The position numbers were made by a program, and so were the translations under genes. From Candidatus Levybacteria bacterium RIFCSPLOWO2_12_FULL_41_12 (GTDB lineage Bacteria > Patescibacteriota > Microgenomatia > Levybacterales > UBA12049): DNA of 64,000 bases. Under the pieces are notes generated by a model. That model worked only from the letters and a program-made list of their open reading frames with translations, searched no databases and was not told the DNA's origin. The stretch is taken from assembly GCA_001784155.1 (NCBI GenBank), contig MFPL01000007.1, positions 10,101 through 74,100 of the forward strand. Direction: 5' to 3'. This document shows, one piece after another, positions 1 through 64,000 of this stretch; position 1 is the stretch's first letter, and each line of letters begins with the position of its first letter.

Positions 1-1
1 T

Positions 2-946
2 CCAGCACTAACTTTTGTAGCAACGGTGAATGTAGTTATCCAAAATGGACTTAAGCCAGTATTTGTGGATGTAGATCCTGATTTTTTCGAGATAGATCCT
101 GCGAAGATTGAAAAAGCCATAAGTAAGAAAACTAGAGCAATAATCCCTGTTCATATAGGAGGACAACCCTGTGATATGGATCCGATACTTCGAATTGCAA
201 AAAAACACAATCTTAAAATCCTAGAGGATTCATGCGAAACAATGTTTGCTAAATACAAAGGCTCACCAGCCGGTTCTTGGGGAGAGGTTTCGTGTTTTTC
301 CACTTATGTTGCTCATATTCTTATAACAGGAGTTGGAGGATTTGCTACTACCAACGATCCCGAACTTGCCATCCTTATTAAAAGTCTATTTAATCATGGG
401 CGTGACAGTATTTATTTATCAATTGATGATGATAAAGTATCAGACAGAAAAACTCTTTTTAATATCGTAAGCAAGCGTTTTCGATACGAACATATTGGCT
501 ATTCGTATCGAGCTACAGAATTGGAAGCTGCAATCGGATATGGACAACTCAAGCGTTATAAAAATATGATAAAGAAAAGACAAAAAAATGCAACCTATCT
601 CTCGAAGGGACTCAAGGATTTAGACGGATATTTACAGCTGCCCAAAGTGAGAAAAGACACAGAGCACGTATTCATGTTTTACCCGATAGTTGTTAAAAGG
701 GAAGTAGACAGAGATAATCTTGTAAATTTCTTAGAAGAAAATTTAATTGAAACAAGATATCTCTTGCCTCTTTTAAATCAACCAGTCTATAAAAAAATGT
801 TTGGAGACATAGAAAGTAAATACCCTATTTCAAAACACCTTAACCATAAAGCTTTCTATATAGGATGCCACATGAGTCTCGGGAAAAAAGAACTTGATTA
901 CGTAATAAAAAAATTCCATGAATATTTCGAAGCGGATAAAATATGA
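2..946 (+). CDS. DegT/DnrJ/EryC1/StrS-family PLP-dependent sugar aminotransferase (5' truncated by window edge)
   Basis: Frame continues to base 2 with no upstream start (ALTFVATVNVVIQNG...). Family motifs seen: PVFVDVD..F.IDP, GGQPCDMD, CFSTY..H.LITGVGGFATTNDPELA, YRATELEAAIGYGQL. Confidence 0.85.
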   Translation, partial: PALTFVATVNVVIQNGLKPVFVDVDPDFFEIDPAKIEKAISKKTRAIIPVHIGGQPCDMDPILRIAKKHNLKILEDSCETMFAKYKGSPAGSWGEVSCFSTYVAHILITGVGGFATTNDPELAILIKSLFNHGRDSIYLSIDDDKVSDRKTLFNIVSKRFRYEHIGYSYRATELEAAIGYGQLKRYKNMIKKRQKNATYLSKGLKDLDGYLQLPKVRKDTEHVFMFYPIVVKREVDRDNLVNFLEENLIETRYLLPLLNQPVYKKMFGDIESKYPISKHLNHKAFYIGCHMSLGKKELDYVIKKFHEYFEADKI

Positions 947-1824
947 AGAAGGTGCTCTTTACGGGTGCGACAGGACTTTTAGGAAAATATTTCTTAGCCA
1001 ATGTTCCTCCGGGATATGAAGTAATAGGAACCTACAACAGCAACTTGAGGGCAAGAAAAAAGTTCTTTCTTAGACTAGATATTACCAGCAAAAGAAAGAC
1101 GGGACTTTTAATAAAAGGAGTGAAACCGGATATAGTTGTTCATGCAGCGTCAATAGGCAGTGTTGACTATTGTGAACTTCACGAAAAAGAAGCAAATGAG
1201 GTGAACGTAAAGGGGACAATAAACGTTGTAGAAGCGTGCAGGTTGGCGGGGGCAAAGCTAATATTTATCTCATCAAATGCGGTATACGACGGAGAAAACC
1301 CTCCATATTCTGAGGATTCACCCAGAAAGCCTCTTGATGAGTATGGGAGAACTAAAGTTAAAGGGGAGAATATAGTGTCTACTAGTGGGTTGCCTTACAA
1401 TATCGTTCGGTTAATGACAATGTATGGCTGGCCACCCCCGGATGGTAGGGGAAATCCCGTAAGCTGGATGATCGATGAAATTCTCAACAAGAGAAAAATT
1501 AATGTTGTTGACGACATTTACAACAACCACCTTTACGCAGGAAGCGCGTCTGAGGCCTTATGGAGCATCATAGAGAGAGGAAAACCAAATGAGGTATACA
1601 ATGTTTCAGGAAAAGACTGTATAACCAGATTCGAGTTGGCAAAAAAGGTGGCCGATGTTTTCAGCCTTGACTCTTCCCTAATCAATCCGGTAAAAAGCGA
1701 CTTTTTTAAAAATATCGCTCCGCGTCCAAAGAATACGTGTTTTAATACGGAAAAAATAGAAAAAGAATTTAAAATAAGGCCTTTAGGAGTAATCGAGGGA
1801 CTGAGCCTGATGAAGAATGAATAA
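943..1824 (+). CDS. RmlD-like NAD(P)-dependent sugar reductase (dTDP-4-dehydrorhamnose reductase family)
   Basis: N-terminal Rossmann motif VLFTGATGLLG. Length (293 aa) and layout match the RmlD substrate-binding-domain family. ATGA start/stop overlap with the upstream gene. Confidence 0.6.
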   Translation: MKKVLFTGATGLLGKYFLANVPPGYEVIGTYNSNLRARKKFFLRLDITSKRKTGLLIKGVKPDIVVHAASIGSVDYCELHEKEANEVNVKGTINVVEACRLAGAKLIFISSNAVYDGENPPYSEDSPRKPLDEYGRTKVKGENIVSTSGLPYNIVRLMTMYGWPPPDGRGNPVSWMIDEILNKRKINVVDDIYNNHLYAGSASEALWSIIERGKPNEVYNVSGKDCITRFELAKKVADVFSLDSSLINPVKSDFFKNIAPRPKNTCFNTEKIEKEFKIRPLGVIEGLSLMKNE

Positions 1825-2965
1825 TTTTAAAAACCTATCCATTGCAATTGTTACTCACGTTTATGCAACCGGCCCTTCCTTTAAGCTCGAAGAATATCTT
1901 AGAAATAAAGTTGAAAACCTAGTATTTATAGGGCATCCATTTTCTTTTGCTAAAGATACAAGATCATTTATTAGAGTTTACAGAAAAGGAGACTTAGTAA
2001 TCGAAAAAAAATTTATAAAAATGAAGAGATCGGAATTTCTATTCTATGCAAAAGATTTTTTATTGACGATTTATTGGTGTCTTAAGTATTCAAAAAACAC
2101 TCAATATTTTTTCGGAGTTAATAATTTCAATTCTTTTTCAGGGTATATATTAAAAAAATTTGGTAAAGTACAAGACGTAATTTTTTATACAATTGATTAT
2201 GTTCCCAATAGGTTTGATAGCAAAATCATGAATTACATATACCACTGGTTAGACAGATTCGTCATTTCCAAAAGTCTGAAAGTTTGGAATCTGTCCTCTC
2301 AAATGGCAGATGAAAGAGAAAAAAGAGGAGTAAACACAAAATTTAGATCTAAACAGATCGTCGTGCCGATTGGCACAGAGATAAATGCCCCCCCTATGGA
2401 ATTTAACAAGATAGACAAAAATAAAATAGTATTTATGGGACATCTTAGGGAAGGTCAGGGTGTTGAAATGCTTGTTTCGTCAATGAAAGATGTCATCAGA
2501 AAAATTCCAGAAGCTCACCTATTGATTATAGGTGGGGGTCCGCTTGAAAATAAAATTAGATTGAAAATTAATAAGCTCAGGCTTGAAAAAAGCATTAAAC
2601 TATCCGGATTTGTTGAGAAGTTTTCCGAGGTAAGGTATCTTTTGAAAAACGCAGCAGTTGCAGTCGCACCCTATGTAGATGACGAAAAAACATACACTCG
2701 CTATACCGATCCGGGAAAACCTAAAGACTATCTTTCCTGTGGCCTGCCGGTAATAATAACTAAAGTGCCTCAGTTTGCTTTTGTAATTGATGAGAAGAGA
2801 TGCGGCATAGCAATAAGCTATGATCAGAATGAGCTCTCCGAAGCAATAATTAAACTGTCATCTAACAAAAATCTCCTGAAGGAATACAGAACAAACGCAT
2901 TTGAACTGGCAAAAAAGTATACATGGGAGAAAATTTTTAATAAAGCCTTTCAAAATACTTTATGA
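1817..2965 (+). CDS. GT4 (GT-B, group 1) glycosyltransferase
   Basis: C-terminal GT-B donor-binding region (GHLREGQGVEMLV...LIIIGGGP...APYVDDEKTYTRYTDPGKPKDYLSCGLPVII). Paralogous to the minus-strand GT4 at 27838..29031 (YTIDY.P.RF..KI.N.IYH.LDR shared). Confidence 0.75.
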   Translation: MNNFKNLSIAIVTHVYATGPSFKLEEYLRNKVENLVFIGHPFSFAKDTRSFIRVYRKGDLVIEKKFIKMKRSEFLFYAKDFLLTIYWCLKYSKNTQYFFGVNNFNSFSGYILKKFGKVQDVIFYTIDYVPNRFDSKIMNYIYHWLDRFVISKSLKVWNLSSQMADEREKRGVNTKFRSKQIVVPIGTEINAPPMEFNKIDKNKIVFMGHLREGQGVEMLVSSMKDVIRKIPEAHLLIIGGGPLENKIRLKINKLRLEKSIKLSGFVEKFSEVRYLLKNAAVAVAPYVDDEKTYTRYTDPGKPKDYLSCGLPVIITKVPQFAFVIDEKRCGIAISYDQNELSEAIIKLSSNKNLLKEYRTNAFELAKKYTWEKIFNKAFQNTL

Positions 2966-3993
2966 AAAGCCTAGTGTCAGTCCTTATTGTAAACTGGAAT
3001 TCCAAAGAAAATCTAAAGGATTGTTTACAGTCTCTATTTAAAATAGATTACCCAAATTATGAAGTAATTATAGTAGATAACGGCTCAACTGACGACTCTG
3101 TTAGCTGGGTAAAGAAAAATTATCCAGGAGTAATAATTGCAAAGGCAAATAGGAATTTGGGGTTTGCGGGAGGAAATGAGTTTGGTCTTAAGCACTGCCG
3201 GGGAAAATACATTTTATTTCTCAATAACGACACGTTAGTAACTAAAAGTTTTCTAACAGAGCTCGTAAGCTTTATTGAAAAAGACGAAAAACTCGCTGTC
3301 GTACAGCCTGCGATTCTTTTTCATCGTCCAGGAGAGTCACTTCATGGAAAGATAAATTCGGTAGGGAGTTTTATTTTAAATAGTGGATTTCTCTACCACC
3401 TTAACTATGGAAAAGAATTTATTGAAAAAGATTATGGAGAGTCATATGAGATTTATACTGCCTACGGAGCGTGTTTCCTGGCAAATAGAAAACTTGTTAA
3501 TAAGCTTGGACTTTTTGATCCAGAGTACTTTGCTTACTTTGAGGAGACTGATTTCAGTCACAGGGTCTGGCTTTCAGGCCATAAAGTGAAGATTTATACA
3601 AAAGCTGTAATCTACCATAAGGGTGCAAAGACAGCCCAAAAATTACCTAGCTCTTTTATACAGTACCACTCTTTCAAAAATAGACTCTTTACCTACCTAA
3701 AGAATTTCGGTCTGGTAAATATTTATAAAATATTTGTACCGCATCTATTTATTTGCGAGGTATCTTCAGTTCTGTATTTGGCTATGAGGCGACCTGGGTA
3801 TACGTTAGCAATTCAGAAGGCTATTCTCTGGAATATTATTAAGGTGGGGAAACTTCTTCGGGAAAGACGCAAAGTTCAGGAGGAAATCAGAAAAGTAAGA
3901 GATGCGGATTTCATTCCCAAATTGACTAGGAAAGTTAATATTAGGTACTATTATTACTTATCTAGCGGAGAGCTTGAAAAATACAGAGAATGA
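2962..3993 (+). CDS. GT2 (GT-A) glycosyltransferase
   Basis: VSVLIVNWNSKENL...VIIVDNGSTDDS...FLNNDT motif set. C-terminal hydrophobic helix. ATGA overlap with upstream gene. Confidence 0.8.
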   Translation: MKSLVSVLIVNWNSKENLKDCLQSLFKIDYPNYEVIIVDNGSTDDSVSWVKKNYPGVIIAKANRNLGFAGGNEFGLKHCRGKYILFLNNDTLVTKSFLTELVSFIEKDEKLAVVQPAILFHRPGESLHGKINSVGSFILNSGFLYHLNYGKEFIEKDYGESYEIYTAYGACFLANRKLVNKLGLFDPEYFAYFEETDFSHRVWLSGHKVKIYTKAVIYHKGAKTAQKLPSSFIQYHSFKNRLFTYLKNFGLVNIYKIFVPHLFICEVSSVLYLAMRRPGYTLAIQKAILWNIIKVGKLLRERRKVQEEIRKVRDADFIPKLTRKVNIRYYYYLSSGELEKYRE

Positions 3994-6476
3994 ACCTAAT
4001 TAAGAAACCCCTTGTCCTAATCTTCTTGGTTGGACTTTTAGCATGGCTTCCCACGTTATTTTTTTGGTTCTTTAAGGGCTATGAGGCGACGTGGTTATTA
4101 GGAGTTGGCGAGTATAATATCCCTAATTTATTAAAGGGCCATGCCTTCCTCTATTATATTGACTGGAAAATATTTGGATGGAATCCTTGGGGATGGTATC
4201 TCACTAGCATCGTTCTCCATCTTATAGCATCTTTCCTTTTGTTTAAATTTGTGTATTTAGTATCTAAGAATAAACTCCTTTCTCTTATAGCATCTATATT
4301 TTTTGTCGCTAATACCTCGTACAACGATGTCTTAACCTGGGGAAGTTTTAATTCATATTATCCACTCCTTTTAATATTGATGCTGGGATCTTTAATAGCA
4401 TTTGCTAAATATAGGGAAACTAAGAGGAAGATCTTTTTAACTATTTCAACAGTTTTTGCTTTCCTTGGATTCTACACTAGAGAAACGGGGTTAGTCATTG
4501 TGCCAATGCTTACAATATTTGATCTCATATTTTCTAATAATCTTAAAAGCAGACAAACAATAATTGATATTGTCAAAAGACAAACCCCTTTTTACATTGC
4601 TTTCTTAACCTTTTTCGTCATAAGGTCTATTTACGGTGGAACTCCGGGTGATAGCGCAGACAGTAATGTAAAATTACAAATGAGATTCGTTGAGGACGGA
4701 CTTTATTTAGAGTACGCGAAAGCTGTTATTCTAACAATGGGAAAGCTCATCCCTCCCCAAATCATACCTTATCCAGCGTTAAATTTAATTAGAGAGAGTT
4801 TTTCAAAGCTTGGACCCGAAAATACATACTTCTTCCCTGCTCTCGGATGGATAATTTTTGGCGGACTAGGGGCAGTAATGATAAAGTTGAGAAAGTCTAA
4901 CTACGCGAGAATTTTTCTATTTTTTCTATTATGGCTTGGATTATTTTCTGTATTCGTATCATTTGCAGTTCCTAATACTCCTGAAGTGTTAGCTAGAGCA
5001 TATGAGTACAATACGATGCGTTATCGATACTTTGCGTTTCTGGGAACCTCTATTCTCCTCGCGGTGATCTTAGCAGAGATATTCAAGAAGAGAGAAAGAG
5101 CGTTAGTTTTTGTAGCGTCAATTGTAGTAATTTTAAATCTGGTAATGTTATGGAGGATAGAGCAGAAAGTTTACGCGCTTTCCTATAAACCGGCAAAAGA
5201 ATTTAATATGAGATTGAGATCATTTTTTCCCACACTTCCCAAAGAAGCCGTTTTCTACTTATATCCACATTCCTCCGGTTTAGGCGACTATCTCCTGGAA
5301 TGGTACCTGATAAAGGGAGATTCCTATTTAAATCTGATTGGAGAACCATACAGGATAGAATCGCAGATAATTGCAGTGATTGATAAGGTAAAAAAAGGCA
5401 AAATAGAACTGTCTAACGTATTCTTTCTCGATTACAATAGCAGTGGTCTTTTAAATGAAACGGATAAGGTAAGAAGAGAACTTTTAAATCAGAAGAGCTA
5501 TCCGGTAAAACTTAATCGCGCAAGCGAAGCGCTTTATAAAAGCAATTCATTTGAAGGGCCAGTTGTCGACATTCCTTATAATATTGACCTTAGCCTGGGT
5601 ATTTCAGAAAACAGTCAATTTGTTGGAAAATCTTCCGATAGTCTAAAATTTAGAGCTTTGGTAGATTATTCCTCTGATAGGATTAATTACTTGAAAACTG
5701 TTTCCGTTTCTACCGCCTATACTATGTCACAGCGGGAGGGAGAACCGTTTTATCATGTTTTACCAGGGAATTTGATCGATGGCAATACGGGAAATAGATA
5801 CTCTTGGATTGCAGATGCATGGAACCCCTGGATACAGGTAGATCTGGGAGAACAGAGGGAGATTATTGCCGCTACGTGGGGATCAATAGATGGATCTACC
5901 AGAGTGCCAGCAACCTATTCGATATCTGTCTCAAAAGACGGAAGGGAATGGGTAAAAGCAAAAGATGTTAAAAATGCCAATTATGCTAAAAGCATTGATG
6001 TTTTTGATAAGCCGTATATAGCAAGGTTTGTTAGAATGGATATAAACACAACTTCCGGAGGAGACTTCGTAATGCTGGATGAGTTTGAAGTGATTTCCTA
6101 CTCAAGTAAAAATATTCTCTTATACTACAAAGATAGAGATAAACTATTGACTGACTACTACAACATGTTTGACTTTATGGGAGGTCAGGATGATTTATCT
6201 TATTTAAGAGACAAGGGACTAGATACTTATTGGGGCAAGTTGTCCTGGGAGACAAATAAGACAGCGCTGGGGGAAAATGGTCAAGTTTTATATTTTCAGT
6301 ATAATATTAATAATTCATTCCAACAAATAACCTTAGATCTCAATGAAGGAGAAATCTATTCCGGAAGCGGTAATTTTCTTAAAAAATATGTGAAATCAGT
6401 AGTAATAGATTTTGGACGAACCCCTTTTAATTTCTCATTGGATTCTTTACAATTTATACCTAGATTTAAGTTATGA
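3990..6476 (+). CDS. Polytopic GT-C-like membrane glycosyltransferase fused to a C-terminal F5/8 type C (discoidin/CBM32-like) domain
   Basis: About 400 aa of repeated hydrophobic helices (PMT/ArnT/AftD-like). Then an extracytoplasmic ~430 aa region containing NLIDGNTGNRYSWIADAWNPWIQVDLGEQREI..TWGSIDGSTRVPATYSISVSKDGREW, a discoidin signature. Confidence 0.6.
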   Translation: MNLIKKPLVLIFLVGLLAWLPTLFFWFFKGYEATWLLGVGEYNIPNLLKGHAFLYYIDWKIFGWNPWGWYLTSIVLHLIASFLLFKFVYLVSKNKLLSLIASIFFVANTSYNDVLTWGSFNSYYPLLLILMLGSLIAFAKYRETKRKIFLTISTVFAFLGFYTRETGLVIVPMLTIFDLIFSNNLKSRQTIIDIVKRQTPFYIAFLTFFVIRSIYGGTPGDSADSNVKLQMRFVEDGLYLEYAKAVILTMGKLIPPQIIPYPALNLIRESFSKLGPENTYFFPALGWIIFGGLGAVMIKLRKSNYARIFLFFLLWLGLFSVFVSFAVPNTPEVLARAYEYNTMRYRYFAFLGTSILLAVILAEIFKKRERALVFVASIVVILNLVMLWRIEQKVYALSYKPAKEFNMRLRSFFPTLPKEAVFYLYPHSSGLGDYLLEWYLIKGDSYLNLIGEPYRIESQIIAVIDKVKKGKIELSNVFFLDYNSSGLLNETDKVRRELLNQKSYPVKLNRASEALYKSNSFEGPVVDIPYNIDLSLGISENSQFVGKSSDSLKFRALVDYSSDRINYLKTVSVSTAYTMSQREGEPFYHVLPGNLIDGNTGNRYSWIADAWNPWIQVDLGEQREIIAATWGSIDGSTRVPATYSISVSKDGREWVKAKDVKNANYAKSIDVFDKPYIARFVRMDINTTSGGDFVMLDEFEVISYSSKNILLYYKDRDKLLTDYYNMFDFMGGQDDLSYLRDKGLDTYWGKLSWETNKTALGENGQVLYFQYNINNSFQQITLDLNEGEIYSGSGNFLKKYVKSVVIDFGRTPFNFSLDSLQFIPRFKL

Positions 6477-7447
6477 AATCAAAATTCTGGAAAAGTAAAA
6501 AAGTTCTAGTTACAGGTGGGGCAGGTTTTATAGGAAGTCACGTTGTTGAAAAGTTAGTTGCAAGAGAGGCAGTGGTTTCGGTTTTGGATAATTTGCAAAA
6601 CGGCTCGTTTGAGAATCTGGAAAATGTAAAAAGTAATTACAGTTTCATAGAGGGAGACTGTACCGATTCTGAGGTCGCAGGGAAAGCGTGTAGGGGACAG
6701 GATATTGTAATGAACTTGGCAGCTAAAGTTGGAGGAATTGAATACAACAGGACTCACCAGGCGACAATGTTAAGGGATAATTTACTCATCGGAACAGTAG
6801 TTTTGGAAGCTGCTCGTAAGAATAACGTTGAGAGGTTTCTCGTCATATCCTCTGCATGTGTATATCCAAGGGAATGTTCTTTTCCCACTCCTGAATCGGA
6901 AGGTTTTCTAGACGAACCTGAGCCCACCAATGGAGGTTACGGATGGGCCAAGAGAATGTCTGAGAAGTTGGGGATGTATTACGCTGAGGAATTTGGGATG
7001 AAGGTGGGAATTGTGAGGCCATACAACTGCTATGGTCCTAGAGATCATCTTGATCCTGAAATGTCTCATGTTATCCCGGCTTTGATAAAAAGAGTTTTTG
7101 ATGGGGAGGATCCTATAAAGGTATGGGGTTCAGGAAAACAAACAAGAGCATTTCTGTATGTAAATGATTTAGCAGAGGGAATGATCCAGGCAATAGAAAA
7201 ATATCCCGTGCCCGATCCAGTAAATCTCGGCACTGATGAGGAGATTTCAATAAAGGAGCTTATAAAAAAGATATTGGATATATCCGGAATTAATGCTAAA
7301 ATTGAGTTTGACTTATCAAAGCCGGACGGCAGTCCCAGAAGAAACAGTGACAATAGTAAGGCAGAAGAAAAGCTGGGATTTCAAGCTAAAACCAATATAG
7401 ACCAGGGTTTAAAAGAGACGATAGAGTGGTATAGAAATTATCAATAA
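6473..7447 (+). CDS. fcl: GDP-L-fucose synthase (GDP-4-keto-6-deoxy-D-mannose 3,5-epimerase/4-reductase)
   Basis: Block-by-block match to Fcl/WcaG as I recall it: AAKVGGI..N, SSACVYP, EPTNGGYGWAK, YNCYGPRDH..PE.SHVIPALIKR, VWGSGKQTRAFLYVNDLA, NLGTD.EISIKEL, FDLSKPDGSPRR. Confidence 0.75.
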   Translation: MKSKFWKSKKVLVTGGAGFIGSHVVEKLVAREAVVSVLDNLQNGSFENLENVKSNYSFIEGDCTDSEVAGKACRGQDIVMNLAAKVGGIEYNRTHQATMLRDNLLIGTVVLEAARKNNVERFLVISSACVYPRECSFPTPESEGFLDEPEPTNGGYGWAKRMSEKLGMYYAEEFGMKVGIVRPYNCYGPRDHLDPEMSHVIPALIKRVFDGEDPIKVWGSGKQTRAFLYVNDLAEGMIQAIEKYPVPDPVNLGTDEEISIKELIKKILDISGINAKIEFDLSKPDGSPRRNSDNSKAEEKLGFQAKTNIDQGLKETIEWYRNYQ

Positions 7448-8107
7448 ATGAATATCTTTATTCCGAAGAAAGAAAATCTAATTCCATTGGAGTTTGAGTA
7501 TATCGATAGCACGATTGATCAATATTACAGGCCGCTACAGGGGTATTTCATGAGGAAAAGACTGGGTCTTGTCGCCTCAATGTTTGGGAAGAAGAAAGTA
7601 GATAAGGTTTTAGACGTAGGATACGGAGGGGGCACCTTTATTCCTATGCTTAGTAAAGCTGCAAAGAAAGTATATGGCATAGATACGATGCCTTATCCTC
7701 AAAAGGTTAAGAAGATTTTAAAGAAAGAAGGGTTATCAGCTGATCTTACAGTTGGATCAATATTTAAACCACCATATAAAAAAGAATTTTTCGATTTGAT
7801 TGTTTGCGTAAGTGTTCTTGAGCACTTTGAGGGAAAGCAAATTAACAATGCTGTTAAGCAAATGTACAATCTTTTAAAGCCCGGGGGGATTATTGTTTTA
7901 GGATTTCCCGTGAAGAACCCCATGACGGATTATATCATTGATCACTTCCTAAGCTTTAACCCCGATGATATTCATCCCTCAGGACACAAGCAGATCCTTA
8001 AGGGAATAAGAGAGGAAGTTAGAGTAGACAAAATGATTCATTATTTTCCCTTCCTGCCTCTAGACCTCTCCCTATACTGTGTCGTAAGGGTAAAAAAATC
8101 AAAATAA
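7448..8107 (+). CDS. Class I SAM-dependent methyltransferase
   Basis: Motif I VLDVGYGGGTF. Post-I acidic residue. LLKPGGIIVL motif. Confidence 0.7.
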   Translation: MNIFIPKKENLIPLEFEYIDSTIDQYYRPLQGYFMRKRLGLVASMFGKKKVDKVLDVGYGGGTFIPMLSKAAKKVYGIDTMPYPQKVKKILKKEGLSADLTVGSIFKPPYKKEFFDLIVCVSVLEHFEGKQINNAVKQMYNLLKPGGIIVLGFPVKNPMTDYIIDHFLSFNPDDIHPSGHKQILKGIREEVRVDKMIHYFPFLPLDLSLYCVVRVKKSK

Positions 8108-8113
8108 TGTTCA

Positions 8114-8794
8114 ATGGATAAAACCAAGGTATCAATTATTATTGCCTGTAAGAATGAAGGCGAAGGAATAAAAAAAGTCCTCGAATCGGTAAGAAAATAT
8201 TCAAGCGATATAATTGTAGTAGATGGACATTCAGGGGATGGTACAGAAGAGATGGTTAGGGGGTTTGGTGCAAGATTCTTTTTAGACAATAAAAAAGGAC
8301 GTGGGGACGCATTGAAGATCGGTATAAAAAAAGCAAAGAAGGATGTAGTACTGTTTTTTGACGCTGATGGGTCGCACGATGAAAAAGATATACCAAATTT
8401 TGTTAGGCCAATTTTGGAAAAGAGGGCGGATCTTGTAATTGGTTCAAGGAGAACCGGAGGAAGCGCGGATATAATTGTAAATCTTACAGGAATTGTCCGA
8501 TCTGCAGGATGTGATTTTCTTGTAGCGATGGTGAATCATAAGTTTAAAACAAATTTAACAGACATTCTTTATAGCTTTAGGGCTATTAGAGCGTCTACAG
8601 TTAAGAAAATAGCTTTGCATTCAGATGATTTTGGAATTGAACAGGAGATGGTGGTTTCCTGTTTGAAACTCGGATATGTGGTTAAGGAAATTCCGAGCAG
8701 AGAAAAGGCGCGTGGATGGGGCAAGTCAAAACTTAGAACAATTACGGGGATTAAATTTATTTTTTCTCTAGTTAATCAGCTATATTTTTCCTGA
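8114..8794 (+). CDS. GT2 DPM1-like (polyprenyl-phosphate sugar synthase-like) glycosyltransferase, soluble catalytic domain
   Basis: VSIIIACKNEGEGI...IIVVDGHSGDGT...FFDADGSHD (DxD). No TM segments. Confidence 0.7.
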   Translation: MDKTKVSIIIACKNEGEGIKKVLESVRKYSSDIIVVDGHSGDGTEEMVRGFGARFFLDNKKGRGDALKIGIKKAKKDVVLFFDADGSHDEKDIPNFVRPILEKRADLVIGSRRTGGSADIIVNLTGIVRSAGCDFLVAMVNHKFKTNLTDILYSFRAIRASTVKKIALHSDDFGIEQEMVVSCLKLGYVVKEIPSREKARGWGKSKLRTITGIKFIFSLVNQLYFS

Positions 8795-8806
8795 GTGATT
8801 TCTAAA

Positions 8807-9457
8807 TTACCGATCTGAGTTAGATAAATTTTTTATTGGTCTAATAACAAAAATTTGCGTTGAATCGGGAAAATAGAAGACGCCAGGAATAACTTTGCTC
8901 GATAATCCCAAAGATAGAAATAACCTTTCCCATTCTTTTTTTGACCTTGCATAGATCATATCTTTTGGATAGAGAAATTTTTCTATAATATGTCCAAAAA
9001 GAAAAGGCACTCTGTTTGAGGAATCGACCTCCTTTATAATCAACAGTGAATTACCATCAAGCCTTTTTGATATAAAACGAATAATTTTATCCTGGTTTTT
9101 AAAAGAAATGTGATGTAACATATCGATCATAAGGTAACAATTTGCTTTTGGTAAATTTGTTTTGACTACGTCTCCAAATATAAACTTGATGTTCTTTCTT
9201 TTTCTAATACTTTTTACCGCTTGAGAAATCCTATCTTTTGAGAAATCAATGCCGGTCACTTTTCTTTCTTTTGACCCGAGCACTATGTAGTTAGTGAAGC
9301 CGCCATTTCCACAGCCTATATCCAAAACAATCCCTTTTTTGGGAATGATTTTGTCGAGCTTGTCATAAGGCAGAATAACTATTCTTAAAATCGTCCATAA
9401 AGCTTTTAGGATTCCTTGCGGCTTGTAAATGAGGAAAAGAGACCTAAGTTCTCTCAT
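8807..9457 (-). CDS. Class I SAM-dependent methyltransferase
   Basis: VLDIGCGNGGFTNYI motif I on the minus-strand translation. Confidence 0.7.
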   Translation of the reverse strand: MRELRSLFLIYKPQGILKALWTILRIVILPYDKLDKIIPKKGIVLDIGCGNGGFTNYIVLGSKERKVTGIDFSKDRISQAVKSIRKRKNIKFIFGDVVKTNLPKANCYLMIDMLHHISFKNQDKIIRFISKRLDGNSLLIIKEVDSSNRVPFLFGHIIEKFLYPKDMIYARSKKEWERLFLSLGLSSKVIPGVFYFPDSTQIFVIRPIKNLSNSDR

Positions 9458-9463
9458 AAATTA

Positions 9464-10486
9464 TTAATTGTTTCTTCTAATTTTATTTCCTGGGTCATTA
9501 AATATACTTTTTACTACGTATTTTGGTCTGCCTTTAACTTCCTCAAAAATCTTCCCCATATATTCTCCCAGAATGCTTATTCCCAAGAGTTGAAGCGCTC
9601 CGAAGAAGAGAATTGCTATAAGAATTGAAGTGACGCCGTGCGGAATGTCAGGGTTAATAAGCTTAAGAATTACAAGAACTATGATTGCAAGGGACGCGAA
9701 GACAAATATTACAGAAGAAAGAAGAGCTAGGAATTGAAGCGGAACGTAGGAGAAGGAAAAAATTCCCTTTGTAGCCCAGTTAAGATTTTTTAGTATACTG
9801 TTGGTTGTCTTGCCGAACATTCTTTCAGGTCTAGTGTAAGGAACACCAGTCTGCTTAAAGCCGACCCATGCGCGAAGTCCTCTAAGAAATCTGTCTCTTT
9901 CTGGAAACTCTTTTAGTGCGTCTACTACTCTTCTGTCTATTAGAGAAAAGTCCCCTGCATCTAAGGGAATCTTTATGTAAGAAAGCTTATGAAATACACG
10001 ATAAAACGACTTGTATAAGAAAACCATGTAAAGTGGCGCCTCACGTTTTACACGTACACCATACACGATGTCAAATCCTTTTAGCCATTTGGGATAGAAT
10101 TTCTCGATAATTTCCGGAGGGTCCTGAAGATCTCCATCGAGCAAAACTACTGCGTCTCCTGTCGCGATATCCATGCCGCTTGTGAAGGCCATTTGCGAGC
10201 TGAAGTTTCTTGAGTGATTTACCCCGATTACATGCTTATCCTGTCTACAAAGACTTGCTAATACACTTTCAGTATTATCCAGACTACCATCGTTGACGAA
10301 AATAATTTCATAATTCAGCCCGATTTTTTTGAAAATTTTAACAAGCCTTTTGTGCATTATGGGGATTGCACGTTCGTCGCCGTAGCATGCAATAATTGCA
10401 GAAATCTTTTTCCTTTTAAGTCTGTTTTTCATATACAATAAGATTTGTTCCACAGTAGATTCTATTGAGATATGGGATATTTTCAA
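9464..10486 (-). CDS. GT2 polyprenyl-phosphate glycosyltransferase (DPM1/ArnC/GtrB-like) with two C-terminal TM helices
   Basis: ISAIIACYGDE...FVNDGSLDNTESV...LLDGDLQDPPE motifs. C-terminal ILIAILFFGALQLLGISILGEY membrane anchor typical of GtrB/ArnC. True start may be the internal MKNRLKRKK (about 10429), which reduces the overlap with the upstream gene. Confidence 0.75.
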   Translation of the reverse strand: MKISHISIESTVEQILLYMKNRLKRKKISAIIACYGDERAIPIMHKRLVKIFKKIGLNYEIIFVNDGSLDNTESVLASLCRQDKHVIGVNHSRNFSSQMAFTSGMDIATGDAVVLLDGDLQDPPEIIEKFYPKWLKGFDIVYGVRVKREAPLYMVFLYKSFYRVFHKLSYIKIPLDAGDFSLIDRRVVDALKEFPERDRFLRGLRAWVGFKQTGVPYTRPERMFGKTTNSILKNLNWATKGIFSFSYVPLQFLALLSSVIFVFASLAIIVLVILKLINPDIPHGVTSILIAILFFGALQLLGISILGEYMGKIFEEVKGRPKYVVKSIFNDPGNKIRRNN

Positions 10487-11171
10487 GGATTGGCTCGACA
10501 GCTTTTATTAGCTTTGCCGGCCTTTCGGGGAAAAAGAAAGGAACTATTCCGAAGAAGCACTGTTTCCTTACCTGAAACCCGTTTCTTTCAAACCATCTAT
10601 TCAGAGTGGGCGGCCAGTATGATTTTTCCTCGTGTTCCCTGTGATAAGTTGAAACCTTTTCCATGATTTTCATAATCGGGCTGTATCCATTGGGTTCTGC
10701 TACGATAATTACATCAGCAAGCTTGCTAATCGCGTTTATTCCTTTTTGAGGTTGATAAAAATGGTGCAGAACTCCTCTTACTACAGCAACATCAAATTTT
10801 TCTTTAATTTTTTTATCAACTACATAAACACTTGAGACCAAAAAATTTATTCTTTTGGCGTCTTTTTTACGAATCTTTTTTTTTGCAATCCTCACCCCTT
10901 CTTCAGCATAGTCAAAACCTACAATTTTTTTTGGGCTTAACTTCTGATACAGCTCGAAGGTATAGGTTCCGTCTCCGGATCCTACATCAAGTATCTTCAG
11001 CGGTTTCTTAAATTTTTGTGATCTTATTGCTTTTAAAATACCATCCGATTGTTTTTTTGACGCTACAACAGCAGAATAAATATTTTGGTCTGTATAAGCG
11101 TAACCACCAAGCATCTTGACGTCTCTATTAAATTTTGAAATATTTTTTTCTCTATCTCTTCTTCTCTTCAT
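10416..11171 (-). CDS. Class I SAM-dependent methyltransferase
   Basis: ILDVGSGDGTYTFEL motif I. VVRGVLHHF. Confidence 0.7.
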   Translation of the reverse strand: MKRRRDREKNISKFNRDVKMLGGYAYTDQNIYSAVVASKKQSDGILKAIRSQKFKKPLKILDVGSGDGTYTFELYQKLSPKKIVGFDYAEEGVRIAKKKIRKKDAKRINFLVSSVYVVDKKIKEKFDVAVVRGVLHHFYQPQKGINAISKLADVIIVAEPNGYSPIMKIMEKVSTYHREHEEKSYWPPTLNRWFERNGFQVRKQCFFGIVPFFFPERPAKLIKAVEPILENIPYLNRIYCGTNLIVYEKQT

Positions 11172-11172
11172 A

Positions 11173-11700
11173 TTATCGTCTTAGGTTTACATACCAAGGC
11201 TTATTATTCTTTACCATCTCTCTTACGATGCTTGGAATTTCCTTAACGTCATCTGGCCATCTTGCTTCAATATTACCAAGAATTTTTAAAACTTGCTTGT
11301 CTTCTAAAGGCCAATGGGATATCCCATCATGCGAATAGTCTTTGTCTCTTCCGGAACCGACTAATCTCACGGGAATCTTTTCATAATTTATATAATTACG
11401 TATCGTTTCAAAAGGTCTGTATAGAAGAAACGTTGTAATCGAATAGGTGAATGGAATTTTCCCTTCAAGAGCCAGTCCTATTGCTATTCCCATCATAGCT
11501 TGTTCCGATGCGCCTACGTTAAGGTACCTATCCGGGAAGTCATCACGAATCCTATCCCACATACCGTAGCCAAGATCTCCCGTCACGACCCAAATGTTCT
11601 TATTTTTTAACATTTGAGAATGCAGGGAAGCTGCGAATGCTGCTCTTTGATTATCTTTAATAGTCATGTAATAATTCCATCGCGAGAGTGAAATCCTCAT
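11173..11700 (-). CDS. Transketolase C-terminal-section subunit, truncated (Pyr domain only, 175 aa)
   Basis: GASEQAMMGIAIGLALEGKIPFTYSITTFLLYRPFE (pyrimidine-binding domain). Ends about 130 aa short of the plus-strand paralog at 25143..26093. The next gene on the same strand starts immediately, leaving no room for the missing C-terminal domain. Confidence 0.65.
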   Translation of the reverse strand: MRISLSRWNYYMTIKDNQRAAFAASLHSQMLKNKNIWVVTGDLGYGMWDRIRDDFPDRYLNVGASEQAMMGIAIGLALEGKIPFTYSITTFLLYRPFETIRNYINYEKIPVRLVGSGRDKDYSHDGISHWPLEDKQVLKILGNIEARWPDDVKEIPSIVREMVKNNKPWYVNLRR

Positions 11701-12385
11701 TGCTCATTATGTAATAATGCGCCCCCTGATCTTTCAAGAAGGGGAATTGATTTACTTTCGTTTCAGCAAAAATTATATTTTCTTTTTTGCTTTTCAAAGC
11801 CTTAACTATTTGCTGAGTGTCATGCCCGTTAATTCTTTTTATATCGGGAGCAAATCCTTTTAGCCTTTTATATAAGGAGTCTTTGGGGATCGGAGCGTAT
11901 GCTCCCCAGCCGTTAACGTTAATCAAAATCTTCAAATTATTAATTTTCTGATCTCGAATAATTCTTAGTGATTCCCATATACTTCCTTCGGTTGATTCTC
12001 CGTCAGAGATCATGCAATATACATTTTTACCTCTATTTGAAAGCGCAATGCCCAAAGCTATTGGAAGCCCTTGTCCTAGACTTCCCGTTGATACATCAAC
12101 TCCAACTGCTGGATTCCGATCAGGATGCACATGCAGCTTTTCGGATTCGCCTGCTTTTAATAAGCCGTATTTTTCTAAAATAGTGTACAGCGCTATTCCG
12201 GCATGACCATTTGATAAAATAAATTTTTCGTTTTTTGATTTGATACTATAAACTGCATCTATCAGATCAACACTACTCAAACATGATCCCAAGTGAGATA
12301 AATTCAGTTTGTGAGAGATTATAAGAATTCTTCTTCTGATATCTCTTTGTCCTTTAGAAAGTTTTTTTAAGTCGTATTTATTCAT
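11657..12385 (-). CDS. Transketolase N-terminal-section subunit (TPP-binding)
   Basis: GHAGIALYTILEKYG, STGSLGQGLPIALGIA, ISDGESTEGSIWE motifs. Confidence 0.75.
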   Translation of the reverse strand: MNKYDLKKLSKGQRDIRRRILIISHKLNLSHLGSCLSSVDLIDAVYSIKSKNEKFILSNGHAGIALYTILEKYGLLKAGESEKLHVHPDRNPAVGVDVSTGSLGQGLPIALGIALSNRGKNVYCMISDGESTEGSIWESLRIIRDQKINNLKILINVNGWGAYAPIPKDSLYKRLKGFAPDIKRINGHDTQQIVKALKSKKENIIFAETKVNQFPFLKDQGAHYYIMSNEDFTLAMELLHDY

Positions 12386-13331
12386 CCGTCAATCTATTCT
12401 GAACGAGCCAATTATAAGTTTTGCTTAGTCCTTTTTCAATCGAGTATTTTGGTTTCCAATTCAACATTTTTTTAGCTTTCGTTATGTTTGCAATCCAATG
12501 GGGATTATCCCACATTCTTTTCTCAAATCCTCCCTTGATCACTTTGGTTTTTTGGCCTGTCATCTTAAAAAGAGTTTTTACAATCTCATCGTTTGTGTAT
12601 TCATGTCCGGTACCGGCATTAATTATTTCACCCGATAGCTTGCTTGATTTTTTTAACGCAGCAACATAAATATCTATGAGGTCGTCAATAAATATAAAGT
12701 CACGTCTTTGCTTGCCGGGGGTAAGCATTATCGGACGTTTCGCAATCAGTGCATGCATAATTGTCGGAATAAATCTGTCTTTTTGCTCATATGGTCCATA
12801 TACGGAGAAAGGTCTAATGGTAACGATGGGTTTTTTATATTGGTACGAAAAAGCCTGGCATAAAAGCGTCTGGGAGGCTTTGGCTGCTGCATAAAAACTT
12901 ATCGGTTCTAAAATATCAGCCTCTTTCATTGGCTTGGGCTTGAGTCCATATTCTGAGGAAGACCCCGTGTTAACAAAAATTTTATAATCTACGTCAATAG
13001 TTGCATAGAGTAATTCTAATGTCCCGTTTACGGATGTTGTGATAATTTGTTCTGCATCTTCTTGATTTCTGTACGAACCATAAGTAGCCAAATGAAATAT
13101 AGCCGTTGGGGATATTTTTTCCATTAACTTCTTCAAAGACTTTTTAGTAGGTGGAGCTGCGTGAAGCGTTATATTTTTTTTTATTTCTTTAAGTCTCCAG
13201 TTGTCTGAGGATTTTCTATGTATAACATGAACTTCATATCCCAGCTTTACAAGACGGCGTGTTAAATTAGCTCCAATAAAGCCTCCTCCTCCTGTGATGA
13301 CAATTCTTTTACTCGATGAGCCTGCCCTCAT
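12378..13331 (-). CDS. NAD-dependent sugar epimerase/dehydratase (SDR, extended family)
   Basis: RIVITGGGGFIGANL Rossmann motif. YAAAK catalytic YxxxK. Confidence 0.75.
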   Translation of the reverse strand: MRAGSSSKRIVITGGGGFIGANLTRRLVKLGYEVHVIHRKSSDNWRLKEIKKNITLHAAPPTKKSLKKLMEKISPTAIFHLATYGSYRNQEDAEQIITTSVNGTLELLYATIDVDYKIFVNTGSSSEYGLKPKPMKEADILEPISFYAAAKASQTLLCQAFSYQYKKPIVTIRPFSVYGPYEQKDRFIPTIMHALIAKRPIMLTPGKQRRDFIFIDDLIDIYVAALKKSSKLSGEIINAGTGHEYTNDEIVKTLFKMTGQKTKVIKGGFEKRMWDNPHWIANITKAKKMLNWKPKYSIEKGLSKTYNWLVQNRLTDE

Positions 13332-13381
13332 TTCGCTACATTATAGTTTATATGGTAAAATCAAAGCAAATCATCATCCCG

Positions 13382-15979
13382 ATGAAGAAAATTAATTTTT
13401 TATTCTTGCTCGTTATACTCGCAGTCGTTGTTTTATTTTCCTTGGGAAAAACCCTGGACTACTATTTCTTCACTGACGATTACGCATTTTTGTATTATCT
13501 CGGAAACAATCTTGAATTTGGATGGCCATACAACTCAGTCCTATCTATATTCAGCCCTATATATAAGCTTTTCGGAACCAATGCTCAGCCTTATTTTACC
13601 TTAGCTGTAGTAACTTATTTTTTTGCTTCAGTAAGCGTTTTCTTTTTTGCCAAAGCTTTAACAAAGAACTTACTGGTTTCCTCAGTAGCCTCGGTTATTT
13701 TTGCAACCGGCTATATTGGGCTAGATCAATTTAGCATGATCGCTGTTTCGATAATTAACAACTTGAATGTTATTAATGTCAGTATTACTTTGATACTTTT
13801 AATTTATTGGATCGAAACAAGGAAGCTCAGATACTATTTCTTAACTTTTTTTATGTTTTGGTTTAGTCTGCTTCTTTTTCCACACAGAGCATATCCTTTG
13901 GTTTTATTTCTGCCTTCTCTGGAATTAGTACTTAGTTTTAAACCGCGAAAACTCAAAAATATGCTCAAGCAAGTAGTAAGCTTATTTTTAAGATACATAC
14001 CCTTTCTCATTGTTGCAGTCCAGCGTGGAGTTTTTTCTTACGGTACACATGGCACCGAAAATGTTCATCTTTTGAATCTGGTTGAAACAGACAGCAAGAT
14101 CTACACGCTTTTTAATCCGTTATTTTTTAAAGAACTTTTTGCAGTGTTGGGTAAGTTCGTGTTATTGCCTTCATTTACGGATTTCTTTAAATACGTACCA
14201 AGTCAGGATTTTTACTCGTTTGTGGGAGTTGCCACATCTCTGCTGGCAACTGCCATGTCGATAGTTATTTACAGACGTGAAAAGCAAAAAAACGGCAGAG
14301 TGATTTTTGCTGTTTTTCTTTTGACAATACAAAGTTACGCTGGAAACATGTTTCTAAACGTAGATTTTGATGCTAACGGCCCGGTAAATAGATACTTAAC
14401 AATATCGTTTCTTTTTTATTCTATTTTGATTTCACTGTTTTTTTATTTGTTTCTTCAGATATTGTCTAAGATAAATGTTAATGCAAAAAAGAGAATTTAT
14501 GCGACCCTGGCATTTTTTCTTATTTTAGTTCTTGCATCACTCTCCAGAGATTATGAGGAACGGGTCCTTGAAGACCGAAGTCAGCCTGCGATAAAATTTT
14601 TTAAAGAATTAAAGACTTATGTCCCCGCGCTTTCAGACTCAAATTACAACATATTTTATTTTGATAGAGCGTCTTATTATCCCGTATCTTCTAGATTTGG
14701 AAATGTACTTCTCAGCGCAGCTATGGGCAACAGCGTCAACCTGGCGTTTCCTTACGGGATATCGGTTGATTCGGTTAAGATAACGGACACTTTCGAAGAT
14801 TTTCTACGTCTGGTTTTTTATACACCAGAGGGTAAAAAACCTGTTTACTATACGTTTTATAACGATGAGAGTGGTCTTAAAGACACAACAGACGATGTAT
14901 TCAGTCTTTTAGAAAGTGGTGGTTCTACCGTGATTTCAAGCGATAAGATAACATACAAAAACGAACAGGGAATTAATGCGGTAAGCATAAATACAGCGGG
15001 AGTATCAAGCCTTACCCCGCTTTCATTAAGGATGAGTCTTCAAGCAACCCCTCTTCCGCCGTCAGCGTTTGCGTTTCCTTACTCTTTTAACGCAAGCCTA
15101 ACGGAGTCTATTTCGGAGAGTGAAAAAGAGAAAATTTTTAAATATCTTCTTTCTCGAGAGAAATATTATGAAAGCGTGAGGGTTCAGGTTGAATCCATAC
15201 ACGTTGGTAAGAAGAACCCTGCGTCGTATTTAGTTGATGATAATCCTGACACCAACTGGATTTCCGATCAAAGCAGATGGGAAGTGGGTATAAAGCCTTG
15301 GATTAAAATAGATCTCTCAGAGGAGAGAAGCATAGGGACGGCTCTTTGGAGACAGTCTCCTTCCCGTGCTGTAGAAGATTTTACAATTAATGTTTCAAGT
15401 GACGGCGAGAACTGGACTGGTGTGAAGAATTTGAGCAAGCGAAACATTTACTCCGACAATAGTCTGGTGGCGGTCGATTTCAATCCCGTTAATGCCCGTT
15501 ACGTAATGCTTACGATTGTAAGTCTATCGACGGGCCCAGGTCCGAGTTTGGCGGAAATAGAACTATTAGAAGATGAATTTAATAGGATGGATATAGAAAA
15601 GGCATTCGGAATGAAAGATAACCCTTTTGCGAGTATCTCTGATGTTGAGGAAGTTGCGCAGGCGTATGCGTATTTAGAAAAAAACGCAAAGTTAAAGATA
15701 AAAACATTTACAAACAAAGACGATCCCGTGTCCAGTGCTGTGCTAGGTGAAATTCCTATCTTTCTGGATGGAGCCTATCATGATTACGAATTTCAGATAC
15801 CTCAAGGCGGGACTCATCTCAAAGAAATAAGACTTGAAGCCAATTTTCCCGCAAGTTTTAATGTTAGTCGGGTGCTCATAGAAAATCTGTCCAAGGAAAA
15901 AGTTCTTGAGGAAACCCGAAAAAAGTGTCTCGAGTTTACAGGGATAGATTCCTGGAGAAATCCTTTCGATTGTAGCTAG
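13382..15979 (+). CDS. Polytopic GT-C-like membrane glycosyltransferase with a C-terminal F5/8 type C (discoidin) domain. Paralog of 3990..6476
   Basis: Start moved to the internal ATG (MKKINFLFLL) so it does not overlap the divergent gene. TDDYAFLYY loop motif followed by many TM helices. C-terminal LVDDNPDTNWISDQSRWEVGIKPWIKIDLSEERSIGTALWRQS...FTINVSSDGENW discoidin signature. Confidence 0.6.
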   Translation: MKKINFLFLLVILAVVVLFSLGKTLDYYFFTDDYAFLYYLGNNLEFGWPYNSVLSIFSPIYKLFGTNAQPYFTLAVVTYFFASVSVFFFAKALTKNLLVSSVASVIFATGYIGLDQFSMIAVSIINNLNVINVSITLILLIYWIETRKLRYYFLTFFMFWFSLLLFPHRAYPLVLFLPSLELVLSFKPRKLKNMLKQVVSLFLRYIPFLIVAVQRGVFSYGTHGTENVHLLNLVETDSKIYTLFNPLFFKELFAVLGKFVLLPSFTDFFKYVPSQDFYSFVGVATSLLATAMSIVIYRREKQKNGRVIFAVFLLTIQSYAGNMFLNVDFDANGPVNRYLTISFLFYSILISLFFYLFLQILSKINVNAKKRIYATLAFFLILVLASLSRDYEERVLEDRSQPAIKFFKELKTYVPALSDSNYNIFYFDRASYYPVSSRFGNVLLSAAMGNSVNLAFPYGISVDSVKITDTFEDFLRLVFYTPEGKKPVYYTFYNDESGLKDTTDDVFSLLESGGSTVISSDKITYKNEQGINAVSINTAGVSSLTPLSLRMSLQATPLPPSAFAFPYSFNASLTESISESEKEKIFKYLLSREKYYESVRVQVESIHVGKKNPASYLVDDNPDTNWISDQSRWEVGIKPWIKIDLSEERSIGTALWRQSPSRAVEDFTINVSSDGENWTGVKNLSKRNIYSDNSLVAVDFNPVNARYVMLTIVSLSTGPGPSLAEIELLEDEFNRMDIEKAFGMKDNPFASISDVEEVAQAYAYLEKNAKLKIKTFTNKDDPVSSAVLGEIPIFLDGAYHDYEFQIPQGGTHLKEIRLEANFPASFNVSRVLIENLSKEKVLEETRKKCLEFTGIDSWRNPFDCS

Positions 15980-16009
15980 AACTGCTTAGTTGTATAATAA
16001 GCAAAATTT

Positions 16010-16789
16010 ATGAAGACTGTAATTCTTTGTGGAGGTATAGGATACAGACTGAAAGAGGAAACAGAGTTTAAGCCAAAACCCATGGTGCAGATAGGAGGAA
16101 AGCCTATACTCTGGCATATAATGAAAATGTATGCCCATCACGGATTTAACGATTTTATAATTGCTCTCGGATATAAAGGAGACCTCATAAGGCAATATTT
16201 TCTGAACGAACAAAACATGATTTATGATTTTACTTTGAATACGTCTACAGGAAAATCTAAGCCTCACAAAACAGGCATCAAGTCCGATAAGTTTGTCATT
16301 ACCTTTGTAAATACAGGAGAAGAATCTCTTCCCGGAGAGAGAATTTTAAGAATAAAAGACTATATTCCAAAAACTGACAAAAACTTCATGGTTACATATG
16401 GAGATGGGGTATCGGATATAAGCATAAAAGATGTTGTTAAATTTCACATAAAACAAAAAACAATTGGAACTATTACAGGTGTGCATCCGCGTACAAAATG
16501 GGGTCTTCTCAATATTGATAAAGTGGATAAGACCGCTACATCTTTTGTAGAAAAACCCGTGCTTAATCAGTGGGTGAACGGCGGGTTCATGGTTTTTAAA
16601 CGAGAGTTCTTTAATTTCCTAAAACCAGGGGAGATGGAGCATGAAAGTCTCAAAAGATTGATAAAGAAGAGACAGTTGTCGATTTATACTCATGATGGAT
16701 TCTGGCACTGCATGGATACCTATCCTGACGTAGATAATTTAAATAAGATGTGGAAAGAAGATCCGAAGTGGAAAATATGGCAGGATTAA
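16010..16789 (+). CDS. rfbF: Glucose-1-phosphate cytidylyltransferase
   Basis: Near-canonical RfbF: MKTVILCGGIGYRLKEETEFKPKPMVQIGGKPILWHIMKMY...GGFMVF...GFWHCMDTYPD...KMWKE..PKWKIW. Confidence 0.9.
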   Translation: MKTVILCGGIGYRLKEETEFKPKPMVQIGGKPILWHIMKMYAHHGFNDFIIALGYKGDLIRQYFLNEQNMIYDFTLNTSTGKSKPHKTGIKSDKFVITFVNTGEESLPGERILRIKDYIPKTDKNFMVTYGDGVSDISIKDVVKFHIKQKTIGTITGVHPRTKWGLLNIDKVDKTATSFVEKPVLNQWVNGGFMVFKREFFNFLKPGEMEHESLKRLIKKRQLSIYTHDGFWHCMDTYPDVDNLNKMWKEDPKWKIWQD

Positions 16790-17733
16790 ATGGTAAGAAA
16801 ATATTAGTTACTGGAGGAGCTGGCTTCATTGGGTCACACCTGGTATTAGAACTTCTAAAAAATCAAGCGAAAGTTTTTGTTATAGACCTAGAAGCTAGGC
16901 CTAAATCTTTTTTTTCCCTTAATAAACTATCAAATAAAGTAAATTTTAAGATTTTAGATGTAAGAGATAAAAGTAAAGTATTTAGTTATTTTAACAAATT
17001 TAATTTCGATTATATCTGTCATCTTGCAGCAGAGCCAATTGTGGGGGAAGGTTATGACAATCCACATGCAACGTTTGAAACAAATATTATGGGAACAGTA
17101 AATATTTTGGAAGCTGTCAGGAAATATAGAGTAAAAGGCATTGTTGCGGCTTCATCTGATAAGGCGTACGGAAAAACACAAAAAACTTACACCGAGAAAT
17201 CCCCGCTTCGAGGAGACCATCCTTACGATGTCTCAAAGTCTTCCGCTGACCTTATTTGTCAGGCATATTACAAAACTTACGGTATTTCTGTTGTAATAAC
17301 AAGGTTTGGAAATGTATATGGTGAGGGAGATCTACATTTTGACAGAATTATCCCCGGAATTTGCAAAGCCTTAATTAAAAATGATGATTTTAAGATTAGA
17401 AGTAATGGTAAATATGTTAGAGACTACATCTATGTAAAAGATGTCGTAGACGGTTATTTACTATTGCTCCAAAAAATAAACAGAGTACAGGGTGAAGCTT
17501 TTAACTTTTCATCCGCTGAAAACTTATCGGTAGTAGAAGTAATAAAAAAAATCGAAAAGAGGCTTGGGAAAAGGATAAGCTACAAAATATTAAATATTGC
17601 AAAAAATGAAATTCCTTATCAACATTTGGATGATTCTAAGGTGAGAAAGCTGGGATGGAGAACGAATTATAGTTTAGACTCCACTATAGAGCAGATTTTA
17701 GATTGGTATAAACATGATTTTTACAAAAACTAA
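16777..17733 (+). CDS. rfbG: CDP-glucose 4,6-dehydratase
   Basis: Immediately follows rfbF. GKKILVTGGAGFIGSHL, TNIMGTVNILEA, DPYDVSKSSADL motifs. Start taken at the internal ATG (MAGLNGKK); the track ORF begins 27 nt earlier inside rfbF. Confidence 0.65.
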   Translation: MAGLNGKKILVTGGAGFIGSHLVLELLKNQAKVFVIDLEARPKSFFSLNKLSNKVNFKILDVRDKSKVFSYFNKFNFDYICHLAAEPIVGEGYDNPHATFETNIMGTVNILEAVRKYRVKGIVAASSDKAYGKTQKTYTEKSPLRGDHPYDVSKSSADLICQAYYKTYGISVVITRFGNVYGEGDLHFDRIIPGICKALIKNDDFKIRSNGKYVRDYIYVKDVVDGYLLLLQKINRVQGEAFNFSSAENLSVVEVIKKIEKRLGKRISYKILNIAKNEIPYQHLDDSKVRKLGWRTNYSLDSTIEQILDWYKHDFYKN

Positions 17734-18265
17734 AATTAAAGGAGTATTTCTCATTGAGCCAGAACCTAAGAAAGACGAGAGGGGTTATTTTCAAAGAATT
17801 TATGATTACAATGAATTTAAAAAAAGAGATATGAATTTCAGAATGGTTCAGGAAAATCAGTCAATGTCTCTTACAAAAGGTGCTATAAGAGGCATTCATA
17901 TGCAAAAAGCTCCAAAATCAGAGGATAAACTGATTCAATGCATAAAAGGAGCAATATTTGATGTGATAGTGGATTTGCGTTTAGGCTCCAAGACTTATGG
18001 GAAGTTGATTGGAGAAATTTTGTATGAAAATAAAAAAATGATGTATGTCCCAAAGGGTTGTGCTCATGGATTTCAAGCACTTGAGGAGAATACAATTATT
18101 CAATATCCAGTTTCACAGTATTATACCCCTAATTATGAGATGGGAATAAGATGGAATGATCCATTCTTCAATATTAAATGGCCAGTAAAAAACGTAACCG
18201 TATCGGAAAAAGATTCTGCATGGCCTGATTTTATTCCCCATAAAAAAATGAAATCAAAAAATTAA
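17714..18265 (+). CDS. RmlC-like cupin sugar-nucleotide 3,5-epimerase
   Basis: IKGVFLIEPEPKKDERGYF..R.Y and downstream His/Tyr-containing cupin core. 183 aa, typical RfbC/RmlC size. Confidence 0.7.
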   Translation: MIFTKTKIKGVFLIEPEPKKDERGYFQRIYDYNEFKKRDMNFRMVQENQSMSLTKGAIRGIHMQKAPKSEDKLIQCIKGAIFDVIVDLRLGSKTYGKLIGEILYENKKMMYVPKGCAHGFQALEENTIIQYPVSQYYTPNYEMGIRWNDPFFNIKWPVKNVTVSEKDSAWPDFIPHKKMKSKN

Positions 18266-18332
18266 GCTAGGAAAATTTCCTGATAAGACGAGTTCAAAAA
18301 ACCAGAAGAAAGTCAAGATTTACAAATTACCG

Positions 18333-19274
18333 ATGAAAAATAAATATTTAGTAACAGGTGCAACAGGTTTCGTAGGTTCAAATATCGTAAGAGCTCTTAT
18401 AAAAAAAGGAGAGAAGGTGACTATTATTACAAGAGACAAAAAATTGAATTGGCGACTAAGGGACATAATAAAAGAATTTGATGTACACCAATTAGACTTG
18501 GTTATAGACGATCTGGTTCCGTCTTTGAAAAAGATAAGACCTGACTATATTTTTCATCTCGCCGCGTATGGTGTTTTACCAAACGAGAAAAATACAAAGA
18601 AAATGATAGACGTAAATCTAAAAGGAGCTGTAAATCTCATAAATGCTGCTTCGAAAAATCCGTTCAAACTATTTGTAAATACTGGGACTTCTGTAGAGTA
18701 TGGGGTAAAAAACAGAAAAATGAGAGAAACTGATGTTTTAACTCCTATCAATGACTATGGAGTTACAAAAGCTGCGGCGACACTTTATGGTCAGAGAATG
18801 GGCATTAAGGAAGGATTGCCGATTGTTAATTTTCGCTTATTCACCCCGTTTGGAAAATATGAAGACAAGACTCGGTTAGTCCCATCAGTGATTCTTTCCG
18901 CTTTGAGAAATGAACCAATACGGGTTTCAGTGCCAACAACTGTCAGGGATTTTGTATTCATAGAAGATGTTGTTAATGCTTACTTAAGGGTGACAAAGCT
19001 TTCTTTTGAACCTGGAGAAATAGTTAATATTGGATCAGGAAAACAACATTCTATAGAACAGATTGTTAGTTTGATTCTGAAGATTACGAAAAGCTATTCG
19101 GAAGTTGAATGGGGAAGTGTTAAAAAGCAAGATAGGTTTATAGAACCAGAGAAATGGGAGGCTGATATTTCAAGAGCTTGGCAAATTCTAAAATGGGAAC
19201 CAAAATACTCCATCGAGCAGGGTCTAGAAAAAACAATTAAATGGTATTCTAAAAATCAAAAATTATATGAATAA
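18333..19274 (+). CDS. NAD(P)-dependent sugar 4-reductase/epimerase (SDR)
   Basis: YLVTGATGFVGSNIV. YGVTKAAA catalytic YxxxK. Paralogous to 12378..13331. Confidence 0.7.
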   Translation: MKNKYLVTGATGFVGSNIVRALIKKGEKVTIITRDKKLNWRLRDIIKEFDVHQLDLVIDDLVPSLKKIRPDYIFHLAAYGVLPNEKNTKKMIDVNLKGAVNLINAASKNPFKLFVNTGTSVEYGVKNRKMRETDVLTPINDYGVTKAAATLYGQRMGIKEGLPIVNFRLFTPFGKYEDKTRLVPSVILSALRNEPIRVSVPTTVRDFVFIEDVVNAYLRVTKLSFEPGEIVNIGSGKQHSIEQIVSLILKITKSYSEVEWGSVKKQDRFIEPEKWEADISRAWQILKWEPKYSIEQGLEKTIKWYSKNQKLYE

Positions 19275-20292
19275 TCTTCCATCTATTTCTATTGTTACAT
19301 GTACATATAATGTGAATCTTAAGTTGTTTGAAAAAGTATTAAAAGCTTTAAGAGAACAAGTTTACCCCAAACGTTTGATCGAACATATTGTTATGGATGC
19401 TGGTTCATCTAATGGAACAGTGGAGCTTGCGAAAAAATTTGGGTGCAAAGTATATGTTCATCCGGAGCTTTTGGAAGAAGAACAAGTTCGTGCATCCTTA
19501 GGTTTCAAAAAAGCAAAAGGTAAAATTCTTTTAATAATCCAATCCGATAATTTAGTGCCTTCGAATGATTGGCTCAGAAGAATGGTTCAGCCGTTCGTAG
19601 AGAACAAAAAAGTTTTTTGCACATATACCGCTCGCTATAGCTACACAAAAGATATGTCCGCTATAACTCGCTATGGAGCGCTCATTGGAGCAAACGACCC
19701 TCTAATATCCCCCTATTTTTTGGATAAGATTGAAAAGATTGCAATGACCACTAGTAATTACAATAAAGGAACCATAATTTCCGAAAACAAGAACCATTAT
19801 ATTGTTAAATTTAATAAGGATAATTTTCCTCCGCTCGGTGATAATGGCCAGATGGTTTTAAGAAGCGTAATGGAAAAAGTAAATAAAGATCCAAAAGAAT
19901 ATCTTCACTTGGACACTTTTTCCAGAATGTTTGATTTAGGTTATGATACCTGTGGTGTAGTCAAAGCTTCGATAATTCATGTTATTACTTCAGACATTAA
20001 GCGCTTTGTGACAAGAAGAATTCAGTTAAAGGAAAAGTTTTTTGATGATAGACGCAATAATCGCAGATTTCTTATATTTGATATAAATTCAAAAAAAGAT
20101 AGAATTAATTTGATCAAATACGTCATTTTTTCTTTGACTTTTGTTCCCACCTTATTTCAAGGCGCCAGGGGATATTTGAAAATAAGAGATAGCGCATGGT
20201 TTCTCCATCCTGTAATCTGCTTTATAATGCTTATTGCATATGGATATTCAGAATTTAAGTGGATTTTGAAGAAATCTTTGAGACTAGCTTAG
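19267..20292 (+). CDS. GT2-like (GT-A) glycosyltransferase with C-terminal membrane helices
   Basis: SISIVTCTYNVNLKLFEKVLKAL...VMDAGSSNGT. Hydrophobic C-terminus (VIFSLTFVPTLF). Confidence 0.55.
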   Translation: MNNLPSISIVTCTYNVNLKLFEKVLKALREQVYPKRLIEHIVMDAGSSNGTVELAKKFGCKVYVHPELLEEEQVRASLGFKKAKGKILLIIQSDNLVPSNDWLRRMVQPFVENKKVFCTYTARYSYTKDMSAITRYGALIGANDPLISPYFLDKIEKIAMTTSNYNKGTIISENKNHYIVKFNKDNFPPLGDNGQMVLRSVMEKVNKDPKEYLHLDTFSRMFDLGYDTCGVVKASIIHVITSDIKRFVTRRIQLKEKFFDDRRNNRRFLIFDINSKKDRINLIKYVIFSLTFVPTLFQGARGYLKIRDSAWFLHPVICFIMLIAYGYSEFKWILKKSLRLA

Positions 20293-20810
20293 TAGTCTTT
20301 GTAAATTTTCCTGAGTTCCCCGAGATTAACGGTTGAAAAATAAACTACTGTTTCAAAAGTCTTCTTGTCTTTTTTTTCGACCTTTTTGGCTATATCGTTT
20401 AAAACCTCTTGGTGCTTAAAAGAAGCTTTTTCTACTCGGTTGAAAAGCTCTTTAGTTGGTTTTCTTCTCTCGTCTTTGAATAGAAATACTAAAAGGGTTA
20501 TCTCATTCTCACCTTTTAAAGCCGTTTCCTTGGCAAGTTCCACATTCCCTTTATCTGCCAATATCTTAGCCATTAGTATTCTTTTATCTGCCAGAAGAAG
20601 ATGTTGCTCAGCTTTTTTAATGGGGTCTTGTATTATGAATAACATCACTTTATCTCTTAAAACCTTAAGCTTGTAAAGTTTGTGATCGGGAAGCATTCCC
20701 GGATAAGGAAGATCGTATTTTACCGATGCTGATGTGGTAGAGTTGTCGCGTGCAAATCCAACTCCCGAAAAAACAAAAATCAAAATGAGGGCGATTGCAA
20801 TTTTCTTCAT
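20289..20810 (-). CDS. Secreted/exported hypothetical protein (signal peptide)
   Basis: MKKIAIALILIFVFSGVGFA signal peptide, then a Lys/Glu-rich helical body. Start placed at the internal Met (track ORF starts at 20843). Confidence 0.45.
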   Translation of the reverse strand: MKKIAIALILIFVFSGVGFARDNSTTSASVKYDLPYPGMLPDHKLYKLKVLRDKVMLFIIQDPIKKAEQHLLLADKRILMAKILADKGNVELAKETALKGENEITLLVFLFKDERRKPTKELFNRVEKASFKHQEVLNDIAKKVEKKDKKTFETVVYFSTVNLGELRKIYKDY

Positions 20811-20852
20811 ACAGCAATTATAGCATAGGTTTGTAAAACGCATCCACCTATA

Positions 20853-22277
20853 TTAGTTGAATTTTCTTAAAACATTTTTTCCTACTCTTCTGGCATTAGC
20901 CATTATTGTTAGGGTCGGAGATTTCGCGGGAAGTGCTTTCCATGTCGAGGAATCGCCACTGTATATTCTATTGGTTTGATGTAATTTCCCATTCTTATCC
21001 ACTGATAATAATGTAGGTACTTCTCTAAAGGGGACTCCTCCAGCGTAATGGACCGTAACGTAATCACTAACCGTTTTTAAAGGAAGTAATCCCAATGACC
21101 GCAATTGTCGCGAGATTTTATTAACCTCATTCCTATGTATTTCTAATTCCTTACGATTCTCCTTATATGATATCTCTAGAACATCTTCATCTCCTTTTTT
21201 CAGTAATCTACAAAATTTATTTTTTGATTCGAATACTGGAAATCTAATATCAGCTATCACTAGCGATGAAATAATAAATGACAATAGCATTGAGGCAATA
21301 ACCTTTGGTAGGGGAATATATTTGAGTGATTTATGTAGCACTTCGGTGTTGAACCTGTAAAGTTGGACAAAAAAAGCTACTAATCCATGATAGGTTTCGT
21401 CACTTAAAATGGCCAACTGGCCGAAATTACTTTTTTTAGAATTAGTTTTTTTTGTTAAAGTTCTAAAATTTAGGCATGCAGTCAAAAAATGGGCTTTTGT
21501 TAAGAATGTTGTTCTGTAGTCGAATAATCCTAAGCTTCTAAGTAAAATTCTCGTGGTATTAATTGAGCCAGCTGCTAGAATTAAATAATTTGCTCGATTG
21601 GTGGACATCACTGAGTTATCAATTGAAAAGCTTTGAATTTCTACATATTCAATTTTGTCCTTAACAGTATAGACTAGCTGATTTGGAATATAGGTAAAGT
21701 TTTTAAACCGTTTTAAGTCTTCTATGCTTGAGCTTGCACGATATGATATTGCGGTCGGTAGTTGATATACCGTATTTTTTAAGTTGGCCTTATTTTTAGC
21801 GGATTGCAAAATTAATCTTCCATGAGTATCAAGAGGGATTTTTAGCTTAAGATTTATAAGTTTTGCCACTTCTTGATATTCCTGCTGGATTATATCAGCT
21901 GGTAACCCAATTTTTTCAAGTTCTTCTTTTGAAAAAAAATCACAAATCCCATCCCAAATTTCGGATAGCCCACCCTTAGCTAGGCTTTGAATAATTTCAA
22001 TATCGCTTTTAATTTTTAAGAGTTGATAGGTTTTGTAAAAAACGTAACTGCTTTTTCTAAGTAAGTCATAGGCGTGACCCGCAGTAGAAGAATCAGTCTC
22101 CGAAAAATTAACCGGTTTTGAAGTCCGTTTCTTACTGTCTAATCCGCCGTCAATTATTGCGACCTGTAATCCTGCTTCGGTTAATGGGTATGCAGCATGT
22201 ACTCCTGCTGGTCCGGATCCGACTATCACAACATCAAATTGAGTATGCGAGCGATATTTATAAACTTTTTTCGTCAT
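20853..22277 (-). CDS. GMC-family FAD-dependent oxidoreductase (sugar oxidase/dehydrogenase-like)
   Basis: N-terminal DVVIVGSGPAGVHAAYPLTEAGLQVAIIDGG (FAD Rossmann). C-terminal GMC block HYAGGVPF...IYSGDSSTW....SPTLTIMANARRVGKNV. Confidence 0.65.
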   Translation of the reverse strand: MTKKVYKYRSHTQFDVVIVGSGPAGVHAAYPLTEAGLQVAIIDGGLDSKKRTSKPVNFSETDSSTAGHAYDLLRKSSYVFYKTYQLLKIKSDIEIIQSLAKGGLSEIWDGICDFFSKEELEKIGLPADIIQQEYQEVAKLINLKLKIPLDTHGRLILQSAKNKANLKNTVYQLPTAISYRASSSIEDLKRFKNFTYIPNQLVYTVKDKIEYVEIQSFSIDNSVMSTNRANYLILAAGSINTTRILLRSLGLFDYRTTFLTKAHFLTACLNFRTLTKKTNSKKSNFGQLAILSDETYHGLVAFFVQLYRFNTEVLHKSLKYIPLPKVIASMLLSFIISSLVIADIRFPVFESKNKFCRLLKKGDEDVLEISYKENRKELEIHRNEVNKISRQLRSLGLLPLKTVSDYVTVHYAGGVPFREVPTLLSVDKNGKLHQTNRIYSGDSSTWKALPAKSPTLTIMANARRVGKNVLRKFN

Positions 22278-22419
22278 AAGATATTTCCGAGACTATAATA
22301 TATATAAGTAAAGATGATTACAACTACAACTATCGGGTTGAAATAAAATTGAAACGGCACTCTCTTATTGTTCCTGTACTGAAAAATTGATATGATCTTC
22401 GCGAACGAAATTATATTAC
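22278..22419. promoter_or_regulatory. Divergent intergenic promoter region between the GMC oxidoreductase (-) and a GT2 gene (+)
   Basis: 142-bp AT-rich spacer. Candidate plus-strand TTGTTC(22368)-17 nt-TATGAT(22391). Not verified. Confidence 0.3.
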
Positions 22420-23247
22420 ATGAAATATAAGCCCCTAATATCTGTTGTCATGCCTGCCCATAACGCTGTTAAAGATATAAACACTGCGGTGGAAAGCGTA
22501 TTGAATCAAACTTTTAAAAAATTCGAACTAATTATAGTTAACGATGCCTCAACTGATAATACTTATTCAAAACTTAAAGCATTATCGAGAAAAGATCCTA
22601 GGATAAGAATCATAAGCAACAAAAAAAGACTCGACATCGCAGGCACTCTGAATAAAGGTATTGCAGCTGCGCGCGCAGACATAATAGCTCGAATGGATGC
22701 GGACGATATATCAATGCCCAATAGATTCGAGCTTCAATATAAGCTTATTAATTCCGCCAAAAATATAGCTGCGGTTGGGGCAAATATTATAATTATGGAT
22801 ACGAGAGAGAAGGATATCGCCACACGCATTTATCCGGAAACATCGAGAGAGTTAAAGAGATGCTTGTTTAAGTACAGTCCTTTCGCACATCCAGTTGTGA
22901 TGTTTCGCAAGAAAATGGTTGAAGAAGTGGGTGGGTATAATCCAAAATATTCACCAACCGAGGATCTTGATTTGTGGTTTCGCCTGGGAGTGAAATACGA
23001 ATTTAAAAGTGTTCCCAAATTGCTCTTGAGGTATAGATTGAATGAAAAGTCTAGCAGCCATAAGGAGATTAAGGAGCTAGAGATATTAGTATTTAAAATT
23101 CGCCTAGATGCTATAATCAAATACGGTTACAGGCCGAGCTTATTTGATGCAATTTATAACATCTTTCAATTTTTAACTTTATGGATTACGCCAGCTAGAT
23201 ACAGAATTAAGATCTACAATCTGCTCAGAAATAATAATATAATTTAG
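22420..23247 (+). CDS. GT2 (GT-A) glycosyltransferase
   Basis: LISVVMPAHNAVKDINTAVESVLNQTFKKFELIIVNDASTDNT...MDADD (DxD). Confidence 0.8.
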   Translation: MKYKPLISVVMPAHNAVKDINTAVESVLNQTFKKFELIIVNDASTDNTYSKLKALSRKDPRIRIISNKKRLDIAGTLNKGIAAARADIIARMDADDISMPNRFELQYKLINSAKNIAAVGANIIIMDTREKDIATRIYPETSRELKRCLFKYSPFAHPVVMFRKKMVEEVGGYNPKYSPTEDLDLWFRLGVKYEFKSVPKLLLRYRLNEKSSSHKEIKELEILVFKIRLDAIIKYGYRPSLFDAIYNIFQFLTLWITPARYRIKIYNLLRNNNII

Positions 23248-23266
23248 CTCCTGTTCATATAAAGCT

Positions 23267-24295
23267 ATGAAAAAATATGTAGGCATTTTCCCTTACAATG
23301 ATCACAGGTACTTATTGAATGCAGCGTTTAATAAAAATCTAAACGGTCTTGAGACTCCTATCTTCGTGACACTAAAAAAGTCTTTAAAACAGGTAAATAT
23401 AGAAGTAAATACATATGACATAGTGACAAAAGAAGAACTTTATACGTATGTATATTTTGATTTACCAAATCTTTGGAATATCAAAGCATGGGTAAAGATA
23501 ATCTCAAACAAAAACAAAAATATCCTGATCTGCAATGAGCCTCCTATTGTAATACCATTTAATTATTGGAAAATATTTCATACATTCTTTACAAAAGTTT
23601 ATACATGGAATGATAGCTTGGTAGACAACAAAAAATATTTTAAAATACTTTTGCCCAAAACAAGCTTAGGTCTTAACATCAAACCAAAAAAATTTAAAGA
23701 GAGGAAGTTTTTAGTTCTTATAAATAAAAACATACTGCCTTTTTACCCATTCAAAATTATCTTAAAGTTCGGAAAAGAGCTGTATACGGAGAGAATAAGA
23801 GCTATCGAATTTTTTGAGAAGACCATTCCAAAAAAGTTTTATCTTTACGGGCGAGATTGGAACAAACCCAAAAAGCATAATTTAACTGAGAGAATTATTG
23901 GTCCAAAGAAGTACTTGACCTACAAAGGTGAGGTCGACGATAAGATAGAATTATTATCAAGCTTTAAATACTCTATTTGCTTCGAGAACTTAACTGATAC
24001 CACAGGGTTTATTACCGAGAAAATATTTGATTGTCTAAAAGCTAGATGCGTCCCCGTCTATTGGGGTGCTACGGATATAGAAAATTATATTCCGAGGGAG
24101 TGCTTTATTGATTTTAGGCAATTCAAGGACTATGATGAGCTTCTAAAATTTTTAAATTCAATTAGCGAACAGAAGTATGCCAAGTATATAAAAAGCATTG
24201 AGAAATTGTTGTCTGATAAAAAATTTATAAACTTATGGTTTGAAGAAGCTTTTGCAGACTTTTTCATAAAGGATATTTTGGAAATAAAAAAATGA
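23267..24295 (+). CDS. GT10-family alpha-1,3/4-fucosyltransferase-like glycosyltransferase
   Basis: YKFSICFENLTDTGFITEKIFDCLKARCVPVYWG closely resembles the GT10 acceptor/GDP-Fuc motif block of Helicobacter FucT (YKFNLCFENS..GYVTEKI.D......P.YWG). Confidence 0.7.
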   Translation: MKKYVGIFPYNDHRYLLNAAFNKNLNGLETPIFVTLKKSLKQVNIEVNTYDIVTKEELYTYVYFDLPNLWNIKAWVKIISNKNKNILICNEPPIVIPFNYWKIFHTFFTKVYTWNDSLVDNKKYFKILLPKTSLGLNIKPKKFKERKFLVLINKNILPFYPFKIILKFGKELYTERIRAIEFFEKTIPKKFYLYGRDWNKPKKHNLTERIIGPKKYLTYKGEVDDKIELLSSFKYSICFENLTDTTGFITEKIFDCLKARCVPVYWGATDIENYIPRECFIDFRQFKDYDELLKFLNSISEQKYAKYIKSIEKLLSDKKFINLWFEEAFADFFIKDILEIKK

Positions 24296-25146
24296 TAAAA
24301 AATAATCTACCTTTAAGCCTGGAGTTAAAGGCAGCGGAAACAAGAGAAGAAATTTTAGAAATGATAGTAAGTGCCCGTGGAACCCACATTGCGAGTGCGT
24401 TTTCAATAGTAGATTTGGTGGTTTATTTATACAATCATGTTTTAAGAATAAATCCCAAAAAACCGAATGATCCTAAAAGAGATAAGTTTGTCTTAAGTAA
24501 AGGACATGGATGCGCAGCTTTGTATGTTGTTTTGGCAAATCTTGGCTTTTTTCCAAAGAGTGAGCTTGGGAAATACTGCACGAGAGAGGGTATTTTGGGT
24601 GGACACCCCGATAGCACAAGAATACCGGGGGTAGAAACCTCGACAGGTTCTTTGGGTCATGGTTTTCCTGTGGCCGTAGGATTTGCGTTGGCCAGTAAGA
24701 TTAACAAAAGTAATTCTAAGGTTTATTGTATAGTCGGTGATGGTGAATGCAATGAAGGGTCGGTTTGGGAAGCGGCACAGGTAGCTCCGCACCATAAGTT
24801 AGATAATCTAACTGTAATAGTTGATGACAACAAACTTATGATCTCAGGTTTCGCTAAGGATATTCTAAACCCTTTATCTTTAGCGGATAAATTCAGGATA
24901 TTTGGTTGGAATGTTATTGAAATCAATGGTCACAATTTTAAGGAAATAATAACTGCATTTAATGCCAAAACGAAAAATTCTAAGCCTACTGCCATAATCG
25001 CAAATACAATTAAAGGCAAAGGAGTGTCTTTTATGGAAAATGAAAAAGAATGGTACAGTAGACTTCCCAACGAAGAAGAGCTTAAGCTCGCGTTGGATGA
25101 GTTAGATACAAAAATCAAAAAGCTTAAGGGGAGGCTTAAGATATGA
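24292..25146 (+). CDS. Transketolase N-terminal-section subunit (TPP-binding)
   Basis: SKGHGCAALYVVLANLGFF, GHPD....GVETSTGSLGHGFPVAVGFA, VGDGECNEGSVWEA. Confidence 0.8.
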   Translation: MIKNNLPLSLELKAAETREEILEMIVSARGTHIASAFSIVDLVVYLYNHVLRINPKKPNDPKRDKFVLSKGHGCAALYVVLANLGFFPKSELGKYCTREGILGGHPDSTRIPGVETSTGSLGHGFPVAVGFALASKINKSNSKVYCIVGDGECNEGSVWEAAQVAPHHKLDNLTVIVDDNKLMISGFAKDILNPLSLADKFRIFGWNVIEINGHNFKEIITAFNAKTKNSKPTAIIANTIKGKGVSFMENEKEWYSRLPNEEELKLALDELDTKIKKLKGRLKI

Positions 25147-26093
25147 GAGATTCTTTCATAAGCTCGATATACAAAGTAACAAAAAAGGATAAAAATGTTT
25201 TATGTATTGTAGGAGATATTGGAGCATTTCTTCTAAGGAATTATATTAAAGATTTTCCAAACAATTATTTTAATTTGGGAGTCGCAGAGGCAAATATGGT
25301 CGGGGTTGCATCGGGACTTGCGATGTCTGGGAAAATTCCATTCGTTTACACCATTACCCCTTTTATTACGGCAAGGCCATACGAGCAAATTAAAGTAGAT
25401 GTATGCTATAACAACGCGAATGTAAAGCTTGTGGGTGTGGGGAGCGGTGCATCTTATGGGACGATGGGGTCAACCCACCATTCATTAGACGATTTAGCTC
25501 TAATGAGTACACTGCCCAATATGACGGTCATTTCTCCATCGGATCCTCTGGAGGTAGAAGAAGCAGTATTTGCCGCGGCAAAACACGTGGGACCCGTGTA
25601 TATAAGACTTACCTTAAAGTCTAAACCCTTAATTTATAAAAGGGAAGATTTTAAGATAGGAAAGGCAAGAGTAGTTAGAAACGGAAAAGATGTGGCAGTC
25701 ATTGCTACGGGGGATATGGTCGAAGTTGCCGTGGATGCTGCAAGCATCCTGGAAAAGGAAAATATAAGCTGTCAGATAATCAATATGCATACGATAAAGC
25801 CCATAGATGAACGACTTATTGGGGATTTGTCGAAAAAATATAAGGTAATAATTTCCATAGAAGAACATAGTGTTATGGGAGGGTTGGGCAGTGCAATATC
25901 TTCCGTTTTGGCACAAATTCCTGATAATAAAGCACTTTTTAAAGCAATGGGGTTTCGGGACGAGTTCGTGAAAATTTACGCTAGCGATAAACATGAGATA
26001 TTTAACGCTTATGGTTTATCGGAAAAACATTTAGCTAATGAAGTTCTCTCTTTGTACATGTATGCTAAGTCCAATAATACGAGAAGACATTAA
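25143..26093 (+). CDS. Transketolase C-terminal-section subunit (full length: Pyr and C-terminal domains)
   Basis: GVAEANMVGVASGLAMSGKIPFVYTITPFITARPYEQI. 316 aa with the C-terminal domain present. ATGA overlap with the N-subunit gene. Confidence 0.8.
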   Translation: MRDSFISSIYKVTKKDKNVLCIVGDIGAFLLRNYIKDFPNNYFNLGVAEANMVGVASGLAMSGKIPFVYTITPFITARPYEQIKVDVCYNNANVKLVGVGSGASYGTMGSTHHSLDDLALMSTLPNMTVISPSDPLEVEEAVFAAAKHVGPVYIRLTLKSKPLIYKREDFKIGKARVVRNGKDVAVIATGDMVEVAVDAASILEKENISCQIINMHTIKPIDERLIGDLSKKYKVIISIEEHSVMGGLGSAISSVLAQIPDNKALFKAMGFRDEFVKIYASDKHEIFNAYGLSEKHLANEVLSLYMYAKSNNTRRH

Positions 26094-27117
26094 AGACGTA
26101 GTTAATAGGCTGGGGAAAGATGCAGACCGCTTATCGGGTAAAACTGTTCTGATAACAGGAGCCTCAGGCTTAATTGGAGGATATTTAGTTGATACGCTAG
26201 TCTATCTTAATGAGAATAGATTGCTCAAGTCCTGTAAGGCAATAGCTCTTCAAAAAAGTAAAGTTAAAAAAAATAGTAGGTTGGGACATTTATTGAATAA
26301 CCGAAATGTTAAACTTGTTTCCCACGACGCGTCCGCTCCTTATAAAAGTAATCAGAAGATAGATTACGTTATTCACGCTGCAGGAGTGTCAGCACCTGCA
26401 GCTTTTCTAAAAGACCCCTTGGGCACTATAGATGTAAATGTGTCTGGCGTTCGATGGATTCTAGAATATGCGAGGAAAAATGAAGTAAAAAGCATTCTTT
26501 ATATGAGTAGTGGCGAAATCTATGGAAATCCAACCCTGGAGAATATACCCACCCCTGAAACCTATAAAGGGAATGTATCTACCCTTGATCCGCGTGGATG
26601 CTATACCTCTTCAAAAAGACTGGCAGAAACCCTCTGCAGTATTTATTTCGAAAAATATAATGTACCTGTAAAAATTGCTCGTCCATTTATTGTCTATGGA
26701 CCCGGCCTTCGGTTTGACGACAAAAGGGTTATGGCAGAATTTATTAAAAACGGGTTGGAAGGTAAGCCAATAGAAATGTTAAACGCAGGACGGGATACTC
26801 GCTCATACTGCTATGTATCCGATGCAACAGTCGCATTTTTTAAAATTCTCCTCTCGTCTAAGGACGGAGAACCATTTAATGTGGCATCTGATTTGGAAGA
26901 GGTGAGTATAAAAGAATTAGCGGAATTGGTTCATAAAATTTGCAATATAAAAAAGCCAGTTAGGGTAAAAAAGAAAGGAGCGAATTTCTTAAAAGACGCT
27001 CCGAACAGAGTCTTTCCGGACATTACCAAGCTCAAAAAAACATTCGGATATGTCCCTAAGGTAGGGATAGAGAAAGGCCTCCGAAGGACAATTGAATGGA
27101 ACAGGTCTGTAATTTGA
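26038..27117 (+). CDS. NAD-dependent sugar epimerase/dehydratase (SDR)
   Basis: GKTVLITGASGLIGGYLV. YTSSKRLAE catalytic YxxxK. The true start is probably an internal Met, because the annotated ORF overlaps the upstream gene by 56 nt. Confidence 0.7.
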   Translation: MKFSLCTCMLSPIIREDIKDVVNRLGKDADRLSGKTVLITGASGLIGGYLVDTLVYLNENRLLKSCKAIALQKSKVKKNSRLGHLLNNRNVKLVSHDASAPYKSNQKIDYVIHAAGVSAPAAFLKDPLGTIDVNVSGVRWILEYARKNEVKSILYMSSGEIYGNPTLENIPTPETYKGNVSTLDPRGCYTSSKRLAETLCSIYFEKYNVPVKIARPFIVYGPGLRFDDKRVMAEFIKNGLEGKPIEMLNAGRDTRSYCYVSDATVAFFKILLSSKDGEPFNVASDLEEVSIKELAELVHKICNIKKPVRVKKKGANFLKDAPNRVFPDITKLKKTFGYVPKVGIEKGLRRTIEWNRSVI

Positions 27118-27121
27118 AAAT

Positions 27122-27841
27122 ATGGATCTAAAACGCTTTGTACTCAAATATCTCGCTCCCCCTACAGAAACAGCGAGAAACGAATGGGTGGTTAAGAAGA
27201 TTGCTAAAATCCCCAAAGGTAAAAGCATTCTTGATGTTGGAGCTGGAGAAATGCCTTATAAGACATACTGCAGGCATCTCAAATATAAAAGTCAAGACTT
27301 TGGGAAGTACACAGGCGAAAATACAAAAAGTGGTATAAAAAGCGGAAAGTACGATACTAAAAGTGTGGATATTATTTCCGATATTACTTCTATACCAGTC
27401 AGAAATAAATCATTTGACTATGTGCTCTGCACAGAGGTTTTCGAGCACATACCCGATCCTCTTCAGGCATTAAAAGAAATAAGCAGGATAAATAAATCGA
27501 CACTTATACTGACTGCTCCGTTTGCCTCCTTAACACATTTTTATCCTTATTTTTTTTACACAGGGTTTTCAGAACAGTTCTATAGAACAAATCTTCCAAG
27601 ATACGGATATAAAATCAAGGAAATATATGCGTACGGAAATTACTTTGACTTATTGGGCATGGAGCTTTTGAGACTACCTCTCATCATCTTTGACTACAAC
27701 AAGATATTTTTGATTTGTATTCTTCCCTTTTTTACGTTGACATTACCAGTGCTTATGGCCTTGAGGATTCTGGGAAAACTTTATCCTCAGTCAAATAACA
27801 TTTTTTGCTTTGGGATATGTGTTTTAGCAAAAAAATACTAA
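27122..27841 (+). CDS. Class I SAM-dependent methyltransferase with hydrophobic C-terminus
   Basis: ILDVGAGEMPY motif I. VLCTEVFEHIPDP. C-terminal membrane-like helices. Confidence 0.65.
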   Translation: MDLKRFVLKYLAPPTETARNEWVVKKIAKIPKGKSILDVGAGEMPYKTYCRHLKYKSQDFGKYTGENTKSGIKSGKYDTKSVDIISDITSIPVRNKSFDYVLCTEVFEHIPDPLQALKEISRINKSTLILTAPFASLTHFYPYFFYTGFSEQFYRTNLPRYGYKIKEIYAYGNYFDLLGMELLRLPLIIFDYNKIFLICILPFFTLTLPVLMALRILGKLYPQSNNIFCFGICVLAKKY

Positions 27842-29031
27842 GTTTCCCTTAGCGCTTTGGTGATGAGAGTATTGGTATCATAATCTTTCGAAAGTATTAG
27901 TGCATTGCTTCTATACCTTTTGTATAAAGAATCATCCGAGAGGAGTTTAATTATTTTTTTTGCTAAATCCTCAGAATCGTACTTCGTTATGAATCCAGCC
28001 TTCTTCTGTTGGATTATTCGAGCGATTGCAGGTACGTCAGTTATAACTACGGGGAGTCCGGTGCCGAGATAGAGCTTAGGTTTACCTGGATCAGTGTACC
28101 TCGTGAAGTTATCAGGATCATCTACATATGGGGCAATACCAATTGCAGACTCGCAAAGCTCTTTTTCCAAATCTTCATGCTTCTTTATAAAACCCTTAAA
28201 CTTGACGTGTTTGCTAATCTTCAATCCCCTAGCAAGTTCTTTTAATTTTTTTTCATATTCTCCTTGCCCGATTATTACAAACATTACATTTGGGATTTTT
28301 GCAATAACTCTAGGCATAGCTTCTAAAACCAATTGAACTCCTTGTTTCTCCAAAAGATAACCGGCATAAACCATTTGATTTCTTTTGATTTTACTAACTG
28401 GTAGAATTTTAATTCTTTTAAGATTAGCACCCATGGGTAAGAGTATGCTCTTAGCCATCTTTTTAGAATTAACCCTATTTCCTATTCTGGCTGAGTCCAT
28501 CTTTTTTGATAAAACCCAAATTGCATCAGCCCAGTAACAAGCAATCCGATCCAAAAAGTGATAGATCTCATTAAGAATTTTATTTTCGAATCTTTTTGGG
28601 TTGTAATCGATCGTGTAGAAAACAATCTTTTTTATTAACCCAACTTTTTTAAATGGTAAAACCGAAACAGTATTTAGGTTATCAAGTGCAATACAAAGGT
28701 CAAGCCTGGTTTTGGAAAGCGCTAAGAAATATAAAGTAAACAGTGGATCCATAATATAAAAAAGGAGTTCGGGACCTTTCACATTGGGCGTGAAATACTG
28801 CTTTATATTCTTCCCATTCTCATATATGGTTAGAGAGGATCTGCGATCCGTGGCATAGGGGAAAGGATGCTCTACGTAATAGATATTTTTAACTTTTGGC
28901 AAAAAGAAGTCTCTAATTTCCTGTGGTGGTCCTCCGCCTGACTGCGTCCTTTTGTAGAAATGGGAGAGTATGAGTACGCTTGAGTCTTTTGATAATTCCA
29001 CTGCTAGATAATAGCTAAGATCTGCTTTCAT
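27838..29031 (-). CDS. GT4 (GT-B) glycosyltransferase. Inverted paralog of 1817..2965
   Basis: YTIDYNPKRFENKILNEIYHFLDRI and APYVDDPDNFTRYTDPGKPKLYLGTGLPVVITDVP mirror the motifs of the 1817..2965 protein. Confidence 0.75.
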   Translation of the reverse strand: MKADLSYYLAVELSKDSSVLILSHFYKRTQSGGGPPQEIRDFFLPKVKNIYYVEHPFPYATDRRSSLTIYENGKNIKQYFTPNVKGPELLFYIMDPLFTLYFLALSKTRLDLCIALDNLNTVSVLPFKKVGLIKKIVFYTIDYNPKRFENKILNEIYHFLDRIACYWADAIWVLSKKMDSARIGNRVNSKKMAKSILLPMGANLKRIKILPVSKIKRNQMVYAGYLLEKQGVQLVLEAMPRVIAKIPNVMFVIIGQGEYEKKLKELARGLKISKHVKFKGFIKKHEDLEKELCESAIGIAPYVDDPDNFTRYTDPGKPKLYLGTGLPVVITDVPAIARIIQQKKAGFITKYDSEDLAKKIIKLLSDDSLYKRYRSNALILSKDYDTNTLITKALRET

Positions 29032-29073
29032 GGCAAGCTTATGCGTGCTATAATTTTATTTTGATAGCAACTG

Positions 29074-30012
29074 ATGTTTAAAAAAGAATACGTTTCCTTT
29101 CTTTGCTGCCCCGACTGTAGAGCAAGTCTCTCTATCAAAGATAAGCAATTTACCTGCAGTATTTGTAAAAACGAATACCCCTTAATAGGAAGTATTCCGG
29201 TTTTGGTGTCAAGCTCTATGGCAAAAGACGTAAAGCTATCCCGGGAAAAATGGGACGCTGAATATAAAAAAACAGTAGATAAAGATAAGGCAAGAAGTCT
29301 TAAAAAAAACTTCAAAAACATATATCTTTCGTCAACCATGAGTTATATAGAAAAATTATTTGACTCTTATAAAAACAAGAAATACCTGGAGATAGGATGT
29401 GGCCCGTTCTTTATAGGTCAAGAAATTGCCACAAAAGGAGCTTTTGTAGTGGGAATAGACTATTCAATGAACGCATTGAAGCTCGCAAAATTTTATCTTG
29501 ATGAAGAGGGAATAGATAATTATTTGCTTGTGTGTGGAGATATTGCTAAGATGCCTTTTAAGGACAATGTCTTCGATATCCTTTATGGTGGAGGAGTAAT
29601 CGAACATTTTAAAGATACGGTGGGAGTAGTAAAAGAAAATCACAGAGTATTAAAGAAGGGTGGCGTTGCTTTTAATTCCGTTCCTAAGCTTAATCTGGGT
29701 TCACTAACTTATAGACAAATGTGGGGGAATATTCCCAGCGCACCCGTGCTTAAACAAATTGCCGAATTTGTTCACATCAAGATTCTTAAGGGAAAAAGGA
29801 TGATATATGGATATGAATACTCCTTCACCGATTCGCAACTTAGAAAGATTTTCGCTAAGGCAGGGTTTCGGAGGGAAAACATAGATGTGGGTCGCTACGA
29901 GGTTCCACTTCTTTTAGAATATATAAAGAACAAATCTGCGAGAAAGATTGCAATGGCGGTAGCACAAAGTAATTTATTTTGGCCTGCCACTTATATTCTG
30001 TCTCGAAAATAA
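29074..30012 (+). CDS. SAM-dependent methyltransferase with N-terminal Trm112-like zinc-ribbon
   Basis: CCPDC...C.IC four-Cys ribbon at the N-terminus, then YLEIGCGPFFIG motif I. Possible extended -10 (TGcTATAAT, about 29045..29053) upstream. Confidence 0.65.
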   Translation: MFKKEYVSFLCCPDCRASLSIKDKQFTCSICKNEYPLIGSIPVLVSSSMAKDVKLSREKWDAEYKKTVDKDKARSLKKNFKNIYLSSTMSYIEKLFDSYKNKKYLEIGCGPFFIGQEIATKGAFVVGIDYSMNALKLAKFYLDEEGIDNYLLVCGDIAKMPFKDNVFDILYGGGVIEHFKDTVGVVKENHRVLKKGGVAFNSVPKLNLGSLTYRQMWGNIPSAPVLKQIAEFVHIKILKGKRMIYGYEYSFTDSQLRKIFAKAGFRRENIDVGRYEVPLLLEYIKNKSARKIAMAVAQSNLFWPATYILSRK

Positions 30013-30034
30013 CGGAGACTCGTGGTTTACTTTT

Positions 30035-31606
30035 ATGGAAAAACAGCAAAATAAAAAGGTGGTAGTTATTTGTCTTGATGGTGCCAACTGGGATATTCTT
30101 AAACCTTGGGCAGAAAAAGGTTGGCTTCCTAATATTAATAGATTTTTAGAAAAAGGGACTTCAACTAACTTAATTACCACGCTTCCTCCCGTAACAGGGC
30201 CAGCATGGGTATCATTTGCGACAGGAAAAAATCCGGGCGCACATGGGTGTTACAACTTTGCAATTCCTACAGATAGCCTGCTAAACGTCGATCCTATAAG
30301 TACAGAAAAAATAAAAGGGAAAACGTTTTACGAAATACTGGAAAACGATGGAAAGAAGAGCATTCTTATAAACATGCCTTGTTCCTTCCCTCCAAGAATA
30401 AAAAAAGGAATTGTCCTTCCAAGTTTTCTTGCAGCTGACTCTTCGGATGTGTATCCCAGAAATATCGTTAACAAAGTACCAGAGATTAAAAATTATAGAG
30501 TGGTTACGGATTTTCTCAAACAAAGAATTGGGAAAGGGGAAGCTATGGCCAAAGATGCAAGGGAGCTTGAAGGAGACAAATTCCTAATTGCAAAAAAATT
30601 ATTTCTGAATTTTGAATGGGATTTTTTCTTTGTAATGTTTATGGCAACGGATTGGATCCAGCATAAGCGTTATAAATATTTGCTTTCCGGGAAGGATAAG
30701 AAGTCATCGGTATTTGTGCAGGCATATATTGATTTAGATAACTATATTGGATGGTTTTTAGACAATATTTCAAAAGACACAACTCTTATTCTAATTTCCG
30801 ACCATGGCTTTAAGTCTGTTTCCACATACTTTCATATAAATGTATGGTTGAGAGAAAATAGTTACCTTAAACAAAAACTTCCAAGGTTGCGTTTAAACTC
30901 ATCAATACCACTCACCCCGGACAGGATCATAAAGGGCGGGGGAAGAGTAAAGGGACTCTTTCCCAATATGGTACGCACTGGTTCTACGATTCTTATTAAT
31001 CATAATTCTTTATATCTCTTATCAGGGCATTTTGCACGGTTGATAACAAAATATATCCCGGTTGCCAAAAAAATTATACCATCTGAGTTTCTTAACGTAG
31101 GATATGAGATTGATCCACAAAATTCGGTAGCATACAGCATTTCGGGGGGAAACGTAACCGGAATTTATATAAATGACAAGGTAAGGTTTAAGGACGGACT
31201 GGTTTCAGAAGAAGAATACAATAATATTAGAAATGAAATAATTAAAAGTATGAAAAGCGCTCGTGATACAAATGGCAAAAAGATATTTAAGAATGTTTAT
31301 AAAAAAGAGAATATCTACTCCGGAGACCATCTTTTAATGGCGCCAGATATTCTTTATGAGGAAAGCGAGCACATTATCATAACAACCGTTTTATCAAGTA
31401 TAAAGTCAATCGAGAAAACTCCTGATGGCGGCTGGCACGATAGGAAAGGCATATTTGCTGCATATGGAGATAAAATTATTAGAGGTAAAACAATAAAGGA
31501 TATTTCAGTTTTAGATTTCGCGCCGACTATTCTGCATCTGTTTGGGAAAAACATTCCTCTCGATATGGAGGGAAGAATTCTCTTTGAGATATTTAAAAAT
31601 AAATGA
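30035..31606 (+). CDS. Alkaline-phosphatase-superfamily enzyme (type I phosphodiesterase/nucleotide pyrophosphatase-like), soluble
   Basis: VVVICLDGANWD.....G.LPN. TTLPPVTGPAWVSFATGKNPGAHG metal-site block. ISDHGF. No TM. Confidence 0.6.
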   Translation: MEKQQNKKVVVICLDGANWDILKPWAEKGWLPNINRFLEKGTSTNLITTLPPVTGPAWVSFATGKNPGAHGCYNFAIPTDSLLNVDPISTEKIKGKTFYEILENDGKKSILINMPCSFPPRIKKGIVLPSFLAADSSDVYPRNIVNKVPEIKNYRVVTDFLKQRIGKGEAMAKDARELEGDKFLIAKKLFLNFEWDFFFVMFMATDWIQHKRYKYLLSGKDKKSSVFVQAYIDLDNYIGWFLDNISKDTTLILISDHGFKSVSTYFHINVWLRENSYLKQKLPRLRLNSSIPLTPDRIIKGGGRVKGLFPNMVRTGSTILINHNSLYLLSGHFARLITKYIPVAKKIIPSEFLNVGYEIDPQNSVAYSISGGNVTGIYINDKVRFKDGLVSEEEYNNIRNEIIKSMKSARDTNGKKIFKNVYKKENIYSGDHLLMAPDILYEESEHIIITTVLSSIKSIEKTPDGGWHDRKGIFAAYGDKIIRGKTIKDISVLDFAPTILHLFGKNIPLDMEGRILFEIFKNK

Positions 31607-32481
31607 GAGACAACAGAAGGATTTTTTTATTTGACGTAAATCATACTCTTATAAATACAGCCTTATATCATACGCAAGCACTTGAAGTTCTCGAGAAAGG
31701 TTTAAAAAAACATACCGATGCTAAATCTGCTAGTTATATCACTGAAAGGTATGATGAGATATTCCTTCTAATGGTTGCTGGTTTCCTGCTCAAAACCGAT
31801 AAAGAATGGAAGGAAATTAGAGGTGGTAGGACTTCGTATCTTGAGCTTATGAAATTAATTACCAAGCATCAGGAAGAAGTGAAAAATAAGTGGGGATTTA
31901 TTAAAAAGTGGAGTAGGGAGGTTTTTCTTAAGATCGCGGCAGAAGAAATTGATGTAGACATTACCCCCCAAGCATTGTTTGAGCTAGGAACAGTTTACTG
32001 GGATACCATAACCCGATTAACAGAGCCCCTTGAGGAAGGCAAAAAACTTCTATCGCATCTGTATTCAAAAGGTTACCCTGTATATTTGTTAACAAGTAGC
32101 GATGGCAGGCTTACGTCAAACAACGGTTTTTTCGAGTATGATCCTAAGCTGTCCGGAAGTTATAAGAAAAATAGAATGAAGGCGCTTTCACTTAAGGGGC
32201 TAAAATTCCGGGATGTTATAGTAGGTGATCCCGAAGATAAGCCATTGCCTGGATACTATGAGCGTGCTATAAAAACCATAGAGAAGGATATGAAAAAAAA
32301 GATACATATTTCCTCATTTGTTATGATCGGTAACTCTTTTGAGGATGATCTCGAAACCCTTATGGAGATGAATGTTGGCACAGGTGTACTTTTCAAGAAG
32401 GGGTCAAGTCCTATGAAAAAAAAGAACGATATTTACAGAGTTGGGAACTTAATGGAAGTTGTAGACTTATTGAGTCTATAG
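31603..32481 (+). CDS. HAD-superfamily-like hydrolase (variant motif I DVN)
   Basis: FLFDVNHTL (motif I with Asn at the second Asp position). LLTSSDG (motif II). IGNSFEDD (motif IV-like). Confidence 0.4.
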   Translation: MRDNRRIFLFDVNHTLINTALYHTQALEVLEKGLKKHTDAKSASYITERYDEIFLLMVAGFLLKTDKEWKEIRGGRTSYLELMKLITKHQEEVKNKWGFIKKWSREVFLKIAAEEIDVDITPQALFELGTVYWDTITRLTEPLEEGKKLLSHLYSKGYPVYLLTSSDGRLTSNNGFFEYDPKLSGSYKKNRMKALSLKGLKFRDVIVGDPEDKPLPGYYERAIKTIEKDMKKKIHISSFVMIGNSFEDDLETLMEMNVGTGVLFKKGSSPMKKKNDIYRVGNLMEVVDLLSL

Positions 32482-32530
32482 CTTTGATGTTGAAATTTTT
32501 TCATAAAGTATATATAGTTTCGAGTATAAA

Positions 32531-33220
32531 TTGAAAATAATAAAACACACCGATCTTGCAGAAAAAATAAATGAAAGCGAGAATGTGCTTAGAAAAGCAT
32601 ATGAGAAGTACGGAGATAGGATAGCAATTTTCTGGACGGGTGGAAAAGACTCTACTGTATTACTACATATGATAAGGAATATCTTTGGAAATAAAAATAA
32701 GCTAAAAGTTCTCTTTTTGGACACACAACTTGATTTTGATGAAGTTTACGAGTTTATAGAAAGGATCAAAAAAGAGTGGAGAATAAATTTAATTACGGAA
32801 AAAACTACAGATAAGATGATGAAAAAATATAACTCTTTGAAAACGAAAAAGGAGAGGGTAGAGCTGGCAAGTATTTTTAAAATAATTCTTCTTAAGGAAG
32901 CCGTAAAAAAGCAGAAACTACCAGCTCTAGCAATAGGGATAAGGTGGGATGAGCATCCCGAACGCGCTTCGGAGAAATACTTCTCTCCCAGAGAAGGCCA
33001 TGTGAGGGTTCATCCGCTCCTTCATTTTACAGAAGAAGATATCTGGAAATACATAAAAAAGTTCCGTCTTCCTTATATTTCTTTATATGATAAAGGATAC
33101 AGGTCTTTGGGAGAGAGAGAATTCACGAAGCCCTCAACTAGAAGTGGAGGAGAAAGGTCTGGAAGGCAAAAAGAAAGAGAAGTAATAATGAAGAGATTAA
33201 GAGACCTTGGTTATTTCTAA
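32531..33220 (+). CDS. PAPS-reductase-family PP-loop protein (adenine-nucleotide alpha-hydrolase fold)
   Basis: IAIFWTGGKDSTVLLHMI PP-loop. C-terminal ERSGRQKEREVIMKRLRDLGYF. Apparent TTG start. Confidence 0.55.
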   Translation: MKIIKHTDLAEKINESENVLRKAYEKYGDRIAIFWTGGKDSTVLLHMIRNIFGNKNKLKVLFLDTQLDFDEVYEFIERIKKEWRINLITEKTTDKMMKKYNSLKTKKERVELASIFKIILLKEAVKKQKLPALAIGIRWDEHPERASEKYFSPREGHVRVHPLLHFTEEDIWKYIKKFRLPYISLYDKGYRSLGEREFTKPSTRSGGERSGRQKEREVIMKRLRDLGYF

Positions 33221-34900
33221 GTGAGATATTTTATTTTCAGAAATTGGATTTATCTTCTGGTAATTTTTTTTACTACTTTATCCGTTTTTATCGATCTTCC
33301 CAAAACATTTTATCAGCAGGATGAATGGCAAACATTAGGCCATAATCTTGCTGGACCGTCAGGCTCAGCTCTTGGAGACATTAACCTGGTTCGGATCTTT
33401 TTTGGCGAAGGACGTCCCTTAAGTACGGTAATGTATTCCCTATTCTTAGGATATTTCAAATTTACCGTTTTTCCCTCGGCAATATTTGCGATTACCTTTC
33501 AAGCCCTAAACTCAATGCTTGTCTTTGTCCTGGTGAGCAAAATAACTAAGAATAAGCTCATTGCACTTCTTTCCGCATCATTTCTTATAGTAAATAGCGT
33601 CTCACATCAAGCAGTGACATGGGTTTCGGCGAATAGCACTTTACCCGCCGCGACGCTAATTCTAATTTCTCTTATAACTTATTTTAATTACTTAGATAAA
33701 AAAGAGAGGAAGTATTTCTATGTTAGCATTATCTCAGCCATTCTTTCGCTTTACTTCAAGGGTATTGGGCTATTCCTTTTTGTTCTCCTCCCACTATTAC
33801 CCTTCATTTATCAAAATAAATCCTTCACTAAGAAAAACTTATTGTTTATTTTGAAGGACAATCTGATGTTCCTCGTGTTTGGTTTTTTAATGTTTGCTGT
33901 TAGATTTATTTCAACCTTTTTTCGCACAGAAGAGGTTGCAGGTTATGCAAGCGGGGGGGGAAGTGGTTCTTTCATTTACGCAGTTTTCTTGCGAACAATT
34001 CTATATCCGCTAACTTCACTTTTTCAAATTTTTGTTCCGCCTCTGGATTTATATTCGATAACCCCTGCCATAACAAAGATGCAATATAAGTTCTTAGTAG
34101 GTTCTCCATTGGTTGATTTGGTAGCGCAAAGTATAGTAGCAGACATGATAGCTATCATGGGTTCAATATTGATTCTATTCTTTTCAATCTTAATGGTGCA
34201 TAGGTCTAAGGATAAAATTATTAGTAGGAATGTCCGGTTTGCAATTGTTTTTTTCTTCTTAAGCTTTCTGCCTTATGTTGCGCTCGATCGAGATAGTTCA
34301 TATCTTTCATCGCGGTATTTCTATGTAGGACTGATTCCTGCAGGTATTCTTTTTGGATATGCAGTTTATTTCTTTACCACATTTAATAAATATATTAAGT
34401 GGGTCACACTATTTTTGGTAACTGTTTATTTATTTCATCATGCGGCTATCGTAAGATCGGACATTAATCATCAAGTCAAGCTGGGAAATGAGCGCGTATC
34501 CGTCTTGAATGGGATCAAAACTCTTTATCCTAATCCTTCAGAGAATACAATCTTTTACGTGACAAGCGATAAAGCTTACTATGGTGAAGTGACAAATCCT
34601 TTTCAAAACGGGTTGGGATATGTTCTAGAAGCTTGGTATTACGATACAGGGAAAATTCCGAAAGAGTTCTTATCTGAAAATTTCCTGTGGGATTTGGGTG
34701 ATGAGGGGTATAAGAGAAGTAGGAATAAGGGATTTGGGTATTATCAGGATATTGATAAAATGATAAAGGATATGGAGAAGAATAATATAAAATCCGAAGA
34801 TGTTTGGGCGTACTTTATTAAAAGTAAAGAGTCAGAAATAGTTGATATAACTTTGGAAACAAGAGAAAGAATCTCTACGGTAAGCGCTATTCCTAAATGA
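33221..34900 (+). CDS. GT-C (PMT/GT39-like) polytopic membrane glycosyltransferase
   Basis: At least 10 hydrophobic helices. First-loop acidic motif QQDEWQTLGH (DE-type). GTG start. Contains a G8 homopolymer at 33953..33960. Confidence 0.55.
   Translation: MRYFIFRNWIYLLVIFFTTLSVFIDLPKTFYQQDEWQTLGHNLAGPSGSALGDINLVRIFFGEGRPLSTVMYSLFLGYFKFTVFPSAIFAITFQALNSMLVFVLVSKITKNKLIALLSASFLIVNSVSHQAVTWVSANSTLPAATLILISLITYFNYLDKKERKYFYVSIISAILSLYFKGIGLFLFVLLPLLPFIYQNKSFTKKNLLFILKDNLMFLVFGFLMFAVRFISTFFRTEEVAGYASGGGSGSFIYAVFLRTILYPLTSLFQIFVPPLDLYSITPAITKMQYKFLVGSPLVDLVAQSIVADMIAIMGSILILFFSILMVHRSKDKIISRNVRFAIVFFFLSFLPYVALDRDSSYLSSRYFYVGLIPAGILFGYAVYFFTTFNKYIKWVTLFLVTVYLFHHAAIVRSDINHQVKLGNERVSVLNGIKTLYPNPSENTIFYVTSDKAYYGEVTNPFQNGLGYVLEAWYYDTGKIPKEFLSENFLWDLGDEGYKRSRNKGFGYYQDIDKMIKDMEKNNIKSEDVWAYFIKSKESEIVDITLETRERISTVSAIPK
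33953..33960 (+). repeat. G8 homopolymeric tract inside the GT-C coding sequence (candidate slipped-strand phase-variation site)
   Basis: gcaagcGGGGGGGGaagtgg encodes ASGGGSGS. It is the longest G/C run in this ~33 % GC window. Confidence 0.5.
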
Positions 34901-37900
34901 ATTTTTTAAGAAAACACTGGGAAATATTGATCATCCTTTTTCTGGGTTTGACACCTCTTCTTTGGTATAAGGATCCAAATTCTCTTGCCTTAGGTCACGA
35001 TATGGGATTTCCAATCGATCCAATATCTTTCTTCAAAGACAGGACATTTTTGTGGACTGACCGCGTAGGACTTGGATGGGATCAGACTTTAGGTTCTGCA
35101 GCGATTCTAATACATGGATTTGAGGCAGCCGTAGCGAGCCTTGGTGTACCCATTTTCCTCGTTCAAAAGGTAGTGTTTATTTTCTGGTTCGTTCTGCCCG
35201 GTCTTGCGATGTATTATTTTGTTTCCACCATTCATAGGGAAAAAGATCAATGGTTTATAAGGTTAGCCGGAAGCCTATTTTACATGTTTAATCATTTTTT
35301 ACTTCAAGCCTGGTTCATAGCAGAAAGAACAAAAATATCTCTATTCATTGCTCTTCCAATTCTTCTAGCTTTAACCATTAGCATGATAGAGGGGAGAATC
35401 TCAAAAATTAAAGGTCTGGCGTTAATGTCTTTAGTTTTTTTCTTCTTCAACGGAGGGGGAGGATTACCCCTATATGGGGGACTACTTTTAACTCTCTTTA
35501 CTGCCTTTGCATTTTTTGGCCTTATACATTTAAGAAGAAACCCCAAAACAGGAGTAAAAAGACTAACAGGAATTGCTTTGGGAATTTTAGCAAGCTTTAT
35601 TCTTGCAAATTTCTATTGGGTTTTGCCATTGTTAGTAAGCGTTTTGTCATCTTATGGTCAAAGCTTGTCATCAATAGGTGGGATATCAGGAGTTATCGCT
35701 TGGTCATTTGAAATTAGCAAGTTCGCAAGCATATTGAATGTAATGAGGCTTCAGGGAATCCCTGATTGGTATGATAATCCCAGCCATCCATTTTCTGGCC
35801 TTTTCTTAAATAACCCATTTCTGATTTTGGTAAGCTTTCTTATACCGGTTGTTGTTTTCTCTTCGTTATTCCTGATTAAGAAAATCCCAGAGTACCGAAG
35901 ACATATAATCTTTTTTAACATACTGGCAGTTTTAGGAATAATCTTTACTGCAGGATCACATCCTCCTTTTGGAGCAATCTATAATTTATTCTTAACCTTT
36001 ATTCCCGGATTCGCTATATTTAGAACCCCTTTTTATAAATTTGCTCCGGCTGTTTGGTTTGCATACGCGTATCTTTTTGCTTTTTCTTTTTATTATTTAA
36101 CTCAAAACTTCAAAAGAATAAGGTCAGCTTTACGATTCTTGGTATTGCCGTTAATCCTTATTTACAGTTTTCCCTTTTTTACCGGAAGTTTTTTTAACTG
36201 GAAAGAACCGTTTTCCACAATGACAAATTTACCATCGTATGTGTTAGATTTTTCCGAATATGCTAATTCAAATTTCTCTTTTAACGATAGAGTTTTAACC
36301 TTTCCTAACCAGAATCTGGGATGGAATAGCGCAATTTATAAATGGGGATATTGGAGTACTGCACCAATCGAGAGCCTCTTGACGAACAAATCGATAGTCT
36401 CAAACGATAGGGTTATGACAGATCCAGAAAAAAAACTCACAGAATTGATATATGACTCGATTTTGAACCGAACAGACGAGTGGAAAAAATCAGTAAACAT
36501 TTTGGGCATAAACTATTTTCTCTTACATAACGATTTTTATTATGATGCACCAAAATTCGAAACAGAAGACCCTAGGGTGTATAGAGAAAGATTTTTAGAA
36601 CTGGGCTTTGAAAAAAAAGAAGTTTTTGGAGAGTGGGAGCTTTATAAAATTCCGGGCCTTAGTCTCAAAAGTAAATTATATATTGATAACGATGCAATTG
36701 GCATATATAACAATGAAAATGTTTTAGAAAATCAATATTTTGGCATAGAAAATGTTCTTGATTTGCCCTTAGACGATGACCCGTTTGTTATAAATTCTCC
36801 AGATACATCAGATAATTTAAAAACTACAATTTTTTTAGAAAATTGTTTGTTCTGCGATAAGGAACAAAAAGAAACACCCATTTTTCTACCAAGAACAAGA
36901 ATTCTTCCAGGCTCTATTCTTTACCCTTTAGTTAAACGTAAAGAAAATAGTCAAAGAAATAAATTAACGAAAAATATTAACTCTAAATTAGATTTTCACC
37001 TTGGGACAACTCTCAAGAGACTGGCTGAAATTAAACATTTGATTGATCTGGGTGCGGATGAGAATAAAACAAACGGTGCTGTTAATGAGCTAAAAAAGGA
37101 ATTGATACTCCTGCAAGATTCAGTTAACAAAATGGATAAGAGCAGAGGAGACATGAGGCTTCTAGTACTAAGAATAGATAATTTCTTAAGAGAGGAGAAT
37201 AGAATCCTAGCTGATATTTCCAACGACGCAAATGCCTCTACGGGAGATAAATTAATAGACGTTAGATCGTTTATATCCCTAGCAACCCAAGAAAACAGGA
37301 AATATGAATCTTTATATCCGGAAAATACTGAAAAACGTTATCACTTCACAATAGATAAAAAAGGAGGTTATGAAATTCTTGTCAGAAAAGATGAATTTAA
37401 GCCGGATTTAGTAGTTGAAAAGGCAGTAGTTGATAATAAAGGACTTCCGTTAAAAACTTTTAATAAAAACAGCCACTATTATTCATTCGGAGTGAACGTT
37501 TTTAGTAAGGGCTTTCATGAAATAAGTCTATTCTTAAAAAATCCGGATAACTTACTTAGTAAAGGAAATGATGATGATTTAAACTTCGATGTTAATCCTC
37601 TACAGCCGGATTGCAGAGTGTTTAGAATAGAACCCCTTTCCAGTAGAATTTACATTCTTAACTTTGATTACTTAACGGAAAGATCCGTAGGAGCTGATAA
37701 TGGACCATTTGTTAAAATAGAACAAGTACTTCAAGACGATGTAAGGGATGAGGATTTTCAACTTAAGGCAAATAGCATCTTTCAAACATTTGATTATAAA
37801 ATAGCAACTGAGAAAAACGTTCAGTTGGTTAAGGTTTCTATATGTGCTTCTTCAGGTTATGAAAATTCTTCAAATATTCATATTGAAAATTTATCCCTCA

Positions 37901-38271
37901 GACCATTCCAGACGCCTGCGCTAGCTCTTATATCTTCAGACAACAAACCGACAATAAATGATAACAAAATCTCGGTAACGCAAATAAACCCAACAAAATA
38001 TGAAGTAAGAGTAAATGCAAATAGTCCTTATATTCTTGTACTTAATAACAAATTTAACTCTAATTGGAAAACTTCGGATAAAGATGTGAATACCAAGCAT
38101 TTTATGGTAAATGGTTTTGCTAATGCTTGGAATATTTCCAAAACGGGCGAATACACGTTAATTGTCGAATATAGCTCGCAGAAGTATTTTTATTTCGGTT
38201 GGTTCATAACGATAGCATTTATGATAACAATGTTTACTTATCTAATCTATGCAATTTATAAACATAAATAG
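34897..38271 (+). CDS. Very large (1124 aa) polytopic membrane protein, GT-C/AftD-like, with a ~650 aa extracytoplasmic domain and a C-terminal TM anchor
   Basis: About 450 aa of TM helices at the N-terminus (GHDMGFP loop). Long hydrophilic region. Final helix FGWFITIAFMITMFTYLIYAIY. Paralogous N-terminal region to 38586..40505. Confidence 0.5.
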   Translation: MNFLRKHWEILIILFLGLTPLLWYKDPNSLALGHDMGFPIDPISFFKDRTFLWTDRVGLGWDQTLGSAAILIHGFEAAVASLGVPIFLVQKVVFIFWFVLPGLAMYYFVSTIHREKDQWFIRLAGSLFYMFNHFLLQAWFIAERTKISLFIALPILLALTISMIEGRISKIKGLALMSLVFFFFNGGGGLPLYGGLLLTLFTAFAFFGLIHLRRNPKTGVKRLTGIALGILASFILANFYWVLPLLVSVLSSYGQSLSSIGGISGVIAWSFEISKFASILNVMRLQGIPDWYDNPSHPFSGLFLNNPFLILVSFLIPVVVFSSLFLIKKIPEYRRHIIFFNILAVLGIIFTAGSHPPFGAIYNLFLTFIPGFAIFRTPFYKFAPAVWFAYAYLFAFSFYYLTQNFKRIRSALRFLVLPLILIYSFPFFTGSFFNWKEPFSTMTNLPSYVLDFSEYANSNFSFNDRVLTFPNQNLGWNSAIYKWGYWSTAPIESLLTNKSIVSNDRVMTDPEKKLTELIYDSILNRTDEWKKSVNILGINYFLLHNDFYYDAPKFETEDPRVYRERFLELGFEKKEVFGEWELYKIPGLSLKSKLYIDNDAIGIYNNENVLENQYFGIENVLDLPLDDDPFVINSPDTSDNLKTTIFLENCLFCDKEQKETPIFLPRTRILPGSILYPLVKRKENSQRNKLTKNINSKLDFHLGTTLKRLAEIKHLIDLGADENKTNGAVNELKKELILLQDSVNKMDKSRGDMRLLVLRIDNFLREENRILADISNDANASTGDKLIDVRSFISLATQENRKYESLYPENTEKRYHFTIDKKGGYEILVRKDEFKPDLVVEKAVVDNKGLPLKTFNKNSHYYSFGVNVFSKGFHEISLFLKNPDNLLSKGNDDDLNFDVNPLQPDCRVFRIEPLSSRIYILNFDYLTERSVGADNGPFVKIEQVLQDDVRDEDFQLKANSIFQTFDYKIATEKNVQLVKVSICASSGYENSSNIHIENLSLRPFQTPALALISSDNKPTINDNKISVTQINPTKYEVRVNANSPYILVLNNKFNSNWKTSDKDVNTKHFMVNGFANAWNISKTGEYTLIVEYSSQKYFYFGWFITIAFMITMFTYLIYAIYKHK

Positions 38272-38599
38272 GATAAAAGAATACTTTTATAAAAGACAAA
38301 ATAGAATTTTGGTAATTCTATCATTAAGCGTGCTATTTTTAGTAGTTAAGGAAATACCATTCTTAAATATTTTTTTTCCCGATAACGCTGCTTTTGGAGT
38401 TGCGCTCATTTCCATTTTAATTTTATTTAAACTTTATAAAAATACAATCTTCATCATTTTTTTAGCATTTTTCAGCTTTATTCTATATATAACAGAAGTA
38501 GTTAACCATGCAGATCAGCTAGCAGTTCTAATATTAGTATGTTTAACGGTGTATATGCTAGAAGAGGCTACAGTTTTTTTAAGAAATGAAATTTCCTAG
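38249..38599 (+). CDS. Small hydrophobic membrane protein (3-4 TM)
   Basis: 116 aa, mostly hydrophobic helices. Overlaps its neighbours by about 20 nt on each side. Could be a real small subunit or a spurious ORF. Confidence 0.35.
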   Translation: MQFININRIKEYFYKRQNRILVILSLSVLFLVVKEIPFLNIFFPDNAAFGVALISILILFKLYKNTIFIIFLAFFSFILYITEVVNHADQLAVLILVCLTVYMLEEATVFLRNEIS

Positions 38600-40505
38600 A
38601 AAATTAGAATATATACTTTTATTCTTTTTTGCTTTTCTCATTTACAGATTTTTCCTATCAACAGATCCTTTAGTTGCAAACGACTGGCCGCTTCTTTTTA
38701 GAGAGTCTAGAACCTTTTCGCCGTTCTGGGCGATGGCGTGGGACTATATGGGGAACGGCGGTATCGGCGGGCCGGCATTTAAAACAATCTGGATCGATCT
38801 TTACGCCAATTTTGTCTATTCGATAACAAACTTTACAAACATGCCCTGGTGGTTATCTCAAAGAGTTTTCTGGATAGTGCCTTTTATCTCTCTATCTCTT
38901 GCCTCTTCTTATGTGTTTGCCTCCTATCTCTTAAGAGACCGATTGCTTAAAATTGCTTCAGTTTTAATTTATAGCTTCAACACCTATATCCTCATGATTT
39001 TGGGTGGGGGACAATTTGGCGTAGCCTTTTCTTACGCATTGGCTCCTTTGGCTTTGTTTGCTTTTTTTAAACTTTTAGATAGACCAACGGTACTGAATGT
39101 TCTCGTTTCAGGACTGGCTTCAGGAATACTTATAGCTTTGGATCCAAGAGTTGCGTCTCTTATCTTTCTTGTCGGATTTTTCTGGTTCGTCTTTTTTGGC
39201 AGAAAATTTACCAAGGTAAAAATAAAAGCCGTTGTTTCGAGCCTTATAATAGTTGGCGCTTTAAACCTTTACTGGATTTTGCCAATCTTAATGTCGAAGG
39301 GGTCTTTATCGGGATTCTCAAATTACGCGTCATTAGCAGGGGTGAAGTTTCTTAGCTTTGCTACGCTTTCGGATAGCATTTCACTTCTTCACCCTAACTG
39401 GCCTGAAAACATTTTTGGTAAAATATATTTTTTTAAGCCTGAATTTCTGATTCTACCGATTCTTGCCTTTGCCACCCTTCTTTTAAAACCTAAGAAGGAA
39501 ATACTTTTTTTTCTCGGACTATCCATCTTCTCCGTTTTTTTAGCAAAAGGAGCAAGTGATCCCTTTGGCCAAGCTTACCTATTCCTTTTCGATAACGTTC
39601 CCGGCTTTAGTCTATTTAGAGACTCGACTAAATTCTATGTTTTAACTGCGCTTTCCTTCAGCATTTTAATTCCTTATTTCATTGAGAACTTACCTTCCAG
39701 GTTTAAGCATTTGACTGCAGGAGTCTTTATAGTTCTTTTTTTGTTCATTCTAAGGCCTGCATGGAGTGGAGAGCTTACCGGTATTTTTAGGCCTCAACCA
39801 ATACCCACGGATTATCTTCTTTTAAAAACCGAGCTAAGTCAGGATAAAGATTTTTACAGAATTATGTGGCTTCCCCAAAGACAGAAGTATGGATACTTCG
39901 ATCCCAATCATCCTACAATATCCGCGCAGGATTTTTTCAAAACAACCAATCATTCTCAAATTCTTAAGAATTTGAGAATGAAGGATGTACAAAAATTACT
40001 TGAAGAATCTTCGGTCAAATACATTATTGTTCCTACGGATTCAAACGGAGAGATTTTTCTTAAGGATAGAAAATACGATCCGCTGCAATATAAGAAAACC
40101 GTTGATTTTTTAGATAAAATGGTCTGGTTTAAGAGGGCTCAGGGATTTGGTAATTTAGCAGTTTATCAAACGAGAGGCTACAGAGGTCACTTCTTTATTC
40201 CATCCGGCGGAGAAGTACAGGGGAAATTCATAAATCCTACGGAATATAGCATCAGAACCGATACCTTACAGCCGGGAGATTTAGTTGTTTTCTCGGAAGC
40301 CTATGACCAGGGGTGGAAAATGGGCGGGGTTACTGCCACGCCTTACAAATCAAGACTTAACAGTTTTTTTGTGCAAGATATTGAAGATATTAAAGTATTC
40401 TATAGCCCGCAGTTATGGGTGGGGAGGGGGCTTCTTTTAAGCTTTGCTACGGCAGTTGGTGTTGTTAGCCTCATGGTATTTGGTAGATTACGCCGAAAAT
40501 GGTAA
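38586..40505 (+). CDS. Polytopic membrane protein, GT-C-like. Paralog of the N-terminal half of 34897..38271
   Basis: Aligned motifs with the neighbouring giant protein (ILANFYWVLPLL vs ALNLYWILPIL; GIPDWYDNPSHPF vs LLHPNWPENIF). C-terminal TM anchor. Confidence 0.5.
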   Translation: MKFPRKLEYILLFFFAFLIYRFFLSTDPLVANDWPLLFRESRTFSPFWAMAWDYMGNGGIGGPAFKTIWIDLYANFVYSITNFTNMPWWLSQRVFWIVPFISLSLASSYVFASYLLRDRLLKIASVLIYSFNTYILMILGGGQFGVAFSYALAPLALFAFFKLLDRPTVLNVLVSGLASGILIALDPRVASLIFLVGFFWFVFFGRKFTKVKIKAVVSSLIIVGALNLYWILPILMSKGSLSGFSNYASLAGVKFLSFATLSDSISLLHPNWPENIFGKIYFFKPEFLILPILAFATLLLKPKKEILFFLGLSIFSVFLAKGASDPFGQAYLFLFDNVPGFSLFRDSTKFYVLTALSFSILIPYFIENLPSRFKHLTAGVFIVLFLFILRPAWSGELTGIFRPQPIPTDYLLLKTELSQDKDFYRIMWLPQRQKYGYFDPNHPTISAQDFFKTTNHSQILKNLRMKDVQKLLEESSVKYIIVPTDSNGEIFLKDRKYDPLQYKKTVDFLDKMVWFKRAQGFGNLAVYQTRGYRGHFFIPSGGEVQGKFINPTEYSIRTDTLQPGDLVVFSEAYDQGWKMGGVTATPYKSRLNSFFVQDIEDIKVFYSPQLWVGRGLLLSFATAVGVVSLMVFGRLRRKW

Positions 40506-40514
40506 AATTGCCCT

Positions 40515-41432
40515 ATGCTAAGCGTAGTTGTTCCCGTATATAACGAGGAAGAAGGAATAAAGGCATTTTTTAAGGAATTAAAAAAGTTCTTACCTCAGGA
40601 TTATGAAGTGATTTTTGTGGACGATGGATCCACAGACAAAACCCTCTCTCTTGTTAAAGAAATCGGCAGTAAAAATAAAAATATTCGATACTTTTCCCTC
40701 AGAAGGCACCAGGGTAAGGCCGAGGCATTAACAATTGGTTTTCAAAAATCCAAAGGCGACTTTGTATTAACGATTGATGCGGATCTTCAGGATAGGCCCG
40801 ATCAGATAGGGAAGCTTCAGAAGAAGATTAATGAGGAGTGGGATATGGTATCGGGCTGGAGGAATGAAAGAAAAGATTCCCCGTACAAAAAGCTCACCTC
40901 AAAACTCTTTAATCTTATGGCGAGTGCATTCTGGGGACTTAAGCTAAATGACCTTAACTGTGGTTTGAAGTTATATCGAAAGGGTGCTGCGAAGTCTTTA
41001 AATCTTTACGGGGGACTTCACAGATTTATTCCAATACTTCTTCACCAGGAGGGATTTAGAGTCACTGAAGTTCCGGTAGTTCATGATGTGCGTAAATTTG
41101 GGAAATCGAAGTACACATTCATGAAGGTTTTTACGGACATTCCCGATATGTTTACGATGTTATTCCTCTCAAAATATAGCAATAGACCCCTTCACTTCTT
41201 TTGGCTTATAGGTCTTATATTTGGACTCTTAGGGTTTTTAATTCTATTCTATCTCTCGATCATTTGGCTTCAAGGCGAATCCATTGGTCGAAGACCGCTT
41301 CTTATCTTCGGCGTTCTTTTTACTTTGGCAGGTATTCAGGTTTTTTTCACGGGGTTTCTGGCTGACCTTTTTATATCCGGCACAAAAAGCAATAAAAGCG
41401 AAGAAGTCATGGTTAAAGAGCAAAGCGACTAA
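40515..41432 (+). CDS. GT2 polyprenyl-phosphate glycosyltransferase (DPM1/GtrB/ArnC-like) with C-terminal TM helices
   Basis: LSVVVPVYNEEEGI....VDDGSTDKT...IDADLQDRPDQ. Two C-terminal helices (FWLIGLIFGLLGFLILFYLSII... FGVLFTLAGIQVFFTGFLADLF). Confidence 0.8.
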   Translation: MLSVVVPVYNEEEGIKAFFKELKKFLPQDYEVIFVDDGSTDKTLSLVKEIGSKNKNIRYFSLRRHQGKAEALTIGFQKSKGDFVLTIDADLQDRPDQIGKLQKKINEEWDMVSGWRNERKDSPYKKLTSKLFNLMASAFWGLKLNDLNCGLKLYRKGAAKSLNLYGGLHRFIPILLHQEGFRVTEVPVVHDVRKFGKSKYTFMKVFTDIPDMFTMLFLSKYSNRPLHFFWLIGLIFGLLGFLILFYLSIIWLQGESIGRRPLLIFGVLFTLAGIQVFFTGFLADLFISGTKSNKSEEVMVKEQSD

Positions 41433-41438
41433 TTTTAA

Positions 41439-41660
41439 ATGAAGCCTCAAGACATATTATTTTTACTGGTTTTGCTACCCTTATTATATAAAAGAGATCC
41501 AATGTGGTTTGCTCTGGCGGGAATTTTTTGTCTGGTACTCTCAGCCCCCTTATTCTCTCAGTGGATTTTCTTCACCGCCCAGCGCCTCGTCATCTACGCT
41601 TTTTTGTTCTTCTTGCTGTCCCTTCTATTACATATCAAAAACCTGCATAATAAACAGTAG
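41439..41660 (+). CDS. Small 2-TM membrane protein (possibly GtrA-like companion of the upstream GtrB-like GT2)
   Basis: 73 aa, two hydrophobic helices. Sits right after the polyprenyl-P GT, as gtrA does in gtrAB(C) cassettes, but is shorter than GtrA. Confidence 0.3.
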   Translation: MKPQDILFLLVLLPLLYKRDPMWFALAGIFCLVLSAPLFSQWIFFTAQRLVIYAFLFFLLSLLLHIKNLHNKQ

Positions 41661-41662
41661 GT

Positions 41663-42187
41663 ATGAAAATCGGGATTGATATAAGCCAGCTGGCTTTTGA
41701 AAGAACTGGTGTTGCAAACTATCTGAAGAAGTTAGTAGAAAGTCTGGCTTTGGTTGATAAGAAAAATGACTACATTCTCTTTTACTCTTCCCTGAGAAGG
41801 CCTGTGCCTGTGCTAGATATAAAAAACCCCAACTTTAAAATAAAAGCTTTTAAATTCCCTCCGACTTTTCTTGAGAGACTCTGGAATAAGTTCCACCTTT
41901 TTCCGATCGAAAACTTCATAGGAGACGTGGATGTTTTTATCACTTCAGATTGGGTAGAACCGCCTGCCAAGAATGCTAAAAAAGTAACAATACTCTATGA
42001 CTTAATTGCGTATAAATATCCCGCAGAGACTCATCCAAGAATTGTCGAGGTTCAAAAAAGAAAAATAAGCTGGGCAAAAAACGAAACCGATAAATTTTTT
42101 GCAATATCGCAGTCAGCAAAAAGTGATGCCATCGATATTTTGGGAATAGATAAATCAAAAATCGAAGTAATATACCCTGGAATTTAA
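41663..42187 (+). pseudogene. GT4 glycosyltransferase N-terminal-domain fragment (174 aa, ends at the inter-domain YPGI)
   Basis: MKIGIDISQLAFERTGVANYLKKL resembles the N-termini of the full GT4s at 53231 and 42621. The ORF stops exactly at the YPG hinge where the C-terminal Rossmann domain should begin. The next gene is a four-helix-bundle protein. Confidence 0.5.
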
Positions 42188-42220
42188 TTAGTATTCAGTA
42201 CCAGGTATTAAGTAGTAAGT

Positions 42221-42595
42221 ATGGAGGACAGTAAAATTAGAACATTTAAGGATTTGATTACCTGGCAGGAGGCACACAAACTCGCTTTACTTGTTTATTC
42301 AATGACAAATAACTTTCCAAGAAGCGAAGCCTACTCTCTTGTTGACCAGATGAGAAGGTGCGTAATTTCTATTTCAAGTAATATTGCAGAAGGATTTTCT
42401 AGAAATTCCCAAAAAGAGAAAAGACAGTTTTATTATATGGCACTTGGCTCATTGACTGAGCTTCAAAACCAATTACTTCTCTCAAAAGACTTAAAATATC
42501 TTAACAAAGAAAAGTTCTCAGAGATTGATGAACAAACAACTACAGTTCATAAATTAATTAATGGACTTATAAAAAGTTCGAAAAATTATACTTAA
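42221..42595 (+). CDS. Four-helix-bundle protein ('23S rRNA intervening-sequence protein' family)
   Basis: TWQEAHKLALLVY..T..FP..E.YSLVDQMRR...SI.SNIAEGFSR.S.KE...FY..ALGS..EL..QL. Confidence 0.8.
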   Translation: MEDSKIRTFKDLITWQEAHKLALLVYSMTNNFPRSEAYSLVDQMRRCVISISSNIAEGFSRNSQKEKRQFYYMALGSLTELQNQLLLSKDLKYLNKEKFSEIDEQTTTVHKLINGLIKSSKNYT

Positions 42596-42620
42596 TACAT
42601 AATTCTTTATACATAATACT

Positions 42621-43745
42621 ATGGTAATTGGAATAAATGGATACGAAGCAGTAGTTCCGCGTTTCGGCTACGATAAAGAGGGATTACCCAGTAGGGTGGG
42701 AAGCGGCGAGTTTTCATTCAGGCTGATTTCGGAATTTTCAAAAGATACAAATAACAAATATATAATTTATCTTCCCAAGGCTCCAACCTCAGATATGCCT
42801 CAAGAGACCGAAAATTTCAGATATTCTGTTTTTACGACAAAGAAATTGTGGACAATGACAGGTCTTTCCAAAAGGCTTTATGCTGATAAAGAAAAGATTG
42901 ATGTTTTTCTCTCTCCTACACATTATCTTCCACTATTCGTTCCCTGCCCTTCCGTCGTTTCAATTCTTGACGTATCTTATCTTCATTTTCCAAAACTTTT
43001 TAAAAAGAAAGATCTCTACCAGCTGAAAATTTGGGGAGGGTACTCCATAAGAAAATCAAGCGCTGTTATTACCATAAGTGAGTCATCGAGGAGTGATATA
43101 ATCAGAGCATATGGTCTAAGTCCGAACAAGGTAACAGTGGCTTACCCCGGTTTAGTTGAGAGAGAAAAAGAAGATAAACCTATGGATGAATTAGATAAAA
43201 AATACGGAGTTAAGGGAAAATATATTCTTTTTGTTGGGACTCTTCAGCCCAGGAAGAATATAAAAAGGCTAATCGAGGCATTCTCAAAGCTTAAAGATAA
43301 AGACGTTGACTTAGTTGTCGTAGGTAAAAAGGGATGGATGTATGATGAAATAATAAATTCCCCCTCTGAGTTTGGAGTTGGGAATAGAGTGAAATTCTTA
43401 GACTCGGTAGAAGATGAAGACTTGTCCACATTCTACAAAAACGCAATCTTCTTCATTTTGCCCAGTCTTTATGAAGGATTTGGCTTGCCTGTTCTTGAAG
43501 CTATGGAATATGGGTGTCCTGTTATCACTAGTAATGTTTCAAGCCTGCCCGAGGCAGGGGGAGACGCAGTTTTATATGTGAATCCCGAAGACGTCAAGGA
43601 TATTACGGAAAAAATGCAAAAGCTCCTGCAAGATGATAGTCTTAGGAAGGAGCTTGTGGCCAAAGGGCGTGAACAGGTGAAAAAGTTTTCCTGGAAGAAA
43701 ACGGCAGAGCAGACTATTAAGGTGCTTGAAGGATTAAATAAATGA
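42621..43745 (+). CDS. GT4 (GT-B) glycosyltransferase
   Basis: C-terminal EGFGLPVLEAMEYGCPVITSNVSSLPE. KVTVAYPG hinge. 374 aa. Confidence 0.8.
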   Translation: MVIGINGYEAVVPRFGYDKEGLPSRVGSGEFSFRLISEFSKDTNNKYIIYLPKAPTSDMPQETENFRYSVFTTKKLWTMTGLSKRLYADKEKIDVFLSPTHYLPLFVPCPSVVSILDVSYLHFPKLFKKKDLYQLKIWGGYSIRKSSAVITISESSRSDIIRAYGLSPNKVTVAYPGLVEREKEDKPMDELDKKYGVKGKYILFVGTLQPRKNIKRLIEAFSKLKDKDVDLVVVGKKGWMYDEIINSPSEFGVGNRVKFLDSVEDEDLSTFYKNAIFFILPSLYEGFGLPVLEAMEYGCPVITSNVSSLPEAGGDAVLYVNPEDVKDITEKMQKLLQDDSLRKELVAKGREQVKKFSWKKTAEQTIKVLEGLNK

Positions 43746-44332
43746 AAGACAGAACCGGAAAAGAACTATCGGGCAGTGAAGTAGCGAGAAAAACAGGAAG
43801 TAGGATTAAAAGCATTTTCTTGGAGTTTGATATTTTTTTGCTTCACCTCTTAGGCTATTTTCCAAGCCACCACGTCAGGAGATTCTTCTACAGAATTGGA
43901 GGGGTAAAAATCGGCAAAGGGTCCTCTCTTCATATGGGAATTAGATTTTATAATCCAAAGAACATAACAATAGGAGAAGATACCATAATTGGTGAAAATT
44001 CCGTGCTTGATGGTCGGGATGTTTTGAAAATAGGAAATCACGTAGATGTTGCAACAGATGTAATGATTTTCAATGCAGAGCATGATGTATTGGATCCTAA
44101 CTTTAGTGCGGTGAGAGCGCCTGTGAGAATAGGTGATTACGCTTTTATCGGTCCTAGGGCAATTATCCTACCGGGTGTTAATATAGGAAAAGGAGCGGTG
44201 GTTGGAGCCGGAGCAGTGGTAACAAAAAACGTAGAAGAATTCATGATAGTTGGTGGTGTTCCTGCGAAACCCATTAAAGAAAGACCAAAAAATCAAGCTT
44301 ATAAATTAGGCCGCGCAGCGTGGTTTCGCTAA
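43742..44332 (+). CDS. Left-handed beta-helix (hexapeptide-repeat) sugar O-acetyltransferase
   Basis: Repeated [LIV]G..... hexapeptides: IGENSVLDGRDVLKIGNHVDVATDVMIF...IGDYAFIGPRAIILPGVNIGKGAVVGAGAVV. Confidence 0.75.
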   Translation: MKDRTGKELSGSEVARKTGSRIKSIFLEFDIFLLHLLGYFPSHHVRRFFYRIGGVKIGKGSSLHMGIRFYNPKNITIGEDTIIGENSVLDGRDVLKIGNHVDVATDVMIFNAEHDVLDPNFSAVRAPVRIGDYAFIGPRAIILPGVNIGKGAVVGAGAVVTKNVEEFMIVGGVPAKPIKERPKNQAYKLGRAAWFR

Positions 44333-44338
44333 TCTTCT

Positions 44339-45208
44339 ATGACTTTGTCCATAGTAATACTAAGCTACAATACTCACGACCTTACCATCGCATGTATTAG
44401 ATCTCTCCTATCTGTATTTGAGGATGAACTTAAGCGGGAAGAAATAGAAATAATAGTGGTCGATAACGCTTCATCAGATGGTTCATTGGAAGCCATATCG
44501 AAATATATTTCAGATAAAAAAGGACTGCGTCTTATAGGAAGCAGAGAGAATCTAGGGTTTGGAAAAGGAAATAATTTGGGAGCAAGTCAAGCACGGGGCG
44601 AAACCCTAATCTTCCTCAACTCAGACACGGAAGTTCTGGATAAGGGGTTTCTTGAGATGGCTGATTTCCTGACAAAAAATCAAAATATTGGAATCTTGGG
44701 GCCAAAGCTTATCAATTTTGACGGTACAATCCAACCATCGGCCGCTAATTTTTATGGGCTCCCAAACCTTTTAATTATGCTTTTAGGTCTAGAAAAAAGA
44801 AAGTCTCCCGAAGGAATAGAGAAGGTTGATTGGATAACGGGAGCTGCTACGATGGTTCGGAAAGAAGTGTTCGAAGAGATTGGCATGTTTGATAAAAACA
44901 TTTTTATGTATATGGAAGATCATGAGCTTTGCTTTAGAGCCAAGAAGAAGGGATTTGCAACATACTTTTTTCCGGGAGCAATTGTCAGACACAAAAGCGT
45001 CGGAAGCAGCAACAAAGCCTTCGCAATAGTAAGTATCTATAAAAATATTTTGTATTTCTATAAAAAGCATATGCCGCACTGGCAATATAGGGTTGCCAGA
45101 TTTTTGTTACTGACTAAGGCGTTGCTCATTGTCTATCTAGGCAAAATCATTAGAAACAGATATTATGTTAATACCTACAGAGAAGCTATGAGAGCCTTGA
45201 GTAGCTAA
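44339..45208 (+). CDS. GT2 (GT-A) glycosyltransferase (rhamnosyltransferase-like)
   Basis: LSIVILSYNTHDLT..CI.SL......IVVDNASSDGS...FLNSDT. Paralog of 51037..51948. Confidence 0.8.
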   Translation: MTLSIVILSYNTHDLTIACIRSLLSVFEDELKREEIEIIVVDNASSDGSLEAISKYISDKKGLRLIGSRENLGFGKGNNLGASQARGETLIFLNSDTEVLDKGFLEMADFLTKNQNIGILGPKLINFDGTIQPSAANFYGLPNLLIMLLGLEKRKSPEGIEKVDWITGAATMVRKEVFEEIGMFDKNIFMYMEDHELCFRAKKKGFATYFFPGAIVRHKSVGSSNKAFAIVSIYKNILYFYKKHMPHWQYRVARFLLLTKALLIVYLGKIIRNRYYVNTYREAMRALSS

Positions 45209-45213
45209 AATTT

Positions 45214-48200
45214 ATGAAGAAAATAGTTTCCTGGATTTCAGACAATGTACTTTTTGTAGAAACAATATTTCTTCTGGCATTTATTCCCCTTTACCCAAAG
45301 CTTCCCTTACTGGATATTAAGAATACCTGGGTGTATATACGAGCGGAAGACTTTGTGGTTCTTTTTGTCTTACTTTCAATGCTAATCCTTCTTTTCAAAA
45401 GAAGGATTAGCCTCCGTACCCCATTAACGATCCCCATACTTGTTTTTTGGATTATTGGTGCAATTGCCACAATTCATGGTGTACTTCTTATTTTCCCCAA
45501 AATTGCAAATGTATTTCCCAATGTAGCTTTCCTAAGTTTAATGCGCCATATAGAGTACATGAGCCTTTTCTTTATTGCTTATCTTGGAATGAAGGATCCG
45601 AGAAGGCTGACTATTGTTATAGGGACTTTGGTTACGACACTTTCTGGAGTCGTTCTTTATGGGTTTGGCCAAAAGTATTTAGGTTTTCCTGCCTACCTGA
45701 CAATGAACGAAGAGTTTGCAAAAGGAGCCCCTATCACTCTCTCCGGACTCTCAAGGGTTCCGTCCACTTTTGCAGGACATTATGATCTGGCAGCATACCT
45801 AGTTCTTATAATCCCAATTCTTATTAGTTTAATTTTCGGATTTAAAAGTTGGTTAATAAGAGCAGCGTTAGCAACAGTTTCTCTATTAGGAATAGTTCTT
45901 CTTTTTATGACAGTTTCAAGAGTTTCTTTTTTTGTACTTTTTGTTTCGCTTCTTGTGGTTATATTTTTTCAAAAGAAAAAAGTAATACTTTTCTCAATCC
46001 CTGCAGCTATCTTATTAGGTTTTCTTTTTATAACATTTCAACCAACCCTACTTGATCGATTCAAAGGGACAGTGTCTGAAGTTGATGTTTTGGTTGACGC
46101 AAATACCGGAGAATCTGTGGGTCATGTAAGGTTTGTTTCTCAAGATTATTTTAAAGACAAAATAGTTTTGAGAAGAATAGTCAGGGATAAAGCAGATTTA
46201 GCGTATGCAATAATGGGTAAGGAGACAAGCGTTAAGGATCCTACAGAATCTGCGATTTATCCTTCCAGTCTTATTCCGGACAATTCGCCGCTTGTAACTG
46301 CAGTGAATGTTTCTAACGGTGAAAATCTTCCCCAGGGTACGGGATATATCAATTTGCCTCTTTCCCCTGTTGTGCAAAGACTCCCCAGCTTTTTCTATGA
46401 ACTTCCTCCTAATGTTAATGTGGAGTCCACTATTTCTGCTCAAATTCTCGTGATACAGGGAGACTTTATAGTTAAAAAAGCGTCTGCATACGATCTTTCC
46501 TTTACAACTAGATTTCAGGGAGAATGGCCTAGGGCGATAGAGGCATTCGAGCGAAACATTTTAGTGGGAAGCGGTTATGGATCTGTAAGTCTGGCTGTAG
46601 ATAATAATTATTTGCGTATATTAGGAGAAATTGGAATTCTGGGATTTACTTCATTTTTGGTTATATTTCTCTCTTTGGGAATTTATATAAAAAGATTTTA
46701 CCGTGATCTGGAGTCAAGCGTCTCAAAGAGTTTTGTATTGGGCTTCTCTGCAGGTTTAATCGGGCTTTCTCTCAACGCCCTGCTTATCGATGTTTTCGAG
46801 GCATCGAAGATCGCGTTTCTCCTATGGACTCTTGTAGGAATTACTTTGGCTATTTTGGTTTCGGGAGCAAAAAAAGAGCTTAATCTTTTTAGCGAGTTAA
46901 AAAAGGCAGCGACTTCAACATATGCCGTTTTCGTTTATCTATTCCTGCTTTCTATCGTGCTTTTCTCACCAATTATGGAAAATTATTTCGTAGGGGACGA
47001 CTTTACTTGGCTTAGATGGGCGGCAGACTGTAGGGATAAGTGTTCTTCATTTTCCTCAGTAATAAAATACTTTACAGAGTCTGATGGTTTTTTCTATAGG
47101 CCTGGAACTAAAATCTTCTTTGACTTTATGTATTCCACCTTCTGGCTAAATCAGAACGTGTATCACTTGGTATCAATACTGCTTCATTTTGCTGTAGCCT
47201 CGCTTTTCTATTTATTGGCTTTGAGAGTTTTAAGAAGAAAGATTTTGGCAGCATCTTCGGCTTTTCTTTTTCTCGTAATGGCGGGTCCTGCAGAGGCGGT
47301 TTTTTGGATTTCATCAGTCGGACATCTTTTTAATGCATTACTGGGACTATTAGGACTTATGTTATTTATATTGTGGGAAGAGAAGAGGAAGGCTTATTAC
47401 TATATCGGCGCGTTTGTTTCTTTTGCCCTAGCTCTTTTATTTCATGAACTTGGTATTGTATTTCCGCTTTTAGTTCTGGCGTATAAAATGAAGGATGGCT
47501 TTTTATCGGGAATTAGGCAAATGCTTGCAAGGCTCGACTTTTTGACTCTTTTCATACCTGGTATCGCTTATCTTTTCCTTCGCTATGCTTCCCACAGCCA
47601 TTGGTTTAGCGGGGACTATAGTTACGATATCCTAAAGCTTCCGTTTAATTTTTTCGGAAATATTCTGGGATACTTATCTCTTATAATCTTGGGACCAATT
47701 TCTCTCCCTTTTTACGAAACTTTAAGAAGCCTAGCAAGGGGACACATGATCCTGGGTATTGTTGCTATTTCTTTTTCTGCAATACTTCTTTACCTTGTCT
47801 ACCGTTTTGTTTATAAGAAGTTAAGTTCAGACGATAAAAGGGTTGTTTTATTTGGTATCGCGTTTTTCACCATAGCTTTACTACCGTTCCTAGGGCTTGG
47901 AAATATTACCTCAAGATACAGCTACCTTGCTTCCGTAGGTCCGATTTTAATACTGGTTATGCTTGCCCGGAAGTCATATGAGTATCTAAAGGCAAGCGGC
48001 AGGGAGATAGCTATTGGAGCATCCACTCTCATATTTTTGGTTTTTGCATTGTTTCATATAATTCAGGTCCAGCAAGCTTACTTTGATTGGCACGAAGCGG
48101 GAAAATACAGCAAGAACTTTTTCGTGTCCATTGATGCCTTGTATGATGATGAATGGTCAAAAGACGTAAGGTTCCACTTCGTAAATGTTCCCATAAGGCA

Positions 48201-48402
48201 TGGACAAGCATGGATTTTTCCGGTTGGGCTTTCGGACGCAGTTTGGTTTGCGTTCAAAAATGACGATACTAGAGTGTTCATTCACAATAGCCTGGAGGAG
48301 CTTGATTTGCCAAGTTATACAATAAACGATATAGTTCTGAGGTTTAATCCGGACGGAAGCGTTGAGCAGATTCACTTTATAAAGCCTCTCGTCGAGAATT
48401 GA
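45214..48402 (+). CDS. 1062-aa polytopic membrane fusion: O-antigen-ligase/polymerase-like N-terminal half plus GT-C (PMT/ArnT-like, DD-motif) C-terminal half
   Basis: N-half: 10+ helices with a ~200 aa external loop, as in Wzy_C/O-antigen-ligase proteins. C-half begins FVGDDFTWLRW (cf. TDDYAFLYY in 13382..15979) followed by more helices. Confidence 0.45.
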   Translation: MKKIVSWISDNVLFVETIFLLAFIPLYPKLPLLDIKNTWVYIRAEDFVVLFVLLSMLILLFKRRISLRTPLTIPILVFWIIGAIATIHGVLLIFPKIANVFPNVAFLSLMRHIEYMSLFFIAYLGMKDPRRLTIVIGTLVTTLSGVVLYGFGQKYLGFPAYLTMNEEFAKGAPITLSGLSRVPSTFAGHYDLAAYLVLIIPILISLIFGFKSWLIRAALATVSLLGIVLLFMTVSRVSFFVLFVSLLVVIFFQKKKVILFSIPAAILLGFLFITFQPTLLDRFKGTVSEVDVLVDANTGESVGHVRFVSQDYFKDKIVLRRIVRDKADLAYAIMGKETSVKDPTESAIYPSSLIPDNSPLVTAVNVSNGENLPQGTGYINLPLSPVVQRLPSFFYELPPNVNVESTISAQILVIQGDFIVKKASAYDLSFTTRFQGEWPRAIEAFERNILVGSGYGSVSLAVDNNYLRILGEIGILGFTSFLVIFLSLGIYIKRFYRDLESSVSKSFVLGFSAGLIGLSLNALLIDVFEASKIAFLLWTLVGITLAILVSGAKKELNLFSELKKAATSTYAVFVYLFLLSIVLFSPIMENYFVGDDFTWLRWAADCRDKCSSFSSVIKYFTESDGFFYRPGTKIFFDFMYSTFWLNQNVYHLVSILLHFAVASLFYLLALRVLRRKILAASSAFLFLVMAGPAEAVFWISSVGHLFNALLGLLGLMLFILWEEKRKAYYYIGAFVSFALALLFHELGIVFPLLVLAYKMKDGFLSGIRQMLARLDFLTLFIPGIAYLFLRYASHSHWFSGDYSYDILKLPFNFFGNILGYLSLIILGPISLPFYETLRSLARGHMILGIVAISFSAILLYLVYRFVYKKLSSDDKRVVLFGIAFFTIALLPFLGLGNITSRYSYLASVGPILILVMLARKSYEYLKASGREIAIGASTLIFLVFALFHIIQVQQAYFDWHEAGKYSKNFFVSIDALYDDEWSKDVRFHFVNVPIRHGQAWIFPVGLSDAVWFAFKNDDTRVFIHNSLEELDLPSYTINDIVLRFNPDGSVEQIHFIKPLVEN

Positions 48403-48434
48403 TAATAGCTTCCCAATAAATTAGAATAATCTTA

Positions 48435-49874
48435 ATGGCTAAACTAAAAATAGTCCTATTGGTTTTAGTTCTTCTGCTCGGATTTATTCTCCGCCTTTAC
48501 AAATTCAACGGGCCAATAGCAGATTGGCATTCATGGCGTCAGTCAGATACCTCATCTGTTTCTCGAAGTTTTGTTAAGGATGGGTTTGACATTCTTCATC
48601 CGCGTTTCCATGATTTATCCAGTACTCCAACGGGCCGGGACAATCCTCAAGGCTATCGTTTTGTAGAGTTTCCCATCTACAACATTTTACAGGCCGCGTC
48701 TTTTGAAGCGTTTGGTATCTTCTCCTTGGAAGAATGGGGAAGACTGGTAACGATTTTCTCCTCAACCCTATCTTCCCTTTTCATCTATTTGATAGTGAAA
48801 AAAAGAGCCGGGTTTACTGCAGGTATTTTTTCTGCTGCCTTTTTTTCTTTACTTCCATACAGCATTTATTACGGAAGAGTTATACTGCCTGATCCTTCGA
48901 TGTCTGCCTCTATTCTGGGAGGAATTTACTTTTTTGACAAGTGGATAGAAAATCCCTCTCTCAGGAGGGTCAGTTTAATTTTCTTCGCAGGTTCTCTTAT
49001 TCTTACCGCAGTGGCCTTGCTACTTAAACCTTTTGCAATATTTTTCACTATTCCTATGATTTATCTGGCTGTTAAAAAGTTTGGCAGGAAGAGCTTCAAA
49101 AGTCCTTATCTCTGGGTTTTTGTCGTGTTAACTCTTTTGCCTTTGGTTTTGTGGAGAGTATGGATGACTCAATTTCCTGAAGGAATACCGCACAATACAT
49201 GGCTTTTTAACGAGGGTAACATAAGATTTAAGGGATCGTTTTTCTACTGGATATTTGCTGATAGAGTAGGAAGATTAATCTTAGGTTACTGGGGAATAGC
49301 AATATTTATTTTTGGTTTTTTTGCAAAGTTTAAAAAAGAGGATTTCTTATTTTTCTTGTCCTTTATCTTATCATCTCTTTTATATCTTTTTGTTGTAGCG
49401 CGCGGAAACGTCCAGCATGATTATTATCAGATTTTAATTCTTCCTACGGTTGCGATTTTTATGGGTCTGGGTACAAATTTTCTATTGAGAAGCGCGCGTG
49501 ATTTTTCTTCAAAATACGTAGGTCCCGGTGTTTTTATTGTATCTTTTGTGTTCTGTCTAATGTTTTCCTGGTATTTTATTAGAGACTATTACAACATAAA
49601 TAATCCTGCAATTATAAAGGTAGGACAGGAAGCTAACAGAGTAATTCCGGAAGGTTCTAAGGTTATCGCGCCGTACGGCGGAGATACTTCGTTTTTATAC
49701 CAAACAAAAAGATCCGGGTGGCCGGTTTTTGATAGATCACTTCCAGAGCTTATAGACGCGGGTGCCGGATATCTAATACTTCTTAATCCCACTATTGGTG
49801 AGCTAAAAGATTTTGGTATATACGAGACAATAAGTGAAGGTTCAGATTTCGTGATATTTAAGCTTGTACAATGA
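48435..49874 (+). CDS. GT-C (ArnT/PMT-like) polytopic membrane glycosyltransferase
   Basis: WHSWRQSDTSSVSRSFVKDGFDILHPRF first-loop motif after a TM helix. About 11 helices. Confidence 0.55.
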   Translation: MAKLKIVLLVLVLLLGFILRLYKFNGPIADWHSWRQSDTSSVSRSFVKDGFDILHPRFHDLSSTPTGRDNPQGYRFVEFPIYNILQAASFEAFGIFSLEEWGRLVTIFSSTLSSLFIYLIVKKRAGFTAGIFSAAFFSLLPYSIYYGRVILPDPSMSASILGGIYFFDKWIENPSLRRVSLIFFAGSLILTAVALLLKPFAIFFTIPMIYLAVKKFGRKSFKSPYLWVFVVLTLLPLVLWRVWMTQFPEGIPHNTWLFNEGNIRFKGSFFYWIFADRVGRLILGYWGIAIFIFGFFAKFKKEDFLFFLSFILSSLLYLFVVARGNVQHDYYQILILPTVAIFMGLGTNFLLRSARDFSSKYVGPGVFIVSFVFCLMFSWYFIRDYYNINNPAIIKVGQEANRVIPEGSKVIAPYGGDTSFLYQTKRSGWPVFDRSLPELIDAGAGYLILLNPTIGELKDFGIYETISEGSDFVIFKLVQ

Positions 49875-51040
49875 AAATACTTTTGATTTCATCTTTTCTT
49901 CCCTACCCTCTCCTATCGGGAGGAAATATCAGGCTTTACAACATACTAAAATATCTTCAAAAAAATCATGAGGTAGTCCTGGTGTGTGAGAAGAGGTCAT
50001 ATCAGAAAGAAGCAGACATAAAAAGGGTGGAAGAAGTATGCAGTAGAGTAATAACCGTTCCGCGTAAGAAACAGTGGTCTGTATCAAATATTCTTAAGAC
50101 CGCTTTTTCAAAGAGCCCGTTTCTCCTAGTGGGTCATGAAAGTAGCGAAATTAAAAAAATAGTCTCAAAGCTTTTGGAAGAAGAAAAGTTTGATCTTATA
50201 CACGTTGAGACTTTCTACGTGATGCACAATTTGCCTAAAACTAATCTGCCCGTTGTTCTAGTTGAGCATAACATTGAATATTTGATTTACGAAAGGTTTG
50301 CCCGGAATGCATTTCCCATACTTCGCCCGTTTTTAATGATAGATGTAGCAAAGCTTAAAAGGGAAGAAGAAAAGGCTTGGGATAGAGCATCGGCCTTGGT
50401 AGCAGTTTCTAAAAAAGAGAAAGAACTTATGGGAAGAGATAATGTCGAAGTAGTTCCTAACGGTGCAGATGTAGATAAATTCAAGCTTAAAAATTATAAA
50501 AAAGGGTTAAATAAAAAGATTCTTTTTATTGGGGATTTTAAGTATATCCAAAATCAGGATTCAGCAAGGTGGATAATAAGAAATATATGGCCACTCATCT
50601 CTGCCAATAATAAAAACGTTACTCTTTGGATCGTAGGAAAAAACGCAGTAGACAGAGTAGGCAGCTACAAAAGAGAAGGTATTGTTTTGGAAGATAACCC
50701 TACCTCTAAAACTGAAGACATCTTTCAGCAAGCAGACATTCTACTCGCTCCTATAAGAGTTGGTGGAGGTACGAGTCTTAAGATACTTGAGGCAATGGCA
50801 TCAGGCCTCCCCGTGGTTACAACATTACTTGGTAATGAAGGAATAGGGGCAAAAGACAGCGAAGAAATTATAGTTGCAGAAGAGCCTTGGGAATTCTCAA
50901 ATAAAATTACTGATATTCTTTGGAATGAGGGAAGAATAAAGGAGATTGGTAAAAATGCGCGAGTCTTTATTGAAAAAAATTATAAATGGGAGAAGATAAC
51001 GGAAAAGCTGAATGATGTGTATGAAAGAGTGGTTAAATGA
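49871..51040 (+). CDS. GT4 (GT-B) glycosyltransferase
   Basis: MKILLISSFLPYPLLSGGNIRLYNILKYL N-terminus. C-terminal GGGTSLKILEAMASGLPVVTT. Confidence 0.8.
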   Translation: MKILLISSFLPYPLLSGGNIRLYNILKYLQKNHEVVLVCEKRSYQKEADIKRVEEVCSRVITVPRKKQWSVSNILKTAFSKSPFLLVGHESSEIKKIVSKLLEEEKFDLIHVETFYVMHNLPKTNLPVVLVEHNIEYLIYERFARNAFPILRPFLMIDVAKLKREEEKAWDRASALVAVSKKEKELMGRDNVEVVPNGADVDKFKLKNYKKGLNKKILFIGDFKYIQNQDSARWIIRNIWPLISANNKNVTLWIVGKNAVDRVGSYKREGIVLEDNPTSKTEDIFQQADILLAPIRVGGGTSLKILEAMASGLPVVTTLLGNEGIGAKDSEEIIVAEEPWEFSNKITDILWNEGRIKEIGKNARVFIEKNYKWEKITEKLNDVYERVVK

Positions 51041-51948
51041 CAGAACTATCTATAATTATAGTTAACTATAATTCTTTGGACTTTATATCTCGGTGTATAG
51101 AATCGATTAAGGAGAATTCACTTAAGGAGTTAAAGAATGGAGAATACGAGATAATTGTTATCGATAATGCCTCAAGAGACGGAAGCCAAGAATTTTTAAA
51201 AAATCTGGATGGAATAATTTTTGTTCCAAACGAAAACAACTTAGGCTTTTCAAAGGCAAACAATATTGGAGTAAAAAAATCCAAAGGCCGATATGTTCTT
51301 TTTTTAAACCCGGACACCATAATTCATAGGAATACCCTTTCTAAGATGGTTGAGTTTATGAATCAAAATAAAGATGTGGGGGCAGCCACGTGTAAGGTTT
51401 TTATTTCTGAAAGCGAAATAGATGACGCATCTCATAGAGGGTTTCCTACGCCTTGGAATTCTTTGATGTATTTTTCAGGGATGTCTAAGCTTTTTCCCAA
51501 GTCTCGGATATTTAACGGTTACAATATGGGATGGATCGATTTAAACAAAACGCACGAAATAGATGCGCTTGCAGGAGCATTTATGATGGTAAGACGTGTT
51601 GCGGGTGAGGACGTAGGCTGGTGGGATGAGGACTATTTTTTCTATGGGGAAGATCTCGATTTCTGCTATATGCTTAAAAAAAAGAGATGGAAGGTTTATT
51701 TTGTCGCAGAGGTATCAGCCTTTCATTATAAAGGAGTTTCCGGAGGAATAAAAAAGACATCCGAGGGAATTACTACCGCAGATCTTGAGACAAAGATTCT
51801 TGCCACCAATTCTCGTTTCCAAGCAATGAAAATTTTCTATGATAAACATTATTCATCAAAATACCCCTTCTTCGTAACAGAACTCGTTAAACTGGCAATT
51901 ACACTAAAGCTATGGAGAAGTCTTCGAAAACTCAAAAAATCCTCTTAA
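51037..51948 (+). CDS. GT2 (GT-A) glycosyltransferase
   Basis: LSIIIVNYNSLDFISRCIESI...IVIDNASRDGS...FLNPDT. Confidence 0.8.
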   Translation: MTELSIIIVNYNSLDFISRCIESIKENSLKELKNGEYEIIVIDNASRDGSQEFLKNLDGIIFVPNENNLGFSKANNIGVKKSKGRYVLFLNPDTIIHRNTLSKMVEFMNQNKDVGAATCKVFISESEIDDASHRGFPTPWNSLMYFSGMSKLFPKSRIFNGYNMGWIDLNKTHEIDALAGAFMMVRRVAGEDVGWWDEDYFFYGEDLDFCYMLKKKRWKVYFVAEVSAFHYKGVSGGIKKTSEGITTADLETKILATNSRFQAMKIFYDKHYSSKYPFFVTELVKLAITLKLWRSLRKLKKSS

Positions 51949-51969
51949 GACAGAAGAATTAAATTCGGA

Positions 51970-51997
51970 TTGACAATCCAAGAAAAAGTGATATTAT
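51970..51997 (+). promoter_or_regulatory. Sigma70-like promoter (TTGACA-16 nt-TATTAT) ending 10 nt before the ATG of the anomalous ORF (leaderless-type)
   Basis: ttgacaatccaagaaaaagtgatattat. No SD between the -10 element and ATG 52008. Confidence 0.45.
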
Positions 51998-52007
51998 TAC
52001 GTTTATT

Positions 52008-53054
52008 ATGGCAGGAGAACGACTAGCAGGAGGTTCCGCAGGAGTAGATGCAAGAGCAGCACAAGGCCCAATTCCTCCAGATTTTGAACAAGCAATAGTA
52101 AAAGTAGATACAGTTCTTGACTTAGTTCAAACACATGTTGTAGGTAAATTTCCAAACGCTACAGTTGACGGTATTGGTTTCGTAGATCCAGATGGGAGTC
52201 TCTGGCATTTATCTCTTCTTCAAAGAAATGCGGCAGGAAGAGTAAGTCTTTTTAACCTGCAAAACCCTAACGAAAGCGATCTGTATGAATCATTTACAAT
52301 AGGGGGTAGGATGTCAGCAAGACCTAGCGCAGTTTCTATGATTACGACAGACCATATTAATCCGCGAAGAGAAAGATGGGACAAGGAAACAGAGTTAGAA
52401 GTTGCTACATTGGCAGAGGCTAGGCTTAGAAGCTTACTAGGTATTCCTCAACCAAAAACAGAAAGACAACTTATTGAGGAAACACTTGAGCATGTCGCAA
52501 TTCATAATATTATAGATCAAGTTGAGCAGCCTCAAACATTCGAACAAGTGTATGCTGACTTAGAAAGTTATTTTTGGCAACAATTGCAACCCCCTACAAA
52601 CAAGTTAGTTGATTATACGCTGGACGAGGGTGCTGAGCTTGACTTGATTTATGATTCTTTTGATTCTGATATATTGAAGCTATTAGAAGGAGAAGATATC
52701 CATATGCCTAGTCCTGAATCTGGAGTTTCGATTCCGGTTCCGGAGCCGGATACTGCATTTATTAGGCTTTCAGATGATGCTCAAGGAAGGGTAATTAGAC
52801 TTGGTTTTACTTTTAAAGGTGAGTCAGAAGGCCAACCTTCTGAAAACTTTGGAATTGAAATAAATTTAGCAGAAGCACATGGAACTGTTGACATTTACGA
52901 ATCGCGTACGTCTCCCGATGGGACGCCTCAAGGAGCAGAAGAAAGAGTGAAGACAGAAAAAGCACAGCCAACCCCAGATCAAATGCGAAATATAGCACGA
53001 ATTCTTGATAAATATTCACACTCTGGCGCGATAACTTATCGGGCTACAAGGTGA
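52008..53054 (+). CDS. Hypothetical acidic, Lys-poor soluble protein of atypical composition (no recognisable domain)
   Basis: 348-aa ORF of higher GC and G/C-rich codon choice. About 3 % Lys versus about 10 % in its neighbours. Asp/Glu-rich. No TM or signal peptide. Has its own promoter and is followed by a 176-bp spacer. Confidence 0.55.
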   Translation: MAGERLAGGSAGVDARAAQGPIPPDFEQAIVKVDTVLDLVQTHVVGKFPNATVDGIGFVDPDGSLWHLSLLQRNAAGRVSLFNLQNPNESDLYESFTIGGRMSARPSAVSMITTDHINPRRERWDKETELEVATLAEARLRSLLGIPQPKTERQLIEETLEHVAIHNIIDQVEQPQTFEQVYADLESYFWQQLQPPTNKLVDYTLDEGAELDLIYDSFDSDILKLLEGEDIHMPSPESGVSIPVPEPDTAFIRLSDDAQGRVIRLGFTFKGESEGQPSENFGIEINLAEAHGTVDIYESRTSPDGTPQGAEERVKTEKAQPTPDQMRNIARILDKYSHSGAITYRATR

Positions 53055-53132
53055 GCTCCCGTTGCTGCATAACGACATCTAGAATTCACTTCAGTAATTA
53101 ATCCCATATTCACCTCAAGAGTAAACTACTCT

Positions 53133-53161
53133 TTGACTACATTCTATAAAAAGTCTATATT
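53133..53161 (+). promoter_or_regulatory. Sigma70-like promoter (TTGACT-17 nt-TATATT) upstream of the GT4 gene at 53231
   Basis: ttgactacattctataaaaagtctatatt. A second TATAAT sits about 9 nt before the ATG (gatataattagcctATG). Confidence 0.4.
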
Positions 53162-53230
53162 TTCCCGTTTGGGTCCTTTGACAAACTAAGAACTATAGCA
53201 CCCCCCGCATCTATCGGATATAATTAGCCT

Positions 53231-54340
53231 ATGTTAATAGGTATTGATGTAAGGCTTTGGTCACAGACCGGAGTAGGAAGATACATAAGAAATCTTGTTT
53301 TAAATTTAGAGACTCTTGATCAGAGGAATAAATACATTCTGTTTGCGATAGAAGAAGATGTAGAAGGTATCAGGAAGGCTCTAGGAAATGACAACTTTAA
53401 AATCGTACCGACTGACGTAAGATGGCATACGCTTTCGGAACAAACTAAATTTAGGAGAATTATTAATAGAGAAAACTTAGATTTAGTGCACTTTCCCTAT
53501 TTTTCCCTTCCTGTTTTTTACCAAGGGTCGTATGTCCTGACTGTCCATGATTTAATCTTAAACCATTTTCCTACAGGTAAGGCTTCCACCAAAAATTTAC
53601 TTTACTATAATTTGAAAAGACGTGCATATCTTTTTGTTATAAAAAGGGCCGCCAGAAATGCGAAGAAGATTATTGCAGTTTCAGCTGCAACCAAGCATGA
53701 GATCGTAGATCATCTCGGCGTAGATGGAAATAAGGTTTCAGTAATTTATGAAGGAGTAGAAGGCTTTGTTATTTCGAAAGAAAATGCGTCAAAGCCTAAA
53801 GATCCCTACGTTTTATATGTGGGAAATGTTTATCCTCACAAAAATAGCGAGAGAATGATTCTAGCGTTTTTAAAAGCAGATAAGCCTCGGGATGCCAAGT
53901 TAATTTTCGTTGGAAAGGAGGATTTTTTCTACGATAATCTAAAACGTAAGGTAGGAAAGCTAGATACAAAAGGTTCTATTAAATTTTACGGCTACGTTGA
54001 TGACGTAAGGCTTGCCTCGCTTTATAAAAACGCAAGCGCTTTGATAACACCATCCCTAATGGAAGGATTTGGGCTGCCTGTTCTTGAGGCAATGGTTAAC
54101 GGCTGTTTGGTGCTCTGCTCAAGCATTCCGTCTTTGCGTGAAATCGCAGGAGCCTCGGCAATCTATTTTGATCCAATGGACATACATGATATGTCTCGGA
54201 AAATTGAATTTGCACTTTCTGGTTCAAATAAAGAAGCGTACGTAAATAAAGGATTAGTAAGATCAAAGAATTTCTCATGGAAAAAAATGGCGAAAGAAAC
54301 ACTTAAAGTTTATGACTCTTCGACAAGCCCAGAGTCATAG
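53231..54340 (+). CDS. GT4 (GT-B) glycosyltransferase
   Basis: MLIGIDVRLWSQTGVGRYIRNL. EGFGLPVLEAMVNGCLVLCSSIPSLREIAG. Confidence 0.8.
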   Translation: MLIGIDVRLWSQTGVGRYIRNLVLNLETLDQRNKYILFAIEEDVEGIRKALGNDNFKIVPTDVRWHTLSEQTKFRRIINRENLDLVHFPYFSLPVFYQGSYVLTVHDLILNHFPTGKASTKNLLYYNLKRRAYLFVIKRAARNAKKIIAVSAATKHEIVDHLGVDGNKVSVIYEGVEGFVISKENASKPKDPYVLYVGNVYPHKNSERMILAFLKADKPRDAKLIFVGKEDFFYDNLKRKVGKLDTKGSIKFYGYVDDVRLASLYKNASALITPSLMEGFGLPVLEAMVNGCLVLCSSIPSLREIAGASAIYFDPMDIHDMSRKIEFALSGSNKEAYVNKGLVRSKNFSWKKMAKETLKVYDSSTSPES

Positions 54341-54356
54341 TGAGTTTATCGAATCT

Positions 54357-55445
54357 ATGAAGGTGGCTTTAGTTTATGATCGTGTTAACAAATGGGGAGG
54401 CGCAGAAAGAGTTCTCTTGGCGCTTCATAAAATGTTCCCCAGGGCTCCGCTTTTTACCTCTGTTTATAACGAGGAAACCGCAGGGTGGGCCGGGATTTTT
54501 GATATAAAAACCTCTTTTCTTCAGTCCTTTCCCCTAGCGCGCAGAAAGCATGAATTATACGCTACTTTTATGCCCCTGGCTTTTGAGTCTTTAAGCTTTG
54601 ATGGATACGATTTGGTAATTTCGCTTTCAAGCGAAGCATCCAAGGGAATAATTACAAAGCCTGGGACTTGCCATATATGCTACTGTCTCACCCCGACTAG
54701 ATATCTTTGGAGCGGATACGGAGACTATTTTAAAAACCCGCTCCTTAGGTTTCTCTCCAAGCCAGCAGTTTCTTACTTAAAGAGCTGGGATTTAGTGGCC
54801 TCTCAAAGGCCTGACTACTACGCCTCAATTTCAAAAGAAGTTGCAGGTAGGGTTAGGAAATATTATGGCAGAGACTCCATTATTATTTATCCGCCTGTTG
54901 CAGGTATTGGAAGAAATGTAAATTCAAAAAAGGAAGATTTCTATCTCCTAGTAAGCAGACCCGTTCCCTATAAGAGAATAGATATTGCTATTGAGGTATT
55001 TAAGAATAATGGGAAAAAATTAAAAATAGTTGGAGCAGGTTTGGGCGAGCGGTTTTTAAAAGGGTCGTTACCAAACAATATAGAAGTTTTAGGAGATGTT
55101 TCAGATGAAGCGCTTTTTGATCTGTATCAACGGGCAAATGCTTTAATTTTTCCCGGAAGGGAAGATTTTGGATTAGTTATGGCAGAGGCCCAGTCTTTTG
55201 GCACTCCGGTAGTGGCTTTTGGAGGAGGGGGTGCGCTTGAGATCATTGAGGAGGGAAGAACTGGAGAGTTTTTTAACAAACACGACAGCTCATCGCTTCA
55301 GGCTACGTTGGAAATGTTTGACAAGAAAAGCTATAATTCAGAATATATAAAGGAAAGAGCTTTAAGGTTTGGTCCCCAAAGGTTTGAGAAAGAGTTCTTA
55401 AATTTTGTGGAAAATAGTTTGAGTGCGTATTCAGAAAAAATATGA
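54357..55445 (+). CDS. GT4 (GT-B) glycosyltransferase
   Basis: MKVALVYDRVNKWGGAERVLLAL N-terminus. Start taken at the internal ATG; the track ORF extends 45 nt further, into the upstream gene. C-terminal GREDFGLVMAEAQSFGTPVVAFGGGGALEII. Confidence 0.75.
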   Translation: MKVALVYDRVNKWGGAERVLLALHKMFPRAPLFTSVYNEETAGWAGIFDIKTSFLQSFPLARRKHELYATFMPLAFESLSFDGYDLVISLSSEASKGIITKPGTCHICYCLTPTRYLWSGYGDYFKNPLLRFLSKPAVSYLKSWDLVASQRPDYYASISKEVAGRVRKYYGRDSIIIYPPVAGIGRNVNSKKEDFYLLVSRPVPYKRIDIAIEVFKNNGKKLKIVGAGLGERFLKGSLPNNIEVLGDVSDEALFDLYQRANALIFPGREDFGLVMAEAQSFGTPVVAFGGGGALEIIEEGRTGEFFNKHDSSSLQATLEMFDKKSYNSEYIKERALRFGPQRFEKEFLNFVENSLSAYSEKI

Positions 55446-56524
55446 AGATCGTAATTTTTGCAGGAGGAGTAGGAACAAGGCTTTGGCCGCTTTCAAGGAA
55501 AAGTACCCCCAAGCAGTTTGAGAAAATAGTAGGAGATAAGTCTACCCTTCAGTTAGCGGTTGACAGACTCAAGCCCAGCATTAAGCCTCGGGACATATAC
55601 ATAGCTACAGGGAAAAAGTACGAAAAAATAGTTCGCGCTCATCTTCCCCAGATTCCTGCGAAAAACTTTATTTTCGAGCCAGAAATGAGAGACGTTGGTC
55701 CTGCGGTAGGAGTTGCTATGGGAATTGTCGGAAAAGACAATCCCAACTCTCCTGTTGCGATTATTTGGAGCGACCATTTTGTCAAGAAGGAAAGAAGATT
55801 TCGGGAGGTTCTGAGCTTTGCAGAAGAACTGGTAATAAAAGACAAAAATTCGCTAGTTTTTATGGGACAGCGCGCCCGTTTTGCAAATCAGAATTTAGGG
55901 TGGATAGAGTTTGCAGAAGAAATTGACGATATTCACGGTACAAAAGTTTTCAGATTCAAGAAGCTTATATACAGGCCAAGTCTGGAGGATGCTGAAAGAT
56001 TTTTAGAAAGTCAGACATATGCCTGGAACCCTGGGTATTTCGTTACAACTCCGCAGTTTCTCCTGTCACAATACGAAAAATTCACTCCCGTACTTTGGAA
56101 AGGAATAATGCAAATCCAAGAAGCAGTAGGGCAGGGAAACTACGAAAAGGTTTTAAAAGAAGTTTATCCGAAATTCGAAAAAATAAGTTTTGACAATGCG
56201 ATTCTTGAGAAAATGGATCCTAGTCAAGTGTCGGTTATTGCTGCGGATTTGGGGTGGAGCGATGTAGGGGCATGGGAAGCTTTGAAGGAAGCTCTTCAGG
56301 TTTCTGAAAAAGAAAACGTTACGAGGGGGAAAGTTCTTCTTGAAGACTCATCTGACAATTTGGTTTTCAATTACACAGACCAGCTGGTGGTAGGCCTAGA
56401 CCTTGAGGAGACAATCGTTATAAATACAGATGACGTTATACTGGTTTGTCCTAAAAAGTCTGTACCAAAGATTAAAAAGTTGGTAGAGAGCCTAACTGGT
56501 ACTCCCCTCGAACATTTAACCTGA
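55442..56524 (+). CDS. manC: Mannose-1-phosphate guanylyltransferase (nucleotidyltransferase domain only)
   Basis: MKIVIFAGGVGTRLWPLSRKSTPKQF typical ManC/CpsB N-terminus. 360 aa, no isomerase domain. Confidence 0.7.
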   Translation: MKIVIFAGGVGTRLWPLSRKSTPKQFEKIVGDKSTLQLAVDRLKPSIKPRDIYIATGKKYEKIVRAHLPQIPAKNFIFEPEMRDVGPAVGVAMGIVGKDNPNSPVAIIWSDHFVKKERRFREVLSFAEELVIKDKNSLVFMGQRARFANQNLGWIEFAEEIDDIHGTKVFRFKKLIYRPSLEDAERFLESQTYAWNPGYFVTTPQFLLSQYEKFTPVLWKGIMQIQEAVGQGNYEKVLKEVYPKFEKISFDNAILEKMDPSQVSVIAADLGWSDVGAWEALKEALQVSEKENVTRGKVLLEDSSDNLVFNYTDQLVVGLDLEETIVINTDDVILVCPKKSVPKIKKLVESLTGTPLEHLT

Positions 56525-56528
56525 AGCT

Positions 56529-57194
56529 ATGCCGTACGTTGAGATAAAAAAAAGCAGGGCTTACGAGTGGATCAAGCGAATTTTGGATATTTCTCTTTCC
56601 GCTTTTCTTTTGCTGCTTTTTCTTCCAATTGTCTTGTGCGTTGCCATAGCTATAAAAATTGATTCAAAGGGCCCGATTCTCGCTGATACTCCCGAGAGAG
56701 TTGGAAAAAACGGAAGTCTTTTTAAAATGTATAAATTCCGCTCGATGGTAGAGAATGCTCATGAGATTCTTCGTGAAAACCCGAAATTTGCGACACTTTA
56801 CAGCGAATATAAAAGGGGAAGTTATAAGCTTAAAGATGATCCAAGGATAACCTGGATGGGGCATTTCATTAGAAAGCACTCGCTTGACGAGGTCCCGCAG
56901 CTCCTGAATATCCTAAAAGGTGAAATGAGTCTCGTTGGACCCAGAGCCTATTATCCTGATGAACTGCGAGAACAGCAAAAGAAATATCCTAACACTAGGG
57001 ACGCTGTAAAAATAGTTTTATCAGTAAGGCCTGGTCTTACAGGGTATTGGCAGGTTTCAGGAAGATCTGAGATCAATTTTGATAAAAGGATTGAAATGGA
57101 CGCTACATATGTAAGGAAGAGATCAATTCTGTACGATCTTCTTATAATCCTTAAAACCCCTTGGGCCATGATCTCAGGTAAAGGCGCCCTCTAG
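56529..57194 (+). CDS. Polyprenyl-phosphate sugar-1-phosphate transferase (PglC/WbaP C-terminal-domain type 'bacterial sugar transferase')
   Basis: One N-terminal TM helix. KGPILADTPERVGKNGSLFKMYKFRSM....DEVPQLLNILKGEMSLVGPRA. Small monotopic PglC-like form. Confidence 0.85.
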   Translation: MPYVEIKKSRAYEWIKRILDISLSAFLLLLFLPIVLCVAIAIKIDSKGPILADTPERVGKNGSLFKMYKFRSMVENAHEILRENPKFATLYSEYKRGSYKLKDDPRITWMGHFIRKHSLDEVPQLLNILKGEMSLVGPRAYYPDELREQQKKYPNTRDAVKIVLSVRPGLTGYWQVSGRSEINFDKRIEMDATYVRKRSILYDLLIILKTPWAMISGKGAL

Positions 57195-57217
57195 GTTTGA
57201 TTTAGCCTAAGTTCCAT

Positions 57218-57247
57218 TTGACACAGCTTTGATTTACCTAGTATCAT
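57218..57247 (+). promoter_or_regulatory. Sigma70-like promoter (TTGACA-18 nt-TATCAT) directly abutting the start codon of the next gene
   Basis: ttgacacagctttgatttacctagtatcat, then atattgATGGATGG. ATG at 57254 is 7 nt after the -10 element, so the transcript is leaderless or near-leaderless. Confidence 0.4.
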
Positions 57248-57250
57248 ATA

Positions 57251-59227
57251 TTGATGGATGGATTTCAAAAAATTGAACTCACTTCGCCTAAGAAGGAAGA
57301 CTCGTTGTCCCCTGAAGATTCAAGCGTAGTTACAAACCCAAACAAGAAAAGCAGGCTTCACTTTTTGAGAGGCAAAAGGTTTAGGATTGGGCTCGTGGTC
57401 TTCATTCTCATATTTTTGATAGGAATTATCCTTCCAGGATTTTTGGCCTACGCCTCTGCTAAAAAGACCTATGCTCAGCTCAACGCTACACTCTATGCTC
57501 TAAAACAGCAAAACATTGAATTGGCATCTACGGAAATGGATAAGACCAGGGAAAGCCTTAAAGACACGCAAAGAAAAGTAAATTTTTTAGTTGTTTTGCG
57601 AGTTATCCCATTTGTTAGCAATTATTATGGTGATGCTCGTCATGCGCTCGTTGCGGGAGAGCATTTTGTAGAAGCCGGAGATATTTTAATTGAATCTATT
57701 AAGCCTTACGCCGATGTCCTGGGTCTTAAAGGTCAGGGAAGTTTTGTAGGAGGGTCTGCCGAACTTCGAATAGAAACAGCTGTAAAAACTATGGATAAGG
57801 TAACACCTAAAATCGATGAGATTGCGGAAGAATTGACTCTTGCAAAAGCGGAAATGGATTACATAGACCCTGATGACTACCCCTCATTTTTGGCTGGGGG
57901 AAAAGTTAAAAAGCAGCTTGCTCAAATGATAAAGCTGACAGATAACGGAGTAACTTTAGTCAATGACGCAAAGCCCCTGATTAAGGTTTTGCCAAGTCTT
58001 CTGGGAGAGCCTGATGAGAAAAAATACCTTATTATTTTCCAAAACGACAAAGAGCTTCGACCTACAGGAGGATTTCTTACGGCATATTCAATTTTTACAC
58101 TTGAGCACGGCCTAATTCATGTTAGCGGCTCAAACAATATTTACACACTTGATGCAACGGTAAGAGAAAAAAAACCTGCTCCTGAGCCTCTGAAGAGCCT
58201 ACTCAAGCAACCCGTTTTAAACATAAGAGACAGTAATCTTTCTCCAGATTTTGTCAAGTCTATGGAAGTTTTTTCAGAAATGTATGAGAATTCCTCAAGC
58301 TTTCAAGAAGTTGACGGAATAATAGCAGTCGATACGCACGCTTTAATAGCAGCAATAAATATTCTAGGAGACATTGAGGTCGATGGAACCCGTTTTACTG
58401 CTAAAACCGATCCAAGATGCGATTGTCCTCAGGCGATTTACCAATTAGAAGCTATCTCAAGCACTCCTATTCAGGCAGATTTTAGGTACGTTGATGTTAA
58501 TGCTGTTAACGCAGCAAGAAAAAATATAATAGGAGACTTGATGTATGCTATTTTAAACAAGGCTTTCTCCTCGTCCCCTAAGATTTACTGGGGTCCTCTT
58601 TTTCAGGAAATGCTGTCCCAGGTAAATGAAAAACACATAATGTTTTATCTTTACAATAAAGAGGCTCAGAAGGGAATCGATACGGTCAACGCCTCTGGTA
58701 GAATTAAGAATTTTGATGGAGACTACCTCCACATAAATGAGGCAAATTTCGGAGGGGCCAAATCAAATCTTTTCGTAACGCAAAAAGTTGAGCAGGAATA
58801 TGCTATCAAAAAAGACAAAACCATAGAAAAAACTCTGACCATAACTTATAAAAATCCTTTCCCTCAATCAGACTGTAATTTGGAAAGAGGAGGGCTTTGT
58901 CTCAACGCACCCCTTAAGGATTGGTACCGCATCTATGTGCCGGAAGGCTCAAGACTCGTTTCGGTTACCGGTTCACAATCCAAAGAAGATCCTTATAAAG
59001 AATTGGGCAAAACCGTTTTTGAAGGATTTTTGGAGATAAGGCCTCAGGGGGCTCGAGTTCTTAAGGTTAAATACGCTCTTCCGTTCAAGGCAGATAAAAA
59101 AAATCCAATCAGGCTTATGATCCAAAAGCAGCCGGGAACCGATGGGGATGAGCACACGATACTACTCAACGGTAGGGAAGTCGAAAAGTTTATTTTGAAA
59201 AGCGACAAAACAATAAGCGTTGAATAG
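57251..59227 (+). CDS. N-terminally membrane-anchored extracytoplasmic hypothetical protein (possibly DUF4012-like, polysaccharide-associated)
   Basis: Single TM (IGLVVFILIFLIGIILPGFLAYA) then about 590 hydrophilic aa. Likely real start is ATG 57254 (MDGFQK). Family assignment is from memory only. Confidence 0.4.
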   Translation: MMDGFQKIELTSPKKEDSLSPEDSSVVTNPNKKSRLHFLRGKRFRIGLVVFILIFLIGIILPGFLAYASAKKTYAQLNATLYALKQQNIELASTEMDKTRESLKDTQRKVNFLVVLRVIPFVSNYYGDARHALVAGEHFVEAGDILIESIKPYADVLGLKGQGSFVGGSAELRIETAVKTMDKVTPKIDEIAEELTLAKAEMDYIDPDDYPSFLAGGKVKKQLAQMIKLTDNGVTLVNDAKPLIKVLPSLLGEPDEKKYLIIFQNDKELRPTGGFLTAYSIFTLEHGLIHVSGSNNIYTLDATVREKKPAPEPLKSLLKQPVLNIRDSNLSPDFVKSMEVFSEMYENSSSFQEVDGIIAVDTHALIAAINILGDIEVDGTRFTAKTDPRCDCPQAIYQLEAISSTPIQADFRYVDVNAVNAARKNIIGDLMYAILNKAFSSSPKIYWGPLFQEMLSQVNEKHIMFYLYNKEAQKGIDTVNASGRIKNFDGDYLHINEANFGGAKSNLFVTQKVEQEYAIKKDKTIEKTLTITYKNPFPQSDCNLERGGLCLNAPLKDWYRIYVPEGSRLVSVTGSQSKEDPYKELGKTVFEGFLEIRPQGARVLKVKYALPFKADKKNPIRLMIQKQPGTDGDEHTILLNGREVEKFILKSDKTISVE

Positions 59228-59236
59228 TTTCTCAAT

Positions 59237-59779
59237 ATGCGGTCTACAAAAATTGAAGGAATAGTTATAAAAAGGATAAGCCTTTTTGATTCGGATAGAA
59301 TTATTACGGTTTTTACGAAGCACAGGGGTAAGTTAAGCATCAAGGCGCCCGGAGTCAGAAAGATAACTAGCAGAAGAGGTGCGCACATCGAGCTTCTCAA
59401 TAAATCCTCCCTATCGCTTTATGAAGGAAGAAAAATGCTTATCCTCACGGAAGCCGCGACTATTCATTCTTTCCCTTCTATAAAAAAAGATCTCAAGAAG
59501 ACAGGGCTTGCTTTTTATATATGCGAGCTCGTAAATGAACTATGCCCTGAGCACCAGGAAAATAGGAGCATATATTATCTTTTGGAAAAGACGCTTAGGA
59601 GGCTTGAGGATGGAGACTTACACGATGACATTATTTATGAGTTTGAGCTGAATCTTCTGACTCTTTTGGGTTTTTGGCCCCCCCAGAAGAACCTTCCCGC
59701 AAAAAGCACACAATTCGTCATAGAGGGGATTTTGGAAAAAAAACTTAAAACTACAAGAATCCTTCCTCTTTTAGCATAA
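59237..59779 (+). CDS. recO: DNA repair protein RecO (short form)
   Basis: IEGIVIKRISLFDSDRIITVFTKHRGKLSIKAPGVRK OB-fold N-terminus typical of RecO. 180 aa is short but compatible with reduced genomes. Contains a C7 run at 59678..59684. Confidence 0.55.
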   Translation: MRSTKIEGIVIKRISLFDSDRIITVFTKHRGKLSIKAPGVRKITSRRGAHIELLNKSSLSLYEGRKMLILTEAATIHSFPSIKKDLKKTGLAFYICELVNELCPEHQENRSIYYLLEKTLRRLEDGDLHDDIIYEFELNLLTLLGFWPPQKNLPAKSTQFVIEGILEKKLKTTRILPLLA

Positions 59780-59806
59780 TCATTTAAATTTTGTTATCAT
59801 AAAGCT

Positions 59807-61114
59807 ATGAATAACGACGCTCTGATGGAGAAACTTGTCGCACTTTGCAAAAGGCGGGGTTTTATTTTTCCCGGATCAGAAATTTACGGAGGCCTTACGG
59901 GCACATGGGACTACGGACCTTTGGGAGCCCTACTCAAACAAAACATAAAACAAGAGTGGTGGAAATCGATGGTTCAGCTCAGATCAGACGTTGTAGGAGT
60001 TGACGCGGCGATCATGATGAACCCGGAAGTTTGGAAAGCGTCAGGGCATTTGGAAGCGTTTACAGACCCATTAGTTGAGTGTATGGCTTGCCATTCCAGA
60101 TTTCGGGCAGACAAAAAAGAAGAGATCGAGATTCACGAAAAAACTCATAACGAAAAAGTTGAATGGACAAACCCTAAAAAGTTTAATCTTTTGGTTGAGG
60201 CAAAGCTGGGAGTCATTGAGGGTGAAAAGCAAACTGTTTACCTGCGTGGTGAAATAACTCAAGGTGTTTTTGTAAATTTTGAAAATGTAGTTTCATCTAC
60301 CAGGGTTAAAATCCCCTTTGGAATAGCACAGATCGGGAAAGCCTTTAGAAATGAAATAACGCCTGGCAATTTTACTTATAGAAGCCGTGAGTTTGAACAG
60401 ATGGAGCTTGAATTTTTTGTTCGCCCGGAAGACAAAGAGGGGAATAAGTGGTTTGATTATTGGAAAAAAGAGAGAATGAGTTGGTATGTTTCCTTGGGTT
60501 TCAATAAGGAGAAGCTTAGATTTCGAAAGCATGAGGATGACGAGCGCGCCCATTATGCCAAGTTTGCAGAAGATATAGAGTATGATGCCCCCTTCGGATG
60601 GTCCGAGTTTGAGGGAATACACCACAGGGGAGATTGGGATCTTTCTCGCCATAAACTTTCATATACAGACGAAAATGGCGAAAAGCTTGTACCGTGGGTG
60701 ATTGAAACATCAGGAGGTGTAGACAGATCGCTTCTTTTCTTTTTGCTTGATAGCTATAAAGACGATCCTTCGACGAGCTCAGGACAAGCTAGAACTGTTT
60801 TAAAACTCCATCCAAGGCTTGCTCCCTACAAAGTGGCGGTGTTTCCTCTGCTGGCAAACAAAGAAGAACTCGTCAAAAAGGCACAAGGAATTTATAACGA
60901 TTTGAAGCCTCAGTTTATGACAGCGTGGGACGCGCGGGGAAATATAGGAAAACGCTATCTTTCGCAGGATGAGGCAGGAACTCCGTGGTGTGTGACGGTA
61001 GACTTCCAAACCCTGGAAGATGACACTGTTACTGTCCGCGACCGCGATACGGCCAAACAGGAAAGAGTAAAAATAGAACGCCTCGCAGGTTATATCTCCA
61101 ATAAGCTATCTTGA
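59807..61114 (+). CDS. glyS: Glycine--tRNA ligase (alpha2 dimeric, archaeal/eukaryal-type class II)
   Basis: FIFPGSEIYGGLTGTWDYGPLGALLKQNI..EWW N-terminus. Class II motifs. Anticodon-binding C-terminus. Confidence 0.85.
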   Translation: MNNDALMEKLVALCKRRGFIFPGSEIYGGLTGTWDYGPLGALLKQNIKQEWWKSMVQLRSDVVGVDAAIMMNPEVWKASGHLEAFTDPLVECMACHSRFRADKKEEIEIHEKTHNEKVEWTNPKKFNLLVEAKLGVIEGEKQTVYLRGEITQGVFVNFENVVSSTRVKIPFGIAQIGKAFRNEITPGNFTYRSREFEQMELEFFVRPEDKEGNKWFDYWKKERMSWYVSLGFNKEKLRFRKHEDDERAHYAKFAEDIEYDAPFGWSEFEGIHHRGDWDLSRHKLSYTDENGEKLVPWVIETSGGVDRSLLFFLLDSYKDDPSTSSGQARTVLKLHPRLAPYKVAVFPLLANKEELVKKAQGIYNDLKPQFMTAWDARGNIGKRYLSQDEAGTPWCVTVDFQTLEDDTVTVRDRDTAKQERVKIERLAGYISNKLS

Positions 61115-61160
61115 CAAGCAGTGAGCAATCTGACTATATTTATAAGGGAAGCTAGATTTG
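61111..61160 (+). promoter_or_regulatory. Sigma70-like promoter (TTGACA-18 nt-TATATT) plus AAGGGA Shine-Dalgarno and TTG start of the IMPDH-family gene
   Basis: ttgacaagcagtgagcaatctgactatatt. Then tataagggaagctagaTTG. The -35 element overlaps the glyS stop codon. Confidence 0.4.
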
Positions 61161-62276
61161 AAGCAAATAAAGGTCGGTCTTTCTTATAACGACGTTTTAC
61201 TAATTCCACAATATTCAAGCATAAAATCTCGATCAGAGGTCGATCTCTCCACAAAAATTACTCCAGACATTTCCCTAAAATTCCCACTTATTGCAGCTAA
61301 CATGGACACGGTAACTGGAGTTGAAATGGCTGTCGCCATATATAAGCTTGGAGGCATGAGCTATATTGGCCGATTTGATGAGCCCGAAATTCAGGCAAAT
61401 AAAATTGCAGAAATTAGAAAAAAAGGCGGAGAATCAATAGGAGTAATAGGGGTAAAAGGAGATTATCTAGATAGGGCCGAGAAACTTCTTAAAGCAGGTT
61501 CTTTGGCACTCCACTTGGACATTGCCCATGCCCATTCAGCACACGCTTTGGAGGTAATAAAAAACTGCAAGAAGCGCTTTCCCAAGGCTTCAATGATTGC
61601 CGGAACTGTGGCTACCTATGGAGGAGCATATGATCTATTTAAAGCTGGAGCGGATTCGGTGAAAGTCGGAATTGGCGCCGGTTCAATTTGTATTACAAGA
61701 ATAAATGCAGGCTCGGGGGTTCCTCAAATTACCGCAATTATGGAGGCGGCGCGAGCAAAGAAAAAGTTCAAAAATAAGTTTATTATTGCAGATGGTGGGG
61801 CTTCAAATCCTGGAGATGTTGTTAAGGCGCTTGCTGCAGGAGCGGATGCTTACGAAGGGGGTTCTTGGTGCGCAGGAGCAGATGAAGCACCTGGAGATAT
61901 TGTTGAGGTTAATGGAGAGCGTTTTAAGGAATACAACGGATCCACTTCTTTGTCCGAAAAAAAAAGACAGCTTCAGAAAGACGGGAACCATAAAAAAAAT
62001 GACTACGTTCTTCATGTTGAAGGAGTGGAGGGCATGATGAAATCTAGGGGACCGTTAAAAAGCATAGTAGATCAATATTCAGCGGGGGTTAGATCGGGGT
62101 TAAGCTACTCCGGAGCAAGAAATATAAAAGAGCTCTGGAGAAAAGCACAGTTTATACAAATTACAGCAGCAGGATTTAGAGAAAGCCAGGCTCATACAGT
62201 GGTGCTTCGAGAGACTACCCAGGAAAGAGTTAAAAGACCTCATCTTGACAAGGATCTATTTTATAACCTATCCTAA
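61158..62276 (+). CDS. guaB: IMP dehydrogenase/GMP reductase-family protein lacking CBS domains
   Basis: [21 protein letters not shown]. Catalytic loop [11 protein letters not shown]. 372 aa with no CBS pair insert. TTG start. Confidence 0.75.
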
Positions 62277-62282
62277 TTTAAG

Positions 62283-62762
62283 ATGGAGATTTTGAAAGAC
62301 AAGAAGGTAATAGGTTTTCTCACTATAGCAGTAGTTCTCATCATAGGAGGAGCTGTTTTTGCTTTTATGAGGGGAGCGGGTAGATCTTCAACTCCTTCAG
62401 ACAACTTTGTGCAGGAAGAATTACCAATACTTACGCCTGAAGACATAGGACTTGAAGTTACGGTTAGACAAGACGGAAAAGCATTAATGTTTGAGGTTAC
62501 AAAAGCCGATGATATAGAGCGTATTGAATACGAGATTACTTATGAAAAGGAAATTGACGGGGAAGCAGTCTCGGAAGGATTATACGGGGAAATGAACATC
62601 GCAGTGGACGGAATTACTAAGACAGATTTTCGAGAGTTCGGAACGTGTTCTTCGGGAGTTTGTAGATACGATAAGGTAGTTTCAGATGTGAAAATCACTA
62701 TGAAGGTTACCAAAAAAGACGGAAAAGTATACCAGGTGGAAAAATCTGTCTCCTTGGAATAA
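62283..62762 (+). CDS. Small N-terminally anchored hypothetical protein
   Basis: One TM (VIGFLTIAVVLIIGGAVFAF) then a 120-aa hydrophilic domain. No recognisable motif. Confidence 0.4.
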   Translation: MEILKDKKVIGFLTIAVVLIIGGAVFAFMRGAGRSSTPSDNFVQEELPILTPEDIGLEVTVRQDGKALMFEVTKADDIERIEYEITYEKEIDGEAVSEGLYGEMNIAVDGITKTDFREFGTCSSGVCRYDKVVSDVKITMKVTKKDGKVYQVEKSVSLE

Positions 62763-62790
62763 AACCGCGAAAATCCTCTATAATAACTTT

Positions 62791-63336
62791 ATGCCGGAAT
62801 TTCAGGAAGCTACATTCGGTGGGGGATGCTTTTGGTGTACCGAGGCTGTTTTTAGACGGCTTATGGGTGTTTTGTCGGTAAAATCAGGCTACAGCGGTGG
62901 GGATATAGATGAACCCTCCTATGAGGCTGTCTCAGAGGGTTCTACGGGTCACGCAGAGGCAGTGTATATAACGTTTGATCCTACGGTAATTAGCTATGAT
63001 ACTTTACTTCAGGTTTTTTGGGCTACACATGATCCCACAACGCTAAATAGACAGGGAAACGACGTAGGAACACAGTATAGATCGGTAATTTTTTATCATA
63101 CGCCCAAACAAAAAGAAGAGGCTGAAAAGTCTAAAACCGAACACCAAAAAGAATTCAAAGATAAAATAGTCACAGATATCTTACCGTTTGAAAAGTTCTA
63201 TACCGCTGAGGAACACCACCAGAACTATTATGATAGAAATCAAAGCTACCCTTACTGCTCAGCTATAATAGCCCCAAAAGTTCAAAAACTGCTCGATAAA
63301 TTCGGAGATAAAGTAAAAGAAGAATACAAAAAATAG
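62791..63336 (+). CDS. msrA: Peptide methionine sulfoxide reductase MsrA
   Basis: ATFGGGCFWCTEAVF active-site motif. 181 aa. TATAAT at 62779..62784, only 6 nt before the ATG. Confidence 0.9.
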   Translation: MPEFQEATFGGGCFWCTEAVFRRLMGVLSVKSGYSGGDIDEPSYEAVSEGSTGHAEAVYITFDPTVISYDTLLQVFWATHDPTTLNRQGNDVGTQYRSVIFYHTPKQKEEAEKSKTEHQKEFKDKIVTDILPFEKFYTAEEHHQNYYDRNQSYPYCSAIIAPKVQKLLDKFGDKVKEEYKK

Positions 63337-63339
63337 AAC

Positions 63340-63368
63340 TTGACTTCTAGGACTTATAGTGCTATAAA
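63340..63368 (+). promoter_or_regulatory. Sigma70-like promoter (TTGACT-17 nt-TATAAA) preceding the terminal partial ORF
   Basis: ttgacttctaggacttatagtgctataaa. GTG at 63375 lies 6 nt after the -10 element. Confidence 0.4.
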
Positions 63369-63374
63369 CTCGTC

Positions 63375-64000
63375 GTGGTAAAAGACGCACCCTCACAAAC
63401 ACCAGATATTGTAGCATTAAATGCCTCGATTGCTGATATTCAAGCAAAATCTTCGGCCTATATAGAAAGTGCAAGCAAATACACTGTAGCAAGAGATGAG
63501 GTTAGTGGGTTAATGTTGGCACTCCACGACGAACACTCTCGACTTTGGCTTGCCCAACATGATTTGATAAACGAGAGAGAAAGACAGTTAAGAGCTCAGC
63601 TTGATTCGCAAGGCCTTGCTATCTGTTTGGTAGAAGGTGCCTCGGGCTGGGTAAACCCTCATACCAGATCTGACTCAATCTGGACTGCCTCATGGGATGA
63701 ACTAAACAAGCTAGGAGTTTTCCCCAAAGATCAGATGACCATGGTGTATAAAGAAGGCACCAGCCAGCGTAAGGTAGGCGGTGCATATGGCGGATTTGAG
63801 ACTTATAGGTACCACGACTTTCAAAGCTTTTGTCCGGAGCATGCGCCGGAACCAGAGAGGAAAAATTATAAAGATAGTGAGGATCAATCCATGTGGACCA
63901 GAGCTCAGCTAAAGGATGGTAAATATGTTAGAGAGGTTGATGGTGAAATAGTATATGATTCTCCCGATCAGGGAAAAGTCCAGCAAGCACTTTACGAACA
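63375..64000 (+). CDS. Hypothetical protein, 3'-truncated by window edge, GC-richer and Lys-poor relative to the window
   Basis: Open frame from stop TAG 63357..63359 to the window end (at least 208 codons). Candidate starts are GTG 63375 or ATG 63513 (preceded by GAGGTTAGTGGG). No recognisable domain. Confidence 0.45.
   Translation, partial: MVKDAPSQTPDIVALNASIADIQAKSSAYIESASKYTVARDEVSGLMLALHDEHSRLWLAQHDLINERERQLRAQLDSQGLAICLVEGASGWVNPHTRSDSIWTASWDELNKLGVFPKDQMTMVYKEGTSQRKVGGAYGGFETYRYHDFQSFCPEHAPEPERKNYKDSEDQSMWTRAQLKDGKYVREVDGEIVYDSPDQGKVQQALYE

Follow-up and report, generated by a model that had tools for sequence, protein, structure and literature searches.

Three consecutive genes that do not encode glycosyltransferases lie among the glycan genes of a CPR/Patescibacteria-like genome, and the question they raise is whether they act together to place a non-carbohydrate substituent on the glycan, and which substituent this might be. 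The initial annotation regarded all three as one candidate module and left sulfate, phosphate and nucleotidyl groups as options for activation or transfer.

Three genes within a glycan cluster

The window is the whole stretch of DNA that was analysed (64 kb). A Pfam scan of all 56 of its ORFs with 150 aa or more shows a single glycan cluster (~56 kb) from position 1 to about 57,000, with GT2, GT4, GT10-like, PMT_2, Bac_transf, NDP-sugar enzymes and numerous SAM methyltransferases. For a 559-aa membrane protein, a PDB sequence search gave nothing useful. The three ORFs at 30035-33220 exist as they had been described, and the domain calls hold, with the PF00702 match falling below threshold:

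30035..31606, + strand: predicted AP-superfamily enzyme, NPP-like and soluble, 523 aa (PF01663, E=6e-37)
31603..32481, + strand: divergent HAD-like protein, 292 aa (PF00702, E=4.9e-5; TIGR02253, 8e-10)
32531..33220, + strand: Cys-free PP-loop protein of the CysD/CysH (PAPS_reduct) family, 229 aa, TTG start (PF01507, E=4e-39)

The HAD-like ORF overlaps the AP ORF by 4 bp. A sequence check of the three proteins found no hydrophobic segment in any of them, which agrees with the earlier description of the AP protein as soluble. Domains of Sat, CysC, CysN and canonical sulfotransferases are absent from all 56 window ORFs in the Pfam scan, and no sulfate transporter was found within the 64 kb. Six-frame searches of the window with the PAPS synthase of locus L051 and the five sulfotransferases of locus L093 also gave no match, the sulfotransferase probes being limited in sensitivity (they missed an annotated sulfotransferase at L089). 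Therefore, if the glycan is sulfated, the AP and PP-loop proteins must be the ones that act.

The AP protein scores 128.4 bits against PF01663 (Phosphodiest; gathering score 23) over residues 9-284. The best PDB folds for its AF2 model (pLDDT 88) are ENPP1, a bacterial NPP, PafA and PhnA, at 12-16% identity. The block TGPAWVSFATGKNPGAHG, which had been quoted as the metal-site block, is present at residues 54-71 and aligns with the Thr nucleophile block of PhnA, Thr54 being the predicted nucleophile. The predicted metal ligands (D15, D206/H210, D256/H257 and H468) make up a complete two-metal set, and D15, T54, D206, H210, D256, H257 and H468 are invariant or near-invariant across 25 AP homologs. 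On these residues, the protein is a predicted NPP-like enzyme with a Thr nucleophile and an intact metal site. A reading of the AP partners as S1 formylglycine sulfatases was rejected: the C/S-x-P-x-R motif is lacking, the window protein reads PPVTGPAW, and in each of the three AP subfamilies the partners have T or S and no CxPxR (Y-T-T-S-A-H-A-S in the sulfatase-fold type).

The HAD-like protein scores 24.2 bits against PF00702, slightly under the gathering cut-off of 26.4, and a sequence search found no PDB relative at E<=1. Motifs II (LLTS) and IV (GNSFEDD) are present. Motif I reads FDVNHT, so that, as had been noted, it is a D-V-N motif, with Asn in place of the second Asp of D-x-D-x-T.

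The PP-loop protein is well above the cut-off for PF01507 (PAPS_reduct; 134.9 bits, gathering score 22.5), and among characterised families it is closest to CysD, APS reductase and PAPS reductase. Its best NCBIfam match is the CysD subfamily PRK05253 (125.5 bits, cut-off 195). The other CysD models (TIGR02039, 87.8 vs 396.6; PRK12563, 84.8 vs 413) and the CysH/APR models (PRK02090, 109.4 vs 154; TIGR00434, 107.7 vs 165; TIGR02055, 80.1 vs 235) are likewise below their cut-offs, and no FAD-synthase model is among the matches. Tested as a tRNA-modifying PP-loop enzyme (TilS/TtcA), the protein gave marginal matches far below cut-off, and this identity was rejected. The best PDB sequence matches are CysD (1zun) and APS reductase (2goy). 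The AF2 model (pLDDT 88) has a TM of 0.76-0.80 to APS/PAPS reductases and a Foldseek probability of 1.00 to 2goy, 4bwv, 2oq2, 8ron and 1zun; in fold and sequence, the similarity to FMN adenylyltransferase is about equal to that for CysD or CysH.

The TTG at 32531, annotated earlier as the start, is the sole workable one, the next in-frame Met being residue 47, past the PP-loop; the N-termini of homologs align to the TTG. The quoted WTGGKDS is part of an intact ATP-type PP-loop (WTGGKDST), of which G37, G38, K39 and D40 are at least 95% conserved in 82 sequences, as are K117, R138/D140/E141 and E208-R209-x-G211-R212. The C-terminal tail, ...LRxLGY[FW], is found in all 81 homologs and contains no Cys. 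A comparison of CysH-type Cys motifs with CysD-like motifs, proposed in the initial annotation, thus has a clear outcome, namely, no cysteine at all, an ATP-type PP-loop and a CysD-like C-terminus. SLGEREFT stands where SIGCEPCT would be, and L112, A113, E195 and F198 occupy the [4Fe-4S] ligand positions of APS reductase (CC...CxxC). Because the protein has no cysteine, it cannot be a CysH-type reductase, an identity that was rejected also on the missing ECGLH tail. Another 44 members of the family are without any cysteine, and 28 of the 81 relatives (non-CPR bacteria and DPANN archaea) have C, C, C and C at the Fe-S positions.

Conservation of the AP and PP-loop genes

A census of 81 distinct PP-loop homologs from many phyla was used to examine linkage. 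The AP domain is fused to the PP-loop homolog in 10 of these; an AP gene lies <=300 bp away in 44, <=3 kb away in 7 more and 3-10 kb away in 3. AP genes represent 34% of immediate neighbours compared with 3.0% of the other genes at the same loci, an odds ratio of 16.6, although the counted loci are related to each other and the p-values of this enrichment overstate their independence. Fusions were confirmed by Pfam in Desulfovirgula thermocuniculi, a Bathyarchaeia MAG and others, and one homolog 40% identical to the window AP protein is itself fused to PAPS_reduct (P0130). Among the best 150 clusters from a library of 1.8 billion proteins, the AP domain is N-terminal and the PP-loop domain C-terminal in 28 of 40 long representatives. 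The family of the two, often fused, extends to about 500 species-level genomes and 200 protein clusters at E<=1e-30; a search of plasmids found only a distant subfamily in Desulfolutivibrio, together with ordinary CysD/NodP and CysH. The fusions and the 16-fold enrichment exclude a chance adjacency. The initial annotation would have been contradicted by unrelated housekeeping proteins with no conserved linkage, and the opposite is observed: AP and PP-loop genes are linked across genomes.

The HAD-like gene does not share this linkage. It accompanies the pair only in the window and its closest relative (2/81 loci), and its homolog is confined to L001 and L009, where it is directly 3' of the PP-loop gene. 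Therefore, of the proposed three-gene module, the AP and PP-loop association stands very firmly and the HAD-like gene does not belong to it. The AP and PP-loop genes, and not the trio, are the conserved unit and may encode the two parts of a single two-component enzyme; the HAD-like gene is a lineage-specific accessory outside this pair. A literature search on PAPS reductase with alkaline phosphatase, Patescibacteria or glycan returned nothing on the pair.

Members of the pair differ in their arrangement. An AP gene is missing from the vicinity in 12 of 28 Fe-S-type PP-loop members and in 5 of 53 Cys-less members, while 14 Fe-S-type members are fused or adjacent to AP. At several loci, two to three different AP genes accompany a single PP-loop gene.

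Sulfate as the candidate substituent

The placement among glycan genes that had been described for the window recurs across phyla, where the pair is found in glycan-assembly loci. Next in frequency among the neighbours of PP-loop homologs come GT2 and GT4; Fe-S-type loci contain many genes for GT4, Wzz/Wzc, Wzx, Wza-like proteins and sugar nucleotides, and a glycan context is seen also at L001-L004, L008, L090 and L092-L094. In ten loci, a complete PUA-ATP-sulfurylase-APS-kinase gene (PAPS synthase) with intact catalytic motifs abuts the PP-loop gene, the remaining neighbours being unrelated housekeeping genes. AP homologs occur beside a stand-alone APS kinase and Wzm/Wzt at L091, and an AP homolog lies among five canonical sulfotransferases at the AP-only locus L093; the PP-loop loci are without canonical sulfotransferases. 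The glycan loci L090, L092 and L094 have AP-family members and show no sulfate gene. None of the neighbourhood censuses contained a sulfite reductase.

Four independent links to sulfation are thus available: the abutting PAPS synthase (10 loci), the APS kinase near AP, the sulfotransferases near AP, and the Fe-S cysteines of non-CPR relatives. Because relatives adjoin PAPS synthase, APS kinase and canonical sulfotransferases, sulfation is now favoured among the three options first put forward, and the phospho- and nucleotidyl options are less so. We consider a connection of the pair with sulfation of some kind to be somewhat better than an even prospect. The pair most likely represents a non-canonical, sulfonucleotide-linked module of glycan sulfation and probably adds or supports the sulfate decoration of a cell-surface glycan. 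Haloferax Agl7 is reported to be needed for the sulfation of a DolP-hexose.

The mechanism that we propose is that the pair acts on a nucleotide of the adenosine-5'-phosphosulfate type and serves O-sulfation of the glycan made by the surrounding cluster. The PP-loop protein would be a short, CysN-independent, CysD-like enzyme in which the intact GGKDS loop binds ATP and on which APS is formed or held (ATP + sulfate -> APS + PPi); being without cysteine, it could not reduce the sulfonucleotide. The NPP-like AP partner, with its putative metal-activated Thr54, would take over the unstable nucleotide anhydride at once, which would explain why the two are so frequently fused. It would then hand the sulfuryl group to a sugar hydroxyl and thereby pull the unfavourable activation step forward, and the HAD-like gene between the two would serve as an accessory in this lineage. 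The presence of two to three AP genes per PP-loop gene fits acceptor-specific transferases. This exact division of labour, in which the PP-loop protein makes or holds APS and AP transfers the sulfuryl group, is tentative and falls a little short of even. That AP constitutes a new class of sulfotransferase, in which a metal-activated Thr/Ser takes the sulfuryl group straight from APS that a CysN-independent, CysD-like subunit generates in situ, is a bolder proposal that we regard as doubtful.

Several observations run counter to these assignments. An APS-making PP-loop protein would be redundant in the ten loci that carry a full PAPS synthase. At L093, an extra sulfotransferase is not obviously needed amid the canonical ones, and the window has no sulfate-activation partner (CysC, Sat). 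Moreover, the AP-superfamily enzymes with a Thr nucleophile (NPP, EptA and LtaS) are known as phosphoryl transferases and not as sulfuryl transferases, which counts against the proposed mechanism.

The roles of the two proteins could also be swapped. The Cys-free PP-loop protein would then be an APS/PAPS-dependent sulfotransferase of a new kind, with an acceptor hydroxyl replacing the lost Cys at a CysH/APR site, and AP would be a CysQ-like hydrolase of PAP, AMP or PPi. Such a swap would turn AP, the PP-loop protein and PAPS synthase into a complete and non-redundant pathway, and it would explain AP homologs beside an APS kinase and amid five sulfotransferases, which also release PAP. It is consistent with the fold similarity to APS/PAPS reductases, with the absence of canonical sulfotransferases from PP-loop loci when five are present at the AP-only locus, and with the Fe-S-type and Cys-less split of the relatives, which mirrors that of APS and PAPS reductases; the Fe-S-type members, APS-like and with AMP as by-product, are also the ones that more often lack a nearby AP. 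However, the invariant GGKDST is of the ATP-using type (CysD, FMNAT) and is lost in all characterised APS/PAPS reductases, the 14 Fe-S-type members fused or adjacent to AP do not fit, several different AP genes per locus would be odd for a by-product hydrolase, and the AP fold is nearest to diesterases (NPP) and not to monoesterases. We consider the swap unlikely. A reading based on phosphate is, in our estimate, improbable to a greater degree. According to it, the PP-loop protein is an FMNAT-like adenylyltransferase that uses ATP and a phosphate monoester to build an ADP-linked head group, and AP moves the phospho-head group to the glycan through phospho-Thr, in the manner of EptA and LtaS, whose donors are lipids. 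In its favour, the FAD synthases of human and yeast belong to the best matches by sequence and fold (8ron, 1.4e-14), and the PP-loop is an intact one of the ATP type. AP enzymes with a Thr nucleophile are classic transferases of phospho-groups, the substrates of NPPs, which the AP fold resembles, are nucleotide pyrophosphates, and in the window a HAD-like protein and methyltransferases lie alongside. This reading nevertheless leaves unexplained both the repeated, independent closeness to PAPS synthase, APS kinase and sulfotransferases and the APS-reductase-type Fe-S cysteines; NCBIfam scores favour CysD and CysH over any FAD synthase, and no gene for phospho-head-group synthesis was recognised next to the pair.

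Two further explanations place the pair outside glycan decoration. Membership of the PAPS_reduct family and the adjacency to PAPS synthase outside glycan loci in ten genomes would suit an unconventional role in assimilation: the pair would reduce or otherwise process PAPS/APS to supply the cell with sulfur, and would lie in glycan clusters only incidentally. We find this scarcely plausible, as the window protein and 44 other members have no Cys, no member has a C-terminal catalytic Cys, sulfite reductase is missing from every neighbourhood census, and the majority of loci are glycan clusters. In BREX type 4, a PAPS-reductase domain (BrxP) occurs with the AP-superfamily protein PglZ, and this parallel in domain pairs raises the idea of a pair for defence or DNA modification. 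The AP proteins match Phosphodiest/Sulfatase and not PglZ, no BrxC- or BrxL-like genes occur in the window or any inspected locus, and the neighbours are glycan genes or PAPS synthase, so that such a role, or an unrelated chance neighbourhood, appears the least credible of all.

To our knowledge, biological sulfation always relies either on PAPS with P-loop sulfotransferases or on aryl-sulfate transferases, and the envelopes of Patescibacteria are essentially uncharacterised. If glycan sulfation by the pair is correct, it would represent either a novel route for the sulfation of glycans or a novel means of driving sulfate activation and clearing up after it, and a first functional handle on the decoration of patescibacterial surface glycans; it would also give a role to a large family labelled only "predicted AlkP superfamily phosphohydrolase/phosphomutase". 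If AP proved to be the sulfotransferase, glycans could be sulfated without free PAPS or a P-loop sulfotransferase. Patescibacteria, sulfate reducers and DPANN/Bathyarchaeia archaea would have this chemistry in common, and it could account for the sulfotransferases that are missing for the surface glycans of archaea and CPR. The question is directly testable, because the cultured Desulfovirgula thermocuniculi DSM 16036 carries the fusion as a 773-aa protein.

Comparison with known systems

The PP-loop protein resembles CysD of the CysDN ATP sulfurylase in its best NCBIfam and PDB sequence matches, its true PP-loop (S/T-G-G-K-D-S), its IRxDE and ERxGR motifs and its C-terminus (...LRxLGY[FWM]), and close relatives are fused to a CysN-like GTPase (P0276) or to APS kinase. 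It differs in its length (229 aa compared with about 300) and the lack of the CysD insertion, in the absence of CysN (no GTP_EFTU domain in the 56 window ORFs), in having an AP-superfamily enzyme and not a GTPase as its conserved partner, and in the APS-reductase-type Fe-S cysteines of many relatives, which CysD does not have. With CysH/APR it shares the fold, Lys117 and E208-R209-x-G211-R212, which align with K144 and E241-R242-x-G244-R245 of PaAPR, and the CC...CxxC positions kept in 28/81 relatives; however, no pair member has the catalytic Cys of ECGLH, and the ATP-binding PP-loop has been lost by the reductases. The FAD synthases (human FLAD1 and yeast Fad1) have the PAPS_reduct fold and a GGKD PP-loop and are top fold matches. 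In human FLAD1, one chain combines the FAD-synthase domain with a hydrolase domain that acts on the same nucleotide, which in concept resembles the fusion of AP with the PP-loop domain, although that partner is a molybdopterin-binding-like domain, and here the similarity is in fold and sequence only, the neighbourhood pointing to sulfate and not to flavin.

The AP protein has in common with NPP/ENPP and PhnA the AP-superfamily core, the two-metal ligands, a Thr nucleophile in a ...T-x-P-x-x-x-S-x-x-T-G block and the best fold matches. At 12-16% identity it is distant from them, cytoplasmic, without signal peptide or TM, and carries an additional helical insert (about 100 residues, at about 285-355); we know of no conserved partnership of NPPs with a PP-loop enzyme. 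In EptA/MCR-1, LtaS and OpgB, a metal-activated Thr takes a charged head group covalently and passes it to a hydroxyl of a glycan or lipid, which by analogy is the mode of action proposed for the window protein. Those enzymes are membrane-anchored, periplasm-facing members of the Sulfatase family that transfer phospho-groups from lipid donors, whereas the window AP is soluble and its donor is presumably a nucleotide. Finally, members of the pair share their metabolic surroundings with canonical sulfation (Sat/CysDN, CysC, P-loop sulfotransferase and CysQ), as PAPS synthase, APS kinase and sulfotransferases occur next to them. In the window, where Sat, CysC, CysN and the canonical sulfotransferase are all missing, the pair would take over at least one of these steps with proteins of other folds.

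The three genes and the surrounding glycan cluster

The initial annotation described three consecutive genes embedded among glycan genes, and their coordinates and strand agree exactly with the open reading frames that we recovered.

Genes of the locus
30035-31606, +, ORF 1 (AP), alkaline-phosphatase-superfamily protein, 523 aa; PF01663 Phosphodiest, 6e-37
31603-32481, +, ORF 2 (HAD-like), 292 aa; 4-bp overlap with ORF 1
32531-33220, +, ORF 3 (PP-loop), 229 aa; TTG start; PF01507 PAPS_reduct, 4e-39
33221-34900, +, multi-pass membrane protein, 559 aa; GTG start directly adjoining the PP-loop stop codon, no gap

The domain calls were upheld by Pfam and NCBIfam, with ORF 2 only weakly HAD-like (PF00702 4.9e-5, slightly below the gathering score; TIGR02253 8e-10), and the motifs cited for these proteins are present in the ORF sequences. 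The AP protein had been described as soluble, and ORF 1, like ORF 2 and ORF 3, contains no hydrophobic segment. The PP-loop gene can start only at the TTG: the N-termini of homologs align to it, and the first in-frame Met downstream is already past the PP-loop. A promoter-like sequence (32490-32518, +; TTGAAA-17-TATAGT, a consensus match only) ends 12 nt upstream of this TTG and suggests that the PP-loop gene may be transcribed from an internal promoter into an almost leaderless mRNA.

The 56 window ORFs of 150 aa or more were all scanned with Pfam. One continuous glycan-assembly cluster extends from position 1 to approximately 57 kb and encodes GT2, GT4, a GT10-like enzyme, PMT_2, Bac_transf, NDP-sugar enzymes and many methyltransferases; housekeeping genes lie beyond it. 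The GC content of the window is 34-43%, and DUF5667 and DUF4012 proteins are encoded, which, together with the named sources of the closest homologs, suggests a Patescibacteria (Microgenomates-like) genome.

Other features of the glycan cluster
3990-6476 and 13316-15979, +, 828- and 887-aa proteins with F5/8 type C (discoidin, sugar-binding) as the sole recognisable domain
23267-24295, +, GT10-like glycosyltransferase (fucosyltransferase C-terminal domain, 8e-15), with its GT2 neighbour conserved in the closest relative (L001)
24292-27841, +, and 10416-13331, -, a cassette present twice: transketolase-like enzyme split into separate N-half and C-half genes, NAD-dependent epimerase/dehydratase, SAM methyltransferase
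41663-42187, +, orphan 174-aa ORF with the N-terminal Glyco_transf_4 half only, followed after a ~430-bp gap by a complete GT4 gene (42621-43745)
33221-38271, 38586-40505 and 45214-48402, +, very large membrane proteins (559, 1124, 639 and 1062 aa) with no or minimal Pfam matches; a 1184-aa counterpart in the homologous locus L002 matches GT-C_AftD

The duplicated cassette looks like a route to a sugar that is C-branched or extended by two carbons, and the 174-aa ORF is probably a gene remnant.

Conservation of the AP and PP-loop pair

The three genes had been proposed to form one module. The linkage of the AP and PP-loop genes stands, and the HAD-like gene falls outside it: its homolog occurs solely in L001/L009, the closest relative of the window locus, where it lies 3′ of a PP-loop gene whose product is 76% identical. 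The HAD-like gene is a lineage-specific accessory.

PP-loop homologs number 771 in a large protein database (E<=1e-10) and 507 species-level loci in the GTDB representative genomes. Their carriers include Patescibacteria, Desulfobacterota, Bacillota (the cultured Desulfovirgula thermocuniculi), Nitrospirota, Actinomycetota and Bipolaricaulota among bacteria, and Altiarchaeales, Bathyarchaeia and Aenigmatarchaeota among archaea. The initial annotation asked for a check of neighbourhood conservation across related genomes, and for the pair such conservation was observed: an AP-superfamily gene is beside or near the PP-loop gene in many phyla and in all seven neighbourhoods sampled at 76-46% identity, even where the other neighbours are rho or nucleotide-salvage genes. 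In 88 loci, analysed with ORFs from our own simple caller and iterated HMMs, 81 distinct PP-loop genes were found.

Nearest AP gene to each PP-loop gene
Fused to an AP domain: 10/81
Within 300 bp: 44/81
Within 3 kb: 7/81
At 3-10 kb: 3/81
No AP gene, both flanks at least 3 kb: 10/81
No AP gene, short flank: 7/81

AP genes constitute 34% of the immediate neighbours of the PP-loop gene versus 3.0% of all other genes of these loci, an odds ratio of 16.6; the 81 loci are phylogenetically related and hence not independent samples, so the accompanying p-value is no true probability. Distinct PP-loop clades have their own typical AP arrangement, divergent upstream, co-directional downstream or fused. 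According to Pfam, the fusions comprise Sulfatase/Phosphodiest, DUF4214 and PAPS_reduct in Desulfovirgula (L046:8342-10663, 773 aa), Phosphodiest and PAPS_reduct in a Bathyarchaeia MAG, and Sulfatase, SGSH_C and PAPS_reduct in a second MAG. The family profile was also run exhaustively as an HMM against 1.84 billion cluster representatives and matched 200 clusters at E<=1e-30. The best 150 of these include 40 long proteins, and in 28 of them the AP domain is N-terminal to the PP-loop domain. One AP-PP-loop fusion (P0130) is 40% identical to the AP protein of the window itself. These fusions and the adjacency demonstrate that the AP and PP-loop proteins are functionally coupled, and chance adjacency of their genes is unlikely.

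Two side observations concern the homologs. A PAPS_reduct-family representative (P0361, 674 aa) is split by an intein (Intein_splicing and LAGLIDADG_3). Loci L009, L011, L013, L015, L016 and others derive from MAGs titled 'uncultured Gammaproteobacteria bacterium', resemble CPR in gene content and are almost the same as Patescibacteria loci; these titles look like placeholder taxonomy.

Identity of the two proteins

The AF2 model of the AP protein (pLDDT 88) has ENPP1, a bacterial NPP, ENPP6, PafA and PhnA as its closest folds, at only 12-16% identity, and profile-to-PDB sequence searches gave a best value of only 3e-8. The PhnA/NPP nucleophile aligns with Thr54, conservation extends to the ligands of the two metals (D15, D206/H210, D256/H257 and H468), and the NPP-like catalytic site is complete. 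The protein is a PF01663/NPP-type member of the AP superfamily in an uncharacterised subfamily, for which the JGI label is only "predicted AlkP superfamily phosphohydrolase/phosphomutase". The AP partners of PP-loop proteins fall into three subfamilies, namely the window type (Thr), a ~680-aa type (Ser) and a sulfatase-fold type (Thr, with His replacing the sulfatase Arg). The CxPxR formylglycine motif is absent from all three.

The PP-loop protein is about equally similar to CysD, APS/PAPS reductases (TM 0.76-0.80 against its model) and eukaryotic-type FAD synthase (8ron, 1.4e-14); CysD is the best NCBIfam match (125 bits, cut-off 195), and 1zun is the best PDB sequence match. A CysH/APR-type reductase mechanism requires a C-terminal catalytic Cys. 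The window protein contains zero cysteines, with SLGEREFT at the place of SIGCEPCT in the P. aeruginosa APS reductase (PaAPR), and this mechanism is therefore excluded for it. On the question of CysH-type cysteines versus CysD-like motifs raised by the initial annotation, three features lean to CysD: an ATP-type PP-loop (GGKDST) that is invariant in the family, the C-terminal tail (...ERSGR...M..LR.LGYF), and the fusion of close relatives to a CysN-like GTPase (P0276, whose short form lacks the CysD insertion) or to APS kinase (P0367 and P0378).

The ATP-type loop is retained in CysD and FMN adenylyltransferase (FMNAT) too, whereas the characterised reductases have lost it. In addition, K117 and E208-R209-x-G211-R212, which are at least 95% conserved across the family, align with K144 and E241-R242-x-G244-R245 of PaAPR, residues that reportedly contact phosphosulfate according to the 2GOY paper. 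The ATP-type loop and the phosphosulfate-site residues are under strong constraint. Score, length and partner set the protein apart from CysD, the catalytic Cys and score from CysH/APR, and the absent Fe-S ligands from APS reductase; its sole membership is in the broad PAPS_reduct fold.

Sulfate and glycan associations and the proposed role

In ten Levybacteria-like loci (L037, L041, L043, L045, L048, L051, L054, L060, L072 and L079; e.g. L051:7900-12325), the PP-loop gene has a divergent ~680-aa Ser-type AP gene on one side and, only 1-4 bp away on the other, a convergent PUA_2-ATP-sulfurylase-APS-kinase gene with intact QTRNPxHxAH, P-loop and LDGDxxR motifs. These genomes are otherwise without sulfur assimilation context. 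As only unrelated housekeeping genes surround them, the AP, PP-loop and PAPS synthase genes form a self-contained unit. Two further links to sulfate come from protein families: relatives of the PP-loop protein carry the Fe-S signature of APS reductases, and all of the nearest characterised families but FMNAT act on sulfonucleotides. Reverse look-ups from homologs of the window AP protein gave the following neighbourhoods.

Neighbourhoods of window-AP homologs
L090: AP tandem pair among glycan genes; sulfate genes not apparent
L091: AP tandem pair; stand-alone APS kinase, Wzm/Wzt exporter
L092: 509-aa AP and weak 321-aa AP-like gene among glycan genes; sulfate genes not apparent
L093:1279-10643: one AP; five canonical sulfotransferases (PF00685/PF13469), GT2/GT4 genes, Wzx
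L094: AP tandem pair among glycan genes; sulfate genes not apparent

The metagenome-derived L093 is presumably a heavily sulfated polysaccharide cluster. After AP, the commonest PP-loop neighbours are GT2 (21/81 loci) and GT4 (18/81 loci), followed by ABC-2/ABC exporters, Bac_transf and Wzx. Both the pair and the AP family are found repeatedly in glycan loci and next to genes for sulfate activation or sulfotransfer. Within the window, Sat, CysC, CysN and canonical sulfotransferases were not found, with sulfotransferase probes that are insensitive to other families of these enzymes; because the window is only part of the contig, genes for sulfate activation may be located elsewhere in the genome.

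On the basis of sequence, fold and gene context, we infer that the pair serves glycan O-sulfation. In the division of labour that we prefer, the PP-loop subunit would form or hold APS from ATP and sulfate, and the AP subunit would take the role that CysN or CysC has for CysD, consuming the unstable product at once, with its metal-activated Thr transferring the sulfuryl group to the glycan. Two to three different AP genes per PP-loop gene are frequent, which fits acceptor-specific transferases. We rate the pair as a sulfation or sulfate-activation module made from non-canonical parts, with a small but real chance that it hides categorically new sulfotransferase chemistry. No description of the AP/PP-loop pairing, of the fusion or of the family function was found in the literature.

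The main rival swaps the roles, such that the PP-loop protein would be a PAPS/APS-using sulfotransferase and AP a PAP/AMP/PPi-clearing enzyme. This arrangement accounts better for the PAPS-synthase loci and L093, and it fits the commoner absence of a nearby AP gene in Fe-S-type members (12/28), which carry the APS-reductase ligand cysteines, than in Cys-less members (5/53); however, it conflicts with the invariant ATP-type PP-loop, and we consider it unlikely. Phosphate chemistry, with an FMNAT-like adenylyltransferase and a phospho-head-group transferase, leaves the repeated sulfate associations without explanation and appears to us less probable still. Assimilatory reduction by the pair and a BREX-like defence role are also unlikely readings of genes that so often accompany glycan assembly.

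The PP-loop family has two subtypes. Cysteines occupy exactly the four APS-reductase [4Fe-4S] ligand positions (CC...CxxC) in 28 of the 81 members, from non-CPR bacteria and DPANN archaea, and the cluster cysteines are lost in 53, namely all CPR members and one Bathyarchaeia member; 45 of these 53, the window protein among them, have no cysteine whatever. A tail cysteine is absent from both subtypes among the 81 members. Among the Pfam domains of 15 Fe-S-type loci in other phyla, GT4, methyltransferases and GDP-mannose dehydratase/epimerases dominated, together with Wzz/GNVR/AAA_31 (Wzc-like), Wzx and SLBB (Wza-like), and PP-loop genes without an AP neighbour are adjoined by Wzy_C-TPR proteins (Bipolaricaulota) or Wzx. 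The division of the family into Fe-S-type and Cys-less members parallels the known one of APS reductases, which bear the cluster, versus PAPS reductases, which do not.

Follow-up and report, generated by a model that had tools for sequence, protein, structure and literature searches.

The closest described relatives of the proteins studied here are AftD and MmpA. AftD (PF11847/DUF3367; structures 6w98, 6wbx and 6wby; Mycobacteriales) has about 1400 amino acids. In it, an N-terminal GT-C core with about 11 helices carries an acidic residue in the first external loop. There is also a soluble GT-C domain of the alpha/beta type, as well as external beta-sandwich or CBM-like modules, and the last beta-sandwich leads into TM helix TM12. 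We have found all these features again in the locus described below. In AftD the external part comprises three CBMs and a structural beta-sandwich, and helices TM13–16 are found in the C-terminal part past TM12; this C-terminal membrane domain (TM12 + TM13–16) binds an acyl carrier protein, and D41, which lies in the first external loop, is among the residues essential to the enzyme, as is K361 (bioRxiv 10.1101/2019.12.22.885152).

MmpA (NCgl2761 / Rv0226c) is a shorter paralogue of AftD, encoded near aftD. No enzymatic activity is known for it: its knock-out gives a trehalose-lipid transport defect, the mutants accumulate trehalose monomycolate, and a membrane-anchor role was proposed by the authors, who reported that homologues are absent outside Corynebacterineae (PMC8698533). 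Foldseek searches have since raised the suspicion that it is a glycosyltransferase (bioRxiv 10.64898/2026.07.31.741767). The usual view is that AftD is specific to Actinobacteria and MmpA to Corynebacterineae.

A different group of known systems has three components: GtrA/GtrB/Gtr-type, ArnC/ArnE-F/ArnT, CsbB/YfhO and PgfS/PgfM1/PgfM2. They have in common with our locus a GT2 synthase with C-terminal TM helices beside a polytopic GT-C protein, as well as a small protein with about four predicted TM helices. They differ from it in the GT-C partner, which in our case belongs to the AftD lineage and not to the Gtr, ArnT or YfhO families.

The window we have analysed is a stretch of 64,000 nt in contig MFPL01000007.1 of Candidatus Levybacteria bacterium RIFCSPLOWO2_12_FULL_41_12 (GCA_001784155.1). 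The host is an uncultivated ultra-small bacterium of the Levybacteria (CPR/Microgenomates). All the features discussed here are on the + strand. Three intact ORFs, all starting with ATG, overlap each other: a long AftD-like GT-C glycosyltransferase of 1124 aa (34897..38271), a small membrane protein of 116 aa (38249..38599) and a short AftD/MmpA-like GT-C paralogue of 639 aa (38586..40505). The first 23 nt of the small ORF still belong to the long gene, and its last 14 nt already belong to the short gene. A first-pass annotation of this DNA had reported the two large genes and a small hydrophobic ORF overlapping both; all three are present exactly as described. Our reading is that the region is a co-transcribed module for glycosylation at the outer face of the cytoplasmic membrane. 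We give a probability of roughly 72% to this explanation as a whole, including the roles proposed below for each protein. There is direct support for fold, homology and paralogy, for the conserved residues, for the linkage of the genes and for the reality of the small gene.

We will look first at the family of the two large proteins. The AF2 models (pLDDT 85.6 and pTM 0.79 for the long protein, 86.0 and 0.86 for the short one) both have the GT-C fold: about 11 TM helices make up the core, and a soluble alpha/beta domain adjoins it. Among solved structures, the top Foldseek match is AftD for both: 6wby/6w98 for the long protein (E 7e-16 and 3e-15) and 6w98 for the short one (E 1.5e-8, TM-score 0.55), with an identity to AftD of just 10–14% in these alignments. 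STT3, PglB, AftA and ALG12 come next. AftD is also the best match in the PDB for a profile made with 40 homologues of the long protein (E 1.4e-3). The alignment consists of three stretches, which are collinear and fall in the first external loop, in the soluble domain and in the last beta-sandwich with its TM helix. The Pfam family GT-C_AftD (PF11847) is matched by 24 of the 40 long-type homologues (best 2.7e-12) and by 12 of the 40 short-type ones (best 1.3e-6). The two window proteins themselves have no match with PF11847 (DUF3367) at E<=1, nor does either of them reach the Pfam and NCBIfam GT-C cut-offs: the family link is found through intermediate sequences and profiles. Taken together, models and profiles place both proteins as GT-C-fold membrane glycosyltransferases of the AftD/DUF3367 lineage, with a catalytic activity that is predicted from this kinship. 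They are distantly related to AftD and MmpA, which are mycobacterial cell-envelope-building proteins. Neither profiles nor Foldseek assign them to a non-glycan transporter family: matches of the MFS/LeuT type have a Foldseek probability of 0.15 at most.

The long protein starts with a polytopic GT-C membrane core, residues 1–430 (34897..36186), with about 11 TM helices in the AF2 secondary structure. It contains D35, N132, R376 and K381, which are invariant in the 40 homologues, and it aligns to the short paralogue (hhalign). Beside the core, residues 431–604 (36187..36708) form a mixed alpha/beta soluble GT-C domain, also according to the AF2 secondary structure; it aligns to AftD 439–569 by profile and to residues 396–485 of the short paralogue by hhalign. 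A conserved CxxC motif (C650, C653) then precedes a helical bundle, residues 676–803 (36922..37305), which is modelled as five long helices. It corresponds to Pfam DUF5667 (PF18915; match in residues 669–773, E 4e-6, 27.5 bits), which is found in half of the long-type homologues (20/40). Residues 812–1003 (37330..37905) form a CBM-like beta-sandwich, all-beta in the AF2 model, with two conserved cysteines (C906 and C983) and a profile match to the CBM of a hyaluronate lyase (4d0q, E 0.012). Foldseek gives partial matches of the long model to CBM4/CBM16 modules with probability 1.00; it does not give the residue coverage, and we attribute them to this sandwich. Both the bundle and the CBM-like sandwich are missing from the short paralogue. 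The protein ends with a terminal beta-sandwich and a single C-terminal TM anchor, residues 1009–1123 (37921..38265; AF2 model). The profile of this end aligns to AftD 1197–1278 (beta-sandwich + TM12) with E 0.005. Such an end is common to the long protein, the short paralogue and AftD, and only one C-terminal TM helix is found in every long-type protein examined.

The whole external region of the long protein has about 660 aa (431–1093). The first-pass annotation had named lectin-like folds as something to search for in it, and it does contain two beta-sandwiches with CBM4/CBM16/CBM70-like matches. The annotation had also described a huge external domain, closed by a C-terminal TM anchor, beside the membrane core of this protein. 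These elements are all present in the long protein, but they are not unique to it: the short paralogue has a membrane core (1–395), an external domain (approximately residues 396–607) with an alpha/beta domain and a beta-sandwich (543–606), and a TM anchor (608–635), according to its model. What is extra in the long protein is a stretch of about 450 aa: a linker, the helical bundle and one added beta-sandwich. Both proteins are shorter than AftD (1124 and 639 aa vs about 1400). In place of its three CBMs, the long one has the DUF5667 bundle and two beta-sandwiches, and the short one has a single beta-sandwich. Unlike AftD, the window chains have no TM13–16 domain and therefore no obvious site for an acyl carrier protein.

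The annotation had taken the two large proteins to be paralogues, and the similarity we have found is far above chance. In BLASTP the two are 31% identical over 159 aa (residues 229–380 of the long protein vs 215–351 of the short one, E 4e-11) and have a second match at the C-terminus (1030–1074 vs 549–594, E 0.005). When the two families are compared by hhalign, 487 columns are aligned (residues 5–546 vs 5–485) with probability 100 and E 4e-40. Five invariant residues are common to both families, given here as long/short: D35/D33, N132/N132, R376/R345, K381/K349 and D546/D485. The Asp of the first external loop, D35 or D33, is found in 40 out of 40 homologues of each type, and the two are mutually aligned. 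It is probably the counterpart of AftD D41, an equivalence that needs a shift of two residues just upstream of the HMM-aligned stretch. The acidic pair D474/E475, with which the soluble domain of AftD begins, is not kept: the long protein has T488/A489 at the aligned positions, in a stretch that scores only 0.9 bits. The soluble domain has another invariant Asp instead, D546 in the long protein and D485 in the short one.

The genes around the cassette suggest what these enzymes may use. Only 10 nt downstream of the short paralogue there is a gene for a GT2 polyprenyl-phosphate glycosyltransferase-like enzyme of 305 aa with two C-terminal TM helices (40515..41432). It matches Pfam Glycos_transf_2 (6.6e-35) and, in NCBIfam, ArnC (1.6e-49), PgfS (1.3e-40) and AglJ (5e-27), all under the equivalog cut-offs. 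Judging from these matches, the ArnC/GtrB/PgfS-like GT2 is a candidate to make the lipid-linked sugar donor. The arrangement long – small – short (– GT2) is found again in relatives, with about 31–56% identity. The short paralogue is at most 3.5 kb away from the long-type gene in 49 of 79 cases, counting the long-type genes with enough downstream DNA. In 19 of 49 related loci (about 40%) the GT2 gene comes directly after the short paralogue, so its link as donor enzyme is not obligatory. The large surface-glycan locus around the cassette has many genes for GT2, GT4 and GT10-like transferases, for epimerases and for methyltransferases, together with genes for an O-antigen-ligase/IctB-like protein of 1062 aa and a PMT_2 GT-C protein.

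Extracytoplasmic glycosylation from a polyprenyl-phosphate sugar is the likely function of the module, for which we infer the donor, the acceptor and the role of the small protein. The GT2 enzyme would put a sugar on polyprenyl phosphate at the cytoplasmic side. The lipid-linked sugar would then be flipped, and each GT-C enzyme would pass it to the surface glycopolymer of the surrounding locus. Long and short enzymes would carry out different steps or form different linkages; the helical stalk and the extra CBM-like beta-sandwich of the long one may grip a long acceptor chain. The 116-aa protein would be an accessory membrane subunit dedicated to the long enzyme. Since the adjacent GT2 is ArnC/GtrB/PgfS-like, a polyprenyl-phosphate hexose-type donor would be expected instead of decaprenyl-phospho-arabinose, which is unlikely for these enzymes.

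The 116-aa ORF is a real and conserved gene of an unnamed membrane protein, because its dN/dS is 0.15–0.18 (vs two relatives), which indicates purifying selection, and both its sequence and its place at the long-type stop codon are conserved for 68 of the 83 long-type genes from Microgenomates genomes. The long gene has a dN/dS of 0.11. Apart from the copies that follow long-type genes, there is no other member of the small family among 3,693 ORFs. A subgroup of long-type proteins with 893–1055 aa goes without it. A hypothetical protein of Candidatus Levybacteria RIFOXYA1_FULL_41_10 has the same sequence as the small protein of the window (100% identity). The family has about four predicted TM helices and two motifs: PYxN after TM1 (PFLN in the window protein) and AE/AD..G..Y at the last helix. 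It has no consistent match in Pfam. Most likely the protein serves the long enzyme as a dedicated partner, namely as an accessory membrane subunit.

It might also be a flippase for the polyprenyl-phosphate sugar made by GT2, in a classical system with a GtrB-like synthase, a GtrA-like flippase and a GT-C enzyme. The GtrB/ArnC-like GT2 and the GT-C enzymes are indeed in the same operon. The small protein also resembles GtrA, ArnE/F and Rv3789 in its size (116 aa) and its about four predicted TM helices. However, no match at E<=1 was found between 36 members of the family and the models of GtrA (PF04138), EamA and SMR. The gene is bound far more tightly to the long GT-C than to GT2, and the conserved polar motifs (PYxN, AE/AD) are at the external ends of helices in a hydropathy-based topology. 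We consider a flippase unlikely, and less likely than an accessory subunit.

Another reading of the small protein takes it as the split-off C-terminal membrane domain of AftD (TM13–16), so that long and small proteins together would make one full-length AftD. The end of the long protein coincides with the end of the AftD TM12 alignment. About 135 residues of AftD are left past that point, which is near to 116 aa with about four helices, and the small gene begins, without exception, where the long gene has its stop codon. In spite of these coincidences, a fused profile of the long C-terminus plus the small protein aligns to AftD no further than TM12, and a PDB search with the profile of the small family gives no match at E<=10. 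No fusion of long and small proteins is found either in 85 loci or among 8 matches in a representative library. Such a split is quite improbable, and the accessory subunit is the role that we retain for the small protein.

For the two large proteins, the first-pass annotation had suggested a GT-C/AftD/YfhO-like transferase. The GT-C and AftD parts of this guess stand, with AftD as top match in structure and in profile, while the YfhO part finds little to sustain it. In the corresponding alternative both would be YfhO/PgfM/PMT-type GT-C enzymes which act on teichoic acids or surface proteins, and not polysaccharide-branching enzymes of the AftD type. The PgfS-like character of the adjacent GT2 speaks for it, and so do the single short-type matches to YfhO and to PgfM2. 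Against it, YfhO (Pfam PF09586) has no match in the window proteins, the two families are matched by just 1 of 40 short-type homologues each, and AftD is the best match of both large proteins. We see only a slim chance for this alternative, which bears on the acceptor (protein or teichoic acid would be possible) more than on the family.

[quoted passage not shown] It also lies near the long gene, as mmpA does near aftD. The NCBIfam MmpA model (NF053599, 'MmpA family trehalose lipid delivery protein') matches it with E 1e-11 and 44.2 bits, in positions 263–402 of 543; this is the central third of the model alone, and the equivalog cut-off is 210 bits. All 40 short-type homologues match this model weakly, and none of the 40 long-type ones does. 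It differs from MmpA in the organism and in the locus, which has no tmaT–mtrP trehalose-mycolate context: the scanned neighbours are GT2, GT4 and other glycan-biosynthesis genes, with no TmaT-like acyltransferase and no trehalose-lipid factor among them. That no TmaT-like partner is seen there is also a difference from AftD. That the short paralogue, or perhaps both proteins, should be a non-enzymatic scaffold or lipid-delivery factor that aids glycolipid export is suggested by these family matches and by the transport defect and anchor role described for MmpA, but it is very unlikely, given so partial and low-scoring a match, the invariant first-loop Asp and the Arg/Lys shared with the long family, best structural matches which are all active GT-C enzymes, the glycan-biosynthesis character of the scanned neighbours, and the suspicion that MmpA itself is a glycosyltransferase.

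A wider and rather speculative idea is that the long – small – short cassette is an ancient AftD–MmpA module, common to CPR bacteria and Actinobacteria. The long protein would correspond to AftD and the short one to MmpA. The small protein would be either a free-standing counterpart of AftD TM13–16 or a new obligate subunit of the GT-C lineage. If this were true, MmpA would be a true glycosyltransferase, and the cassette would offer a minimal mycolate-free system to study the role of the AftD/MmpA pair.

Two other genes flank the module. Upstream there is a polytopic membrane protein of 559 aa (33221..34900), whose stop codon overlaps the start of the long gene. It is weakly similar (E 6e-11) to an 828-aa F5/8-type-C membrane protein found at 3990–6476 in the window, and its putative counterpart in the related locus L001 has a weak PMT_2 match; it is conserved upstream in L002 and L087. 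It is probably another lipid-sugar-dependent transferase. After the GT2 gene there is an ORF of 73 aa with two TM helices (41439..41660). Its position is conserved in relatives: counterparts of 75 and 72 aa are found in the same place in L002 and L004.

Three overlapping open reading frames, all on the forward strand, are found where the first-pass annotation had placed them: a long gene coding for 1124 aa (34897-38271), a small gene coding for a membrane protein of 116 aa (38249-38599) and a short gene coding for 639 aa (38586-40505). The small ORF overlaps the end of the long gene by 23 nt and the start of the short gene by 14 nt. The start of the long gene is itself overlapped by an upstream gene coding for a 559-aa protein (33221-34900), and a GT2 glycosyltransferase gene (305 aa, 40515-41432) starts 10 nt past the end of the short gene. 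Because of these overlaps and of the 10-nt spacing, the block formed by the 559-aa gene, long, small, short and GT2 looks like a single translationally coupled operon. The long and short proteins had been described as paralogues, and they are: BLASTP gives 31% identity over 159 aa (E 4e-11) and a second match between the C-termini (E 0.005), while profiles built from 40 homologues each align with probability 100 and E 4e-40 over 487 columns (hhalign), spanning the entire membrane core and the first soluble domain.

Scanned directly, the two large proteins yield almost no family matches. The sole Pfam match of the long protein is DUF5667, the short protein has a sub-threshold NCBIfam match to MmpA (E 1e-11, 44 bits for a cut-off of 210), and single-sequence searches of the PDB with the window proteins gave only noise; profiles and structure models were therefore needed. 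Among homologues, 24 of 40 long-type and 12 of 40 short-type proteins match PF11847 (GT-C_AftD). When the PDB is searched with the profile of the long family, mycobacterial AftD ranks first (E 1.4e-3). The two align collinearly in three stretches, one covering the first external loop, one the soluble domain and one a terminal beta-sandwich with its TM helix. The third stretch is confirmed by a separate C-terminal profile (AftD 1197-1278, E 0.005). The AlphaFold2 models of the long (pLDDT 85.6, pTM 0.79) and short proteins (pLDDT 86.0, pTM 0.86) also have AftD as first PDB match in Foldseek, with E 7e-16 for the long and E 1.5e-8 and a TM-score of 0.55 for the short; the next ranks are occupied by the GT-C enzymes STT3, PglB, AftA and ALG12. 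The tentative earlier guess of an AftD-like GT-C transferase is thus supported by homologue families, profiles and models. No assignment to a non-glycan transporter family emerged: MFS, LeuT and GPCR folds are matched at noise level, with probability at most 0.15 and TM-score at most 0.13. The long model also has matches to Cry toxins and Vip3 (E 5e-4 to 1e-2, TM-score about 0.1), which we have set aside as a mere 'helical bundle plus jelly-roll' arrangement and not homology.

Domain boundaries were taken from the AlphaFold2 models and conserved residues from homologue alignments. The long protein has a membrane core with about 11 TM helices (residues 1-430), an alpha/beta domain (431-604), a low-confidence linker with a conserved CxxC (605-675; C650 and C653), the five-helix bundle of DUF5667 (676-803), two beta-sandwiches (812-1003 and 1009-1092) and a TM anchor (1094-1123). 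At the HMM level, the first sandwich matches a CBM of a hyaluronate lyase. Foldseek adds partial matches of the long model to CBM4 and CBM16 modules, which would belong to the beta-sandwich region. In comparison with AftD, the long protein has the DUF5667 bundle in addition, lacks TM13-16 and has fewer CBMs. The short protein has a membrane core (1-395), an alpha/beta domain (about 400-540), one beta-sandwich (543-606) and a TM anchor (608-635). The long protein had been credited with an extra external domain of about 650 aa; extra material is present, but it amounts to about 450 aa. Nor are an external domain and a C-terminal anchor exclusive to the long protein, since the model of the short one has both.

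Many aligned positions are invariant or nearly so in both types. Given as long/short they are D35/D33 in the first external loop, W53/W52, N132/N132, P244/P233, W291/W272, G353/G322, P357/P326, G359/G328, the PGF motif (370-372/339-341), R376/R345, K381/K349, P470/P430 and D546/D485. Other positions are fixed differently in each family, such as E143 in the long versus Q143 in the short type, or H297 versus N275; this pattern of sequence fits two active enzymes with differing specificities. The essential residues of AftD are K39, D41, E251, K361 and D474 (bioRxiv 10.1101/2019.12.22.885152). D35/D33 is most likely the counterpart of D41, if a shift of two residues beside an aligned stretch is allowed. 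AftD D474/E475 stand opposite T488/A489 of the long protein in a weak alignment.

We consider it probable (about 0.7) that the long, small, short and GT2 proteins form an extracytoplasmic glycosylation module. GT2 would load a sugar onto polyprenyl phosphate; on the outer side of the membrane, the two GT-C enzymes of AftD lineage would pass this sugar on to a surface glycopolymer that the locus produces. The stalk and the CBM-like modules of the long enzyme may grip a long acceptor, and the small protein would be an accessory subunit of that enzyme. What the data establish is the fold, the homology and paralogy, the conserved residues, the linkage of the genes and the existence of the small gene; enzymatic activity, donor, acceptor and the role of the small protein are inferred.

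The small ORF is a real gene. Its dN/dS is 0.15-0.18 in three pairwise comparisons versus about 0.11 for the long gene, and both alternative reading frames of this stretch are riddled with stop codons. Its product shares 100% identity with a hypothetical protein from Candidatus Levybacteria bacterium RIFOXYA1_FULL_41_10. In 85 related loci and the window we searched with an HMM that was seeded with the window protein and extended by iteration. It detects a hydrophobic ORF of 104-146 aa at the stop codon of 68 out of 83 long-type genes, with no other match among 3,693 ORFs. Family members are predicted to have about four TM helices, and show a K/R-rich N-terminus, a PYxN motif after TM1 (P37 invariant, Y38 and N40 nearly so) and a conserved AE/AD..G..Y motif at the last helix. 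The family diverges fast, and a narrow profile of it finds 8 representatives among 1.84 billion proteins. A cruder screen accepted any hydrophobic ORF of 70-170 aa at the stop of the 79 long genes with sufficient downstream DNA. Both the small ORF and the short paralogue follow in 38 cases, the small ORF alone in 20 and the short paralogue alone in 11, so that the totals are 58/79 and 49/79. Linkage to the long gene is closer for the small gene than for the short paralogue. A subgroup of long-type proteins with 893-1055 aa is without it.

Two other roles may be considered for a small membrane protein of this kind. It might be a flippase, which we find unlikely: the family has no consistent Pfam match and no PDB match, so it is not a detectable relative of GtrA or SMR. 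It might also be a free-standing equivalent of TM13-16 of AftD, as its size and the gene order would agree with; yet a profile which fuses the long C-terminus with the small protein aligns to AftD only up to TM12, the small-family profile itself does not reach AftD in the PDB, and no fused long and small protein is present among the 8 narrow-profile representatives or in the 85 loci. We judge this second role improbable and favour the accessory subunit.

The sequence of GT2 resembles polyprenyl-phosphate sugar synthases in NCBIfam (ArnC 1.6e-49, PgfS 1.3e-40, AglJ 5e-27, all under the equivalog cut-offs), and in 19 of 49 related loci the gene lies just downstream of the short paralogue. PgfS recalls a different reading, in which the large proteins would be YfhO/Pgf-like enzymes that glycosylate proteins or teichoic acids; YfhO had also been named in the first-pass annotation. 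AftD leads the structure searches with both models, and we regard this reading as improbable too.

The gene for MmpA (NCgl2761/Rv0226c) lies near aftD, and its product is a paralogue of AftD that is shorter. MmpA is homologous to the N-terminal half of AftD, has a polytopic core, a single external domain and a last TM helix, is needed for trehalose-mycolate transport and was reported to lack homologues outside Corynebacterineae (PMC8698533). Recent work suspects it to be a glycosyltransferase (bioRxiv 10.64898/2026.07.31.741767). The MmpA model is matched by 40/40 short-type CPR proteins (best 8e-12) and by 0/40 of the long type, at scores far below the cut-off, which makes the specific resemblance of the short type to MmpA, outside Actinobacteria, a lead and not a sign of membership. 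The long/short pair of CPR has a notable parallel in the AftD/MmpA pair of Actinobacteria. That the short protein is a non-enzymatic scaffold, like an MmpA acting in transport, is very unlikely in our opinion.

AftD, a possible drug target, is an essential protein of mycobacteria. M. tuberculosis cannot grow without MmpA, a protein of poorly understood function. Paired relatives of both in Microgenomates-group CPR, which have no mycolic-acid envelope, carry the two families well past Actinobacteria and lend support to the view of MmpA-like proteins as GT-C enzymes. The small protein represents a new, unnamed family, possibly a subunit of such enzymes. One public homologue is already named 'alpha-(1->3)-arabinofuranosyltransferase family protein', so the AftD-like assignment is implied by some annotations and is an incremental advance. 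The conserved long-small-short cassette, the unannotated small family, the distinct external architecture and the MmpA-likeness of the short type are new; a literature search found no paper on AftD-like proteins in CPR, on DUF5667, or describing the cassette or the small family.

Metagenome searches gave 401 long-type and 557 short-type matches. Among the best 120 of each there are few organism names: Roizmanbacteria, Daviesbacteria, Levybacteria, a Microgenomates-group bacterium, a Saccharimonadales record and Patescibacteria-group records. Among GTDB species genomes, almost every relative with an informative name belongs to the Microgenomates-group CPR (Levy-, Davies-, Gottesman-, Roizman-, Woese- and Dojkabacteria). 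Many GTDB species-representative MAG records with the CPR-type cassette are entitled 'uncultured Gammaproteobacteria bacterium' (TPA_asm; for example loci L007, L008, L010 and L011), probably a placeholder mislabel. L008 (CAZCCG010000002.1) is the same contig as L004, and its long protein is named Candidatus Saccharimonadales by another source. Tandem long-type genes are found in several other CPR genomes (L030, L031, L036, L038, L048, L058), with sizes such as 1167 and 1167 aa in L030 or 1168 and 1170 aa in L038; there, a small gene frequently lies behind both copies or behind the second. In Daviesbacteria (L005/L013) a 1029-aa protein after the small ORF matches the short-type profile with 311 bits.

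The pair marks a large, recombining surface-glycan locus in CPR, which probably shapes the surface that these episymbionts present to hosts and phages. Protein identity with the two closest relatives, L086 and L087, is 80-82% for the long and 76-77% for the small protein, but only 54% for the short one. Nucleotide homology extends from about 33293 to about 38887; beyond it ends in L087, and L086 keeps one weaker alignment up to about 39913. This suggests mosaic recombination or allele replacement within the short gene (38586-40505), with a breakpoint near 38890, a pattern that resembles variable glycan loci.

As a whole, the window makes up a very large glycan locus, with several GT2 and GT4 genes, a GT10-like gene, a split transketolase, epimerase/dehydratases, methyltransferases, PAPS-reductase-like and alkaline-phosphatase-family proteins, two F5/8-type-C polytopic proteins and a PMT_2 GT-C. 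The GT10 (fucosyltransferase-like) gene and the transketolase pair (24292-25146 and 25143-26093) lie within 23267-26093; this region and 30035-33220 also hold an alkaline-phosphatase-family phosphodiesterase, a HAD hydrolase and a PAPS-reductase/CysD-like protein. These genes together are a hint that the sugar could be an unusual one: branched, phosphorylated or sulfated. The F5/8-type-C (discoidin) proteins, of 828 aa (3990-6476) and 887 aa (13316-15979), are paralogous (24% identity, E 3e-14); the first is weakly related to the 559-aa protein, and a similar protein in L001 has a weak PMT_2 match. A 1062-aa protein (45214-48402) has many predicted TM segments, an N-terminus weakly like IctB/O-antigen ligase (TIGR00947, 1.2e-8) and similarity to the 559-aa protein in residues 664-906 (E 0.001). 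It may combine a polymerase/ligase with a GT-C-like half in one fused protein; proteins of 1009 aa in L004 and 1075 aa in L002 have the same position, without Pfam match. A GT4 pair at 41663-43745 consists of a stand-alone N-terminal-domain gene (174 aa) and a full gene (374 aa), with a '23S rRNA-intervening sequence protein'/bAvd-like gene between them (124 aa, 42221-42595; PF05635, 2e-38). The two GT4 genes immediately adjoin in L001, L002 and L004, so this four-helix-bundle gene looks like an insertion in the window. Directly after GT2 there is a 73-aa ORF with two TM helices (41439-41660) and only a weak DUF7657 match; ORFs of 75 aa in L002 and 72 aa in L004 have the same position.

Follow-up and report, generated by a model that had tools for sequence, protein, structure and literature searches.

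The open reading frame (ORF) at 52008..53054 on the + strand of the window (the whole 64-kb stretch of DNA analysed) was confirmed as called and encodes a soluble, acidic and Lys-poor protein of 348 aa. It lies between two glycosyltransferase genes of the same orientation: a GT2 gene (51037..51948; Pfam Glycos_transf_2, E 1.4e-30) that closes the upstream block big1062-PMT_2-GT4-GT2, and, beyond a 176-bp spacer (53055..53230), a GT4 gene (53231..54340; Pfam) that opens the block GT4-GT4-NTP_transferase-Bac_transf-DUF4012. The ORF product differs by a single residue (V31A) from OGH54180.1 of Ca. Levybacteria RIFOXYC1_FULL_40_10, which is annotated as a hypothetical protein. No transmembrane segment or signal-peptide-like N-terminus was found (maximum KD19 = 0.88), and searches of Pfam, NCBIfam, PHROGs, PADLOC and PDB gave no match, the lone exception being a sub-threshold DUF3376 (17 bits vs a cut-off of 25), which bears out the preliminary description of a protein lacking known motifs. 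The anti-sigma or regulatory role suggested there found no HMM support, as no anti-sigma, HTH or other regulatory domain was present in Pfam or NCBIfam at E <= 0.01.

The amino-acid composition of the ORF is as extreme as first described. Lys makes up 2.9% of residues against a mean of 9.6% over the 58 ORFs of the window (z -2.6), and D+E reaches 16.4% (z +2.2), giving a net charge of -26 (pI 4.61), the most negative of any ORF in the window; Arg, at 6.0%, is not depleted, unlike in a pure polyanion. The view that the gene is compositionally foreign did not hold up when GC3 and codon adaptation were computed. Its GC content of 0.414 is only slightly above the mean of 0.372 (z +1.3), genes at 54.3 to 62.3 kb have values of 0.40-0.44, and the reported runs above 50% appear only at scales of 100 bp or less (maximum 0.51), where 1.8% of window 100-mers likewise reach 0.5. 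Third codon positions are richer in AT than those of neighbouring genes (GC3 0.241, z -2.5), and the leave-one-out codon adaptation index (CAI) is 0.765 (z +1.6), above the window average. The extra GC is confined to codon positions 1 and 2 (GC1 0.585, GC2 0.415), so that what sets the ORF apart is its amino-acid content and not its codon usage, which is native, and the atypical nucleotide composition expected of a genomic island is absent. The same odd composition is common to every member of its protein family, on contigs of 36-43% GC and with pI values of 4.2-5.1, showing that the acidic, Lys-poor make-up is a selected, family-wide trait.

Immediately upstream of the ORF lies a near-consensus promoter, consisting of a -35 box TTGACA (51970..51975), a 16-nt spacer and a -10 box TATTAT (51992-51997) that ends 10 nt before the ATG at 52008. 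This agrees with the preliminary description, to which we add a TG extension at 51989-51990 that makes the element an extended -10 (TGaTATTAT, 51989..51997). Across the 64 kb it is the only match of at least 11/12 with TG, where 0.15 would be expected by chance, and the module pattern is likewise unique in the window (0 expected). The -35 box is invariant across family members, as are the TG and the TAnnnT in alignment A2. Among 102 loci scanned, the module was present at 19/19 family loci and at 0/83 others; all 20 core members with a readable 5' end carry it right in front of the ATG, across no fewer than eight unrelated neighbourhoods. Mean pairwise identity in the family is 71% over positions -40 to -1, 51% over the first 60 nt of the coding sequence and 68% over the C-terminal domain, and falls to 29% over positions -72 to -41, just 5' of the -35 box. 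Family homology begins 2-3 nt upstream of that box and stops at the stop codon of the ORF. These data show that the ORF and its predicted strong sigma-70-type promoter form one self-contained unit, as had been proposed, which has been kept intact from about 2 nt 5' of the -35 box through the stop codon in those neighbourhoods.

No Shine-Dalgarno (SD) motif occurs within 20 nt of the start codon. This was correctly noted before but is not distinctive, since 57/58 window ORFs are without one, and the near-leaderless architecture is likewise a common style here: the -10 box ends 3-13 nt before the start in 10/20 genes with an upstream gap, against 6.6% of random positions. Because the box ends 10 nt before the ATG (51997/52008), within the range of about 5-12 nt that with a missing SD marks leaderless genes, we infer a 5' UTR of roughly 2-5 nt, that is, a (nearly) leaderless transcript. 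The lone 11/12 TG-extended promoter and the high CAI (z +1.6) suggest that the gene would be strongly expressed.

The downstream spacer is featureless apart from promoter-like elements: it has no Rfam match, no terminator-like site on the + strand and no RNA structure beyond that of shuffled sequence (fold z-score 0.03). The fresh promoter for the downstream gene that had been reported there, TTGACT-17-TATATT (53133..53161, + strand), does exist as a 10/12 match and may act as a secondary promoter, but it would give a 69-nt SD-less leader and has no equivalent in relatives. The conserved element is instead a TATAAT box (53219..53224, + strand) that ends 6 nt before the GT4 ATG. TATAAT or TATACT recurs at the same 6-nt distance in many GT4 orthologs, with or without an insert, which marks this box as ancestral, the predicted leaderless-type promoter of the downstream operon; the DUF4012 gene has a matching architecture (TATCAT 57242-57247, ATG 57254).

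The cell-envelope glycan cluster around the ORF is colinear in 80 loci of Levybacteria and Gottesmanbacteria, none of which has a homolog of the ORF within 10 kb. In most relatives the GT2 ortholog (40-73% identity) immediately precedes the GT4 ortholog, with a gap of no more than 128 bp in 48/68 informative cases, while about 18 of the 68 hold unrelated small genes at this junction. Given that GT2 and GT4 are adjacent in most relatives and none carries the ORF, it is an accessory gene inserted where two native operons meet, which upholds the earlier suggestion of an inserted unit, and the presence/absence polymorphism looked for among relatives is seen at a conserved site, as in genomic islands. 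Such insertions are tolerated because the downstream GT4 already has a leaderless-type promoter of its own. Island hallmarks of mobility were not found: the window contains no tRNA, the neighbours of the ORF are glycosyltransferases with no integrase, transposase or other mobility gene near it, and the search for flanking direct or inverted repeats, target-site duplications and terminal inverted repeats returned only short chance repeats. No second copy of any piece of 51949-53230 occurs in the window. The ORF was also considered as the target of a diversity-generating retroelement (DGR) and rejected, there being no template/variable repeat partner in the window. Elsewhere in the window, the bAvd-like gene at 42221 encodes a 23S_rRNA_IVP-family protein.

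Database searches recovered 9 matches among 5.8e9 proteins, and an exhaustive hmmsearch of 1.84e9 proteins gave 9 representatives, one of them spurious. All named members belong to Ca. Levybacteria, save one bin labelled Woesebacteria, showing a tiny orphan family confined to Levybacteria. Reading frames of 166-412 aa are intact in all members, the core alignment has 11 invariant columns, and dN/dS in the conserved domain of nine members is 0.15-0.62 (below 1 in 36/36 pairs, the values up to 0.6 being those of the closest pairs), all of which shows the ORF to be a genuine protein-coding gene. The apparent fusion of one member (P0009) to ATP synthase subunit a is an assembly chimera, as an 8.7-kb contig has the same gene complete (194 aa), following a Lon-like gene.

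Many family contigs are short (1-5 kb), and the contexts that they preserve are diverse: the GT2/GT4 junction of the window, after Wzy_C (L001/L088/L092), after the Lon-like gene, between NYN and Fic/Doc genes, before HicBA, beside a KAP NTPase, after a PaaX-like gene, and, for the divergent member P0014, with GDH/DUF4342. Only two of these at least eight contexts include glycan genes, and no partner gene is conserved across them. In some contexts the family may have been inherited vertically while its flanks were rearranged, rather than having moved. As no movement mechanism is visible (repeats, integrase, tRNA), we use the word cassette as a descriptive term and not for a demonstrated mobile element.

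The protein itself is a three-part mosaic. A Gly/Ala/Pro-rich leader of 28 residues (MAGER...PPDFEQ; 52008..52091, + strand) is, together with the promoter, 84% identical in nucleotides to an L089/L097-type family member. It is followed by an in-frame block of 456 nt (residues 29-180; 52092..52547, + strand) that is absent from the L097-type gene, where it appears as the offset of two BLAST segments, and that is flanked by 9-nt repeats, TTTGAACAA at 52083-52091 and TTCGAACAA at 52539-52547. Residues 27-145 form a module, here called X. Its counterpart in another family member, P0012, is a homologous C-terminal extension (E 2e-7), at the other end of the protein; a search for more X-module homologs returned nothing, not even the query's own protein. 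The third part, a conserved alpha/beta C-domain of about 170 residues (residues ~170-348; 52515..53051, + strand; alignments A1, A3 and A4), is the only part common to the whole family. Its AF2 model (mean pLDDT 80.8, pTM 0.80) predicts a helix, a strand, two helices, a five-strand antiparallel meander, a helix and a strand, and Foldseek found no structural neighbour (best E 0.04 in PDB and 0.014 in BFVD, TM about 0.23), so that the domain has no detectable relatives in sequence or structure. That the two protein halves arose by internal duplication was rejected (BLASTP E 0.28).

Taken together, our data suggest, with a probability of about 70%, that the ORF is a Levybacteria orphan gene that travels with its own promoter and sits in the window as an accessory insertion rather than as recent foreign DNA. 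Its placement at the GT2/GT4 boundary would have occurred by recombination without dedicated mobility machinery. Since its silent sites are native in composition and it is fixed in the slot (24/24 contigs read for the species population), its arrival is unlikely to have been recent or from a distant donor. For its function we can offer only a tentative proposal, drawn from charge, composition and accessory-island neighbourhoods: the product may be a soluble polyanionic protein, abundant and acting on its own, which would bind or sequester a basic partner such as a protein of a conflict system or one that binds nucleic acids.

This functional guess can be narrowed to a single-gene factor of flexible genomic islands that serves in conflict, defence or anti-defence, such as a decoy or an immunity-like protein. 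The HicBA, two Fic/Doc, two NYN and KAP NTPase genes that neighbour it in several contexts are consistent with this, variable surface-glycan loci are likewise typical flexible regions, and the protein is strongly acidic. However, such neighbours are common across accessory regions of the candidate phyla radiation (CPR), the contigs are short, no partner gene is conserved, and no family member matches PADLOC, Pfam or PHROGs; membership of a known defence system was rejected on the PADLOC result, and the DNA-mimic, anti-restriction and defence families that we compared gave no match. We therefore regard this version as rather improbable. A still more speculative possibility, which we consider doubtful, is that of a new minimal promoter-plus-gene cassette spreading among Levybacteria without mobility genes, whose product, a polyanionic protein of novel fold, would serve as a molecular mimic or decoy in conflicts with phages or between microbes, for example to neutralise a defence or toxin protein that binds DNA or RNA; its function would then be determined by the Lys-poor, acidic surface.

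The position of the gene would be explained if its product were an accessory factor dedicated to the glycan machinery, whether a chaperone (as proposed in the preliminary description), a regulator or a glycosylation substrate, and two context groups do lie in or at the edge of glycan clusters with PMT_2 or Wzy_C genes (the window and L001/L088/L092). Such a role is nevertheless very unlikely, given that at least six other contexts are without glycan genes, that the same cluster works without the ORF in 80 relatives, and that the same junction is elsewhere taken by unrelated genes. Glycosyltransferase genes are so abundant in the genome that adjacency by chance is likely, and a protein with no signal peptide or transmembrane segment is an unlikely substrate of periplasmic or extracellular glycosylation.

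We find it very unlikely that the ORF is instead a recent, still unameliorated acquisition, whether from a phage or from a distant donor, as first supposed. Its amino-acid make-up and its GC1 and GC2 are outliers and its slot lacks the gene in the 80 related loci, and the high GC1/GC2, low Lys and high Arg/Ala/Pro could be the fossil of an old, higher-GC origin; but GC3 lies below and CAI above the window mean, the same pattern is seen in every member on contigs of 36-43% GC, the family occurs only in Levybacteria, the gene is fixed in its population, and the tRNAs and flanking repeats of islands are absent. A phage origin was rejected because no relative of the protein was found on 2.9 M viral contigs, in PHROGs or in BFVD; when the viral contigs were scanned for the promoter module, the 12 matches were chance ones, located before unrelated or absent ORFs. 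A recent or foreign origin is therefore largely refuted.

It is more improbable still that the promoter is the selected element, a mobile strong promoter whose read-through boosts downstream genes (here those of the GT4 operon) and which carries the ORF along as a passenger. By its sequence the promoter is indeed very strong and it is conserved, and the interval between the ORF and GT4 has neither terminator nor stable structure, yet the ORF is under purifying selection with a conserved domain predicted to fold well, several contexts (L001/L088, L096, L101) have the downstream gene in convergent orientation, the module was never seen without the gene in 102 loci, and GT4 owns a conserved promoter. 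The idea of a spurious or decaying ORF without function, to which the orphan status, very narrow distribution and dN/dS of up to 0.6 in the closest pairs might point, is effectively refuted by the intact frames, dN/dS below 1 in every pair, the invariant columns, the confident AF2 model and the conserved promoter.

Phage morons, self-contained promoter-gene-terminator units found between genes of lambdoid prophages, are comparable to the ORF unit in being independent transcription units between genes that are adjacent in relatives, dispensable to the flanking genes and patchily distributed. Like a moron, the ORF has a predicted promoter of its own right upstream; unlike one, it lacks a terminator, has native codon usage and lies outside any phage or prophage, in a CPR chromosome inside a glycan cluster, with chromosomal glycan genes on both flanks. 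Leaderless genes of Actinobacteria, Deinococcus and archaea lack an SD and have their -10 box a few nt upstream of the start codon. The ORF shares this arrangement with half of the operon-first genes in the window, although its 10-nt gap predicts a short leader rather than a start at the A of the ATG, so that the GT4 and DUF4012 genes (6-nt spacing) are a better fit to the strict leaderless case. We found no publication specifically on leaderless initiation, or on initiation without an SD, in CPR bacteria. Ocr and ArdA are acidic DNA-mimic, anti-restriction proteins that, like the ORF product, are strongly negative, soluble and stand-alone, and are encoded on accessory DNA with a strong promoter (a predicted one here). 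The ORF product differs from them in that Arg is not depleted, in its larger size and two modules, in the absence of a recognisable mobile element, and in having no sequence or fold similarity to them (Pfam, including the ArdA model, and Foldseek gave no match). Its annotation as a hypothetical protein, lack of a domain and restriction to one candidate phylum are those of CPR ORFans in general, and what is known here of its conserved promoter, of shuffled domains and of several insertion contexts is more than such genes usually offer.

The finding opens no long-standing question, and its methodological lesson is that a GC1/GC2 shift driven by amino acids can mimic foreign composition, from which GC3 and CAI tell it apart. 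If our reading is correct, the ORF would be a clean case at sequence level, from a CPR lineage that has not been cultivated, of a gene taking its own promoter with it as it changes location, and the operon boundary at which it sits would be a recurrent landing pad in an otherwise rigid glycan cluster. It would also help the annotation of CPR genomes, through rules for promoters and leaderless starts, and provide a target for structural and functional work, an orphan protein that is well defined, confidently modelled and without relatives in fold. It would further help to explain how accessory genes spread in these bacteria without mobile-element machinery.

The open reading frame (ORF) at 52008..53054 on the forward strand, located between a GT2 gene (51037..51948) and a GT4 gene (53231..54340), is preceded by a near-consensus promoter that proved better than first described, since the -35 box TTGACA (51970-51975) and the -10 box TATTAT (51992-51997), separated by 16 nt and ending 10 nt before the ATG, are accompanied by a TG extension (51989-51990). 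Across the 64 kb, 5 sites match the promoter consensus at 11/12 or better, where Markov simulations give 2.45 +/- 1.5, and only this one carries the TG extension (0.15 expected). The same block, g(g/a)TTGACA, N3-CA-N5-AA-N, TG-N-TA-N3-T and then 9-10 nt, stands before the ATG of every core family member with a readable 5' end. Mean pairwise identity among members is 71% across this block (-40..-1), compared with 29% just upstream (-72..-41), 51% in the first 60 nt of the coding sequence and 68% in the C-terminal domain. The pattern occurs once in the window (0 expected from 100 shuffles) and, in 102 fetched loci, once in each of the 19/19 family loci and in 0/83 others. In the database, one relative (P0012; L115, 894-1967) is given a start that precedes the true ATG (937) and overlaps the module.

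The neighbourhoods of this promoter and gene differ. Besides the GT2/GT4 junction of the window, members are found after Wzy_C and convergent with a Glucodextran_B-like gene, after a Lon-like gene, between NYN and Fic/Doc genes, before HicB-HicA, beside a KAP NTPase, after a PaaX-like gene and between GDH and DUF4342, the last being the most divergent member, which keeps the TTGACA box with a leader of ~40 nt. Homology to the relatives stops at the stop codon, so the conserved unit runs from promoter to stop codon, and the earlier view of a stand-alone unit is borne out. A search for a terminator, RNA family, tRNA, flanking repeats and mobility genes found none, and we infer that recombination, not a mobile element, has spread the unit.

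The preliminary description also stressed that the gene is leaderless and without a Shine-Dalgarno (SD) motif, but neither trait distinguishes it: no SD motif lies within 20 nt of the start in 57/58 ORFs of the window, and a -10 box (at least 5/6) ends 3-13 nt before the start in 10/20 genes preceded by a gap of 20 nt or more, compared with 6.6% at random positions. These TATAAT-like boxes, seen at half of the operon-first genes, favour two distances from the start, about 6 nt and about 11 nt, and this Levybacterium seems as a rule to initiate without a leader or with almost none. Judged from promoter quality, spacing and codon adaptation, the ORF would be strongly and nearly leaderlessly expressed. 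Further downstream, TTGACA-18-TATCAT (57218-57256; 11/12) ends 6 nt before the ATG at 57254, and the DUF4012 gene therefore probably starts there (657 aa, as annotated in locus L003) and not at TTG 57251; in that case it would share the strict leaderless architecture of the GT4 gene.

Apart from one residue (V31A), the 348-aa product is identical to OGH54180.1, a hypothetical protein of Candidatus Levybacteria bacterium RIFOXYC1_FULL_40_10. Its acidic, Lys-poor character is genuine: against the 57 other ORFs of the window, Lys makes up 2.9% of residues where the mean is 9.6% (z -2.6), Asp+Glu 16.4% where it is 11.1% (z +2.2), and the net charge of -26 is the most negative in the window. Cys is absent, Gln and Pro reach 2.6 and 1.6 times the window average, the Kyte-Doolittle maximum (19-residue) is 0.88, and no signal-like character was found at the N-terminus. 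Contrary to what had been proposed, the gene is not compositionally foreign at the DNA level. GC is 0.414, the mean being 0.372 (z +1.3); values of 0.40-0.44 are found in the genes between 54.3 and 62.3 kb, and the reported runs above 50% are reached only in windows of at most 100 bp (maximum 0.51), as in 1.8% of the window's 100-mers. The suggested codon check against window genes gave a native silent-site composition, with GC3 at 0.241 (z -2.5), more AT-rich than the neighbours, and a leave-one-out CAI of 0.765 (z +1.6). The excess GC sits in codon positions 1 (0.585) and 2 (0.415) and reflects amino-acid content. The pattern is common to all members of the family (pI 4.2-5.1, Lys 1.5-6%, GC1 0.55-0.65, GC3 0.24-0.35), on contigs of 36-43% GC; the odd composition is a trait of the protein family.

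This family is small, comprising 9 clusters among 5.8 billion proteins; an exhaustive hmmsearch of 1.84 billion proteins returned 9 representatives, of which 1 is a spurious acidic repeat protein. Named members are all Levybacteria, except for one bin labelled Woesebacteria, and neither the ORF protein nor any relative had a match in Pfam, NCBIfam, PHROGs, PADLOC or PDB sequence/profile searches. Only the C-terminal ~170 residues are common to the whole family (alignments A1, A3, A4; residues ~170-348, 52515..53051), and the pairwise dN/dS of 0.15-0.62 in all 36 pairs there indicates a coding gene under moderate purifying selection. The ORF is thus a real orphan gene of narrow distribution. 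AlphaFold2 gave a poor model of the full-length protein (mean pLDDT 56, with the N-terminal half under 50) and a good one of the C-domain alone (mean pLDDT 80.8, pTM 0.80), as a helix, strand, two helices, five-strand antiparallel meander, helix and strand. Foldseek searches gave no significant neighbour: the best PDB match has E 0.04 and a TM of about 0.23, and the best viral model has E 0.014.

The protein is modular. The promoter and codons 1-28 share 84% nucleotide identity with a 194-aa member (loci L089 and L097) that runs from the leader straight into the C-domain, and relative to that gene the ORF carries an in-frame extra block of 456 nt (52092-52547, residues 29-180) bounded by TTTGAACAA (52083-52091) and TTCGAACAA (52539-52547). 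The X module (residues 27-145) is homologous to P0012's C-terminal extension (E 2e-7), so the order is X-C in the ORF and C-X in P0012. Tails vary among other members; those of P0005 and P0011 are Cys-rich, with C-terminal CxxC...CxxxxC motifs resembling zinc ribbons. The family joins a core domain to varied add-on modules. The C-domain is nearest to the relatives P0002, P0003 and P0004 (66-73%), with lower identity to the L097-type gene (54%, P0009; 60%, P0010), which suggests recombination within the family. Internal duplication of the protein's two halves was not supported. In L089 (ERZ27254836 k141_2141530, 838-1252), an in-frame fusion links the family gene to a C-terminal portion of ATP synthase subunit a, and the contig runs out in GC-rich sequence unrelated to it. 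A chimeric assembly is the probable cause, as L097 has the same gene in complete form; a real rearrangement keeps a small likelihood, since in L001 the ATP synthase operon and the family gene are only about 2 kb apart.

A search with the downstream GT4 in one genome per species gave 80 loci, which belong to Levybacteria, Gottesmanbacteria and further Microgenomates. Nearly all share the colinear order big1062-PMT_2-GT4-GT2-GT4-GT4-NTP_transferase-Bac_transf-DUF4012 (big1062 encoding a 1062-aa protein). No relative of the ORF lies within 10 kb in any of the 80, so that the ORF is absent from the syntenic site in all of them, and in 48/68 informative loci no more than 128 bp separate the upstream gene from the GT4 start, leaving the junction empty, in agreement with the proposed insertion. 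About 18 loci (within L008-L087) hold 0.3-5.9 kb of unrelated genes at exactly this junction, which by reading of translations, not HMM tests, encode DoxX-like and VKOR-like membrane proteins, SET-like and GNAT-like proteins, a PIN/HTH pair, acyltransferase-3-like proteins, coiled-coil proteins and others; the 5.9-kb insert (L031) includes Pro/Thr-rich membrane proteins. The GT2/GT4 boundary is a recurrent insertion slot across Levybacteria, and the ORF is an accessory insertion in it. The 176-bp spacer after the ORF and its TTGACT-17-TATATT (53133-53161; 10/12) both exist as described, and a fresh GT4 promoter is not needed: many orthologs, both those that carry an insert and those that lack one, have a TATAAT or TATACT box whose end lies exactly 6 nt ahead of the GT4 ATG, as here (53219-53224; ATG at 53231), so the GT4 operon promoter is ancestral and of leaderless type. 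The junction is a native operon boundary, and insertions are therefore tolerated there. Contrary to what had been suggested, the acquisition does not look recent, since silent sites are native and the same arrangement was present in 24/24 contigs read from the species-level population, in which the ORF is fixed; the insertion would be old, or from within Levybacteria.

Several other features of the window were observed. The 1062-aa protein (45214-48402), strongly hydrophobic with multiple TM segments and no Pfam domain, is conserved (30-63% identity) and heads the PMT_2-GT4-GT2 block in nearly all 80 loci, including Gottesmanbacteria, and is an uncharacterised core component of the cluster. 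At 41663-43745, a 174-aa ORF whose sole domain is the N-terminal one of a GT4 precedes a 124-aa 23S_rRNA_IVP/bAvd-like four-helix-bundle gene (42221-42595), after which comes a full GT4; the small gene looks like another stand-alone insert in the glycan cluster, possibly splitting or duplicating a GT4. A 116-aa ORF (38249-38599) without a Pfam match has the lowest GC in the window (26%; GC2 0.205) and overlaps the ends of both neighbouring genes. The downstream GT4 genes (53231..54340, 54312..55445) overlap by 29 nt (54312-54340), and comparable overlaps in several relatives suggest that their translation is tightly coupled or that the second gene has an alternative start further downstream.

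The family-wide acidic, Lys-poor make-up held against a Lys-rich genome bias, the strong promoter, the lack of a conserved partner gene and the frequent toxin-antitoxin or defence-type neighbours together point, with a probability of only about 0.2, to an abundant soluble polyanionic protein that binds a basic partner on its own, possibly in a conflict or flexible-island setting. As a self-promoted accessory gene the ORF recalls phage morons, here in a CPR chromosome, but by the membership criteria tested it belongs to none of the moron, DNA-mimic, defence and anti-sigma families. Adjacency in 2 of at least 8 contexts is all that ties the ORF to glycosylation; the glycan cluster is present without the ORF in 80 relatives. 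The first suggestions (anti-sigma or regulatory factor, chaperone-like factor for glycosylation, phage-derived protein) are unsupported. The interest of the ORF lies in a promoter-plus-gene unit that recurs in many contexts and in the insertion hot spot that it occupies within a rigid glycan cluster.
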